A stretch of DNA of 64,000 bases from Lophium mytilinum (GCA_010093605.1 MU004194.1:472323-536322); one strand, 5' to 3'; shown: positions 1-64,000, counted from the first letter of the stretch. The notes: generated from the letters alone by a model not told the origin. Program-made: numbers and translations.

Positions 1-312
1 TTATTTACTATAGTAGTAAACTCTATCTTATTAGTAACTATAGTATTAATAGTTATAGTACTATTACTATAATAGTTAAAAAGCTAAACTAGTAGCTATA
101 TATAGTGCTATAGGTTAGTTTCTTATAGTTTCTCTAGAATATCTATATACTTAGGTTTAGTATTTAAAACCTATTTAGTCTTATAATATATAACTAGAAT
201 AGAGGCTTATTAGTCTACTATAGATACTTAGTAATAAGTAGCGTATAGATTACTACTATTAGCTTAGTAAGGGTTATATATATTATCTTCTATAATAAAT
301 TAGATAGTGCGC

Positions 313-483
313 TATTATAACCCGTAATACTAAGAACTTAATTACTAAGGTATTTAAGAAAGTAAGTAAGTAGATTAGATTAGTTACGCATAATCTATAT
401 ATAGGACCCAGGGGTATAAGAATCTAACGCCTTAGCGTGCTAGATTTCCCTACCTAGCTATAAGATTATAAGATAGAAAGTTA
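313..483 (+). repeat. 5' LTR, first segment (upstream of LINE insertion)
   Basis: Aligns by eye with 13193-13363, differing by transitions; begins TATTATAA (RIPed TGTTACAA-like terminus). Confidence 0.93.
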
Positions 484-559
484 AAAAAACATAATGCAAT
501 TAAATTCGCAGCACCTTAGAAATACGACCTAAGGAGGGCCCCTAGGGGCTACTTAAGGC

Positions 560-2365
560 CCTATAAACATTTGCACGCAGTATTAGAGCTCTATAAGCCG
601 TGCTAGCGGCGTTGTAGTAGAATTACGCATTGTAACCCCTATTATGCAGCATTATTAATAATAATAATAATAATAATAACACTACTAACAACACTAATAA
701 TAACTCTAAAACTAAACCTACTAACTAAAGACTAAGTAGAATGTCTACGCTAACGTCTAAGCGCTTGTTAAAGAAGCCTATAGTATATAGAACTCCCTAT
801 AGAATAAGCCTATATCCTTTAACCCTAAGATAAACAACGCCCTTAAGTACCTCTAGAACTTCGCCGGGCGCGTACTAGCTAGCCTCTTAGGCACTGCGGA
901 GGACCTATAATAAACGCTATAGAGGAAGATAATAAAGATAATAGAGAAAATATAGAAGGGCGTATAGGCGCTATCTATATAAGAAATAACCTATGCAGCA
1001 GTAATAGTAGTAGAAAGGAATAGTAAGACTATAGAAAATAGGGAGTATATAATATAGACTACCCATAAAATTACTATATATATTAAGGATAAGGAGAAAC
1101 GCGCCGTAATAAATAAGGACTTAAACGTAACTATTACCTATAAGCTCTAAGCGGTAGGAGAGCCTAATATAATAAAGATCTACAGCGTTAGAAAGCTCTA
1201 GAGTGGAGACGTAAAGGCCTATATGCCGGACGCAACTGCTAAGGAAGCCCTATTAAAGAAGAAGGAATAGATAAAGGTTCTAGGCAAAATAGTATAAATC
1301 TAACTACCTAAGGTTCTTCTAGAGGTGCACGGAGTACCTAAAGAGATAGATCTAGAGGACCTAATACTATAAAGTAGTATTATATAAGATAATAAGGTAC
1401 TATACCTAGGCCTAGCTATATATAAGATTATATAGAAGTACCTAAATTAGATTTAGGCTATTAAGAATAACCCTAAACGGCGCGCCTTATTAGCTATAGT
1501 TACTATAGGTATAGAGGCAATAGTAAATAAGATTATAGATAGCGGGCTAGTATAGAATAGATATATACTAAAGGCTGTAAAGTATAAGGTAGGCTTTATA
1601 GCTACCTAATGCTTCTAATACTAGGGCTACGGGTACGTTGCTAGATACTATAAGAAGGAGGCGGTATACGCGGCGTGCGCAGAAGCTTATAATATAAAAT
1701 AATGCACGGAGGAGAGTATTAGAAAGTATATTAACTGTAAGAGAAGCTATCTATTATATAGTGCGGCGTGCACTATAAGAAAGAATACTTAACTAAAAGC
1801 TAATATAAAGAGGTGGGCAGCACTAACCCACTATAGGGCTAATAATAGCCCTAATAATAACACTAATAATACGCCGGGTATAGTAATATTCTAATCTATA
1901 ATAGAATTATAAGCTCTTAACGCAGTAAGTAGAAAGAGGAAGGCTACTAAGAATAGTAACGCACTAGACGGCAGCACTCTAAGGAGAGTAGAACGCCCCC
2001 CTATATCTACTATATTCGCCGCGCATAAGAACCTAAAATAACTAAAGATAAATAGAGTACTATAGTCTACCTATGCTATATAGACTACCTAATTAATATA
2101 TACTTTCTATTTAACGCAGCAGCCTAACTATAATAACCTATAGCCTTACTATAATAGCCCGCAGCCTTTCTATAGAACCCTGCAGCCTACCTATAAAATG
2201 CTATACTACTCTTAAATAATAACCTATAGTAATAACGCTAGACTATTATAATTTAACGTAACTTAGGTGCCGTCTACCTAGAAAGAAGAGGTAGCGAGCT
2301 ATTAGCTCTATGCTAAGGCTAGCTAGGCTGTAATAAATAACCCCGAAGACTCTATAGATACCTAA
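560..2365 (+). pseudogene. LINE ORF1 (gag-like) relic
   Basis: De-RIPed reading at ~1605-1775 gives three knuckles: QCFQCQGYGHVARYC, CAACAEAHNTKQC and CINCKxSHPxxSAAC. Boundaries approximate. Confidence 0.8.
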
Positions 2366-5300
2366 TGTTAGGGCAACCTAATATACTTACTATTATATAG
2401 TATAACATTAATAAGAGCTAAGAGACCTAAAGGGAGTTCCTTAAGAAGGTAGAGGCGGCCTAGCCCTAGCTATTAGTACTAGCTATATAAGAACTATAGA
2501 AGAATATCTAGAAATATACCTTACTATATATAAAATTATACTACCTACTATATAGAGGAAGCCTAAAAGCTAGAATATATATATATATTAATAAATACCT
2601 AAACCTAGGCTAATAGACTATAGAGTACTACTTACTAGACCTTATTACCTTCTCCCTCTAGGCCGGAGGAGAGGATATTTAAATTTATAATATCTATAAC
2701 CTAAAGCTATATAGAATTATAGCTACGCTGCCCCCTATACTATATAAGGAGGTAGAGTATATACTTATAGGCGATATAAACCTATACTACCTGTTCTAGA
2801 AAGAAATACGGGTAATTAGTGTAGAAGAGTAAGCTAAGAAGCTTATTTGCATTATAATAGAAGTAGGCCTAACCCTAGCTATAGAGAAGGGCATAGAAAT
2901 ATAGGCAAGAGAAATGTAGTAGACTATAATTAACCTTATATTTATATCTAAATAGCTAATAGAATATATAACGTTCTATATAGTTTAAGAGGAGTAGAAC
3001 TATTACTTAAACTACCGCCCTATATATATAGAATTTAATATTATACTACTACTAGTAACTAAATAGCCCCTACGCCGGCTATAGAAGAATATTATATAGA
3101 AGGACGTATAGAAGCACCTTNNNNNNNNNNNNNNNNNNNNCTATAGTACTAATAGCATAGCCCTTATAGCACGCATTACTATTCTAGACCGAGGAGTATT
3201 TAGAGGAGGTGTATAAGACTAGGCGGGTGTATAGAATATAGCGCTTATTACACTCTATAGAGAACTAGATATTATACCGGGTTTAGTATAACTATAAGAA
3301 AAGAGCTATATAGAAAGAGAGTACTAAGATATAGTACTATATAGTAGAGAAGGTAATAAATAACTTTAAAGGGGTATAGAAACTAGCTAAATAGGGCCGC
3401 ACGGTTAGAAAGAAATTAAGGCCCCCTCCTTAATTTCCCCTTCTCTCCTAGCTAGGTAACTCTACCCTGCATGTAGATAATAAGATAAAAGTATATATAC
3501 TTATTAAACAGTTCTTTCTACTACTAGTAGAAGCTAACCTATCTAATCTAGAAGGGTTCTAATACCTAGAACTATATACTACCTCTATAGAAGTTACTAT
3601 AGAAGATGTACTTTTAGTACTAATAGAAATTGCGCTGGATAAGGCCCCTAAAATTATAGAAATTATAAATAGATTTCTAAAGAAGTATAAGATGCAACTA
3701 GTACTAGTGCTTACCTGCTTCTTTATAAAGTGCCTATATAGAGGACACTACCCCCGCCTGTTTAAAGAATTAATTATAGTAGTTCTATATAAACCTTAGA
3801 AAGCGTTCTATATAATAGTAAAAGCCTATAGGCCTATTATACTGCTAGAAATAATAGGTAAGCTATTTAAATGTATTATAGCTAAGAGGCTCTCTAAGAT
3901 AGTAGAGGAAAAGGGTATGCTACTGCCTAGCTAAATAGGGGCACGGCCGGAACGCTTTATATAGATAGTACTTAAACTCCTTATAGAATAAATCTATACT
4001 ATATAGAAAGGAAACCTACGGCTTATAGTATTACTTCTTAGCCTAGATATATTAGAAGTGTTTAATTAAGTCTTATATAAATAAATAATATATAACCTAC
4101 GGGTCTAGAGTATACTAGAGTAGATAATAAGGTTTACTAGGTTCTTTCTATAAGACCGCATAACTAAGCTCTCTATAGGAAGCTATATAGTAGAACTAAT
4201 TGCAGTTACTATAGGTATTCTATAGGGCTTCTTTCTATTGCCTATTCTCTTTCTCTTCTTTACTAGTATACTACTGCTAACCCTTTAGAATAGTAATATA
4301 ACGGCCTACAGGTTTATAGATAATATAAATATTCTTATATATAGTAGAACTATAGAGGCGAACTATAGGGCTATTAAGAGAGCCTATAATAGATGCATGG
4401 AATAGGTAAGAAAGTATAGCGTAGTATTTATACTAGATAAATATTACCTAATATACTTTATAAGAGCCTGTAAAGGAGTTAACCTAAGAGCTATAGTTAA
4501 TATATAAGGCTTTATAGAGGGCCCTATAATAGACCTAAGAGTACTAGAGGTATAGATAGACTTAAAGCTTAAATAGGGCCCGTATATTAGCATTATAAAG
4601 AATAAAGCTATAACCTAGATAGAGGCACTTACGCGGCTTATAGCATCTACCTAGGGCGCCAGCTTTAGAAAAGCACGCCTAATATACTTAGTAGTAGTCC
4701 GGCCTACTATTATATATAGATGCACTACCTAGTATACTATACTAGGCATGCTAGAGTAGCTTAGTAAAATAAAGATTAAGCAGCTTAAAATAACCTAGAA
4801 CTAATGCCTTTAGAGAATTTTAGGGGCCTATAAGACTATAAGTACTATAGTACTAGAATATAAAATATTATGCCTACTACTCTAGCTAAAACTAGAGGAA
4901 CTTATAGTAGCTTACGCGGACTATATATATAAAGGGCTAGCACGCCAGTATATTAAAATAGTATACAGTAATATATAATAGGAAATCTACACCCACTATA
5001 GGCTACTTATAAGGCTAAAGTACGGCCCTAGCCGCTGTAATATACTCTATAACCTTATAGTAAAGGCTATAAGGTTATATACTAGGTATAAAGATAAATT
5101 AGATAAAGCTTATAAGCGCTTAAGGCGATTTATAATTAAATATAAATATAAAGAAAGATAGAAGAAGGTATAAAAGTCCTTTTATAAAATAGAATAGCGC
5201 GGGCCACTAACGCCGGCCCTTAATACTAAATAGAGTAAATAATAGGAGACTATATATAAAGAGCTTATAAAGGTTAAAAGTACTATTCTTATAAATCTAT

Positions 5301-5600
5301 AAACGGAGTATATAGGGCTTAATAGATACCTGCACCGCATGCGGGTGCTAGGCTACCTAATACTAGCCTGCCTATGCGGGCACGGTCTCTAATTACTACG
5401 CTATATAGTAATAAACTGCAAGAGGTATATAGAGGGTAGAGGCGAACTATTTAAGAAAGTAAAGACTTAGACGTATAAGGAAATATATAAAAGTAAAAAG
5501 GGACCTAAGATAGTAGCTAGGTAGTTTCTATAGAAAATAGACCTGCTACTCTACCTCTTAATAGCGAGAGAGATAGAAAGGAAGTAGACCTAGCCCTCCT
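2365..5600 (+). pseudogene. LINE ORF2 relic (APE endonuclease, reverse transcriptase, C-terminal CCHC)
   Basis: De-RIPed motifs QYNINKS, LAIQEPW, GDMNLHHPFW, TIDL, SDHRPI (APE); AYRPIALLETIGKLFE, QMGARPERST, LSLDMSGAFD, GIPQGSxLSPILF, GFVDD at ~4310-4325 (RT); CPCGHG...HIVMNC at ~5368-5420. Contains a 20-N gap. Boundaries approximate. Confidence 0.88.
3121..3140. other. Assembly gap (20 N)
   Basis: Run of n inside LINE ORF2. Confidence 1.
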
Positions 5601-5608
5601 ACTTAATA

Positions 5609-5770
5609 CTATAGCCCTGCTATTACCTATAGCCTTACTATAACTAATAGCCTTGCTATAACTAATAGCCTTACTATTACTAATAGCCTTACTATTACCT
5701 ATAGCCTTACTATTACCTATAGCCTTACTATTACCTATAGCCTTGCTATTACCTATAGCTTTGCTATTAC
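5609..5770 (+). repeat. 18-bp tandem repeat x9 in the LINE 3' region
   Basis: Unit consensus CTATAGCCTTACTATTAC, nine contiguous copies, no spacers. Confidence 0.92.
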
Positions 5771-6657
5771 CCCCAACTACACTATAGCGGGCCTTAGCGC
5801 CCCCTCTTAACTAGTACTTAGTATAGATAGTTAGCTTTAGGTCTCTACTATATACTCTATAATGTATACTTTCTATATACTTTCTATCTCTTATAGCCCT
5901 TCTATTTCTAAATAGCCTACCTACTTTATAATAGTATATATACGCGGCTCCCTTCCTTCTACTATTAGTTAGTTATACTATAAGGGCTTATACTTACTAT
6001 AAGCAGCTATATACTTTCTAATTATAGACTATAAACTATATACTCTATACTCTTAGCCCTTCTATAGCTATTAGCTATACTATAGAGGCTTATATATGCT
6101 ACTATAGCTATAAACTCTATATAGCTGCTTGCAGCCCTTCTACTCTTATAGCCTGCCTATAAACTATATACTTTCTATATATCTCTACTATATACTACCT
6201 ATATACTGCGTAGCCTTTCTATCTCTAATAGCCTATACAGCTACTATTTATTTTACCTTATTACCTTAAATAAAGGCCCTGTAAGCGCACTACTTACACG
6301 CGGGCCCTTACACTAATTCTATACTAGCCTCGCATCCGGATTCTACTCGGCCTAAACCTAGGAGAATAATAATAAACCTTCCCGGATAGATATAGGAAGA
6401 CGCATTTTAATAGCTTATTCTATAGTAGTTTTTATAGACCTACTATATATCCCCTATAGTAAAATATAAAGAAGAAGGGCGCCTAACGCTAGATATAATA
6501 GAGGACGAGGTTTTTACCTAAATGCTGCCCGGTAGCAAACGGTTTCCCCTTATAAATTAGCCTAGATAGAATAGCTATATGGACCCTAACGGGAGCTATA
6601 CTAGCATAATAGAATTTAATAAAATAATAATAAATAAAATAATAAGATAGAAAGTTA

Positions 6658-6959
6658 TATAATAGATTAGAAGAATTATAATAATCTAGAAGGATCTAGA
6701 TTAAGGGGATTAAGATAATCTATATAATCTATAGATTTCTTAGAAGTTATCTTTTATATTTAAGTATACTTATTCTTATAGATAGAAACCTTATATTTAA
6801 CTTAATATTAGTAACTTATACCTACTAATAAGTAACCCCATCTTATACCTAAGATTAATTTACCTTCTATTTTAAATAATATTACACCTCTATAAAGACT
6901 TAAACTATACTCCGCCTTATATAAGTACTTAAAGAGTATAGAAAAAATAACCTATTATA
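6658..6959 (+). repeat. 5' LTR, second segment (downstream of LINE insertion)
   Basis: Aligns with 13364-13665; 171+302 bp equals the 473-bp 3' LTR. Confidence 0.93.
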
Positions 6960-7059
6960 CTTTAAATACTACTATATTAGAGGATTATATATAAATACCT
7001 AATTAAGATAGTACTACTATAAACCCCTTAAAGAAGTACTACCTAAGGCCCTATACTAA

Positions 7060-8545
7060 TAATAGCTAATATAGTAGAATAAATATAAACGCTACTTACT
7101 TAGGTCTAATAGTTAGAACTCTAGAATAAGACTAAAAATAAGAAGATTCTAGCTCTCTAGGGCTACCTCTAGGCTATTTAAGAGGAGGTTATAACTAGTA
7201 AGGTAACTAGTAGCTATAAAGAATATAAGATAAAGAAACCTAAGAAGTTCTTAGGTAATAGAGAAACTCTATAAGCCTTCTTAATATAGATAAAGCTATA
7301 CCTACTTAATAATAGTAATAACCTTATATTTAAGTTAGATAAGGTTTATATAGTAGTAACCTTTCTTAAAAAAGAAGCGTTTAACTAGTTTAATCTAGTA
7401 CTTATAGACTAGCTCTATACTACTAAACTAGTAGAAAGAAAAATAGAGACTAATAATATATTTAGTAACTACTAAAACTTTAAAATAGTGCTCTAAACTA
7501 CCTTTAGAGATATTAATAAAACCTAAACTATAGAATAATAAATTAAGAACCTAAAATAGCGTAACTTAGCTAGCTGCTATACCTTAAAGTTTATATAGAT
7601 ATCCTTAAAGCTAGTATAGAGAGATAAAGCTCTAGTAGTATAGTACTATAGAGGTCTTAAAGAAGATATTAAAAATAAAATTACTAGAAGTAATAGACTA
7701 GTAATAGTCTATAGACTTTAGAAGATAGTAATTTATATTAATAATTAATAATATAAAAGGCATATAGAGAAAACTAACTATAAGGGCCTACGCCCCTATA
7801 TACTAGTATATAAGAGAAAAATAGTTATATACTACTCTAGAAAACTAATAAAACTAGACTATACTAAATAATATAAGAAATATAAGTACTAACTACTATT
7901 AGATAAAGAAAAATAGGAATAATATAAGAAGGGCGCGTACCTATAATGCGGAGAGATAGGATACTTTATAAATAAGTGCCCTAAGGGTAATAATAACTAA
8001 ATAGTAGTAGTAATAATAAAGACGCCTAAAGTTAGCTATAAGGCTATATTATAGACTGCGTACTATAATAATAACTACTTTACCTACTAATCTAATAAGT
8101 AGAAATTAGGCTACTACCTATATAAACCTAAGGAAATATATACTATAGCTATAATAACTAATAAAGAGTATATTAATAAGAATAACTGCCTTAATAACTA
8201 CTATACTAATATAGAGTGCAATAAAATAAAAGTTAATTACCTAGAAATAGAAGGATTATATAAGATAATTAGCTTACTACTTAAATAAGTAACTAGAGTT
8301 AAGATAGAATAGAAGATAGACTCTAATAGTAGTATAAAACTAGAATCCCTAGAGATATAATAGGCTATTAATAAGGTTATATAATAGTACTTCTTACTAT
8401 AACTAGAATATAGAGAATAAGCTCTACTTAAAATAGTTATAAGCAACTACTATATACCTAGAACTTTTAACCTAGAGTAAAAACCCTCTAGTAAGAAAGA
8501 ATAAAAGGATTTAAAATAGACTAGTAATAGAGAAATTAGCCTAGC
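7060..8545 (+). pseudogene. Gypsy gag relic with CCHC zinc knuckle
   Basis: 7938-7979 de-RIPs to CLQCGEIGHFxNxC; truncated by the assembly gap; start approximate. Confidence 0.8.
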
Positions 8546-9470
8546 NNNNNNNNNNNNNNNNNNNNNNNNNNNNNNNNNNNNNNNNNNNNNNNNNNNNNNN
8601 NNNNNNNNNNNNNNNNNNNNNNNNNNNNNNNNNNNNNNNNNNNNNNNNNNNNNNNNNNNNNNNNNNNNNNNNNNNNNNNNNNNNNNNNNNNNNNNNNNNN
8701 NNNNNNNNNNNNNNNNNNNNNNNNNNNNNNNNNNNNNNNNNNNNNNNNNNNNNNNNNNNNNNNNNNNNNNNNNNNNNNNNNNNNNNNNNNNNNNNNNNNN
8801 NNNNNNNNNNNNNNNNNNNNNNNNNNNNNNNNNNNNNNNNNNNNNNNNNNNNNNNNNNNNNNNNNNNNNNNNNNNNNNNNNNNNNNNNNNNNNNNNNNNN
8901 NNNNNNNNNNNNNNNNNNNNNNNNNNNNNNNNNNNNNNNNNNNNNNNNNNNNNNNNNNNNNNNNNNNNNNNNNNNNNNNNNNNNNNNNNNNNNNNNNNNN
9001 NNNNNNNNNNNNNNNNNNNNNNNNNNNNNNNNNNNNNNNNNNNNNNNNNNNNNNNNNNNNNNNNNNNNNNNNNNNNNNNNNNNNNNNNNNNNNNNNNNNN
9101 NNNNNNNNNNNNNNNNNNNNNNNNNNNNNNNNNNNNNNNNNNNNNNNNNNNNNNNNNNNNNNNNNNNNNNNNNNNNNNNNNNNNNNNNNNNNNNNNNNNN
9201 NNNNNNNNNNNNNNNNNNNNNNNNNNNNNNNNNNNNNNNNNNNNNNNNNNNNNNNNNNNNNNNNNNNNNNNNNNNNNNNNNNNNNNNNNNNNNNNNNNNN
9301 NNNNNNNNNNNNNNNNNNNNNNNNNNNNNNNNNNNNNNNNNNNNNNNNNNNNNNNNNNNNNNNNNNNNNNNNNNNNNNNNNNNNNNNNNNNNNNNNNNNN
9401 NNNNNNNNNNNNNNNNNNNNNNNNNNNNNNNNNNNNNNNNNNNNNNNNNNNNNNNNNNNNNNNNNNNNNN
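8546..9470. other. Assembly gap (925 N), probably covering the retrotransposon protease
   Basis: Run of n between the gag and RT relics. Confidence 0.95.
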
Positions 9471-12400
9471 CGCTAGAATAAGCCTAAGTAAAAATTAGAG
9501 ATTAATATAATATTCTTAAGAGGCATATAGAGGGCCTAAAAAAAAGAATAAATAGTAGACTAATTCTAGTACTAACCTATAAATCTTAATAACTAGTAGC
9601 TAGCTAAGGTAGCTAGAGTACTAGATATACTAAGAGTATATAAAGAATTTAGAGAAATCTTCTAGAAAAAGGTTTAGAATATATTACTAAAGTACTAATC
9701 TTAGAATTACTAGATACCCCTAGAACTAGGTAAATAACCTAAGTTTAGACTAATCTATTTACTATTCTAGAATAAACTAGTAATACTTAAGAAATACCTA
9801 GATAAGAACCTAAAGTAAGGATTTATTTAACTATTAGAATTACCCGCAGGTTATCTAATAATATTTATTCTAAAGAAAGATAGTAAAATACGCCTCTATA
9901 TAGACTATAGATAGCTTAATAGTATTACTATTAAGAACTATTACCTTTTACCCTTAATCTTAGAACTAAAGGACTATTTATATAAGGTAAAATACTTTAT
10001 AAAGCTAGACCTCTAAAAGGGCTACTACCTTATAAGAATAAAGAAAGAAAAAGAATAGAAAATAGCCTTTAGAACCTAATATAGATACTTTAAGTATATA
10101 GTTATACTATTTAGTCTTATAAACGCGCTAGCTATATTTTAGGTAGTAGTAAATATAGCTCTATAGAAATACCTAGACTAGTTTATAGTAGTATATCTTA
10201 ATAATATTCTAATCTACTTAGAGAATAAAGAAGAATATAAAGAGCATATTAAGAAAGTACTAGAGAAACTTAAAAAATATAGTCTTATAGTTAAGCTAGA
10301 GAAATATAAGTTCTATATATAAAGAGTTAGATTTCTAGAATATATTATTAGTCTAGGTAGAATTAAGATAGAGGAAGCTAAAGTTATATTTATTATAGAA
10401 TAGCTAGAACCTAAGAACTTAAAGAAGTTATAGTTCTTTCTAGGTTTAGTAAACTACTATTAATAATTTATTAAGGGATACTTAAAGATTATAGAACTAC
10501 TTACTAGACTTATATAAAAGAATATAGAGTATTAATAGACCTTAAATGCCTAGATTATATTTAATAACTTAAAAGTATAGTTTACTTTAAGACTAGTATT
10601 AGTAATCTTTAATCTATAAAAACTAATAACTATTAAAAGTAATATATTAGATAAAGTATTAAAAGCTATACTTAACTAGCTAGATAAATAAGAAAAGATA
10701 CACCCTATAGCGTTCTATTCTAGAAAGCTAAGCCTAGCTAAGCTAAACTATAATATCTATAATAAGAAACTACTAGCTATAGTAGAGGTGTTTAAATAAT
10801 AGAGAGTTTACCTTAAAGAAGCCTTATATATAGTATAGATATATATAGATTATAAAAATCTAACCTACTTTATAATAACTAAGAAGTTAAACTAATAATA
10901 GGTTAGATAGTTAGAGAAACTAAAATCTTTTAACTTTAAGATTATATATTAAAAAGGATCTAAGAATACCTATATAAACGCACTAAGTAGAAGGCTAGAC
11001 TATATAGTAAAAGACTATAGTTAAGTACTAATAATACTATAGAAAATTAGTCCCGGAACTCTTAAATTTAACTACGTATAGCTAGCGGTAGCATACTAAG
11101 CTAAGAATGCAGAGTAGAAAAGAAGAATTAAGGAAATATAAGCTAATAACCTAGTAAGTTAATAATTATAAGAAACCTAAGATACTTAAAAATAGTTAAG
11201 GCTACTACTATTCTAAGAATAAGTACTTATATCTATAATTCTATAAGATAAGCTTATAAGAGACTTCTATAGCGTACTAGTGTATAGATACTAAGAAATT
11301 AATAAAATAGTTAAATAACTATCTAGAACCTTCTACTTTCTAGGCATGCGCTAAGTAGTAGAGAGAATTATTATAGAATATAAGTGCATAAAAAATAAGT
11401 TAGTATAATATATACTATATAGACTACTAAGGAGTCTACTAATACCTAAGAAAGTATAAAAATCTATAGTATAGAACTTTATAGTTAAGCTACTATAGTC
11501 TATAGAATCTATAATAGGTATAAAGTATAACGCTATATTAGTAATTATAGACTAATTAACTAAATATATATACTTTATACCTTATTAGAAATTATTAATA
11601 GTAGAAGATCTAGCCTATATATTTCTATAAGTAGTTATTAGTAACTATAGGCTACCTATAGAAGTTATTTTAGACTAAAATAAGCTCTTTATATTAAAAT
11701 TCTAGTAGACTCTTATTATATAACTAGAAATAAAGTATAAGCTCTCTACAGTATTCTACCCGCAAATAGATAGATAGATAGAAAGGCTTAATTAGACTTT
11801 AGAATAATATCTATAATACTATATTAACTATAAATAAGATAATTAGGTATTACTATTACTAATAGCCTAGTTTACTTATAATAGCGCATCTATAGAGATA
11901 ATAAAGGTATTACCCTTTTATATAAACTATAGTTTTAAGCTAGAGGTATATTAAGAACTATAAATTAGTAATATAAAGGCCTAGAGAGTATTACTTTCTA
12001 TTAAAAATATTAAAGAACTGTAAAAATAGCTATTAATAGATATCTAATTTCTAGCATAAAGGTTAGTATAGTATTATAACTAATATAGGCGTATTACTTC
12101 TACTTTTAAAAGGGGGGATAGAGTATACCTACTCTAAAAAAATATTAAGATAAAATAACTAAGTAGAAAACTTAACTATATTAAAATTAGACTATTTAAA
12201 ATCTAAGACATTATTAGCCTAGTAAATTATAAGCTTAGGCTACTACCTAAAATAAAGATATACCTAGTATTTTACGTCTTATTATTAGAACTAGCACCCC
12301 AGAACACTAAGCTAGAGAATAATATTAAGGTTAATAATAATAATAAATATAAGGTTAATAAGATTCTAGACTTAAGAATATAAGATTAGTAAATAGAGTA

Positions 12401-12550
12401 CCTAATTAAGTAGAAAGGATATAATACCTTAGAAAATATATAGAAACTAGAAAGCTACCTTAAAAAGTACTACTAGATAGTAATATAGTTCTATTACTAG
12501 AATCTAGAATAACTTAGAATAACAGTAATATTATATTAGCTAACTAAGTA
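9471..12550 (+). pseudogene. Gypsy pol relic: RT, RNase H, integrase, chromodomain
   Basis: De-RIPed motifs FVPKKDGKMRLCVDYRQLN, KLDL, WKTAFRTRYGHFEYxVMPFGLTNAP, VVYLDDILIYS (~10190-10220), HPVAFHSRKL, NYDIHDKELLAIV, WDFIVKLP, VDRLTK, STAFHPQTDGQTERLNQ, and chromodomain YEVDKILD...YLIKWKGYDTSENTWEP (~12348-12450). Confidence 0.92.
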
Positions 12551-12559
12551 GAATCTATT

Positions 12560-13075
12560 AAACTAGGTAACTTAATAGAGATAGATATACTAATAGAAGG
12601 TAGGGCTTCCCTTTTAATATACTCTTATTCTCTCTACTTAGCCTCTTTATAATTCTTTTCTTTTAACTTCTTAAGAGTATAGAAGCTATATTAAAGTATA
12701 TTTACTTTATAATACTTAAGTAGATTCTTCTACTTCTCTAGGCGCTCTATCTTTATAATTACTACTCTTATAGCTTTATAAGTAGTAGACTTCTTAGTAT
12801 AAAGCTTTACGCAAGTCTAATTAATACAGGCAACTAAGAGAAGTAAGTTAGAAGGTAATTAGAAAGAAAAGCTATCTATAATCTACTATAGTAACTCTAC
12901 TAGTATTATATTTTATATACCTATAATAAATATACTCTCTATAGTAATCTAAGGCTAAGAAAAGTACTTTATAGTCTAAGAACTACTTCTAGTAGAAGGA
13001 ATAAAAAACTATAGAGATACTAGAGAGAGTAATACGGGTACTAAGTATAGAGTATTATTTAACCTTATTAAATAT
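12560..13075 (-). pseudogene. Antisense accessory ORF relic of the chromovirus: Zn(II)2Cys6-like cluster plus coiled coil, one 46-nt intron
   Basis: Minus-strand 13003-12908 has TAT/TAC codons (RIPed TGT/TGC) spaced x2-x6-x9-x2-x7. Putative intron 12879-12834 has a CTAAC branch site and TAG acceptor. The downstream exon reads KIERLEK*KNLL... (heptad-like). Ends approximate. Confidence 0.7.
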
Positions 13076-13192
13076 AGTAGAAGAAATAAAAGAGTATAAT
13101 AATATTTAAGTAGTTAGAAGATTACTAGCTATTTATCTAAGATTCTACTATAGAGTAACTTTTAGGCTAAAAGCCTTAGAGGGAGAAGTAAG

Positions 13193-13665
13193 TATTATAA
13201 TCTATAATACTAAGGACTTAATTACTAAGATATTTAAGAAAGTAAGTAAGTAAATTAGATTAGTTATATATAATCTATATACGGGACCTAGAAGTATAAG
13301 AATTTAATACCTTAGCGTGCTAGATTCCTCTACCTAGCTATAAGGTTATAAGATAGAAGGTTATATAATAGATTAGAAGGATTATAATAATCTAAAAGAA
13401 TCTAGATTAAGAGAATTAAGATAATCTATATAATTTATAGATTTCTTAAAAGTTATCTTTTATATTTAAGTATACTTATTCTTATAAATAGAAACCTTAT
13501 ATTTAACTTAATATTAGTAACTTATACCTACTAATAAGTAACCCTATCTTATATCTAAGATTAATTTACCTTTTATTCTAAATAATATTGCACCTCTATA
13601 AAGACTTAAACTATACTCTACCTTATATAAGTACTTAAAGAGTATAGAAGAAATAACCCGTTATA
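13193..13665 (+). repeat. 3' LTR (473 bp)
   Basis: Follows the PPT, matches the split 5' LTR, and carries a single copy of the LINE target site (13348-13363). Confidence 0.95.
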
Positions 13666-13813
13666 TATACTTATCTAGAATATTTACGCTAGGCGTAATA
13701 AAGCTGCCTTTATTATTAGAGTCTTAGTCTAGATTAAGTTTATTAGTAATAGTCTAGTTCTAGTTTATAAATCTAGTAGTATTAACTTAATTATCTACTA
13801 AGTATTTAGGGCG

Positions 13814-13866
13814 CTAGGTATCTATATACTAGGTATCTATATACTAGGTATCTATATACTAGGTAT
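13814..13866 (+). repeat. 15-bp tandem repeat x3.5
   Basis: Unit CTAGGTATCTATATA repeated contiguously. Confidence 0.9.
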
Positions 13867-14859
13867 TATCTATAGTCTATAAAAAGGCTTAAATATTTAA
13901 AATTAGTTCTCTAGTTCTATATTAGAAGCTAGAAATAATAGCTAGTATAAAAGAGCTTTTAGCTACGCCTTAAAAGTATATAAGTTATATAGCGTAGTAA
14001 GCTTTCTTATTACTAGTAGTTAATAGAGTTATAGAAGTATAGGTAATAGATAGTTCTTTTAAAGTATTTAGGGCGGCGCTATTTATAGCGCCTAGAGTCT
14101 TTAGATTATCTTAAAGCCTAGCTATTAAATTAACTAGCTTATTTAGAAGAGGCGGTACTAGATTATAGTCTACTAGGTTAAATTTAGGTACCGCGCGTAG
14201 CTATATAGCTAGGCCGGCGGGTATTTAAATTATTTTAGTAAAAACGCCTAGATCTTAATAGAGTTCTAGAAAAATTTAATAAGATTCTAAGTATAAAAGA
14301 GTAAGCTTAGATTATATAGAGAGCTAATATAATATAAGTAATAAGGTATATTAACTATTATAAAAATCTAAGCTAAGAAGAAAAGAGAGAGCTAGAAGCT
14401 CTTAAGAGGTTATAGTTTAACGCTAGCGTATAGGCCGCGGCCTAGCGCCTTAGGCTAGCGTCTTACTTAGGTTATATAAGAGGCTGCATATAACTTTAGT
14501 ATATAATTATTATAATTCTAGGTTTATACTATAATAATATCTATATATATTTTAATAGAAATATTAGCTTAAAATAGTTTAGTATAGCTCTATTAATACT
14601 AGAAAACTATCTAAGATATAGAAGGTAAAAAATAAAGCTTTTTCTTTACTTTTAAGTTTAGATATATTTATTCTATATATAAACTATATAGCTATAGAGT
14701 TAAAAGTTAATTAGATATTATTATAGTAGTTAGATAGGTAGTAATTAATTATATAGTATTAAGCTATTTACTTCTTTCTTTCTATAACTTATAAAAATAG
14801 TCTAAAATTATAATAATATTATATCTAGATATTTAATTAAGCTTAACTAGACTATAATA

Positions 14860-16280
14860 ACTATTATCTACTACTATATCTACTCTAACTACTACCTAAA
14901 TTAATAGATTATTACTATTTCCTCTACTAACTATACTATCTTCTCTATCTTCTCTACTTTTTTTACCTTCTCTACTACCTCTATTTACTACTTCTACTAC
15001 CTTAATATAGCTATCGCGGCTAGAATAGTATCTATCTAATTCTTTAACTTCTTTTTACTCTTCTCTAGTAACTACTAGAAGCTCTATTAGCTCTTTTATA
15101 TTACCTTTTTAATCTAATTAAAATAAGTTAATATTAGCTAGATATTATCTTAGCGTAACTTCTTAAGCTCTAGTAAGGCTACCTGCACCTCTATTATTAT
15201 ACTTATTATCTTTATTAGCTAATTCTCTATAGTTCTATCTAAATTCCCTTATAATATCTTCTTTCTTTCTTTTTATAGTTTTAAAGTTTATATAGGTATT
15301 ATAGAAAGGTGTATAGAAGTATACGCAGAGCTATATCTATTACTATTTTTTTATTATTATTTAATTTCTTATCTATATACTTACTACTACTCTTACTACT
15401 ACTCTTAGTATTATTATATATTAATTTAGCTCTTAGTATAGCCTATAGGTTCTTTTAAGATATAATTTCTTCCGCAAGAATATATTCTATCTTATCTCTT
15501 TACTCCTGCTTAACGCGCTAGCGCGTATTAACTATAAGAATCTATTAATCTATTATAGAGGTATACTTATTAGTATTTTAATTAACTATAGTTCTAGTTT
15601 TTAACTCCTCTAGCTAAGTATAATATTTCTTTATTATCTTAGGTATAAATTTTAGTATATTTTTATAGAATATATCTATCTTCTTTAGTAACTTCTTCTA
15701 TACTATTTTCTATATATTTTTTTTTCTAGCTTTACTCTAGATATTATATAAGTTATATAGAATCTTAAAGAGCTTTATAGCCTATAGCTAAGTAAATAGA
15801 GTATTTCTTTTAGCCTTTTTCTTCTTTTTCTTTTTCTTCTTCGCGGCCTTCTTAGTAGTATTAGCCGCTGCCTTTTTATTAGCTTTTTTCTTATTCTTAG
15901 TAGCCTTAGCCTTTAATTTAGCCTCTTTTTTTTACTTTTTAATAGCCGCATTATATATATTAAGGTTCTCTAGATACTACTAATTCTTAGTATAAAAGCG
16001 CCTCTTTATTTTCTTATCTATATACTTCTTCTATTTTAGAAATTATCTTTTTTTAGTAGGTTTTATAAGAGAGGGCGCCTTAATTATAGCTATAGTAGAA
16101 TTAGTAGGCGTAGAGGATTTAGTAAGCTCTAGTATAGAAGGTAGAGAAACTCTAGCTAATAGTATAGTAGTAAGCTCTATAGTAGGCTATATAGTAGGCT
16201 ACTATATAGCCTTACTATACTTAATAGCCTACCTATTTAGCTTTTTAGCCTTTCTATTTTATATTATTTAATATATAGGC
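14860..16280 (-). pseudogene. RIP-degraded coding relic, Lys/Glu/Ala-rich coiled-coil protein of unknown family
   Basis: Minus-strand stretch near 15810-15925 still reads EAKLKAKATKNKKKANKKAAANTTKKAAKKKKKKEEKG; many RIP stops; no TE motif recognised; boundaries approximate. Confidence 0.45.
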
Positions 16281-17675
16281 AGGTATTATATAGGCTAAGT
16301 AATTATCTAATATATAGATAGGTATATAGGCTAAGTAAAATAGTAAGGCTAAGAAGAAAAATAGTAAGTATATATAGATTTATTAGCTAATAGCTCTATA
16401 GAAAAATCTATTATATTTAGATTAGCTAGTATTTAATACTATTATATAGAGCTCTTAATTTAGTATAGAATAGCCTAATCTATTAATTACTAAGATATTA
16501 AAGAACGGCTAATAAAATTAATACCTAGAGTTAATAGATAAAAGGGCGTATTTCTATATATAATAGCTAGAGCTATTAGCTTACTCTCTTCTAGCTATAG
16601 CCTATTATTTAGTAAGCCTCTTAGTATAGTATTATTTAAGAAAGTTCTCTATATACTATAAAATTTATATATAATATAAATAATAACGTGCCTAGAATTA
16701 ATATATAAGAAATTTAATAAGCCTATAGATATATAGGTAAGGCTAGCTATTTTACTATTTAAAATATTTAAATAGTAGTAGCTTATTTATATATAGATAT
16801 ATAGTATAGAGTATAGTAAGAATTATAGAAATTTATAATAAGTATAGCCTAATAAAGCTATATTATATTAAAGTTATAGGCTAATATTTCTCTAGCTATA
16901 TATAGTTAGAATAGTAAAAATTCTATAAAGAAATATTAATTACTTTATAAGTAATTAATATTTCTTTATAAAATTACTCTCTTGCTATATATAGTTAGGT
17001 ACGCCTAAAATAGTTAATCCAATTGCCAAGATTAAGCGATTTTTAGACGGAAGGCCTGCTGCATAAAGGCCCTATTTTGGCAGATGAGCAGGGAGACACT
17101 GGTTGCCGCTGGTGTAGTCCTAGTCCGCACGAAGTAAGCCAGGTCGTTTCAACCGTCAGCCACCGAAACCTAGAACATTTCATGGTAAATTCATCATCAG
17201 GGTAACAGGGAAAGAGCTGGAGATGACAGAACGATACCGTGACAGTCAGGTAGCCCAGTACCATCAAGCAAGTGAGTTGTTTGAAATGGCTCGGAGGAGT
17301 GAAAGAAGGATTAGCGCAGGAAATTCTACCGTTGGAAAACCCCCGCTAGACCCGTCGATCTAGTCAAGGCTCTCCGCGGGGAGCGCTTTAGCCAGAGCTT
17401 TCTCTTGCCTTAAAAAGCAGGCACAAAATTTACCTTAGGAAACCATATTTGTATTCAATTTTTGTCTACCGTACGGTAAGGATTCTTGTACCCTGGTATC
17501 CATTTCTTAGGGTTGACTCCAGTCGTCCACGGCTGTTGTCACAATGGGACAGGTAACTAGCTGAACCCAATTCCTCATTCATTCGTCCGCTCGTACGTAC
17601 ACAGGGAAGAGAAATATACACAAGTCCCATCGGAGACGCGAAAGGCCCACCAACCACGCAATCAATACCTTTGCC

Positions 17676-20600
17676 TCAACCTGCCAGCTCGTACTTCACC
17701 TTGAACTCCAACTTGTTTTTATCGAAGTCATGTTCATACGCCGCGACATCCTCGCAGTCCTCAGCATTTTCTCGACGTAAAGCCTCCTTAAGAGCCTCAA
17801 AGAAATTCGGTATTATCGCTCGAATATCGCGCTGAATGTCAGAGTTGAAGACATCACCCCGCCATGTCTCGCATATCTGCTTCCGCGACTTCTCCACAAA
17901 GGCGTCGAACGCTTCACCGGGCCCAGTGGCAATTACCCGACGCTCTTCCGTAGTTAAAGCAGCCCAAGTGCGCACCACGCCACTGTGGAGGTTGATGTGT
18001 CGCGAGCTGGGAGGTCCAGTATTCGGAGTGACGGATGGTAGGCCAGTCTTGCTCTCCTCGAAGCCACCACCGCGGATTCCAAAAACTTGGACCAAGTGTT
18101 CCGCCCTCGCATCTCGGATCTGCTGCAGCGATCGCAGATTCACCTCCATGGGTGTAGTAGGAATGAAGGAGGCATGGCATCGATCAAAGCCACAGTGAAG
18201 CACACTAGGACCGAATGGAGTTGAGAATGGAGGCAAACCGCTGTGAATAGCTACTAGCTCAGGGTTGATATCCTGGCGATCCTCACTGAGAAACGGAGCA
18301 AGAAGTATTGCGGCTACAACCGCCGCTGGAAGAGCTGATTGTGGGTCGAGCACTGCGGTAGCGATCGGGTGATTGTGCCTAGTATTCTTGAAGAAGTTTT
18401 GCGCAGACGTGTGAGCCTTTTGCTCTGACAGAAGCCAGTACACGAGGATTTGTATTCGTCCCATTATTTTCAATTGTTCTTCTGGCATCCAAGCGTCTAG
18501 CAGCTCGACCTCTTGAGAGAGACACGCCAATAGTTGCACCCAGAATTGCTCAGGTTCTCTGACGAGCGATTGAGATCCCCCGAGGTCCTTTGGTATAAGC
18601 GGCGCATTAAACTCTCTGTAAATTAAGCTGGAGAATTTTTGGCGCCAAGATGCTTCGCCGGACCTATCGTTTAAGAGCTGACCAAGAAATAGCGTTGAGA
18701 TAGAGTAGAGAACTTTGGAGATCTTCAGGGTCCGGATGAGATTATCTGAAAAAGCTCCAGACTTGGAACCAAAGGACAGTAGCTGCATGAAACCTTTGAT
18801 AGGATACGTTATGACGAAGCTTGCGACTCCGTTTTGTTCGAAGTCTTCAGCAGCCCATTTCAGTGCCTCGGGGAAAGACACCCAATCCCCAACTTCACTG
18901 AATGTTTGTCGGCATCTCGTAGATTTCAACATACTGGTTAGCATCCAGAGGAAGGTAGATCGTCGCTGAACAGCTTCGTTCTGTTCATCTGCCGAGGCAT
19001 TCCCGTCCTGCAGCATAGACCCGGCCCATGATTTTGTCTTTACAGTCTGCTCAAGAATCGTCATGAAAAGTTGAGACAGACCTGAAGCACCAGTCTGCAA
19101 GCCACCTGTCAAGGCAAGGTACAATTGCTGATTGATGTACTTCTTGTTCGATCCTTCGTACGCAAGACATGGAAGTATACCAGAAAGCCGTTCCTTGTAG
19201 ATAGAGAGGCCGGAGGGTCCGAGAAGAGCGCATTGAAAGCACACGTTCTGGCTCGAGACAAGTTCTAGGTTTCTCGGAGAGCGCCCAGCGGCCAAAGGAA
19301 AATTGAGAGCGAAATCTGCAGTGTTCGCTGCGGTTTCCTCTGGTTCGAGCACCTTCAAGGAAATCGACATGACCTCTTCGTCGCCGCAGCAGACTAGACA
19401 ATAGCCTTTATACGAAGGGACATCGAAGTCTAGGTTTGCGAGAGCCAATGTTGAGTCCGAAGAAACAACCGCCGCCCGTCGAGCCCGATTGCTACTCCTC
19501 GCGAGTATTTCAGCGGTAAATCCGGAGGATTCAATCTCAGTCAATTGTCTTAGAGCGGCATCAACTAGTTGGTTGCGTTTGCGCACTGCTTGTACTTCCG
19601 GGGATGAGGAGAACGTGGCAACCTTTTCCTGGTAATGTTCTCGATTCTTGGCGTGTGCTTCTCGTAGACGCTCCTGGAGTTCTTTCTTCTGACTTGGAGT
19701 GATTCCCTCGTCGCCCATGTCTGAAATTATTACAGCAGCCCCGGCTACATCTTCTAACTGCGGAGTTACTTGCTGCGACTTGTGTTTGGCGATGAAGGGG
19801 CGAAGTTCTGCTATTCGGCGCCGTATTTTGTAAGCAATGCACAGGTTGTTGAAAGCTTCTTCTGCAAGTAGAGAGAAAAGCTCATCGTCAGGCAGAGCTC
19901 CTGCTTTAACCAGTTGATCGAGGTCAACATACACAGGGCCGTGGTGAGCCTTTTCCCATTCTGGTCCCAAGTTGACTCCCTTTGGGAGCTTCTTGCGAAA
20001 TTCGTATTTGGGAACCGAGATGTCGAGGCTCCTGCAGTGCTTGAAGAATTCCGCTTCATTCTTAAACTTAGCGATCTCGTCCCAACTAGAGAGGTTCCTT
20101 GCAGAAGCTCGAGTATTCAGGACAGAGAAGCATCCCTTTGCAGCAATGATGTAGATACGACCCGTTTCGACTTCTTTGAATAGTATAAGAGTATCATGCG
20201 AGTTCGCAAAGAACGATATGCCCACAGAGATATCCTATATTTGCACAATGAGCACGTTTCATCCTAATTAAGGTGATCCAAGCGATAGACAGAAAAGGAA
20301 TAACACAATCGCATGGTAGAATAAATCGGATTTCTTACCGTTGTTTCCGGAGTGCTGCCTCGTGAGCCTGCGATGAGGAATACCACTGGTACGCTCAACA
20401 CATGGTGCTCCATGGCAAGCTCTGCCAGCTGATTTACGTCACTCCCGAACACCTGACCATCGGTCAAGAGAAACCAGCAATCTGACTTCTGGATGCATTC
20501 CAAGGCCTCTTTCTTCTTGAGGATAGAAGAAGGGGTGGTCCCACCATGGTCAGCCTTCCAATTGATTGCGGTGAGGCTACTCGGAGCATCACATTCTTGA

Positions 20601-20791
20601 CCCCATTTTGCAACTCGAGCCTCTTGGTTCACCGGGACGGATTCTACGAAAGCACGTTCGGAGTTAAGGACGCTGTTGTTGTTGAATCCTGCCGATCCAG
20701 AGGCATCAACAGCAAAGAAGCTCCGCGAATTGATAAATGAAGTATACTCGACCTGACTGTCAGAGGGGTCAGGTACGATTTTCCAAGACAT
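17676..20791 (-). CDS. vWA (MIDAS) domain protein, 1003 aa, resembling P94-type viral/eukaryotic proteins; exons 20791-20339 and 20234-17676
   Basis: ATG at 20791 (MSWKIV); GTAAGA...ATAG intron 20338-20235 joins the two ORFs in frame (PETT|DISVGISFF); MIDAS elements VDASGS, GGTTP and LLTDG; CxxC pairs CLVC and CFQC. Confidence 0.85.
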
Positions 20792-23688
20792 CACGTCAAA
20801 TAGATAAGCGCCTGATAGGCTTTGAGAAGGAGGAGCTGCAGTGTGATGTCTCAGGCCCAAGACGATTGTTTGTAGGTGAAAAGATGAAGATAATCTGGCT
20901 TAGACCGTGAGAAAAGCCTAGTGATATATGAGCGGCCAATGACTCAGGCTCCTAGGGCTGAGTCGTCGGTTAGGTGCCGTGTCATAAACTCCTCCTTCGT
21001 TAGCGCCAGTGCCTGGACTGTTGCCTTGGTTGCCGCCTCGGATTGCGTGTGGTGTTGCAGTAGTGTGGACAATTTACTGAACATGATTAAAATGTCTGGA
21101 CGCTAGGCTCAGACGGCATCGACATATTACTACACGGCCGAACAAACAGAGTGAAGCAAAACGAAAGCCTGACTCTCTTACATTCTCACCTAGTTCTGTT
21201 CAGCTATTACGGTAATTCAAGCTTATAACACTATGCTATGGGGCTCGGCTGCGTCTACTGAACCTAACACTGGCTAATTGAGTCTACAAAGTTGTCAATT
21301 CAATGTAAATAGCTAGAAGAGCTCTACTGTTAGTGCTCTAGCTACTTCTAGGCATGTGCCTCACTTCCAACCCAGCCAAAGGGCAGTCGCTCCATCATCC
21401 TCGTCAGAAGACAGATGGAAAAATCACATATTCCAAGGAATGCCAACATTCCCTTCACCCCGGAATACTGCATTCGCTAGACGATACACGACTGTCCGCG
21501 GATTCGGAGAGTTTGCCGAGAAGCGGGAGCTAGCTTAGCCCACTGGAAAGCTGCACTAGGGTTGCTGCTGTACGATGCCGCTCTCGAGTCCTCCTTGGCC
21601 CAGCATTGGCAAGGGCAGAACAGGCTAGAGTCCCCCTCAGCAAAAGTGCGAAGGGGGGCTACGCTCGGTGCATTATAGATCCGACCATCATATTACTTCG
21701 AAAAACTGACGCGTGCTATGCTAGAGGATTGGCTGATATCTGTGGATAGCGACGTGGGGTTTGAGGTCGAGAAGTGCACTTTCATGCACGAGCGGGTTCC
21801 CACAGTATCGCCGTGCGGGAGTGCTGCCGGACGAATGTCGGGCATCCCAATCGAGCATCGTATCCAGAAACGGACTGTTAGACGTTCGTGTTAGAAACAG
21901 ATGGTGAGTGGAAGAGTTTACAGCATCCGTCAGGCTCTACAAGTGCTCTTTGACCATGATCCGACCTATACCTTCACGTATCTTAGATACTTCAAATCTG
22001 CCTTCTTTTCATACGGCTTCGAAATCTAATCAGTAACGTTGATGTTCAGAGTCCCTACCTGCCTGACACGGATCGGTTCTTAAACTTCCGCGGCAGGGCG
22101 GTGGTTGGCGAGAATCGTCCGTGCAACCTTCTTTCTCTTCAACGTGAAGTAGAAAGTGGTACAGAGTTTCCGTCAGGTCACACGCTATTACTGGCGTGTG
22201 GTGCCATCAAGAGACCCGAGTACAATCCGGGGAAGGCGTTGAATAGCAAACCTGGCTGCTAGATTGAGTCAGTGGTGTGACAGCAGTGGGGAAGCGGGTC
22301 GATCAGCAACTACCCTTCTCGTGGCCGAGACTGATGGCAAGTTTGGGTATGGCTTCCCGTGCCGTAAGGCTGCAAGTGCTAAATCCGTGAGCTTCCGCCC
22401 TTCCCTGGTACATAATGAGTTCTTTATGCGTACGAACGCGAGGGCTAGAGGCGCAAGCGGTCGATGCCGGTCACTGCACGTGAGTCTACGGCTATGTGAT
22501 CCACTAAGTAGAAGCTAAAAGCAAGAAGAGAGTGCTACGGGCCTGAAACAGAAATCTCTATCAGATTTAAGCTTGATGATAGTGCTTGCGAAGTCATCTC
22601 TAAAGAATGTGAGGGATGGGTCCATGTGGCCAATACGGGACCTGGTCTCACGGTTCCCACCAGCAACGTCGGCAATACGGTTGTAGGAATAGACAGTCGC
22701 ATTTTCAGGCTTGCAGATTTCTTCAAGCTGCGTCCCGGTTACCGGCGCGCTTCACAATCCCGGTCGCCGCTGCAAGTCACCTACCCGCAACCCACATTGC
22801 CGATGCCCCTGCACACTACTAGCTGCTAGAGCGCACGCATCAAACGAAGCGGCACTTATCTTTATTTTTCGGGGTCTTGTATGACATATGGTTGTTGGCG
22901 ACCCATCATAGAGGCGTCATATCCGCTTATGCAGGTGGTGGTCCATTCGAAAGTGAGAGCTCACCTTGCGAAGATTAGAGCCATCGCCATCGTCGTTCCG
23001 CAGCCTGCTGTACAACACGAGGTTGCTGGGCCCATCAGATACGGAATTGTCACCTCGGACTGCTTCTCCGTGGCGAGCTGCGTGAGAGAGGTATTGCAAA
23101 GGCAATAGACGCCATGTAGAGCCCATGGCCGGCTCGATGCCATTGGGGGCAAAGTGGGCACAAAGGTTCCAGCTAGTCCCACTCGCCGATTTCTCCCCTT
23201 GGTGATGCTGTTCGCCGTGAGTATGCATAGGCTGGTGGGTGAAAGAGTCAATGTGATGAGTTTTCGCCCTCCATCAAAGGAAACGATTGGCTTCGGCAAG
23301 ACTGTGGAGACTTGACGAATACGTACTCACATAAGGTAGGTAGCACTTTTCAGAGTGCCGAATTCTTGGGAGCATGGGGCAACTGGTTATAAAGAAAGAT
23401 GATGCGTGCCGACAATCGCAACTTTCGTTTCCAGCTCCCCCTCTAAAACCTCTCCATACCTAGTCGTAGGCACTGTTACCTGCAAGTGGGCTAGTACCTA
23501 GCAACATATTTCTAGCACAGCTCAACAAAACTCGTCCGAACACGAACAGAAAGTGCTCATCCGCCACTGTCGTTCTCCCCTGGTGGTTCAGGCGACAAAA
23601 ACATCAGGTTCGACGTTTGTCATGTCATTTGCTCCTGACGGTCGAAACTGACGGTCTACCAGCTCTTTCCCTACGACACACATTCTCA

Positions 23689-23913
23689 ATGTGCCAGTAC
23701 GAGTCTATCAACTTCTCTTGCGGCCACAGTAGGCCTCGTCTGATCAAGCATTGCCACTTTGCACGCAACGACCCCAATCACCAATGCTTCGGAGCATGGA
23801 GCATTAAACGAGAATGGACCAATCCCCACGAGAACTGCGACATCTGTGTTAGGAGGGGTATGCCGCAGTACGTTGCTAGCGGGTATGATCCCAACTTTGC
23901 ACTGAGCAGGTAG
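23689..23913 (+). CDS. Small Cys/His-rich protein (74 aa), putative zinc-binding
   Basis: MCQYESINFSCGH...HCHFARNDPNHQCFG...CDIC; probable 5'UTR intron 23608-23662 (GT...CTGAC...CAG) and TATA-like TTATAAA near 23387. Confidence 0.7.
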   Translation: MCQYESINFSCGHSRPRLIKHCHFARNDPNHQCFGAWSIKREWTNPHENCDICVRRGMPQYVASGYDPNFALSR

Positions 23914-24727
23914 GAGAGTGCACAGGGCCAGAAAAGTTGGGGACGATAGTTACAGAGACTGGCAATGAGAAAGGGACAGTAGATAAGAGGAGGATTGTAT
24001 GTCACATACAAGCGTGGGGATCTTCAAGCGTTGTGAGCGTTTTGACGGCGGGAAGAATATTGCACCACTTACTTTGGGTTTATGGGTAGCGGTTATCGTT
24101 GGAGGATGGTATGTGTTCACAGATAGGTCAAGACGAATACTTAGAATAGTTTTGGTTCTGGATGCCGGTTTACCGGTGTTGATCCCAGCGATGACCTTGA
24201 AAGTCAGATGTGTGACGATGGTTTGATGAAAAGCTGATCCCGTGAGTAAAAAGCGCCACAATTTGGACCCTGCTGTAAGTCTTCCCAGATGATGGTGCTG
24301 CGCCATAGGTAGTCCAACGTACACATCGAAGACCCGCATTTTCTAGCGCTACATCCTACACACCAAGAGTTTAGATTAGACATATCTCGCCCCAGTGCCA
24401 CATACACGTTCTGTGTCAACAGGGGTACGCCAGCGCAACAATTTCATGACTGTTTCAGTGGGTGAAGGAGATTGAACTCAATGTACCCAGAGTCGCTGGC
24501 AGAGAATCAAGTAGCCTCAATTGACCCACTCTCCACTACCACCATCACAACGCATATTGTTGGTTGTTGAGGCTCTACAGTGGCACCCTGCCTGCCGTTG
24601 TTCATGGCACACGAGATAGATAGGAAAAGTGGCTCAACTGCTCTAGAGCCTTTCACACGGAGTCCATGTGAGATTCCCCACAGGTACTCCGATGCGACAC
24701 CAAGTCTCCGGTTTGCGGGGAAGGAGA

Positions 24728-25320
24728 CTAGAGATTGACACCTCCTTCCGGCTTCAGCTTCCCGACGATATTGTACCGTTTACTGAAAAAGGTGAACCAG
24801 TCGGCGAGCACGCCCTTCTCTTTATCGTCGAGGTTCTCCCACTCGGCGATGCAGTCCTCAAGTTTTAGGGACGATTGAGCTAGGGCGCGATTGGGCTCTT
24901 TGCCGGCGAATACTGAGGTTGAGGGCCGGTCAGAGCGGTATAGCAGGCGCAGAATATAGCACGCACCGTGGTACTGGCCCTTCGCACCATATGCAGCGTT
25001 GCCGCTTACGTCAAAGACAGTTCCCTGGACAGTAGAGATGCGTTAGTCACACGATACAGATCCTCGCGAGCCACCACTGGCGGGGGGAGATGCACGTTGC
25101 GGTACCTTGATTGCAACCAGTGTGGGAAAGCCATCGTTGGTGCCTGCATGATGTCTGGTTGGTACTATCCTACGGACTGAATGTGGCAGAGGATATGCAG
25201 TGGGCTCTAACCGTCGCATTTGGAGAGGTATTCCAGCGTGATGGTATCGTCCTTGGGTGGATCCAGATGGACGGGCTTCTTGGGCTCGAAGCGCTTCGGT
25301 TCCTCTACATGGCCCGACAT
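24728..25320 (-). CDS. Cytochrome b5-like heme/steroid-binding protein (MAPR/progesterone-binding family), 4 exons
   Basis: Spliced reading MSGHVEEPKRFEPKKPVHLDPPKDDTITLEYLSKCDGTNDGFPTLVAIKGTVFDVSGNAAYGAKGQYHVFAGKEPNRALAQSSLK...DWFTFFSKRYNIVGKL. Confidence 0.9.
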
Positions 25321-25883
25321 TGTTCGTGGAGCAGAAGGATAATATGGCAATGGCAAATGGTGTCGTTGAATTGCAGTCAGGGGTTTGCATCTGCAACAGC
25401 GAAGGATGGAGTGCTGATGAGGTGGGGAGTTAGGGAGCGGGGCGCGGAGGTGGTTGATTTTGGCCGCAGCCAGCCCGAAGTTTCCAAGGCTCAGCAGCAA
25501 GCGCAACAATTGCACCACATCTCGACATCGATGCCAGACCATTCAATAGCCCCGCAGCTTAGGACTTGATCGAAGTTGTCTTCTACACTGTTGAAACATT
25601 GCATGTCCGTCGGTTTGCACACGGAAACTGCCTTGCCACCGGCAGAGCCTCACTATCACCACACTGGCGCACGATGTCCGATACTCTGACGCTTTGGAGC
25701 TATTCTTCAGCATGTACGATCGACGTTCTTTCTGATGCCCCGGAGGCCGACGTCTACATACAGCCAATTTGGCGTCGGATGAAAAGAATGCCCGAACGGC
25801 AGATACAACTGGTCTGCAGCGCCGTCCCTCATCGCGGATTGATCGCACGCATGATGGTGTAGTGCCAGCCACTCGACATCATC

Positions 25884-28268
25884 CTACGATTTGACGGGCC
25901 TCTGCACCATCAGGTCTAGTAAGGACTGGACGACCTCTGCAGCCGCCAGGACTGTTGTCTCACCGGCGTTGTCGTAGACTGGACTAACCTCGACTACAAA
26001 TGCAACGTCATTTTAGTCCGTATTCGGCGTGCGTACAGGCGCGCAGGGCACTGGAGAGCTTACCAACATCCGCCCCGATAACATCTATCCCGTCTAGTCC
26101 ATCGAGTATGGTCAACAGTTCCCTGGTGCTCCAGCCCCCTACTTCGGCTGTCCCGGTGGCTGTCGTAGATAACGAGGTCAGTGTACCGCCATGATCAGGA
26201 TAGAATAGCCATTCGAGTCTCCTTCGACGATCACGCTTCAAGCGTTTATTCCGAAGTCAGTCTTTCCCACATGGATAGTCGCACTTTCTGTAGACTGAAC
26301 TACCAAAAGTAAAGAAATAGCCCTTATGCTTACCTGGCGCGAAAGCTGGGTCTAAAACGTCGATGTCGACGCTGATGCTTAAGGTCGTAGTACACATGTT
26401 AGCTAATTCTTGAAATGAAGGAGGGTTTTTAGACAGATACTAGATCCTCTGGTATTTTTTTCTGGAGCGCCACTTAGATCGTGTTGAAGACACCATTTGG
26501 GCTTGCGTCGGTATTCAAAGCGACGGAAGTAGCTGCTTGAACGCGACTTGAGTAGATGTTCAAGCTCGACCTGAGTCGTGCTTTGACACAGTTCCCGGAA
26601 AAATGACACCAGAGGACACTGGTATGTGTGCAAGGACCTTACGTACTACACCTTTGAGCCGGCCACCCGTTCCTTAAGCTTCTTAATTATACCCGCAGTG
26701 CCAATCCGGTCAATATCTCTAGCTTTGATCATTTCGAATCCGCATCGAATATCGTTTCTTACATCGCCTTTACGACGCATGACTGGCGCCCGTATTCCTG
26801 CGTGGATGGAAGTGTTTCTGATAAGACCCTCTTCGTGGGCAATGTGTAGGAACGTGCCGTGATTGACTCCCCTGAAAAAACGAATCTTTAGCTGGACTGG
26901 TGGTCGGTGGTATTTCCCCAGCTCGATTCTGGCTTTGGCTCTATTTTTCGACTTACGCATAATGTGATACGCCGCCACCTGATTCTGACACTTAGTATTC
27001 AGCCTCTACGATTTTCGGGAACGGCATACCTAATACTTCGGGGTCCCAGGTATCTAGGCATGTGCTTTTAGCTGTCTGTATCCAAAGGTGATCGTGTGTC
27101 ATAGGCGTGATATTGGGTCACCTTACCAATATGGCTGTCGAAATGTATAACGCTTACGCTACCCCAACGGTTATTCGTGGACCTTAACGCTGAAAGGGTT
27201 GTGGTATGGTCACCGCCCAGAGTAATGATCCTCGGTGTACTATACTCTCCTGATGTCGTCTCTCGGCTGGAAATGATCTATGATTTCTGTCAATCTTCTA
27301 TTTTGTGTGAAGGGAAGAGCGGTATGCGAGCCCTCCTTTTTTGAATCATGAGACTGGGTAATCCTGACCTTATGTGCTTGATCTAACTGTTTCAGTGCAA
27401 CGGTGTTGTCCTTCAAGGTCAAATGTCAGTCTAGAGCTTTCGGTGGCCAACGCACAGCCTGACGCAACTCACCAAAACCGTCAGAGGAACATCGCCGCAG
27501 TCCACAATCGTTGCCCAGTCAAGATACGGGTTCCTCCCTAGAATGTCTTCGTTCAGCATGCTCTTCTGTGGTTCCTATCGTTATGATGCATATGCAGCTT
27601 TTTCAACTAGAGAAATATCTGCAGCGACGTCATGTTGCCAACCGTGCGGAAAGGCGTCCCGAACTCCATGCAACAGAGAGGTTTGGGATGCTGCCGTGAG
27701 AATGATGCTTCGCACCACATTCTGCAGTGCACTGGCGCAAAATGATGACCCAGGAGCCAGGTTGACTCGAGGCACAACATCGGCTGCAGAGACAGTTTGA
27801 AACTAGTCACTGAACGCACCTGTGTAGATGTCCCATGCAACTTCTGGCTCGATTCTTCGTGAGCCCTGACGTATTCCTCCCGGACCATACCGAGCACCAG
27901 GTCTACTCGTGACCGCCTGATCATGCCATCAGTACAGCATATATCAGGTCCTCAGCATCTTCTAAAGAGTCCAGTCTTGGCAAGTCTGACAATGAGCAGC
28001 AACGTACAGTGTCGAAAGGTGCGCCGACGATTGCGATGTCATACTTGTCAAGCTCAATCCCTTTCGCCGCTAAACAATGCACATGAGGCAAGTTTGCAAA
28101 AGTGGTGAGTCCCACAAACGCGCTTCCAGTGCTAACATCGATAACTCCAAGAGAGCCCAACGGGGACTGCATATTCTCTGGCTGGTATCCTGAGGCAGGC
28201 GGGAAAGTTATTTCGCGAGCTTCAGTAACCGTTCCGATCACAGCAAGGACTAAGAGCAGGGTTTGCAT
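25884..28268 (-). CDS. Agmatinase/guanidinobutyrase-like ureohydrolase (arginase family) with N-terminal signal peptide, ~11 exons
   Basis: Motifs [63 protein letters not shown] and GADVVEVSP joined by GT-AG introns; hydrophobic start [17 protein letters not shown]. Confidence 0.92.
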
Positions 28269-28667
28269 GTTGAAGAGACGAGAGGCGTGAAAACGATGCT
28301 TTGGAGGCAAATTGGGAATATTTGAGGATGTGAGTCGAGATACCAAGTAGATAAATGAGGGTTACTTAAGGTCGGATGTCATGAGCAGCCTAACTCGAAA
28401 TGGTAGGTCTACCCGTGGCAATCCACTTCCTGACCTTCCAATGCCCAGACTTTCAATCATGTGGGATTTCAGGAGCAGTGAGGTAAGTTCTAAATGGATA
28501 TATATTGAGACAATCCATTGCAACAAGAGAACCGCTGTTACAACACCACGGATGATGTGAGTAACACATATCCAATGCAATCGCAGCTATCTCCATAGCC
28601 TTCGTAAACTCATTTCAACCCTCGAGCATGCCTACCTTGGTATTCGCGCCCCGCTAGAATGAATAAC

Positions 28668-30216
28668 CTATTTAGCATTCTTCAAAATCTCCTCAGCTGC
28701 CTGGTCTCTCGTCCCCAAGCTTCCACTCCTCTCCGCAGGCTTCAGCACCTTTCCAGACTCTCCTCCCTTCTCAGCCTCACTCTCGCTCGCTAACTTCTTT
28801 AGCCGCTCGGTGTCCTCCGCCTTGATATCCTTCGCCTTCGCTTCATCCTCGTCGCTGTCTCCGAGGCTGAAAGGGTCATGGTCCTCTGGCTCTGGATGAG
28901 GTGCTACCGAGGTAAGTGGCTGCCACTTCTTACCCTTGTTGCCTTGGGTGGAGGTTGTTTGACGTTCGCGCGCCTCGACCTCATCTACGGGGCCGGTCTG
29001 AGGTGGCGCGACTGGGGTCGGCTTGAAAAGGTCGGGGTTTGCGAGAGGTCGTTGCGAGCGAGAATGTTGGGCTATTGGTATGGTAGTCAGACAACGTTAA
29101 AGAAGCACGAGAGGCTATTGTTGCGAGGTAAATTTTGAGGGGCTTGGTAGCATACCTTCATCGTCCCGCAATTCTAAAGCCTCGAAATCGTCGCCCAACA
29201 CGCGGTTGTCAGCATCATAGCGCTCGCGATCACCACTCCGACGAGCTTCCGAGCTCTTTCGAATACCGTATAGCTGTTCTGACTGTGAAGGGCCATAGTT
29301 TTGGCGCTGGTTTTGTGAGCTCCCAGGTTGCACGATATCGGATTCTTCGTCGTCGCCGTCCAACTTTTTGCGGAAAGTTGTGATCCATTTGTTGACCGTT
29401 GTTTGAGTCTCCAAGAAGCCCTTGCGCATGTTCTCTTTGATTACTGGTAGATCATCTGCGATATCTTCTTAGTTAGCATCATATTGCTATAAAGAAGCTA
29501 TGAGGTGTCCCACCATCGAAGAAACTATGCTCGCGATCATCGTACAGCTCGTTTGGCTTGAGTCCTAACTCCTGACGCCGCTGAGGCAAGGGAGGATCGC
29601 CACGCTCTCTTGATCCGTATCCTGGAGCGCCGCTCTGGTAATGTTGTGCAAGCTGCCGTGCGTATTGTTCGTCCGCCTCTAGCTGGCTTTGCGGTTGTCG
29701 AGGGCGAGGAGGCTGGGGAGGAGGGGTCTCTTCTGCTCTGAAGTCCGGATCTGACATACCTGATCTTTGTCAGCGGTGGAAACTACGAAGGTCTTGCTGT
29801 ATACAAACTCAGCAGAGCATTGAATGCTGGTTCCACCTTGCCCCCACTTGCGACCAAGACAGCTTTGACGACCTTCGCGTCGACACTCGGGAAGGCTTCA
29901 ATCAGAGTATTTTCGGCTTGTGCCTGTGGGCTCATCGGGCGAGGGGGCTTTGCGGGTGGTGCCTCTTCATCTTGGAAGCTCACCCTCGGCTTGGGAGATT
30001 TGGCGGGAGGCGGTGGCGCCATAAGACTCTCTGCTGGAGTTGAGCTACCGTCTTTATCGTCGTCGTCGAAATCCAGCGGCCGAGCTGTGGTGGGCGATTC
30101 GGCACCAGCAGTGGCTCCAACCTTCAGATTCTGAAGCCGCAAGTCAGCCATGCGATGGCTGGTTGTTTGGCAGCAAAGGAGGGGCACAGTACCTTTTCAC
30201 TCAGCTTGTCTGCCAT
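28668..30216 (-). CDS. CUE-domain ubiquitin-binding protein (Cue5/Don1-like), multi-exon
   Basis: TLIEAFPSVDAKVVKAVLVASGGKVEPAFNALL(G)MSDP is a CUE domain; also QLEADEQYARQL and IKENMRKGFLETQTTVNKW. Confidence 0.85.
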
Positions 30217-30831
30217 GATAGGTGGTAGTAGGAGGCAGAGAAGGAAGTTGTAAGTAGAAGGATTCGGAAGGATTGTAGGTGTTTTCAGAGCTGCCTGTTC
30301 ACACACGCGGCATTCCCTCGTGCTGGGGCTCGGTGCATGTGGTTTCACTCGAGGCGGCGGGTCCGATGACGCACGCTAGTGACTAGTGGCTAGCCTGATA
30401 TAGTAAGCGCCTACAAGACCCTTGTCCATCAGACTTCCATCTGGTACTAATGCTCGTTATATTAGGACGGAGAAAGTCTCCTATGCAAGGACGTTCTGCA
30501 CTCAATGGCAAGGACCCGACCAATGAATGACCCCGAGCTCATCCGATCTGGAAGTTTAGCAATTGAGCTTTCTTGTTACCACTTGCAAGACGACTGAGGA
30601 GGCATCTACAATGATCTATGAGATGTAGGTACATGATCTCACTGCGTCTGTTCATCACTTTTGCCGTAGCTTATTTCGAATTATTGAATTGAATTGATTT
30701 GAATTGATTATGGGGTAACTTGAAAGACTTTTCCTATGCCTTCTTAGAAATTTACCGGTAAACTCCTAAGCTTGAAAGGACCTTGACACCGAAAGGCCGT
30801 GGTAAATCTGCACTCTAGAGTTGATATGCAT

Positions 30832-32413
30832 TTACGCCCCGCTAAGCTTCTCGCCCTCCTCAGCCTTCTGGAGTCCGTACTTCTTGAGCCTATGATCTGT
30901 TAGCGAATCACGGGTCTGGAGAGATTGAGCAAAATACCTGATGCTCTGGATGCTGATGAATCCAGTAGTATCCATTGGGCTGAAGTTATCCAACGTGTCC
31001 ATGGAAGCCTCCTCCTCGGAATAGAGCTTCTCAGTGGCGCTCGAACGCCCCAAAACGTAGGCGCTGCCCTTGTAGCAGCGCAGACGGACCTCGCCGTTGA
31101 CCCGCTTCTGGGAGAACAGCAGACTGTTCTCGACAAATTCGCGCTCTGGCGAGAAGTACATGCCATTGTAGAGGTAGATGCTCCAGTTGTGGGTGACGAA
31201 CTGATCGCGAAGGCTGCGGACTTGGCCATCCATCACAAGACCCTCCAGATCCAGATGAGCAAGACGGAGGATAGTCATAGCCGGAGAGTCGTACTGGATC
31301 ATTATCAGCAACTAATGCAGCTTAGTCAACAGCAAACTTACGCAGCCTCGGCTTTTCAGTCCTATGAAGCGATTCTCCACAATATCGATTCTGCCAATAC
31401 CGTGTACGTATCCCAGCTTGTTCAGGGCAGTGAACAGCTCAACGGAGTCGGTGTAGGTCTTCTCTGGTGTGACCAGCTTCACCGGAATACCCTTGTCGAA
31501 GTGGATGGTGATATCGGTAGGCTTATCGGGCGCGTTCAATGGGTCTTCAGTCATGGTCCACATATCGGAGGGTGGCGACTGATCTGGGTCTTCGAGGATG
31601 CCTGTGTTTTCATATTGTTAGTTTTTATACAGTAAAGCCGTACACGAGTAACGTACCAGCTTCGTAGCTGCAATGGGCCATGTTGGCATCCATGCTCCAT
31701 GGCTTGGCCTTGGTCGATGTGACTGGAATTCCGTGCTTCTCGGCGTAGTCTAGCAGATCTTGTCTGCCCTTGAAACGATCGCAGAACTCCGGGAGGCGCC
31801 ATGGAGCAATGACCTTGATCGTGGGCTGGATTGTGTAGAATGCCAGCTCGAAGCGGACTTGGTCTAAAGGGTGTTTTATTAGCTACGAACCTCGCAATTG
31901 GTGAGACCACCTACCATTTCCTTTTCCAGTGCAACCGTGCGACACGAATCCGCAGTTCTCTTGCTGCGCAACCCGGATCTGAGCGCGAGCAATGACAGGG
32001 CGAGCCAGACTGGTACCGAGCAGATATCGGCCTTCACTTTACGCCTGTTAACTTCCGACAAGGATTTCCAACTAGTAAGGGATTCTGAGCTTACTAGATG
32101 GCGTTGCATTGGATGGCCCGGAAACATAGCTCATCCACGAACTCCTTCCTCAAGTCAAGAATGACCATCTTCTTGGCCCCAATCTTGAGAGCTTTCTTCT
32201 CGACTTCATCCCAAGGCTCATCCTGGCCAACATTGGCGAGAAAGCACACAACCTCGTAGTCTTCCTCAATGAGCCATCGCAGAATCGTGCTGGTGTCCAA
32301 GCCGCCTGTCCTGTGAGTCAGAGAGAGCTTGAAATATGGTGTTTGGGGAAGTAATTGCTCGCTACATGCAAAGACATACCTGAGTAGGCAAGACAAACCC
32401 TTCCTTTGGTCAT
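30832..32413 (-). CDS. ARG1: Argininosuccinate synthase
   Basis: [65 protein letters not shown]; multiple GT-AG introns. Confidence 0.97.
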
Positions 32414-32531
32414 GATGGCTGGTGTTGAGGGTCAATTGAAGGTGAGGTGAGGGTGGATTGGGTGAGTCGACGGAAAGTGTGCGGGGTGGTAACTCTAATA
32501 AAAAAACCATGGATGACATGGTTGGCCCGCT

Positions 32532-32551
32532 CCGATAAGGGGCCCGATAAA
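32532..32551. promoter_or_regulatory. Tandem GATA (HGATAR) sites upstream of ARG1
   Basis: CCGATAAG (32532-32539) and CCGATAAA (32544-32551), ~120-140 bp upstream of the ARG1 ATG; function inferred. Confidence 0.4.
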
Positions 32552-33983
32552 GCCCTGCCTCTAGACTGACAGAAAGAAAATTTCATCAACCTTGCGACCC
32601 CGGATTCTGGGATTTCAGCCTACCATGTGATGGCAAAGTCGGATAGAGGCGCCTACAGTCGCGTCTGGGTAGGTTTCAGATTGCGCAGAATCTCAATTGC
32701 AGCTCAGACCACGCTCGAGCTACCGGTTACCCAGTATATATAAAGGGTACGTAGTACAGTCGTGCGGTGATGGAGAAACCCTTTGAATCAGATATCGTCC
32801 TGATGGATGATAGTGTTCGTACCGTCTAGAAGTTGGTCGTCATGCAGACAGTGTCTGGCGTCATTCAAGAGGGTCGTCTTGTAGTGGAACTACTTTACCG
32901 AATGGAATATACTTTGAGTGTGTATGTATACACAGGGATCAAGGTAGTCAAAAGTTTCGATGTCTAGCGCGGAGCTGCAAGCGTAGTACCCTTTGTCCCT
33001 TTCTCCTTTCGGTTTGGAGTCGTTGATTGCTTCGAACAGTTCCTCGTGTTCCGTCTCCATGCGGGTCAAGAGAACTGGAAGTGACATGGAGCCCCTTGGA
33101 ATCCTCATAGCGGACGAGTCTTCGGTGGCTTACGAGCTCAGTGTCAGTCAAAAGGACGGGCGTTAGACTTTGGAAGCACATTGCAATGGCATACGCAGTG
33201 CCAGAAGAGTGTACAGATATATATGACGACACGCTGCTCACTCGTATCTCTATCTACCTACGCGGAAGAGACGACACTGTTAAGAACTACACGCCCCACT
33301 TTTTGACATACCGGTTGAATACCGTCCACATTCGTAGTCTTGAAACCCGACACTAAACGGTACTGTCCACGTGACCGTACTATTCGAATTGCCTGTATAA
33401 ACACAAGTTGACCATGCGGTGAAAGAATACGGCCGAAGGTATAGGATGTGAATTCGCTGTTACGGGGCGGGGCATCCAGGAGTGCGTGAGGATTGGGCTG
33501 CTTCTCGCACGAATTCCTGCGGTCTAAAGACAGACCCCTAAAATACAACACAGTATGTTGTTTACGCTCCTACTACGCCGCCTTCAGACGAGCATATCAG
33601 TGAGGCAGTGGACGACAGAGATGCAATCTAGCAACGTCTAGATGCGAACAGGTCAGGCCCTAGGTCGTCAGATAGCCCATGGACGTTAGGAGAATGTACA
33701 TAAAAGGAGAGTAGCAGTCTCCACCTGCAGTGCTGACAGGACGGGCCCATCGCCGGAGACTGCGGAGAGTTCAGAGGCATTCTAGTCAGGCACACAAAAG
33801 GCCCGCAGGGGTCGCAGTGCAGCGCTTGCGACCCCTGCGTCCTTTCTGCAGCGCTTTGAATCATCGTCGGCGCCCTGGAGTGCCAACGCGAAGCTCTTTC
33901 TCCCAACTTCTGCAGCCATGACCGCCCTGGCCTCTCTATAGCCCGGCCTCGCGCGCCCCAATGAAGACAGACAGACCGGCGGG

Positions 33984-36900
33984 ATGTGTGAGTCCCCCCT
34001 TCCCTCTATTCCCCCGCGAATCCCTTGGGCCGGAGCGTTTCCGGGTCTGCAGGGACAGCCTGTGGAAACGGGCGCGTTGCTGTGCCCTCTCAGCCTTCAG
34101 CCTTCCCAGCGCCTCGAAGACCCTATCCGCTGCCGACGTGTTAGCCCTGAGGAATACTGCTAACAGGAGGGCCCCCATGTAGCTGCTCCCCCACTGTCGC
34201 AAGCACGACAACATGCCGGGAACCTGTCGCACCATCCAGACCCTCCCGCAGTCCCCTCGATCCCCCCCTCTCGCGAACCCTCTGTAACACGCGGACGTGC
34301 CCTCACGGCCTCCGGGCGTGCTATTTCTCCTCGATCCCAGACGCCCGTAGTCATCGTCCCCAGAAGCAACCCCTCCCCGGAGGGCGGACTTGAACGCAAA
34401 CCTTCCCTGTCCTACGGCCACCACCGCCAGACCTCCATCGTACATGGCATACAGCATTCGCGGAACACCAGCTTTGTAAACTCGCCGGCTACCAGCCCGC
34501 TGAGCCCTCAGGTCATCGCTGCGGCCGGGGCCGTCCCTGATGGCCTCGCCATGTCGCAGGAAGACTTCAGAGAAAATCCCCAGGCCAACGGGGCAGCACT
34601 CGCCGCCCCCAACTTCAGCACAAATGGCGGTGGTCTCCCCGGGGCACCTAATGAGGCGTCCTCGTTCACGGTGGGCGCGCGGAGACCAGAGCGTATGCAG
34701 AGCGGCAAGGCAAAGCGCGAACACCACCACCACCGCTCGCAGTCCCGGCATCATCACCATCCCCAGGAGCTGAAGACGGTGGGAGAGTATGCGTTGCACC
34801 ACTTGTTTAACTCGGTCAGTCGCCCTCGGTTTGGTACGCCAACATTCGCTAAATTGAGTATTTGTAGTTTGTCGGCCAGGCGGACCAAAAGATTAATCAA
34901 TGTATCACCGACCCAAGCCAACCTGAACCTCGAGTCGAACTGATCTGTGGCCCTGGCGTTGACCCTAATTTCGACCAGCTTATATCTGCTCTAGGCCACA
35001 TTGCTCGCCAAAAGCCAAAGCCTTTGATAGATACGCTCATGTTCTGGCGGAAGGCTAAAAGTGAAGCTGCAAATGCTGCTAGACTCGAGTTGAACAATGT
35101 AAGCCAGGCTTCCTCTTTGCAGACAACCCCGCTGACCTTTTGCAGTCGCGAGGCGCCACCCCACCCATGAACGGACTTCTCCCTCGTAGAAATACTGAGC
35201 CTATGCACGCTGCCAGTGATAGCCAGGCATCGACAATTTCAGCAACAACCTCTCCCAATATTATACTCCTTCGTCAGCAAGCCGTGTTTCAAGCCGAGCG
35301 CCGATCAACCGTCTCTATCTACATCCTCTGTCGCGTTCTTATCGAGATCATTGGCCAAAGCGACCTGGCCTGTGTCACACTGGAGATGGCGAATCGCCTC
35401 GAGGACATCATCTATACCCAGCTGAAAGGCGCCGAGCCTGAGTCATTAGAGGAATCTCCTTTGCGACATGCCAATTGGCTCATATTTGGACAGCTTCTAG
35501 GAGTAATGAGCGAAATCAACTTCGATAGTGTGTCTGAACGGTTTGTTGCAGATCTAGAGAAGATGCAAAAGCATTTAGGAGTCAAAGGTCTTGCGAGTAA
35601 AGAAATCGAAGGTAAAGCTGTGCTGGTTGTAAAAGGCATGAGGTACTTGCGCTTGAAGAGCTATCCTGAAGATGCTTGGGATCATTCGTGCGATTTCATG
35701 CAATCGCTTGCCAGATTATTTGCCAACGTACACGGACGGCCGGTGAAATACGCCTATTGCCAACTGCTGAAGGAACTGCTGCTCCGAATAGCAGAGAAAG
35801 CAACAATCGAGCTCAACGTGCCAAAATGGAGGATCGTGGTAGACACCATCAAACCCAGGCTTTCGCTGCTCCTCAGCAAACCCAAGCACTGGCATGAAGC
35901 ATATCCTCTCATGGTAGCCTTGCTCTGTGTTTCCCCGACGGAGACGTTCGCAAGCCAATGGCTCGCTCTTGCCCTCTCTTCTCAACCACGATTGAAAGAA
36001 CGCACAACACGGGTGACTGCTCTGAGGGGAATATGCCGCTTGGTGTGGACCTACCTTTACCGGAACAACACAGACTCTCCAAACGCTATCACGAGAAAGC
36101 TAGAGGAGGTCATTCGTTTGGTGTTCCAGCCTGGAAAGCGATCCTACATCTCTACGGAAACCGCAATAGTGGAGCCGCTCATACAACTGATCAGAATTAT
36201 TGGCTTCAAACAACAGGATCTTTGCTTTAGGACGATCATCTTCCCACTTCTGAACTCCGAGTTGTTCTCCACAGGCAAAGAACTCAAAGTAGGCGACCTC
36301 GAGCCTGAAAGAATGGTCATTGGTATTCGGTCATTCCTCGCCATTATGGCAGATCTGGAGAAAGGTTCACAGCCACCTTTCCCAATAACGTTTGACTGCG
36401 ATCCTTACGTCGAACCGATTGAGATACCCTCACTTCCCGTCAGCCCACGTCCCGCCCCTCTCCATTTACCGCTCAAATCATCCCTTGTGCGAGAGGAAAG
36501 ACTTTCAAGACCCGTAATAATTACAGGATTCGGGGAGATTGCGAAAGAGTACTACATCAAGTTTTGTAAGATCTTAGGTGAGATAACCTTGATCTGCGAC
36601 AACGCATTCGGCGGACAAGCCGTCTTGGATGAGAAATTTGCTGTACAAACACCGAAGACTCCAATGGCCGATGCATTCAGCTTCACCCGAAGAGAGGACC
36701 ACCAAAATCCGACCGATCTTAGACAAGGCTTCTACGACTTATTACACGTCGCAGTTCAAGCTCTACCCCGCTGCCTTTCTCCTCACATACCCTTCAATTC
36801 CCTCATTAACCTACTGTGCACGGGTACCGCACACGTCCAGAGCAATATTGCAGCCTCCTCCGCCCAGTCCCTAAAATCTATAGCACGCCAGTTGCATGCC

Positions 36901-39900
36901 CAACAAGTCACCATTGGCTTTGCACGTTTCATTTTCAATTTCGACGATCGATATGCCACAATGTCCGATGGCGGTATGCTTGGTCCTGGACACATCGAGA
37001 GTACCTTGAAACTTTACGTAGAGTTACTTCAAATCTGGATCGAAGAAATCAAGCAGAAATCGAAACGGAATGCTCTCGACACTCCGGATGATGGTTCTTC
37101 TGGAAATCGTGGCGCCCAGTTGGATCTTTCTGGAATATGGGCGCATGTGGATGAGGTCGAATCACATGGCCTCTTCTTCCTATGTTCTCCATCGAGGCGT
37201 GTACGCTCTTATGCTGTCACCGTCTTACGACTGATTACTGAGTTTGACAAAGCCCTGGGTGGGAGTAATACCAGGATCATACGCGTCATGGAAGAAAGCG
37301 CCGAAGTTATGAAACTTAACGACGAGAAACTGTCACTCGCCGAAAGGAGCCGGCTTCAAAGAGGCATGAAAAAGAGCAACGCGGAGAGCACCTTGATCGA
37401 GCTTTGCAGCAGCGAGGTGCCTTACGACTCTACGCTTTGGTTCAAAGTCTTTCCCAACTTGGTCCGCATTAGTTTCGACCAATGCCCGTTTGCTGTCACT
37501 CTCACTCGAGATATAGTTTGTGCCAGATTATCACAAATGCACAGAACTCTGCTCTCGTTGGCAGAAGGCAACCGTGGTAGCCCCTACTCTACCTTCGACA
37601 ATGCTACAGGCAAAGTAGTCGGACGCTTAGCAACAACAGCCCCGGACGTCGTTATTGAGCAATGGAAGCTGTATCTCATATTCGCATGCACGACGTTGAC
37701 AAATCTAGGCGGTCAGCAAAATTCCCAGAACCAAGTGGCTCAACACTCCAGAAAGAGTTCGAAATCATCTCAGAAGAGCCAGAATAAGGTATACTCTGCA
37801 AGTGACCTATTTTCAAAGGTCCTTCCGTTTCTCGCAGTCGGGAATCCAAAAATCAGGGAGGCTGTCGTGGCTGGGCTAGGCTCTATCAGCATCAACCTTT
37901 ATCGAACACTGCTGGAGTCTCTTCAAGTATATGTCGCAACTTGCGCTGATGAAGCAAAATCACGTTTAGGAATGCATCAGCGGACAGTGAGCAGCCCTCG
38001 AAGAAACCGGCGGACTGATCATCTTCGTACTGAGATCACAAATCTCTACAAGGTGACTTCGGGTTTCTTGACAAAACCAGAAATTTACAACGATGAATGG
38101 ATTTTGAACAATCTGGTCAATTATACAAAAGACCTCCGGATATTTCTTAGCGACGCAGAGATTCAGAACGAATGGGACTTCCAAAAGCTACGTACACACT
38201 ACTGTGGTCTGATCGAGGAGCTTTTCGAAGGCATCAATAGAACATCTGATCCCATTCGATGGATGCCATTTCAAGCTCGCAAAGCCGCCTTTGCTCTCAT
38301 GGAAGACTGGTGTGGATACTCTCCGAATCAGAGTCAGATAAGGCAACGAGAGGACCACATGGCACGATCAATAATGGATCGTGAGCAAGAACTAGGTGGC
38401 AAAGGCAACACTACAGCTACTATAGCGATTGAGAAAAGAGAATTGGGGACTGCTGCCCTCAGTGCAATGGCAGCGCTCTGTGTAAGTTGCAACACTTGAC
38501 AGTCAATCCAAACATTCCTAACTCCGTCTCAGGGTGGACCCGTTTCTATTCAAACGCAGCAAAATTTCCTCCATTTCGACGTCAACAGGATGCTGTCTTG
38601 GATCAACACAATATTCGAAAACCCCAGTGACAGAACACACGCTATTGGGCGCCGTGCTTTGACAAATCTGATTATGCATAATCGAGAACACTCCTATCTG
38701 CTGGACAGATCGATTGAGATGTGCTATCGGTCGAAGTCTTCTAAGGCATTGGAAAGCTACTTTGAAGTTGTGACACAAGTTTTGACTAAGGAAGAGTCTT
38801 ACACGCTACCATTCTGGAAGGTGCTTAGCGCCGGGCTATACACCCTCGGACATGAGAACAGCGAGCTACGAATGAAATCGGCGAGACTGCTTAGAACCCT
38901 CGAGGCGCGCCAGCAGAAGAATTCCAAATTACAGGATCTGGACATCAGTATTTCTGACAAGACCATTGCGGTATACAAACTTGCCCAATTCGAGACATCA
39001 CGACGGCTGGCCAAGCAACATCCAGAACTAGCCTTCCACGTGTTTTCGCAATTTTCCGTCTATTTCAAAGAGCTGCAGCCAGATCACCAGCGTAATGTAG
39101 TGGCGGCTCTGCTTCCGTGGATCCAAACTATCGAACTACAGCTCAGCCCTGATGGTGGGCCGACAGCAAGCTCATACATGCTTTTAGTCAATCTTTTCGA
39201 GATAACAGTTCGATGTGGTAACGCTCTTCACAACGAGATCCAGGCCTTATGGCAGGCGCTAGCAACGGGCCCTCATGCTGGAAATGTCCAGTTGATTTTG
39301 GACTTTATAATACTGCTGTGTTTGGACAAGCGCGAACAGAACTTCGTGGACTACTCCAAACAGATTGTTGTACATTTATCTAGCACACCAGCTGGCCTCA
39401 AGGTCTTTGAATTTCTGCTCATGAAGATAAATCCTAGGACAATGGTTGTAGAGAAAGTGGAGCCAACGACCCCACCTCAAGATACTACATCGCTTCCCTA
39501 TCTCGCAGATCTTGGTCAGGTCCTGCCGAGTAGCAGTAAACAGGTAAACACTTTGAGCATCTTGAATCGCGGATGAAGCTGACATACTATAGTCCGGGTT
39601 CTCCATGGGCCAACTATGCCTCATTCTGCTGGTGGATCTCACGGTATCTCCACTTCAGCTTTCTCAAGAGCATGTACCCCTCCTACTCCAGGTCGTACTT
39701 ATCCTATGGGATCATTATACGCCACTCGTCCAGGACCAAGCTCGAGAAATGCTAGTTCATCTGATACACGAACTTGTCATCTCAAAGATTGAGGATGGCA
39801 GTACTGAACCCGACAAGAAAGCCATCGAGAACTTCATTGAAAATATTCGACGCCACAAACCCGAAGTAGTCTGGGAGTATGAAGACAACAACGGAAAGGA

Positions 39901-42004
39901 CGACGAAAGCTTGGGTATAAGGGTCCCCAAGGGTATGATTCATGTCGCAGACCAGGTCCTCGATATCTTTTCCCTCGCATATCCCGGGATTCGTGAGGAG
40001 TGGGGTCGGGTCACCTTGAGCTGGGCAACTTCTTGCCCTGTGCGCCATTTGGCATGCCGGTCTTTCCAGCTATTCCGCTGCATCTTAAGCACTCTTGACC
40101 AGCACATGCTTTCGGACATGCTTGCAAGGCTCTCAAACACAATATCCGACGATGAAGGTGACATTCAGACCTTTTCGATGGAGATTTTGACCACTCTGCG
40201 AACCATCATTGAGAAGCTAGAACCATCGGATCTTTTGCAATATCCTCAACTGTTTTGGACGACATGCGCTTGCCTTAACACGATTCACGAGCGAGAGTTT
40301 ATGGAGAGCCTTGCTATGTTAGACAAACTTTTGGACAAGCTCGACTTGAGCAACGCAGCCACTGTCGCCACTCTCGAAGACAATTATCCTCAGAAATGGG
40401 ACATGCCATTTGAGGGCATTGCTGGCTTGATATACAAGGGAATCAGGTCCAGTGTATGCTTGGATCGATCGCTGGGTATTCTTGAGCGACTAGTCACTCT
40501 TCCGTCCAACAGTCTTGTTGGAAGCGACAACCGTCTGCTTTATACGATACTTGCGAACTTTCCAAGATTCCTCCGATCTTTTGAGCAAGACACACCAGAC
40601 CCAAACATATTCAAGACGGCGGAGGTTTTAGCTAACATGTCTGAAGAATATGGGTGTACTGGTCTATCTCGAGCGCTCAGTGGTTTCGCAAATCAACGGT
40701 ATCGCACCGACAAAGATTTTCTTGGGCACGCTGCATCCGCTTTGCGATCATCAGTCTTTCCAAATTGGGAGTACAAAAGCCTAATATTCCTACTCAGCCT
40801 GCTTACCAACAAATTACCCTGGATGAAGATTCAGACGATGCGTCTTTTGTGCGTAATCATACCCGAGATTGATATGCGAAAGCCAGAAATCGCCGCAAAG
40901 GGGCCAGACCTTATATCACCCTTGCTGCGACTGCTTCAAACGGAATTCTGTCCACAGGCCCTCCAAGTACTTGACTATGTCATGAACATGACGGGCACAC
41001 CGACGCCTTTGGACCGACACCACCTACGCATGAGTATGGCGGGGTCACACTCGAGCCGAGCGTTTCGAAAGGAGTACGATAAGACGCAAAGTCTGTATGG
41101 CATACCTGAAGAGACAGGCTGGTCGATCCCTATGCCCGCTCATTACTCGGCTTCTACACGCAATAATGTGCATGCGGTGTTCTACACTTGCATGACCCCA
41201 GAAAGCAACGACCTGTCAGAAGTTACAACGCCAAAGATTGAGTTCCGCCAAGAAGAATTCCCTTTCAGTCCGTTCCCCGACTATCGCACCGCAACAATGA
41301 CATCCACGTCCGAGGACGTTCGTGGGGATGGCCATATTGGTGAACTGATTATGAAACTTGACAGCCTGGACGATTTTTTCGAGGACGACGATGCTGAGAC
41401 ACTTTCTGAGCTCCCTTCCAACCTCGGGCTTGGGCGCTTCAACTCGAGCCAGGCCGATGTGCGAGAGAATGTCTACGATCAACAGACTCTTCCTATCCTA
41501 CACAAGTCTCTCACTCGGAACGCTAGCGTGACTTCATTCCAGTCTGGCTTTGCTGATGCCAAGGTGCCGGCGCCACCAAGGGACCCAGGTGTCATGACCC
41601 CGACGCTATTCACGGCGCCATCTGGACCTCTTGCGCCTGCACCGTCTGGGCCCCTGCCACGGCCAGGTCTTCACTCTCGATCTGTCACGTCGCCTTCGGT
41701 CAATCAGCGGACTCCACCAGCATATTCGATGAGTACCGATGACAACGAGGAACCCTTTTCGGACGATGACGGACGTCTGAATACGGTTGAAAAGTCGTTC
41801 TCTCTTGAAGGCATGATTCGTCCTCTTACTCAAGATACCAGATCACGGATCAGGTCTGGGATGCGACGATTGACAGGTGGAGGGGGGGACGCGAAGGAGA
41901 AGGAGAGAACAAGAGAGGCCATACGAGCAGCGTTGCAGAAGAGCCCGCAGGTGCCAAAAGTTCCTGACATCTATCTACAGAACCCGAAGTCAGCGGAACC
42001 GTAA
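33984..42004 (+). CDS. TAO3: Cell morphogenesis scaffold protein Tao3/Pag1 (MOR2-PAG1/Furry family), ~2541 aa; exons 33984-33987, 34183-34814, 34868-35098, 35146-38481, 38533-39543, 39593-42004
   Basis: KTVGEYALHHLFNSFVGQAD, LIDTLMFWRKAK, AERRSTVSIYILCRVL, WATSCPVRHLACRSFQLFR, LARLSNTISD; all introns GT-AG and in frame. Confidence 0.93.
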
Positions 42005-42576
42005 ACGAATCCGCTGCATATATTTTTTTTGCTTTCTAGCAAGGCGGACTCTGTTCTGGCGTTGGCGATGCTTAAATACTTCTTTTCTATAGTCGATGGT
42101 GCATGGGGACTGCATGGGAAAAGGCGCGAGTGCATGTACATGGCGCGAGACGCGCAAAACCAGTGTGGATTCTGCTTGGAGTTGGAGGGTAAACTTGTAC
42201 TAGGCCACCACGACGTGGTGCAGAGAGCTGGTGTAATGTTCATAGCGGGATGCTGGGCGTAGCAAGCGTAACCCGTGGATTTCCTGAATATGATACCCAG
42301 AAACCTCAGCATTTGGATTGCAAGCTGCACTGCTTCGTTGTCTTAAGCCAATGGGTTCTCTTCGCACGGACCGTTGTGCACGTGATTTTGATGACGTTTC
42401 ACGCCCGGGACGCCGGGTCTGAGCTAGTTCTCGTCAAGCGCTCCCCAGAGATTCGACCTCCAACCTTGCCAGTGTTTTCATCAGACATCATCCTTCCATC
42501 ACGCCTACACACCAACTGTGCCCCTTTCTTCTCGAACCAGTCACCCGTACCCTTAGCTCTACCCTAGCTCTTCAAA

Positions 42577-43469
42577 ATGGACTTCTCGGACGCTTTGTAT
42601 GTGGTCGCAATCGAGCGGGGCTCGGACTCGAGAAGCACCAGGCAGCTAACATCTGTACAGCCGCATAGTCAACCTGGCCATTGGTGTCCTCATGGTTCTA
42701 GGCGGTATTGCGCAATTCTTCCACTTCCAATTGTGAGACGTCCCGTCCCGACTCGACCGCGCAAACTTAGTCACAGCCATGGTCATCTCCTTTCCATCGC
42801 ATAAACCATCGGGAGGAGCATACTGCATTGCCTTGACACTGCTTTATCGGTTCTCTCTTCGTATAAGGTGGAAATCAAACGGCCATGGCATGCGACAAGA
42901 GGGTGATCTCGAGAAAGACTGCGCTACGACTCGTACTTTTGCTGACGACGGGAAAAGCAAGGACATCATTCTTGGAGTATATCTGATTATATTTGGCCTT
43001 GGTAGGCATTCTAAACCCTCACTGTAGAGGGCGCAACTAACATGATTCAACAGCAACTGCGCTTCTTGGTTCGCACCTTTGATTTCCGTCGTCGATATTG
43101 ACTCCTAACCGAATGCGCAGAGTTCCAAATTCCGCCGCAAATCGCTAAGCATGCTTCATTCATGTTCTCCTTCATCGGCCGCGGAATCTGTGAGTCCAGT
43201 CGCAAGAAACACAGGTAGTGAAAGTATGCAGCTGACAGAGGATAGTCTATGTCTTTATTGGATCGGTCGTTGTTGGCGACCAGTGGTACAAGTATGTGCC
43301 TGGCACCATCGTGGGGGTGGCTGGAATCGCGTACGTGGTCTTGGAATACATACCATCAATCGAGCCCCCGGCGAACATGCGGTAAGTGGCTGGCAGACGT
43401 CTGGACGAAGTCCAAGCACTTATATCTTGCAGTGACGCGGACGCTGGATGGGGCGCGGAACAAGTCTAA
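42577..43469 (+). CDS. TVP15: COPI-associated Golgi membrane protein (Tvp15 family), multi-exon
   Basis: Spliced MDFSDALRIVNLAIGVLMVLGGIAQFF...IILGVYLIIFGL...EFQIPPQIAKHASFMFSFIGRGIFYVFIG...EYIPSIEPPANMRDADAGWGAEQV. Confidence 0.88.
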
Positions 43470-43991
43470 GCAGTCGTACACGAGGGATGGCAGAGCATGG
43501 AGATTCCAGCGTGGATGTTGCGGGCGCGTATGGGAGAAGACAAATCATGTGCTATTCTTGTACGAAAGCGTGTCGGCGGCGGACTAAGGGGCCTCCGGGA
43601 GCGTTCAATTTGGCGTCAGCGAGTGTATATCGTGTATTGTTTAGCCTTTCTGGACGGAGTAGAGGAGGGCTGCGTTGCACCGTTGCAGTGCCGCGGAGGA
43701 CAGTTGGGGCTCCACGCGAGCGCTGCAAGCCACTGGGGCAATGGCGTAAACTTAGGCGTTCAATATCCTTTTTGGGCGATCCGTGATGCTCTTCCACGTT
43801 GTGGCGGTTCTGGTGGTGAGGGCCTCGGCGGCACCTTTCGTCACCAGCCCAGCGATACGATACTGACTGACACATGGACTTCTGTGCGCGTGGGTTGCGC
43901 AGTCTTGTCTGGCCTGTGTTGATGCGGCAAGGAGTGGCACGGGACAGGGCAAGATATCTTAACGTCGCCGATCCTGGAGTTGTGGTGACAG

Positions 43992-44046
43992 ATTGGGCGC
44001 CGCTGATTGGCCGAGGCTTGATTACGAACACACTGGAGCTGATTGG
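43992..44046 (-). promoter_or_regulatory. Cluster of three CCAAT boxes; one fits the CBC:HapX bipartite motif CSAAT-N12-RWT
   Basis: ATTGG at 43992, 44006 and 44042; the 44042 box reads CCAAT-CAGCTCCAGTGT-GTT on the minus strand, with TTAC at 44022-44025. Confidence 0.6.
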
Positions 44047-44501
44047 CGGGCTGGATGGACGGTGAGCAGAGGTTCGGCCACCAGGCACAACTCCTGGCCG
44101 TCTCCTACTGCGAGCCGGCCCGTGTTTCGACGGCAGTCACTGGAGTGGCATTCAGGCATTCACGGCTTCGACAAACGTGGCGTGTGGCAAGAACGGGTTG
44201 CCGCCCGCCGAGATTCCCGCCTGTTACCTCTCGTGAGCAGCCATCTTCGAGCCCACCACGGCCCAGCTCCAATCGCGGGCTGCATCTTCCACGCCATCAC
44301 GTTCCACCGCGGCCCTGGTCCACTGAGCCCCCAGAGCAGTAGCAGACTATCAGACTACTAGACCCTTCCAGCTCTTTGCCGAATCAGCCCACGCCTTTGT
44401 GCTGGCTGGCTGCCTGCCGCGAAGCTTATATCAAAGTCTATTCCCCACCGTCTCGTGCTCGAATGAAGCTATAGGCCCCCAAAGCACATCTCCATCGAGA
44501 T

Positions 44502-46268
44502 ATGTCAGGAGGCGTATCGGCCAGCGGCGGAGCTTCTCTTGCGCCTGCCCTTGCACACCATCCCCACCGCCTGTCACGTCAACCATCGAGGGAGGACTTC
44601 GAGATGGCCGAGAACTTGAGCATGCTCAACCCTCAGCATCACCGCCCCGCCGGGACGAGCCCGCAAGCATCGACAGAGGCTCCCAGTCCGGAAAATGACG
44701 CCATGTCCACCACTTCGCAAGGCGCGCAGACTGACATATCAGAATACCACTCGCTTGAAGACACGCTGGCCCACCGACAACCACCGCAGGACCCATCTTC
44801 TCGCCACGCCTCGCCAGCAGCCATGCAGCAGCGACCCCAGGCGAGCAATGCCCCAGTGAACGGTCAGATTTGCAGGTGAGTTCGAAGCGTGCTCTTCCAC
44901 TCATTGTGAGAGCTATAGTCGGGAGGCCAAGTCAGTGCTAATCCGCAACAGCAACTGCGGGACCACGCGCACGCCGCTCTGGCGCCGCTCTCCCACCGGC
45001 GAGACCATTTGCAACGCCTGTGGTCTCTACTGGAAGGCCCGGAATCAGTCCCGGCCAACGAATCTCAAGCGCACTGTGCAGCCGACGACGTTGGCTGTTC
45101 AGCAGACTCAAGCAACAGGACAGCCCCACGATCGGAGCAACTCTCCCTCATGCCTCACTACTTCGCCGCGTGCCACTTATGTTGCTGCCGACCAGGTTGC
45201 TACGGGCACCTGCCCCGGGGGTGGCCGATGCAACGGCACTGGTGGCCAGCAAGGCTGCAATGGCTGTCCAGCGTACAACAACCGCGTTTCAAAGACAGCG
45301 CAGTTTGCCCTTGCCCACGCTAGTGCTCAACAGAATGCTCCTCCTACCCCAGGCGCTGGCGACGCTCAAGCTTCAAGTGCTGCTGACAGTTTAAGTGCTC
45401 CGACTGGGCACTCCATGGGCCAAAACGCCGCTAGTGTAGTCCCAGCCTGTCAGAATTGCGGTACTACGATAACACCATTATGGAGACGCGATGAGCTCGG
45501 CCATACTATTTGCAATGCATGCGGTACGTCGTGATTCGGTCCTTCGCTTATGCCATTCCTGTCAAAGTACTGCCCTAGACAACCTACTAACACAAGTCAA
45601 CAGGCCTCTACCACAAGCTTCATGGCACCCACCGCCCAGTTGCGATGAAGAAGCAAGAGATCAAACGCCGTAAACGTGTCGTCCCTGCGCCCCCAGATAT
45701 GGCATATTCCCCATCGCAAGCTGCCCAAGGCACTCCCCGTGGTTTCGATTCATCTGTATCCCCTGACCCCTCTGCTTCGCTCCCAGAGCCTTCCGAGCCG
45801 TATGCCAACCCACAGGCTTCACATACATATGGCCCCCTCCCCGTCGACTTCACCAATTTCCATCACTCCTCTTCGTCATCCGCTACAAATCCACGCGCCA
45901 TTTACCAGCAGCAACCCTCGCCCAGTGCCCCTAGTCCTCGCAAACGATCCTTGTCTGCTCTTGCAGAAGACGTTGCCACGCCTATGTCCTACACTACTAA
46001 CGCGCCTCCCTCCTCTACTAACGGCCAGACGCCCGCACCAGCCAACCGTGCCAATAGCATTAGCGCCATTCTTAATCCCTCTACAGCTCGACAAACACAG
46101 GTGGCAGACGCCTCCATTGACCCGAATCTTGGCGCTATAGGACGGCCCGGAGAAGGGGAACGCGCGAAGCGAAAAGACAAGCTGAGGCAAGAGGCCGAGG
46201 CTATGAGAGAAGCGCTCCGGAGGACCGAGATGGAATTGGAGAGTATGGAGGGTGAGGGAGAGCAATAA
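44502..46268 (+). CDS. sreA: GATA-type iron/siderophore repressor SreA/SRE1, 3 exons
   Basis: Two GATA fingers ([28 protein letters not shown] and [28 protein letters not shown]) flanking the Cys-rich [25 protein letters not shown] region, plus a C-terminal coiled coil. Confidence 0.95.
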
Positions 46269-47469
46269 CATTTGCTGAAAAGAAAGAAGAAAGCAGAAGA
46301 GGTGGAGCTTCTTACACCCTCCGTGTTTGTTCTTACGAGGTATATACGAGTTTAATGTCGCACATTCAAGGGGCACAAATCGATATGGCAGGTTATAAAG
46401 GCTTGGGTTATGACAGGGAGGATGGGTCTCAGGCGATTATGGAGGTTTCATCTACGGCACTGGAAACGAATGTGACAATGGCGACGGTGTCTGGTGTTGA
46501 TAGGGGCGGCTCGTTCCCATACGCGGCCGTGCGGTTGATATTCCACTATGGATCTGCTGTGTATAAGGATAAGTCCCTCCTTAATTCATTCATAAAGCTC
46601 ATGGCAAGGAAAAGCTTGGTGGGCATTCTACTCTACAATCGAATTTTTTTCTAAAACATCACCTGGTGCTATTGAGATGAGGTTTGGGTGCTACGGGCTA
46701 CACAAATCTTATAATTGGGGTTTGACATTTGACATAGATGATCATACTATTCGGCTTGATCCACTACGCTTGAGAAAGCACCGGAAGTATCTCGGTCGAG
46801 TCTTCACTCAAAATTCCTGCCCTAGATTCTTCTGCCAAGTCATGCACTTGCAGTTGCCATAGTCAACACTTTTTAGAAGACCCACCAAGCATGCTTTCGT
46901 CAACTCAGATCCTCGAAAGACGCCTTCTCCACATCGCCTTCATAACCGCCACTGGCTTCCCGCTCTGTAGCTTCGGGGGTCCCTTAGCTGGAAGATCCGC
47001 AAGCGCAATTGCTTGAGACGTTGATTATCCTTTCTGCGAAGTCGAAAAAGCTCGACGGCTAGAACAAGATTTGAAGTAAGGGCGAAACGAGAACAGGGAG
47101 ACGAGTACATGTGCGAATGGTGGACTGGCTACAGCACTCGACGGTCTGGTCTGTTGGGATCGCCGCACGTATCCTCAGGCTATCGGCAAGAGGTGCTCGG
47201 GACTGTGGGTGGTGGGAACTGCGCATTTGTGATGGAGAGGGATGCAGTGGCTGGGATCGTTTGCGGTGACGCCTGCTTAGGTTGCCTAGCGGGTGGAAAC
47301 CCCGAAGCGAGAGGTCACAAGTCCGGCCCAATCTGTGTACAATCTGTTTGGCAACCGCCAGAAGTAGCTCGGCAGGGTATCAGGTTCGTCAAAATGATTG
47401 GCTTGTATCTCGTTCGGATTTTTTGGACTTGGTTAGAAGCACCTCCGGCGGTGTCAAAATAGTGTACAC

Positions 47470-48616
47470 TCAGAACCAAATCTTAATTAGTTCCTCGCTA
47501 ACGGCGCTGGGAGTGAGTACCCCGGATTCGGTGAGAATGCCGGATATGAGGTTGGGTGGCTAGAGAAGGCATTTGTTAGTCCACGTGATGTCGAGCAATA
47601 TCGACGATGAAACTGACCGTATAATCCACTGGATTCTCCGAGTTGTCTGAATCCTTTTTTCCAGTCTTGCCTCCGGAAGCCCCTGAATCTGACAGATCCA
47701 CGGCCTCGTCCTCTACTGTGTATCCACCCTGGCTCTCATGTTCAATGGACACCAGCTCCCCTTCTTTTCCCACTTTGAAGTCAATGGCACGCTGCTTGAT
47801 AGGCAGGTCGTACTGGCCGGCTGGCAGAATCCGAACAAACTTGTGGCTTTCCGCAACAACATAGAACGGCTTATGCTTGATGTTCCCCAGCAGCCCCATC
47901 TGATAAGTGCCCATCTTTGAAATAATTCCGCCATTCATAACAATCGCTTCGGCGCCCACCACGATAAGGTCGATCTCAGCCAGCGCGCCGGCCACGGCGG
48001 AATCGGGGATGGTGGCCACGGGTATGCCCTTTGCGCGCAACATGGCCACAATGGCGGGGCCAGACCATTCCCCCTCCTGCGAAGCGGCGTCTGGGTCCAA
48101 TACGTAGACGACCTGGAAGCGCACACTACCGGTTTCGGCGACGGAGCGCAGCAACGCCGCCACGACGCGGGATCCGCCGTTTGTGAGCACTCTAGCACCA
48201 TCGCGGATCAAGTTTCGGCCAGACTGTGCGATCGTGGCTCGGTGGGCCTTTGCGCGCGAGGCGAAGAGGCCACGGTTGGTGAGGAGTTGGTTGCGGATGG
48301 CGTCAAAGTCGACGGCGCCTGCGGGGGAGGTGAGGTCCGCAGAGGGTCGGTTGAGGGTGGTGATGAGGTAGCGCTGGAAGAGGTCGGTGCCGGCGGAGAG
48401 CGAGATGGGGTTGGAGACGGACGACTTGAGGGTCCTAATGTGGTCTTCGAGGGTTTCGAGGGTTTCGGAGACGGTTTCGGTGGAAGTTGTTGCCATGGCG
48501 TCGACGAGGGCTTCGATTGCAGCAATGGGCTTGGTAAGGTCGTGGTCGTTGGCAAGCAGGCGTTGGTATGCTGCCACGATGTCGTACTTATCAGGCGGAG
48601 GCGGTTCTGTTGCCAT
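47470..48616 (-). CDS. GCN3: Translation initiation factor eIF2B alpha subunit, 2 exons
   Basis: SLSAGTDLFQRY, VLTNGGSRVV, VVGAEAIVMNGGIISKMGTYQ, PFYVVAESHKFVR, VDYT|PPNLISGILTESGVLTPSAVSEELIKIWF. Confidence 0.93.
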
Positions 48617-48830
48617 TTTGGAGAGTGGACACTGTGTGGTACGGTGGTGAGGTTGAAGCTCGACTCATAGAAAGTACCTTTTTCTGTGCAGTCACGGCGG
48701 CCCAATCAAGCGGGGTACACTTTCTTGGCGTGCATTAGTTTTAGGCTTGAACAATAGTACAGGATAACGCCGTTTCAGCGGCTTTGTAGAGCTTACATAG
48801 TTCAAAGCGCTTCGCTTCAGTTTTTCATGG

Positions 48831-48870
48831 CACTTCAGAGCACTTCAGAGCACTTCAAAGTACTTCAAAC
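48831..48870 (+). repeat. 10-bp tandem repeat x4
   Basis: CACTTCAGAG CACTTCAGAG CACTTCAAAG TACTTCAAAC. Confidence 0.85.
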
Positions 48871-49507
48871 GTTGGTGAATGAGTACGCTTTGACTGGAAT
48901 ACAAAGTCCCCCAATCGGAAAGTACCATTATTGGATCTTCAGTTCGTGTACGACGTGCTCTGAGCACGTGTAAGTTTACACCCTTTTAGGATAACGCCGT
49001 CTCCGCTGGCCCTAGGATTCAAAGAATGGTTTACGCTTTTATCTCAATTCTTCATGAAGCTGTAGTAGATGAGTGCACACATCCTAGAAGTAACTTCCTC
49101 CCCGTCCGCATGCTAAACTTCCCTTACGTTCTAAATTTAGCACACACGCAATATACGCCGGACATGCGCTACGAAGCACACTACTAATGCAGGATATCAG
49201 AAGACGCATCCACCATTGAACTAGGTGTGGGCTTCGAAAAGAGGCTGAGGCAAGGCTGAGGGCCTGCTGGCAGGCATGGAACAAGCCTGGGCATGATGGC
49301 AGGCTGCATGGGCTAGACTGGGGCCAAAACGACACAACACGTCCTACATATCCTCGCGCCAGTATTCTCGCCGCCTAGAAACTCTCTTCTCTGTTCAAGC
49401 TTTCCTGTGTCCTGCCTCCAAATCGCGTGATATGCACGATCTCAGATGCCCACACGTCGAGAAGCTGTTACCGCCATAGTTGCCTGGACTCAAGCGCCAC
49501 CTCTATC

Positions 49508-52309
49508 ATGTCGTTCGGAGTGTCAATTGGAGATTTCTTGAAGCTCTACGAGACTGGAATGACCGTATATAAGAAATGTCAGTATCGTGACAACACTTGG
49601 TATGCACAGAACATGATGACTAACCGAATCGTAGGCAGGGACTCACCAGGCGAATACAAAACCTTGACCAACGAAGCCCGCGCATTGACGAACGTTTTGC
49701 AAGATTTGGCGGACAAAGTAGAGCAGGGAACGATACCGGAATCTAAGCGCCCCCAACTCCTGGATGTCTACGAAGGAACCGTGGAAGTACTCCGGGAGCT
49801 CGATGCGACACTCACGCGATATGCGTCCTTGGATACAAAAAGCAAGAGAGCATGGGATAGGCTCACTTGGGATAGTGACCGATCGAAGAATCTCAGGGGG
49901 AAATTGACAAGTACCGTGGGCATACTGAATGGGTTCTGGAACTCCCTGATCCATGACAATCAGCTCATAATAATCGAAGCGCTTGGGAGACTGGAGAAAG
50001 ACTATGCGGGGGGCCATAGGGAGGAGAGCAGAGCTTCTGTTGAGAGGCTGGCATCTTCATCAGCTCGGCGTGGTGCAACTATCAGCGACGAACATGTAGA
50101 CTCTATGGACGACGATGACGAAGAGGATGAGGCGTGGCCACAGATTATCAGGGATCTCGAGGACGTGGGAGTGAGCAAGCAAGATGCGCTGGAATATCGG
50201 GACTTCATGTAGGTTTATGTTTGCTACACACACCGCGCTGGCCATGCTAATATCTACTGAAAGCATTGACTGGTTTGTACGAGCTGTCAATGATGGTAGG
50301 CTTATGGAGAAACCTGTCGAGGAAGCAGAGAGTCCTGGTGTCGACAGCTTTACGCGTGACCTTCAGCTTGCTCTTCCATCGGTTGGAGCTGCTAGCAATC
50401 TTCAAAGGATGCCAAGCTGGGAAACTCCCTCTTTCCCTCCAAAAGTAACGATCGCGAGAAAGCCTGTTGGTGCGTCTCCACGCACAGCTACGCAGCAATC
50501 CTCCCATCAATCCAGTCCTTTCATAGAACACTCCTCATCCTCAAGAACTAGCCCTTTGGTGGGTGCAACCAGCCCTCGTCCTAGTACAGACTCACTTTAT
50601 ACTCCACCGGAGCGTGTGCCATCTAGAGAATGGGATCAATTGCCAGTTCCACTCCAGCATCCACAGCTTGGCTCACAATCATCCTTGAACGCTCCATCTG
50701 GACCCAACACGTTTCCAGAATCCGGCTCTTCGGCTGATCCGCCACCAGCCACCCTGTATCAGGTGCCATCAATTGTGTTCCCGGAGACTCAATCAAGTTC
50801 AACGCCAATATTATCCGCACATGGGGGCGCCTATTCGCAGCCTCCAACGATTGTACATCAAGTTGCAGTTCCTTCAGTATCGCCACCGCCACCCCAGAGC
50901 TCGGCACAGCCACCACTTGCACCGCCTCCGGCATATGATCAATTACAGTCGCCATCGTCGACTGATTCCAACCTCCTATGGACGGCGCAGCTTATCGTGA
51001 CCGCTTGGAATGATTGCGACTATGTCACGGCAGGGAAGCATCTCGAGGACCAGCTAGCAGCTGTTCAACGTGGCGAATCTATCATGATGCAGCATCAGAT
51101 CGCTCAGCCTACAATGCGCTTGCTAATGCATCTAATTGGGGTTAGCGCATCATTCAGCGGCAACTTTCTCAAAGCTAAATCGTACTTCGAAGCCATAATA
51201 CGTGGTCCCTACACGAGTGGCGGAAATCTGGATGATGGAGACATCGCAGCTGCGCGCTGGCTAGGCGATACTTGTGTACGTACCTTTGCCTGCTCGATCA
51301 CCTGTCTAACTCTGCTAACCTTTCAATAAAGCTCCATCTCAATGAGCCTGATAATGCTGGACTTGCCTGGGCAATGGCTCTGGACGGCTACCTCGTCCGA
51401 TATGGCATCACGCGACATATCACAAGACGCGTGCTGGATGAATGTGGTATCCTTGATTACCGGCTGAAAGGACTAACCAACCTAGCAAACTCGTTCTCCC
51501 GTTTCAATTTCGATTCCTCCAACATATTGAAGACTACGTCGCATGTGGACAAAGCAAGATTGGTGTCCTTTGCTCTTAATCGTATACAAGAAGTCCGTGG
51601 TAATCCCGGACCTACCAACAGTAGCTATGCATCAACATTGAACAGGGCCTGCAGACCTCGTCTTGATTGGAAGCTCAGAGAGGGATTTTTGATTCAACCA
51701 CTAATCTCGCAGTCCTCGTGGCCACTACAGTACGATCCCTTCTTTTCGCCGTACGATGCTATCGCACTCCTTGGACGCATATCGGCGAACACCATATTTC
51801 TGGACGGCTCTGGTCAACAGTCCTTTGATTTCGACGCCATTGCGAGCGTCGGACTGAGTGGATCCAAGTCTTTGGATTATGTAACACGGAGAAACCCACA
51901 GTGGCTCGTAACATCAATACTGAATGGACTGAAGGCGTACGGCATCGAAGCGAAAGAAAAGGGGCACATGATTTTCTGCCGTATTTCCCAAGTGAGATCG
52001 AATTATGCATTCTTTGAGGGTATCGGGATTCTGGTCAAGAAGCTGCCATTCAGGAGCGTTTATGGCATCAAAGTCACGGAGGTATTGCATTCGACACGAG
52101 GCATGTGGAAGGGCCCTGCCTTTGGGTCCATGATGGACTTCAACAAGGACTCAAGTGGATTCCTGGATATTGTAAAGAGCATCCTAGAAATGGCAGAGGA
52201 CGAGGAAAAGTTGAAGGAGGCGGGAATTGCCGTGAGCGAGCTAGCTGAGGGCACAGCGTTATACAGCAGCGTGCCCGTCAAAACAGGGGAAAAGATCTCA
52301 TACGGCTAG
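49508..52309 (+). CDS. Protein with HeLo-like/STAND-associated fungal N-terminal domain, Pro/Ser linker and TPR-like C-terminal region, ~877 aa; exons 49508-49577, 49635-50208, 50264-51275, 51332-52309
   Basis: N-terminus MSFGVSIGDFLKLYETGMTVYKKCRDSPGEYKTL...AWDRLTW; EAWPQIIRDLEDVGVS segment; three GT-AG introns with CTAAC/CTAAT branch sites join the ORFs in frame. Confidence 0.8.
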
Positions 52310-54020
52310 GTGTGGGCAAGACTCGTGTTGTTGCAGAGATCTGCAATAATGAGGCCAGAAAGAATAACATTCTCGGGTGGCTGATAGAATGGCACACGGG
52401 TCACAGCAGACGGCCCACGCGCAAACTGCATTTTCGCGTGAGGTTTCCAGGGCAGGCTACGGCCAAGGCGAACTGACTCGCTTGGACATCAACCAGGACA
52501 TCGTCTCTTAGCCCGGGTACCGGCAGCAACGGCTGGAATGAAGCATTCGGTCGACCACGGTTCTCATGACCAGGCTCAATTCTGGAAGCGCGCGGGAAGT
52601 GGCAGGTTCCCAACCGACACCAATGACCCGGCCCGGGAGTGCAGGTGTCGAAAGCCCCTCCGAGGGGCGCAATGAGTGGAGAGGGTGAATGGAGGAGTAT
52701 GCAACTGGAATGCGCCTAGATAATACACACAGTACAGTAGGGTGCTCTTCACCCTTTTCACACCGTCACACTCTGGCATTACGCACGCACATGCGCTGTA
52801 GATAGCTCTATATTGCCTACTTTCTACCTTTCGCAGACGCCAGCCGTTTCTTCCCGGCTGCTTTTGGAGATGCAAGTTTGGTCGGTGGACGAGACACAAG
52901 TTTCAACTTGACTCCAGCCGAGCTGCGGTGCGCGGTCGGCTCCTAACAACGCCTACTCGGTGCCTGCGAAGAACGGCCTTCCGGTGGCATATCAGCAGCC
53001 GTGCAACGTCCGCCAAATGGCAGTGAAATAAAACAGGGCTCTGCATCCTTTGGCGAGGGTTGCAAATGACAGCTGCCTCACGGCTGTGGGTCTTCAAGCA
53101 AGCGGAGAGTATAAATAAGACGTTACTGTTCATGCCAAGGCTTAGCAGATAGCTATACGAGACGACGATAGCGACGAAGGATGGAGGAGCGAGCATCACG
53201 CGCAAACACGGGCGCAAATTGGCGAGGGCTGGTGTTGAGGATTTAGGCGTTTGGGATAACGAAAGCAGCATCATTTGGGCTTGTCTAGCGCCGGCAGCCC
53301 TGCGGCGATCCCAACTGTTTCTCGTTTCAGTTTCGCGCATTCGGAACTTTGGAGGCGGCTGATTGGCGGTGCATGCTCAGGACTCGCAGTGTTTGAGCCA
53401 CGCCGCCCGAGTGCAGCAGCGCAGCCTCCCTGGACCCAACACCACCCGCCGCCCTCGCAGCACATCGTCCCTTTTGCGGCGACAAGCCCAGGGAGCGCGC
53501 GGGAAGACGCTCGCTGCAGGGGCCGCCATGTCTGCTACCATGTCTGCCACCGACACCAACCCGCGATGAAGGGGCAGCCAGCGTTTGCAAACATGCTTGG
53601 CGCTGATCGTCCCGGCCGTCCATATCCATATCAATCTCCGCATCTGCAAAACCCCGCCTTCAGCTCTTCTTCATTCACCACCTCTGCTGCTCTCTGTTTC
53701 CTTCTTCTCTACAAGCTGGCCCTTTGTGCTTCTTGACCACCCAACTGCCGCCCTTCTTTTCTGCCTCCTGCCTGTCACTCTTTAAGGCCGAGACTTTGGC
53801 TTCTTGATACTCTCGCTTTGCCACCTTCAATTTTGATCCTCAGCGCCAGTCGACCTGTTCGCTCTTTGCCTGTGCCCTTCAGTCTTTACGGCTACATTCA
53901 TCCATCTGTGCATACTGTGTTTGCACCCCTTGCACCCTCCACATTAGCTTGTTGAACAAGCCTCGTCCGTTGCTTCTAACAGACAAACAACTTCCCTACT
54001 TGCCAGCTTCCTCGTTCACC

Positions 54021-55664
54021 ATGCTGTTCTCCAAGACTCCAGCCCTCTTGTTGGCTTTGGCCGCCGCTCGTTCTGCTGTTGCCCACACCGTCTTTACCCA
54101 TTTCTATGTCAATGGCCTCTCCCAAGTAAGTTCTCTAAGCAAAGCTCATTCGGGCTTGACTGACACATCCGGGTTTAGGGTGTTGGCGTTGCCATGCGTA
54201 TGAACAAGACGCCAAATAAGGCGTCTTTTCCAGTTGAGAACTTGGCCAGCAGTGACATGGCATGCGGTAGGCTTCCATTCGCCGTTGCCCTTCGCATATG
54301 CTTGGGTTTTAACACTTAAGCACGATGATGCTAATGGTGATCTTCAGGCTTCGATGGTACACAGGGCGTCTCCCGAGTTCAAACTGTCAAGGACGGCTCC
54401 ACTCTGACCTTCGAATTCCATTCATGGCCCGATGACTTCAGCAAGAAGTCTCTCGACCCAGGTCACAAGGGCCCTTGCGCTGTCTACCTCAAGAAGGTTG
54501 GCTCTGCGGTTGAAGACCCTGGTAAGCCCGATTCCATATCTCTCCTAGTATGAACCACGCATTGCTGACAACAGCAAAGGTACCGGTGACGGATGGTTCA
54601 AAATCTTCGATGACGGCTACGACTCTGCGAAGGATGAGTGGTGTACCGACCGTCTCATCGCGAACAATGGTCGCCTGTCTGTTAAGCTCCCGGCCAACCT
54701 CAAGGGAGGTGACTACCTTGCCCGGCCCGAACTCTTAGCTCTGCACAATGCCGTTTCTGGGGATCCCCAATTCTATACTGGCTGTGCTCAGATCTTCCTA
54801 GAGTCCAAAGGCACGTTAGTCCCAAAGAGCACCGTCTCCATACCTGGATACGTGAAGGCAGGCGAAGAGAGCGTCAGCTTCAACATCTACTACAACCCCG
54901 AAAAGAAACCCTACCCGATCCCCGGACCCAAGGTGGCCAAGCTGAAGGTTGGCGCATCAACTGGCGCAACTGAAAACACTCAGAAGGACGGCCTCAAACC
55001 CGCTGGCTGCATTATGGAGAACGCTAACTGGTGTGGGTTCGAGGTCCCGTCGTACACCGACGAAAAGGGCTGCTGGGCTGTAAGTGAAAGAATACCTCTG
55101 ATATAGTGTAATGGAAATACTGACTGTTTACAGTCAGCTCAAGACTGCTGGAATCAAGGCAACAAGTGCTACAAACCTTACCCACCCACTGGCGCGGCTG
55201 GCTGCGAGCTTTGGGAGAAGAAATGCCAAGCCATCGACGATGCATGCAACAACAAGCAGTTCACGGGTCCACCCAACAAGGGCAAAGATCTCACCCCTTC
55301 TCAAACTTCCATCGTCATCGGTCTGGTCATGCCTACCGCAAACGTTGCCCAAGGAGGTGATGACTCTCCCGCACCCTCCTCTGCTGTAGAGGTAGCCGCG
55401 AGCAGCGTAGCGTCCCCCAGCACATTCGCTGCTATCACCAGCGCTCCGGCCTACAGCAAGCCCGTCACGCTCATCAGCAAGTCGAAGACCGCTTCCACCT
55501 CGAAAGAGGCGGTTGAGGCTCCGGCTCCGACTTACAACCCCTACCTTAAGACCGTCACTGAGACCGTTGTCAAGACGGAGGTGGAGTACGTTACGCTGTA
55601 CAACAAGCACCGACGGGATAGCCACGTCCGGAGGCATGCGGCTGGCCTGGAGCCTCAATCCTAA
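54021..55664 (+). CDS. Secreted AA9 (GH61) lytic polysaccharide monooxygenase with C-terminal 8-Cys module and low-complexity tail, 5 exons
   Basis: Signal peptide then His1 (HTVF, 54084); GHKGPCAVYLKKV, GDGWFKI, YLARPELLALH, PQFYTGCAQIF, YPIPGP. Confidence 0.93.
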
Positions 55665-56331
55665 GCGTGGGAGTCGCCAATGGTGGGTTGCAAAACCAGC
55701 ATAACGACATCTTCTTATCACCGGGCTCTATAGCCGTATTATTACTTGTACTTCTATTCCTCTTCGATTCTCCTCAGCAGCAGGCTTTCAGCCATTTTGA
55801 CGGCCTAGATTTGCCACTTCTCTTGCTTTCTTTTTGATATGGTTTTCCAAAAGCGGCATTGGCTTCAAACTTTATCTTCTCTTGTCCACCCAATTTTTCT
55901 ACGGATAATGGGTGTCTTTTGGGCGTGTCCAGCTTGGTGGTGGGATTGACGGAGGCACGGATAGCATAGCAGAACTTGAACGAAGGCTTCAATATACGAG
56001 ATACGACGGTTGTTCCGATCTATGTGGATGTTTATGGCGACCGTGGTCAATGATCTTTGGATATAACGCAGCCTGAAGAAAGGTTCTCGGCATAGTACCG
56101 CCAGATCATACGTTTGTTCTGTTTACACCGGCTTGACACTGCTAGAGCAGATAACGCATGACAACCAGCATCGAACTCTGACGCCTTTGGATATTAGGAA
56201 CGTCATCGGAACGACTGGAATCATGGAATTAGAAGGGAAAGAAGTCGATGATACACACATGGCTTACTCGAGCTTATTTGGCAGGATAAGTCAATAGCTC
56301 TCAATTCCCCGTACTTATATACGTCCAACAC

Positions 56332-57858
56332 CTACAAATAGGAGCCAGCCTTCGCAGCCAGCCAGAGGGCAACAACGAACACAGCCCCTTGTACCCCTGC
56401 CCCGAGGACGATAGAAGATGTGCTCGCAATCGGTGGCCTATCGACCTCCTCCATAGCCTCGATCTCGTTCTCGAGCCTTTGTGCCATCTTCTCTTTCGAA
56501 AATTCACCTTTGACCCTCTCCCGACCCCATTTCCCCATTTCTTGGAGACGTTCCTCGCCAGTACCGTCCTCGAGTGCCACTCGCATCACCTCTGTCCAGT
56601 CTTGCACTTTACTGACGTCTCTCAGCCATCCAGTCTGGCCACTGATGACAGTCTCGGTTGGCCCGCCTTCATTGGCTGCTAGAACAGGTATACCGGCCAT
56701 CATAGCCTCTAGTGGCACAATGCCAAAGTGCTCGTTGCGGGGGGTATACACTAGAAGGCGTGAGGTAGCCAGCAGGGTCGATTTAAAGGCATTGGGAACG
56801 GACTGGAGGAACAGAACGGTGATGTCGTCAGGGATCGACATGGCACTGATGACCGTCTTTGCTGTGGCATGTTTCAGGTTCAGCGACGAGGCTAGGTTAC
56901 AGAGCTCATTGTAAGTCGAGACGTTCTCGGCGACACGGGCATCATAACCACCTAGGCATAATCAGCTTGCTATAGCTTAGATGTTTTGTGTATGAGAGGA
57001 TGACTTACCTGCAATCACGAGTCGTGATGTGCTTCTTTCTTGCTCGCTCAGCCCAGCGAACGCGCGGATGGCCAAGCCAACGTCCTTCTTCTTCTCGAAG
57101 CGGTTGATGCTAAGCAACACCTTCTTGTTGGACCATAGCGGTTTGAGATCCTCAGCTTCATCCGCCGAGGATGTGTCTACACATGGATATACAACTGTTG
57201 GCCTCCTGTTCTTCAGACCAGGAAATGCCTCTGCAAAAACACCCTTGGTAAACTTGCTATTGACCACAATGGTGTCGCTGCAACCTGTACTCCAGCTCTC
57301 TATCCAATCAAACGGGCCCCTGTATAGTGTCTTCAAGAGTCCTCCTTGCTTTGCAAGAAGCTTGTCTGGGAAGTGGCAGTAGAATATGACCCTGACGTCT
57401 GGGAGCAGGAACCGGAGAAGGGGTACTCCTGCGCTGAGCTGGTCAACGAAGAATGCAGTCGGTCGTAGAGTTCGTAGCTCGGACGAAAAGAGGCCAATTT
57501 GTACGATGAGGTGAAGCTGGCGTAGAATCGCGCAGAGGATGGAGAAGCGGCCTAGAACGGTGGGGGGCACGATGGTGTTCCCGCGGACGCGTACATCGAG
57601 AGTTCCTTTGTGTTGCAAAGCGGAGTCTCAGCTACCTTCCTCCAGTGTATGAGTGAGGTGTGATCGTGGCAGCTCTACAATGTGCTTACCATCTCGTGCT
57701 TCGTCGAAGCAGTGCCTGGGATCGCAGTGCGAGGTGAAGATGGTGACTTTGTGGCCCAGGCTCTGCAGGCCTACAGCGGCGTCGATAACAAGCCTCTCCG
57801 CACCACCGATGCCCAGATCGGGGTGGAAGAAGACAATGTTTTGAGGTTTGGGTGCCAT
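56332..57858 (-). CDS. ALG2: Alpha-1,3/1,6-mannosyltransferase (GT4), 3 exons
   Basis: [67 protein letters not shown]. Confidence 0.96.
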
Positions 57859-58170
57859 GTCCGGAGTTGTGTGTTTTGGTGATATTCTACCTTGGTACTG
57901 GAGTCTGGTGACGTTGCGGCAAGCCCGAATAATGGCAAGGCTTGCCGAGCGTCTTTGACGCAGGTGCCTGTGCTCAGGTGCATCTGATCTAATGCTTATC
58001 CATCTACCTGAACTACTACAACACATTCACTCTTCTCTAGAGTGAACTCGATTTCATGCTTTCCTCGTAGTCGCGCCCCCCGGTCTATTCAGACTATCGC
58101 CATGAGGACTTGACATTCGCGCACCCAGCCCTGTAGTTGAATCAACCACCCCAATACATCCACCGCCATC

Positions 58171-61100
58171 ATGGGCCAAGGATACTCTTTGACTACCCTT
58201 TCGGCGGGGTCGGCCGGTATCGACGTCCCGGAAATGGCTGACCTTACCTATGAGCAGTCTCTGGGCACGGCGAGGTTCATGAAATGCATCCGGGCTAAGC
58301 ATAGGGATGGCCTGGTCATCGCCAAGGTGGTCATGAAGCCATACGCTAGCTTCAAGCTAGATGAATATGTTCGCGTTCTTTTGAGTAAGTCTGCTTAACT
58401 GACCACCTCCTCTGATTGAGTGGCTCTTAATAAATATCTTAGAGGAAAGAAAGGCCCTCGCCGACGTCCCAAACGCTCTGGGCTATCATCGCATCTTGGA
58501 AACGAGCACAAATGGGTATCTCGTCCGGCAGTATATTCACAACTCTTTGTATGATAAAATAAGGTATGTATCTATGTTAGGCTAGGTTGATTCGTTACTG
58601 AAAGCGTCGTAGTACTCGGCCATTCCTCGAAGGTATCGAGAAGAAGTGGCTGGCTTTCCAGCTCCTTTGCGCCGTTCGGGATTGCCATGCTCGAGATATT
58701 TTTCATGGAGACATCAAGACTGAGAATGTTTTGGTGACCTCTTGGAACTGGCTCTACCTGGCTGATTTCTCCTCGTCTTTCAAACCCACGTACTTACCAA
58801 TTGACAATCCTGCTGATTTTTCGTTCTACTTCGACACGTCTGGTCGTCGGACATGCTACCTAGCGCCAGAAAGGTTCTTAAATGCAGGGGCCGAGCCAGA
58901 AGGCGACGGAACCATCACCTGGGCTATGGATATCTTCAGCGTTGGCTGCGTGATCGCTGAGCTATTCCTCGAAGCTCCCATCTTCGACTTGAGCCAGATG
59001 TTTCAGTACCGCCAAGATCAATACGACCCGGAGCGCATTCATTTCAGTAAGATAACAGATCGCTCTATCCGAGATCTGGTTGTGCATATGACACAACTTG
59101 AACCAAACTCTCGCATGTCCGCAGAAGACTACCTAAATTGGATGAAGGAACTCCATGGATTCCCAGACTACTTTTTCGAAATGCTTCACCAGTACATGTA
59201 TACCATCACCGACCCGACATCTGGGCGCAAGCCAGTCACTTCGGGGACTGAGAACTTTGGTGAGTGCGACGATCGGATCGACGAGATTTTCAGCGACTTC
59301 GACAAAATCATGTTTCACCTCAATGCGCAAGATGATCGCCCATCAATACGAATACCACGCCCAACACAGAAAGCAGACGGCGGGCTATTCCCTCTGGTTA
59401 TAGACATCCCGAACTATCAACATGAAGCGTTGAACAGACCAGGACCATCAGACGATGGGACCCTGATTTTCCTCATGACTGTGGAATCTTCTCTGAGAGG
59501 AACCGCTAAAGCATCTTCTCGTATTCGGGCTTTCGAGTTGCTGTTAGCTTTTGCAGAACAATCCACAGATGAAGCAAAGCTCGATCGTATACTTCCATAC
59601 ATAGCAACTCACCTGGAAGACAAGGCGGATATGGTAAAAGTAGCAGCCCTACGATCGCTGACTCAATTGGTAAGGCTGCAGTTCACTCGTATTCTGTGTT
59701 GTTTTGATTCTGTGCTGACTATACATAGTGCTCACTAGTCTCTGTCGCATCGCCGATCAATGCGAACGTCTTTCCCGAATATATTCTTCCGAGCTTGAAC
59801 TCGTTTCTCCCCCCTCCTCCTGACGCAACTGAGTCCTCGAGTCTGCTCATGAGGATGATATACGCATCATGCATCGGAACTTTGGCCACCACTGCTGCTC
59901 GAAACCTGGACAAGATGCAAGCACTCCGTGTTGACGTGTCTCTCCCGGATGCCGAGCCCGAAGTCGAAGACGATGACCCAAAGAATCGAAGTAACTCACG
60001 AATCTTTGATCTAGCGCGTGCCGACTTGATGTCTCAGATCGAAGTCCACACGAAAGCGTTGCTCACTGATCCTGATTTCTCAGTCAGACGGGCTATGCTT
60101 GGATCGGTGGCAGATCTCTGCAATTTCTTTGGGAGTTCGAAAGCCAACGACGTGATCTTAAGCCATCTCAACACATACCTCAACGTTACAGATTGGCTTC
60201 TTCGAAAAGCGTTCTTCGAAACGATTGTCTCGGTCGCTGTCTACGTTGGAGCGCCAAGCTTGGAAGAGTATATTCTCCCGCTGATGGTACAAGGCCTTAC
60301 AGACCCCGAAGAGTTCGTTATCGACAGAGTCATCCGCTCATTCTCTACAATGGCAGAGCTTGGTCTATTCCAGCGATCCAAGACCTGGGAACTGGTTGAC
60401 ATCGTAGCTCGCTTTACCATGCATCCCAATAGCTGGATCCGCGAAGCCGCAGCACAGTTCATCTCCGTTTCCACCTCCCATCTATCTATCGCCGATACAA
60501 ACAGCATTCTGTTCGACCTCATCAAGGTTTACTTTACGGTGAAACCCTCGGAGTATTCGGAACTGAAGATACTGGACTCTCTGAAGAAGCCCCTGCCCCG
60601 GATCGTTCTCGAAATGGCTTCCACGTGGGCAACAACAGCTGAAAAGGGACTATTTTGGCTAGCACCAGATAATAGACCACAGAACTCATCTGGAACGGGC
60701 CGAGACGCAGGACCGACAATCTCTGCACGAGACCTGACTCCAAAGAAGGCCCTGAGCCGGATCACAAAGAATGAGGAAGATGAGAAGTGGCTCACTCGCC
60801 TCCGCAGTGCTGGCATGAATCCCGACGATGAGTTCAAGTTAGTCGCATTAAAGGACTACATCTGGCGTGTGGCACATCGAAAACGGAACGATGACAAGGC
60901 TGTGCCAATTTCAAAGTTCAACGACATAGTAGCACTTAATGCTCTGGGTGTTATACCACATACCGTGCTATTTGACCAGGGCAAAGAGCTGCTGGAGAAA
61001 GTTCCAACGCAGGACACAGAAGCCCAAACGCAAATCACGTTGCCTCCCAGAACGATTGCAGATGCCTTGCTCGATGCTTCAACTACAGAAGAAGTGCCTG

Positions 61101-63079
61101 CTACTCGTGCCAAATCATCCTTGGCCGAACGGCTCGCGCGAGAGGAATCTGCACTCGGGCGTGGTTCTAGCCCAACGCCACCCAGATTATCCTCTTCGCC
61201 AAGCGCAGCACATCCTACTCTGATATCTCCTTTAGACGTCGAGTCACGTCGCTCTTCCCTTCAAGTTCCCAGGTCAGATCGTAAAGCCAATGATTCGCCA
61301 AATGGTCAGTCACCAGTGGGCTCGGTCGGTGGTATCACTTTCGGTGATCATAAGCATGGCCTAGGTCGCAAAAATAGCGCAATGAGTCTGCTCAACGTTG
61401 GTGACAATAAAGCTCACCCTGAGACTGGAACGACATCTGCGAACGCTTTTGGCAAGGTCGATGGCGTTCCAACGCGAGAAAGCAGACAAAAGACTCAGCA
61501 ACCCTCCCAGTTGGCGGTGGCCCAAGCACATCATCGCCAAAGCCCTTCACGAATAAGGTACAAAGAGTCGCATAACTATACCGGAAGCGACCAAAATATC
61601 CTAAGGCTGTTGGACTCACTATACTTGCAGAATTATCCTGCTGATGACATTGAGTTCGGACCGCAAGTCCAGTCGGTCGACCAACAGCCAATCAAACGTG
61701 GAAGCGGTCAGCCATCTTCTTCGGCAAACCCATGGCGACCAGAAGGAACACTGGTTGCCATGATTGGTGAACATACTGCCGCTGTCAGTCGGATTCTCGT
61801 TGCTGCAGATCATTCCTTCTTCATCACGGGATCTGATGACGGTTCCGTAAAAGTCTGGGATAGTTGGCGGTTGGAGAGGAACATCACACACCGATCTCGC
61901 CAAACTTTCAAGCTCAACGAAGGTGCCAAAGTCTCGAGTTTGGCATTCATCGAGAACACTTATTCGTTCGCCTGCACGGGAAGCGATGGAAGTGTTTTCG
62001 TGGTCAGAGTCGACTATCAACAGCTTCCAGGTGGTGGCACTAAGTATGGGAGACTGAAAGTGCTCAGAGAGTATCAACTTCCTGAAGGAGAGCATGCTGT
62101 GTGGTCGGATCATTACAAGAGCGACGTTCACTCAGTGCTGATGTTAGCGACTAATAAGTCGAGAATCATAGCGTTAGAATTGAGGACGATGACCGAGTTG
62201 TACACTCTCGAAAATCCTTTGCAACATGGCACCCCAACCTGTTTCTGTCTTGATCGGAGACAGTACTGGCTATTATTGGGAACATCGCACGGCGTGATAG
62301 ATCTTTGGGATCTCCGTTTCAGGCTTCGACTCAAAGCATGGTCGTTCCAAGGTGCCTCCCCCATCCACAGAATCGTTCACCAGTCTCTCGGAAGGAGCAA
62401 ATTTAAGATACACATTGCCGGAGGGACTGGACAGGGCGAGGTGACGGTCTGGAACATGGAGAAGGTAGTCTGTAAAGATGTGTACCGCACTGGTCTCAGC
62501 AAGGACAACCACAAGGGTATGGCTTTGATTGACGTGGACGAGGAAGGGCCAGGGGGCATGCTTGGGCGTTTCGCAACCTCCTTGGAACCCAATGGTAACG
62601 TCAATATCGACCGCGGTATACGCGCAATGGTGATAAGAACCCAACCTACCGAGAAGGGGAAGGACTACGAAACCAAGCAGTTGTTCCTACTTACTGCGGG
62701 CCCTGATTGGAAAGTCCGGTTCTGGGATACCGTGCGCCCCGAGGCTTCGACGGTGGTCAGTGGGATGGAACTGGACGAAGGCAAACCACAGTACAGCACG
62801 AGCCAACTGAGCACGGAGACAGTTGTAGTCACGGAACGACTGTCTCTACCCCATGGTCAGCAATCGTCTTCGAGCGGGCGGGATGGCAGCAGGGCAGCTT
62901 CCAACACGTCAGCTAAGAGGGGTAGCACGAAGCCATCCAGGTCGTCTATTATTTCTTTGCAGCAGCAGCATTTATTGCGGAGTCACATGGATAGCGTTTT
63001 AGATGTGGCGTTGCTGGAATACCCATACGGCATGGTGATATCGGCAGACAGGTCGGGTGTGGTTTACGTATTTCAGTAG
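58171..63079 (+). CDS. VPS15: Vps15 kinase/HEAT/WD40 regulatory subunit of class III PI3K, 4 exons
   Basis: MGQGYSLTTLSAG myristoylation-type start, ARFMKCIRAKH, HGDIKTENVLVTSWNWLYLADF, RRTCYLAPERF, HEAT region, WD40s (FITGSDDGSVKVWD). Confidence 0.96.
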
Positions 63080-63406
63080 CCAGAAGCGGAAGGGAATATA
63101 TATAACAAAATTTAAGAAACCAGCTAGATGTTCCTCCTGAGCATGTTACGAGCCTAAAACGATGAGCTTCGTTCTGTGACCATGGCTGGTGAAGATTATG
63201 GATTACTCTTTCGGTACTAGCGCAACCCCGGATTTTATGGCGGAGGCTCAATCTCAAAAACTGATGGTGACCGCACGACGCCCAGAACACCCCACCTCGT
63301 CGCAAACACACCCAACTTTCGCGCGCGCAACTCACGATCCGACTAATCATTTCCTCTTCCCGGGATTTCGAGATATTCCTACATCACCCGGTGGTGGTTG
63401 CGCAAG

Positions 63407-64000
63407 ATGAGGTTAACGGTGGACGTGATCCAAGGGTCCCTTTCCTACATCAACCCCCTCCTAGAGCGCGAGCTGGACCTACGAGGTGCGTACGCCCTGA
63501 AAAGAGCAGATGCTACACTATGATGAGCTTCATTGATATCAAACCTCTATTCGCGAGGCTACAGGTCACAAGATCCCCACTATTGAGAACTTGGGCGCCG
63601 CAAAAGTGAGTACCGACCCCACCACCTAGTTCACTCCCGGCGGGCATACACGAAGCTCGCTGCTGAAGCGGAAGCAGTTTGAGAACCACGAGCTGACCGG
63701 CGGGCTCGCTCCCCCTCGCGTAGGATCAAGATGCGATCGATTTCACCGACAACGACCTCTCTACTCTAGGAAACTTCCCCCTCAGTCCACGGATACGCAC
63801 GCTGCTGCTGGCCCGGAACCGCATCACGACTATACAACCTGCCTTGTCGAAGAGCATCCCGGGTCTGTACTCGCTCGTGTTGACGGAGAATAACATTTCA
63901 GAACTCTCGGATCTGAATGCTTTGGGCGGGTTCAAGAAGCTCACACATCTGGTGTTGATGGAGAATCCAGTGACGAGGGACACGGTACGTGGAATCTGTG
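63407..64000 (+). CDS. LEA1: U2 snRNP A' leucine-rich-repeat protein (partial, runs off window)
   Basis: Spliced MRLTVDVIQGSLSYINPLLERELDLRGHKIPTIENLG...DAIDFTDNDLSTLGNFPLSPRIRTLLLARNRI. Confidence 0.92.

Follow-up and report, generated by a model that had tools for sequence, protein, structure and literature searches.

What, if anything, is encoded on the strand opposite to gag-pol in the last part of a decayed LTR retrotransposon of Lophium mytilinum, between the end of its pol and its 3′ LTR? The window, a stretch of 64,000 nucleotides (GCA_010093605.1 MU004194.1:472323-536322), is AT-rich over positions 1-17000, with a GC content of 0.24-0.35 outside N, and has about 50% GC in the remainder. 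An initial annotation had placed in its AT-rich part a RIP-degraded chromodomain element with an antisense, intron-containing gene in front of the 3′ LTR, and had proposed for that gene a row of six Tyr codons that were once Cys codons at the spacing of a fungal binuclear zinc cluster, a 46-nt intron and a coiled-coil exon.

That the carrier is a RIP-degraded chromodomain Ty3/gypsy element is borne out by its LTR pair, its Pfam domains and its RIP indices. TpA/ApT is 1.77-2.02 in the element against 0.72 in the GC-rich flank, the corresponding values of (CpA+TpG)/(ApC+GpT) are 0.08 and 1.25, and RIP is near saturation in the element, 7 of 9 W having been converted to stop and 12 of 16 H to Y. 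Direct LTRs and a polypurine tract are accompanied by reverse transcriptase, RNase H, integrase and a C-terminal chromodomain, the last of them weak. The parts of the element, with positions counted from the first letter of the window, are as follows.

313..483, plus strand: 5′ LTR, part 1; 87.7% identity to 13193-13363, with the start TATTATAA as in the 3′ LTR
484..6642, plus strand: LINE-like insertion, RIP-degraded, within the 5′ LTR; RVT_1 E 1.8e-5, 25 bits, under the Pfam cut-off of 29.6
6643..6959, plus strand: 5′ LTR, part 2; 6634-6959 has 93.3% identity to 13340-13665
6960..12530, plus strand: internal region with gag-pol in a single frame (the frame of 6960); from Pfam domains with X at stops, the pol end being approximate
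about 7938-7979, plus strand: gag CCHC knuckle, in the same frame as pol
8546-9470: run of N, 925 nt, hiding part of gag-pol
9867-10343, plus strand: RVT_1, Pfam E 1.1e-15
10623-10931, plus strand: RNase H (RT_RNaseH), Pfam E 2.5e-16
12114-12290, plus strand: integrase SH3 (SH3_Tf2-1), Pfam E 1.2e-5, under the curated cut-off (25.8 vs 30 bits)
12348..12437, plus strand: chromodomain, N-terminal two thirds; Pfam Chromo E 0.02, profile positions 1-31 of 53, under the cut-off
13178..13192, plus strand: polypurine tract AGAGGGAGAAGTAAG adjoining the 3′ LTR, by direct reading
13193..13665, plus strand: 3′ LTR, from repeat pairs and from the loose ends that other genomic copies have at 13189/13193 and 13665

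Self-comparison gives an LTR of 473 nt (13193-13665) whose partner is split into 313-483 and 6634-6959, the 5′ LTR being in two parts because a 6.15-kb insertion interrupts it, and the identity of the 5′ to the 3′ LTR is 88-93%. Past 13665 other copies continue with the sequence that is found after the 5′ LTR. The gag-pol frame is unbroken over about 4.6 kb of readable sequence, on either side of the run of N. As the copy is RIPed, the weakness of the Chromo match is to be expected; the remaining chromodomain would extend to about 12504, and with pol ending near 12530 about 650 nt are left before the 3′ LTR. A word-indexed search with the RIPed integrase-chromodomain-spacer frame returned one pol fragment only, P0001. 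The LINE-like insertion, which has a 15-nt target duplication (469-483 = 6643-6657) and an A-rich 3′ tail, lies outside the proposed antisense gene and belongs to the present state of the element.

The part of the spacer that can be recognized most directly is the K/E/L-rich minus-strand frame behind the 46-nt interval, which is present as described: read in codons from 12831 it runs ...IIKIERLEK*KNLLKYYKVNIL*YSF.... A phmmer search of 1.84 billion representative proteins, with the minus frame of 12298-13197 as query and X at stops, gave two matches and no others, P0002 (E 3e-9) and P0003 (E 4.6e-6), over query residues 138-244, which correspond to 12786-12466. Pairwise BLASTP with P0002 and P0003 gave E 2e-11 and 8e-11, and tblastn gave E 6.7e-14. 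P0003 contains KVERLEKQEDLLERREADLLRSGFQTLEELEEEERQ, and the coiled-coil text that had been de-RIPed by hand in the initial annotation, KIERLEKQEDLLKRREADMLRRGLRTLEELEEEDRK, turns out to be nearly letter-identical to it. When exon 2 is set against three homologues, 54 columns agree and 72 do not; 60 of the 72 are reversible by C-to-T or G-to-A alone, and the internal stops of exon 2, 7 out of 7, align to Q, R or W in the homologues. The codons of Q, R and W are those that RIP converts to stops. Matches on the minus strand at 12466-12786, with pol on the plus strand to about 12530 and the LTR from 13193, uphold the proposal of a protein-coding gene antisense between pol and the 3′ LTR. Pfam, searched in six frames of 12300-13200 with X at stops, gave no minus-strand match, a result that is uninformative for RIPed DNA.

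The homologue profile adds three close relatives and a distant one, P0008, so that the set comprises seven proteins in total. P0008 was reached with a profile of helix and tail only, from which the Cys region is absent (profile A2), at E 1.1e-4 for 5.8 billion (5.8e9) sequences and with an alignment over helix and tail. It is about 30% identical to the other homologues, has an open frame of 220 aa with in-frame indels, and keeps the helix and the DPL..W..W..PGSG tail. P0002-P0007 come from short contigs (946-3718 nt), are unnamed and without Pfam domains, and several of them start without Met. The ORFs of the closer homologues continue upstream of the helix into unrelated sequence without a Cys module, as would be expected if a prokaryote-style gene caller had read through an intron. 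Homologue loci were sought in metagenome contigs and viral contigs and none was found there.

The gene model to which these comparisons point is on the minus strand, with exon 1 at 13012-12880, the intron at 12879-12834 and exon 2 at 12833-12460, and it comprises 168 codons before the stop, 9 of which RIP has turned into internal stops. The span of 12560-13075 first given to the feature has to be moved at both ends, as homology reaches 12466 and the stop is at 12462-12460, while the likely start is at 13012-13010. The parts of the model are:

12880..13012, minus strand: proposed exon 1, with probable start ATA and a six-Cys module now Tyr; from a codon table against P0008 and a RIP-aware scan
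12908..13003, minus strand: six-Tyr motif Yx2Yx6Yx9Yx2Yx7Y; from translation, with a Cys counterpart in P0008
12834..12879, minus strand: proposed spliceosomal intron, 46 nt; donor ATAGAT, CTAAC at 12851, acceptor TAG
12460..12833, minus strand: exon 2, with a long helix and a Ser/acidic tail ending ...SSSTF, stop TAA at 12462-12460; from homology

For the first exon the evidence is of a different kind. The minus strand of 13003-12908 translates as YSFY*K*FLDYKVLFLALDYYREYIYYRYIKY; the string given initially was correct overall apart from residues 13-14, which read VL and not YF and lie outside the motif. Translation places Tyr at residues 1, 4, 11, 21, 24 and 32 as claimed, and there are further Tyr in the same stretch at 20, 26, 27 and 29. 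Tyr accounts for 9-11% of each frame in RIPed DNA. The loose pattern [YC]x2[YC]x6[YC]x5-12[YC]x2[YC]x6-8[YC] has seven starts among the roughly 34,000 codon positions that window 1-17000 offers in six frames; the exact spacing occurs there once, at 13003-12908, and the loose-pattern expectation is about 0.13 matches in three frames of the 630-nt spacer. The original caution that the spacing may be due to chance was thus well placed, since the pattern alone, with its seven loose matches in 17 kb, is not significant; it becomes so only because of independent evidence from homologues.

Of the homologues, P0008 has, upstream of the helix and in the same ORF, CSYCEDRNLDCRTANENSSRCSSCIGANQSNC, that is Cx2Cx6Cx9Cx2Cx7C. 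Its spacing, one of the 24 that the loose definition permits, is identical to that of the six Tyr of the window, and the proposal that these are former Cys at Zn-cluster spacing is strengthened accordingly by Cys at the same six places. Each Tyr codon, TAY, is one RIP step from TGY, and with RIP near saturation conversion of all six is to be expected. In a RIP-aware scan, the 33-residue module of P0008 was placed ungapped at all positions and frames of window 1-17000 and each codon was scored as the best residue reachable by reversing RIP-type transitions. The six-Tyr site ranks 1 of 31,504, with a score of 103 against 72 for the next best; when the six Cys columns are left out it ranks 38 of 31,516 (z 3.2). 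Ser2, Leu9, Asp10 and Ile25 of exon 1 are identical to P0008 and several other residues are one RIP step off, while the ATA at 13012-13010 is aligned with the Met of P0008. The homologue that supports the Cys module is a single distant one.

The 3-periodicity and codon-usage scores, which mostly track strand composition, give the gene no backing: by the pol-trained codon-usage score the minus frames of 12834-13192 are non-coding (-0.26 to -0.29), the score of the exon 2 frame is equalled by 19% of Markov shuffles, and the 3-periodicity of the spacer is not significant (p 0.10). As a separate observation, the pol frame of 12834-13192 scores, oddly, as coding-like (0.12).

The Cys module and the helix are in different minus-strand frames, with a frame change of 1 mod 3. 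As gag-pol is in a single frame, indels are rare in this copy, and a frame change between two parts that both have homology therefore points to an intron. From the sequence, an intron somewhere between the Cys module and the helix is very probable, and its borders are rather more likely than otherwise to be exactly 12879-12834. This 46-nt interval reads ATAGAT...CTAAC...TAG as described initially, with CTAAC 17 nt ahead of the TAG acceptor. The donor reads AT, so that GT needs one G-to-A reversal, in TpA context, and even after the reversal the donor hexamer is unusual. Frame 1 from 12833 is full of stops, and consequently the coiled-coil frame needs a codon split 1+2 nt, as was implicit in the initial annotation. 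Twelve donor-acceptor pairs restore the frame. The pair 12879-12834, the best of them, is the sole candidate that gives 20 residues from the last Cys to the Leu aligned with RLELE, gapless as in P0008. Acceptors at 12817 or 12805 were set aside as they would remove residues aligned with the homologues, and the introns with an intact GT (12900-12834, 12886-12817, 12895-12817 and others) either lose homologue-aligned residues or break the gapless register with P0008.

What kind of protein would this be? In the exon 2 product a helix of about 90 residues, with much E/K/R/L, precedes a Ser/acidic tail that contains two Trp and has a conserved end. From the single sequence of P0008, AlphaFold2 predicts one helix at 76-167 with pLDDT 90-98, the Cys module having pLDDT 44-54. 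L, I, V or M occupy 33-46% of the a/d positions of the helix against 8-16% elsewhere, and since 41-54% of the residues are charged an ER/K-type single helix is equally possible as a coiled coil. Pfam gave no match on four homologues. Membership of the Gal4-type Zn2Cys6 proteins, which the initial annotation had suggested, is not supported: with a limit of E<=10 a Zn_clus scan of the intact P0008 is negative, and where basic residues would be expected between the Cys there are acidic ones, the stretch from Cys2 to Cys3 of P0008 being EDRNLD (1/6 basic). Zn_clus was not found in the window's own frames either, which is uninformative for a RIPed copy, and phmmer against PDB sequences gave insignificant matches only, with no Zn2Cys6 protein among them. 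The spacing in P0008 fits CX2CX6CX5-12CX2CX6-8C, and the window has TAY at the same six places. The module is best described from its predicted residues as Zn2Cys6-like, outside formal Gal4-type membership, the qualified term being used because the profile test failed and basic inter-Cys residues are absent.

In the ESM Atlas P0008 adjoins ascomycete clusters of 62-122 members and 192-214 aa (score 0.92-0.94), a likeness to be taken as a lead only. The automatic name of one neighboring cluster is 'Zn(2)-C6 fungal-type domain-containing protein', and a common Pfam family is absent from all of them. The Cys module alone gives scores of 0.80 or less. The Atlas recognition value of P0008, 2754, falls in the range that real proteins show.

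Other copies of the element family in the same genome carry the antisense gene. They were sampled as short contigs from two DNA runs of one sample, matched at 80% likeness, and cover the spacer at about 85-90% identity, 12482-13084 being covered with 16-27 differences per contig and up to 4 contigs carrying the alternative letter at one place. In run X1, transitions make up 130 of the 139 variable places. Of 143 differences 40 are listed, and among these six exon 2 codons differ in the de-RIP direction; four of the codons restore the homologue residue (D, G, E and A), a fifth is synonymous, and the sixth has Cys in place of the R or S of the homologues. The only exon 1 difference among the same 40 of 143, at 12938, is synonymous in the proposed frame, and the middle positions of the six Tyr codons and the donor base 12879 are absent from these 40.

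The last 15 or more codons of the antisense gene are antisense to the chromodomain coding sequence or the tail of pol, and as the end of the gene overlaps the chromodomain coding sequence this stretch would code on both strands. PGSGDGTV, the most invariant stretch of the close homologues, lies in the window opposite the chromodomain tail, and its invariance may reflect double constraint.

It is thus highly likely that the spacer holds a real opposite-strand accessory gene of what was an active element. Four other explanations need to be set against a spliced gene of this kind. Were nothing there at all, the Tyr spacing and the K/E/L-rich frame would be by-products of AT-rich RIPed DNA, for which the seven loose matches in 17 kb, the abundance of Tyr in every frame, the insignificant periodicity of the spacer and the proportion of shuffles that reach the exon 2 score could all be quoted; significant matches to un-RIPed proteins nevertheless largely refute it, the seven of seven stops on Q, R or W and the first rank of the six-Tyr site against a homologue found without its Cys region also oppose it, and it is hardly credible. 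A subtler objection is that the antisense frame is open and similar only by way of the conserved DNA of the pol end and spacer, in which case the database proteins would be false predictions made on fungal contigs by gene finders of the prokaryote style, no protein would exist and at most an antisense RNA would matter. The short contigs behind P0002-P0007, the missing names, Pfam domains and, in several, Met, and the apparent intron read-through are all compatible with this, as is the location of the best-conserved PGSGDGTV opposite the chromodomain. A protein as divergent as P0008 would not, however, be expected under it to keep an open frame, the helix, the tail and in-frame indels; the substitutions are conservative, the long helix is predicted with pLDDT above 90 from one sequence, Atlas recognition is in the range mentioned above, and conservation extends to the part that does not overlap pol, namely the helix and Cys module. 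A shadow frame of this sort is accordingly improbable.

The remaining two alternatives accept a gene. In one, the helix exon alone is real, the six-Tyr motif is coincidental and the true first exon or start is elsewhere. The identity of the spacing to that of P0008, 1 of 24 and on the same strand, the equal distance to the helix once 46 nt are removed, the rank of 38 of 31,516 for the non-Cys columns and the Met aligned with ATA all speak against it, so that it has little probability despite the backing of the Cys module by one homologue, the lack of an in-frame Cys module in the closer homologues, the non-coding scores of the minus frames of 12834-13192 and the want of any Tyr-codon change among the 40 of 143 sister-copy differences listed. 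In the other, the gene is real and is a fragment of a host gene, transduced recently and peculiar to this element family, instead of a long-standing functional accessory gene of chromoviruses; its neighbors in the ESM Atlas are ordinary ascomycete hypothetical proteins, one cluster bearing the Zn(2)-C6 type name. Simple capture would, though, hardly yield a gene end interlocked with chromodomain coding sequence, several diverged copies in the genome carry the gene, and Boty-like elements of Botrytis and Sclerotinia are listed with antisense genes at the same place in the review PMC7264820; recent capture is given a low probability. Taken together the four alternatives are unlikely, and an antisense spliced accessory gene, later killed by RIP with the rest of the copy, is the probable explanation overall, to be held with good though not full confidence.

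The layout of Gal4-like factors is a Cys cluster, a linker and a dimerization helix, with basic Cys2-Cys3 residues that contact DNA and a Pro before Cys4. The family described here resembles Gal4-type factors (PF00172) in a six-Cys spacing within CX2CX6CX5-12CX2CX6-8C, a short linker and a long helix. In contrast, P0008 has no PF00172 match at E<=10, one basic residue in six in EDRNLD, and no Pro before Cys4, and the proteins are tiny (168-220 aa) and without the middle homology region. HBZ of HTLV-1 is a small zipper-type helical minus-strand protein encoded near the 3′ LTR, with a spliced form, that modulates LTR transcription. A small helical protein from the minus strand near the 3′ LTR, and spliced, makes it the closest functional analogue, as speculation only, whereas HBZ belongs to a vertebrate exogenous retrovirus, has bZIP instead of a Cys module and shows no homology.

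Plant elements with antisense ORFs between pol and the 3′ LTR (aORF-3R) belong to non-chromovirus lineages. They include maize Grande, rice RIRE2, Silene Retand and Phaseolus PvRetro13, with function unknown according to the survey in PMC7264820, which also lists an antisense ORF for Boty of Botrytis and Sclerotinia and, for the plant cases, gives presence in most copies of a family and a position and orientation that agree with those of the gene in the window. The gene of the window, between pol and the 3′ LTR, on the opposite strand and present in other copies (in one sample), answers to the description of an aORF-3R. It differs from the plant cases in kingdom, in overlapping pol and in having a six-Cys module.

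The initial annotation pointed to plant LTR elements with antisense extra ORFs and gave no fungal example; one is in print, brtn of the Boty-like elements (Zhao et al. 2011, Virology 417:248, as cited in PMC7264820, PMC8365987, PMC4227169 and PMC5987419). As these citing papers present it, brtn lies between pol and the 3′ LTR as a gene additional to gag-pol and on the strand opposite to it, and its carrier is an ascomycete element with a chromodomain in pol; all of this is shared with the window. The copy in the window differs in being RIP-dead, in a genome with AT-rich RIP blocks, and the likeness is one of position and strand; no protein named BRTN is among the matches of the homologue searches. 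In the literature citing brtn, a Monilinia transcript is matched by truncated Pol as well as by BRTN, which would be in keeping with an overlap of the kind seen in the window. Two supplementary files of PMC8365987 do not mention brtn, and PMC3248453 and PMC10799480 have nothing on antisense ORFs. A full-text literature search, with brtn known from the papers that cite it, gave no fungal antisense case besides brtn and no case with a Cys module.

In the spliced accessory gene that is favored here, the ancestral exon 1 would have consisted of a start codon and Cx2Cx6Cx9Cx2Cx7C, each TGY of which is now TAY, and RIP would have disabled the gene together with the rest of the element copy. The intron could have passed to new copies because, being antisense to the genomic RNA, it is not excised by the spliceosome from the transposition template. 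The survival of an intron that is antisense to the genomic RNA is the principle of the antisense-intron retrotransposition reporters. The protein may bind zinc via its Cys module, self-associate or extend via its long helix, and, within the nucleus, serve the element by acting on nucleic acid or chromatin, for instance by tuning LTR transcription or silencing; such a zinc-binding, self-associating nuclear role for the benefit of the element is a tentative proposal, possible and still doubtful. Since it would be complementary to the genomic RNA at its 3′ end, the transcript of the gene might in addition work as an antisense RNA; a promoter for it near the 3′ LTR, as the initial annotation supposed, is likewise conjecture. 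By analogy one can go further and imagine that some lineage of chromoviruses in ascomycetes has a regulator of its own, spliced, antisense, helical and zinc-binding, which corresponds to HBZ, is interlocked with the chromodomain and controls LTR transcription, heterochromatin targeting or evasion of defence, a suggestion that is unlikely to be right in full.

For LTR retrotransposons, antisense accessory genes have been described in a few plant families and in one report from fungi, none with known function, and the present case adds a protein family that combines a six-Cys module with a helix of about 90 residues and with a conserved tail. The probable antisense intron would be the signature of a gene travelling with the element through RNA, and one stretch would encode the chromodomain on one strand and the end of an accessory protein on the other. 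The family gives concrete experimental handles in fungi with active copies. Heavily RIPed DNA is still readable, since under saturating C-to-T and G-to-A change one can foresee stops on Q, R or W and Tyr on Cys or His, and intact relatives are within reach of a search with X at stops. As to annotation, ascomycete proteins that are small, Cys-rich and 'transcription factor-like' may be products of retrotransposon genes, and if the regulator reading were true, many ascomycete entries under the name 'Zn(2)-C6 fungal-type domain-containing protein' would be genes of retrotransposons and not host transcription factors.

In the pol frame of the plus strand, positions 12834-13192, which lie downstream of the chromodomain and antisense to exon 1 of the proposed accessory gene, have a coding-like score of 0.12 under the codon model trained on the RIPed pol of the Ty3/gypsy element, and this score is probably an effect of strand composition.

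Features within the element and in its surroundings are as follows.

484-6642, plus strand: RIP-degraded LINE-like element of ~6.15 kb, interrupting the 5' LTR
3121-3140: N run (20 nt)
8546-9470: N run (925 nt)
16178-16219: palindromic stretch, inside RIPed 13666-17000
16892-16998: palindromic stretch, inside RIPed 13666-17000
35167-42004: gene for a MOR2/PAG1 cell-morphogenesis protein, GC-rich part
47576-48616: gene for an eIF-2B family protein, GC-rich part
59849-63079: gene for a VPS15-like WD40 protein, GC-rich part

The LINE-like insertion is bounded by a 15-nt target-site duplication (469-483 = 6643-6657) and has an A-rich tail, and its RVT_1 match (E 1.8e-5) falls under the Pfam cut-off. 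Close to its 3' end, at 5591-5788, an 18-nt unit resembling CTATAGCCTTACTATTAC occurs eight times in tandem. At the other end of the Ty3/gypsy element, 121 nt within 13314-13436 of the 3' LTR are absent from one contig in each of two DNA sequencing runs of one sample (X1 and X2), the gap being that of a deletion-bearing LTR variant at another place in the genome.

Downstream of the 3' LTR there is more RIPed DNA (13666-17000), of which the six frames gave no match to Pfam. The GC-rich part of the window carries ordinary fungal genes, of which that for the MOR2/PAG1 protein is divided among several ORFs and therefore contains introns.

Within gag-pol the 925-nt run of Ns masks the portion expected to contain the protease. 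The CCHC knuckle of gag (7938-7979) now reads Y-x2-C-x4-Y-x4-C, with two cysteines retained and one cysteine and the histidine replaced by tyrosine, and so serves as a small internal control for RIP-driven change of cysteine and histidine to tyrosine.
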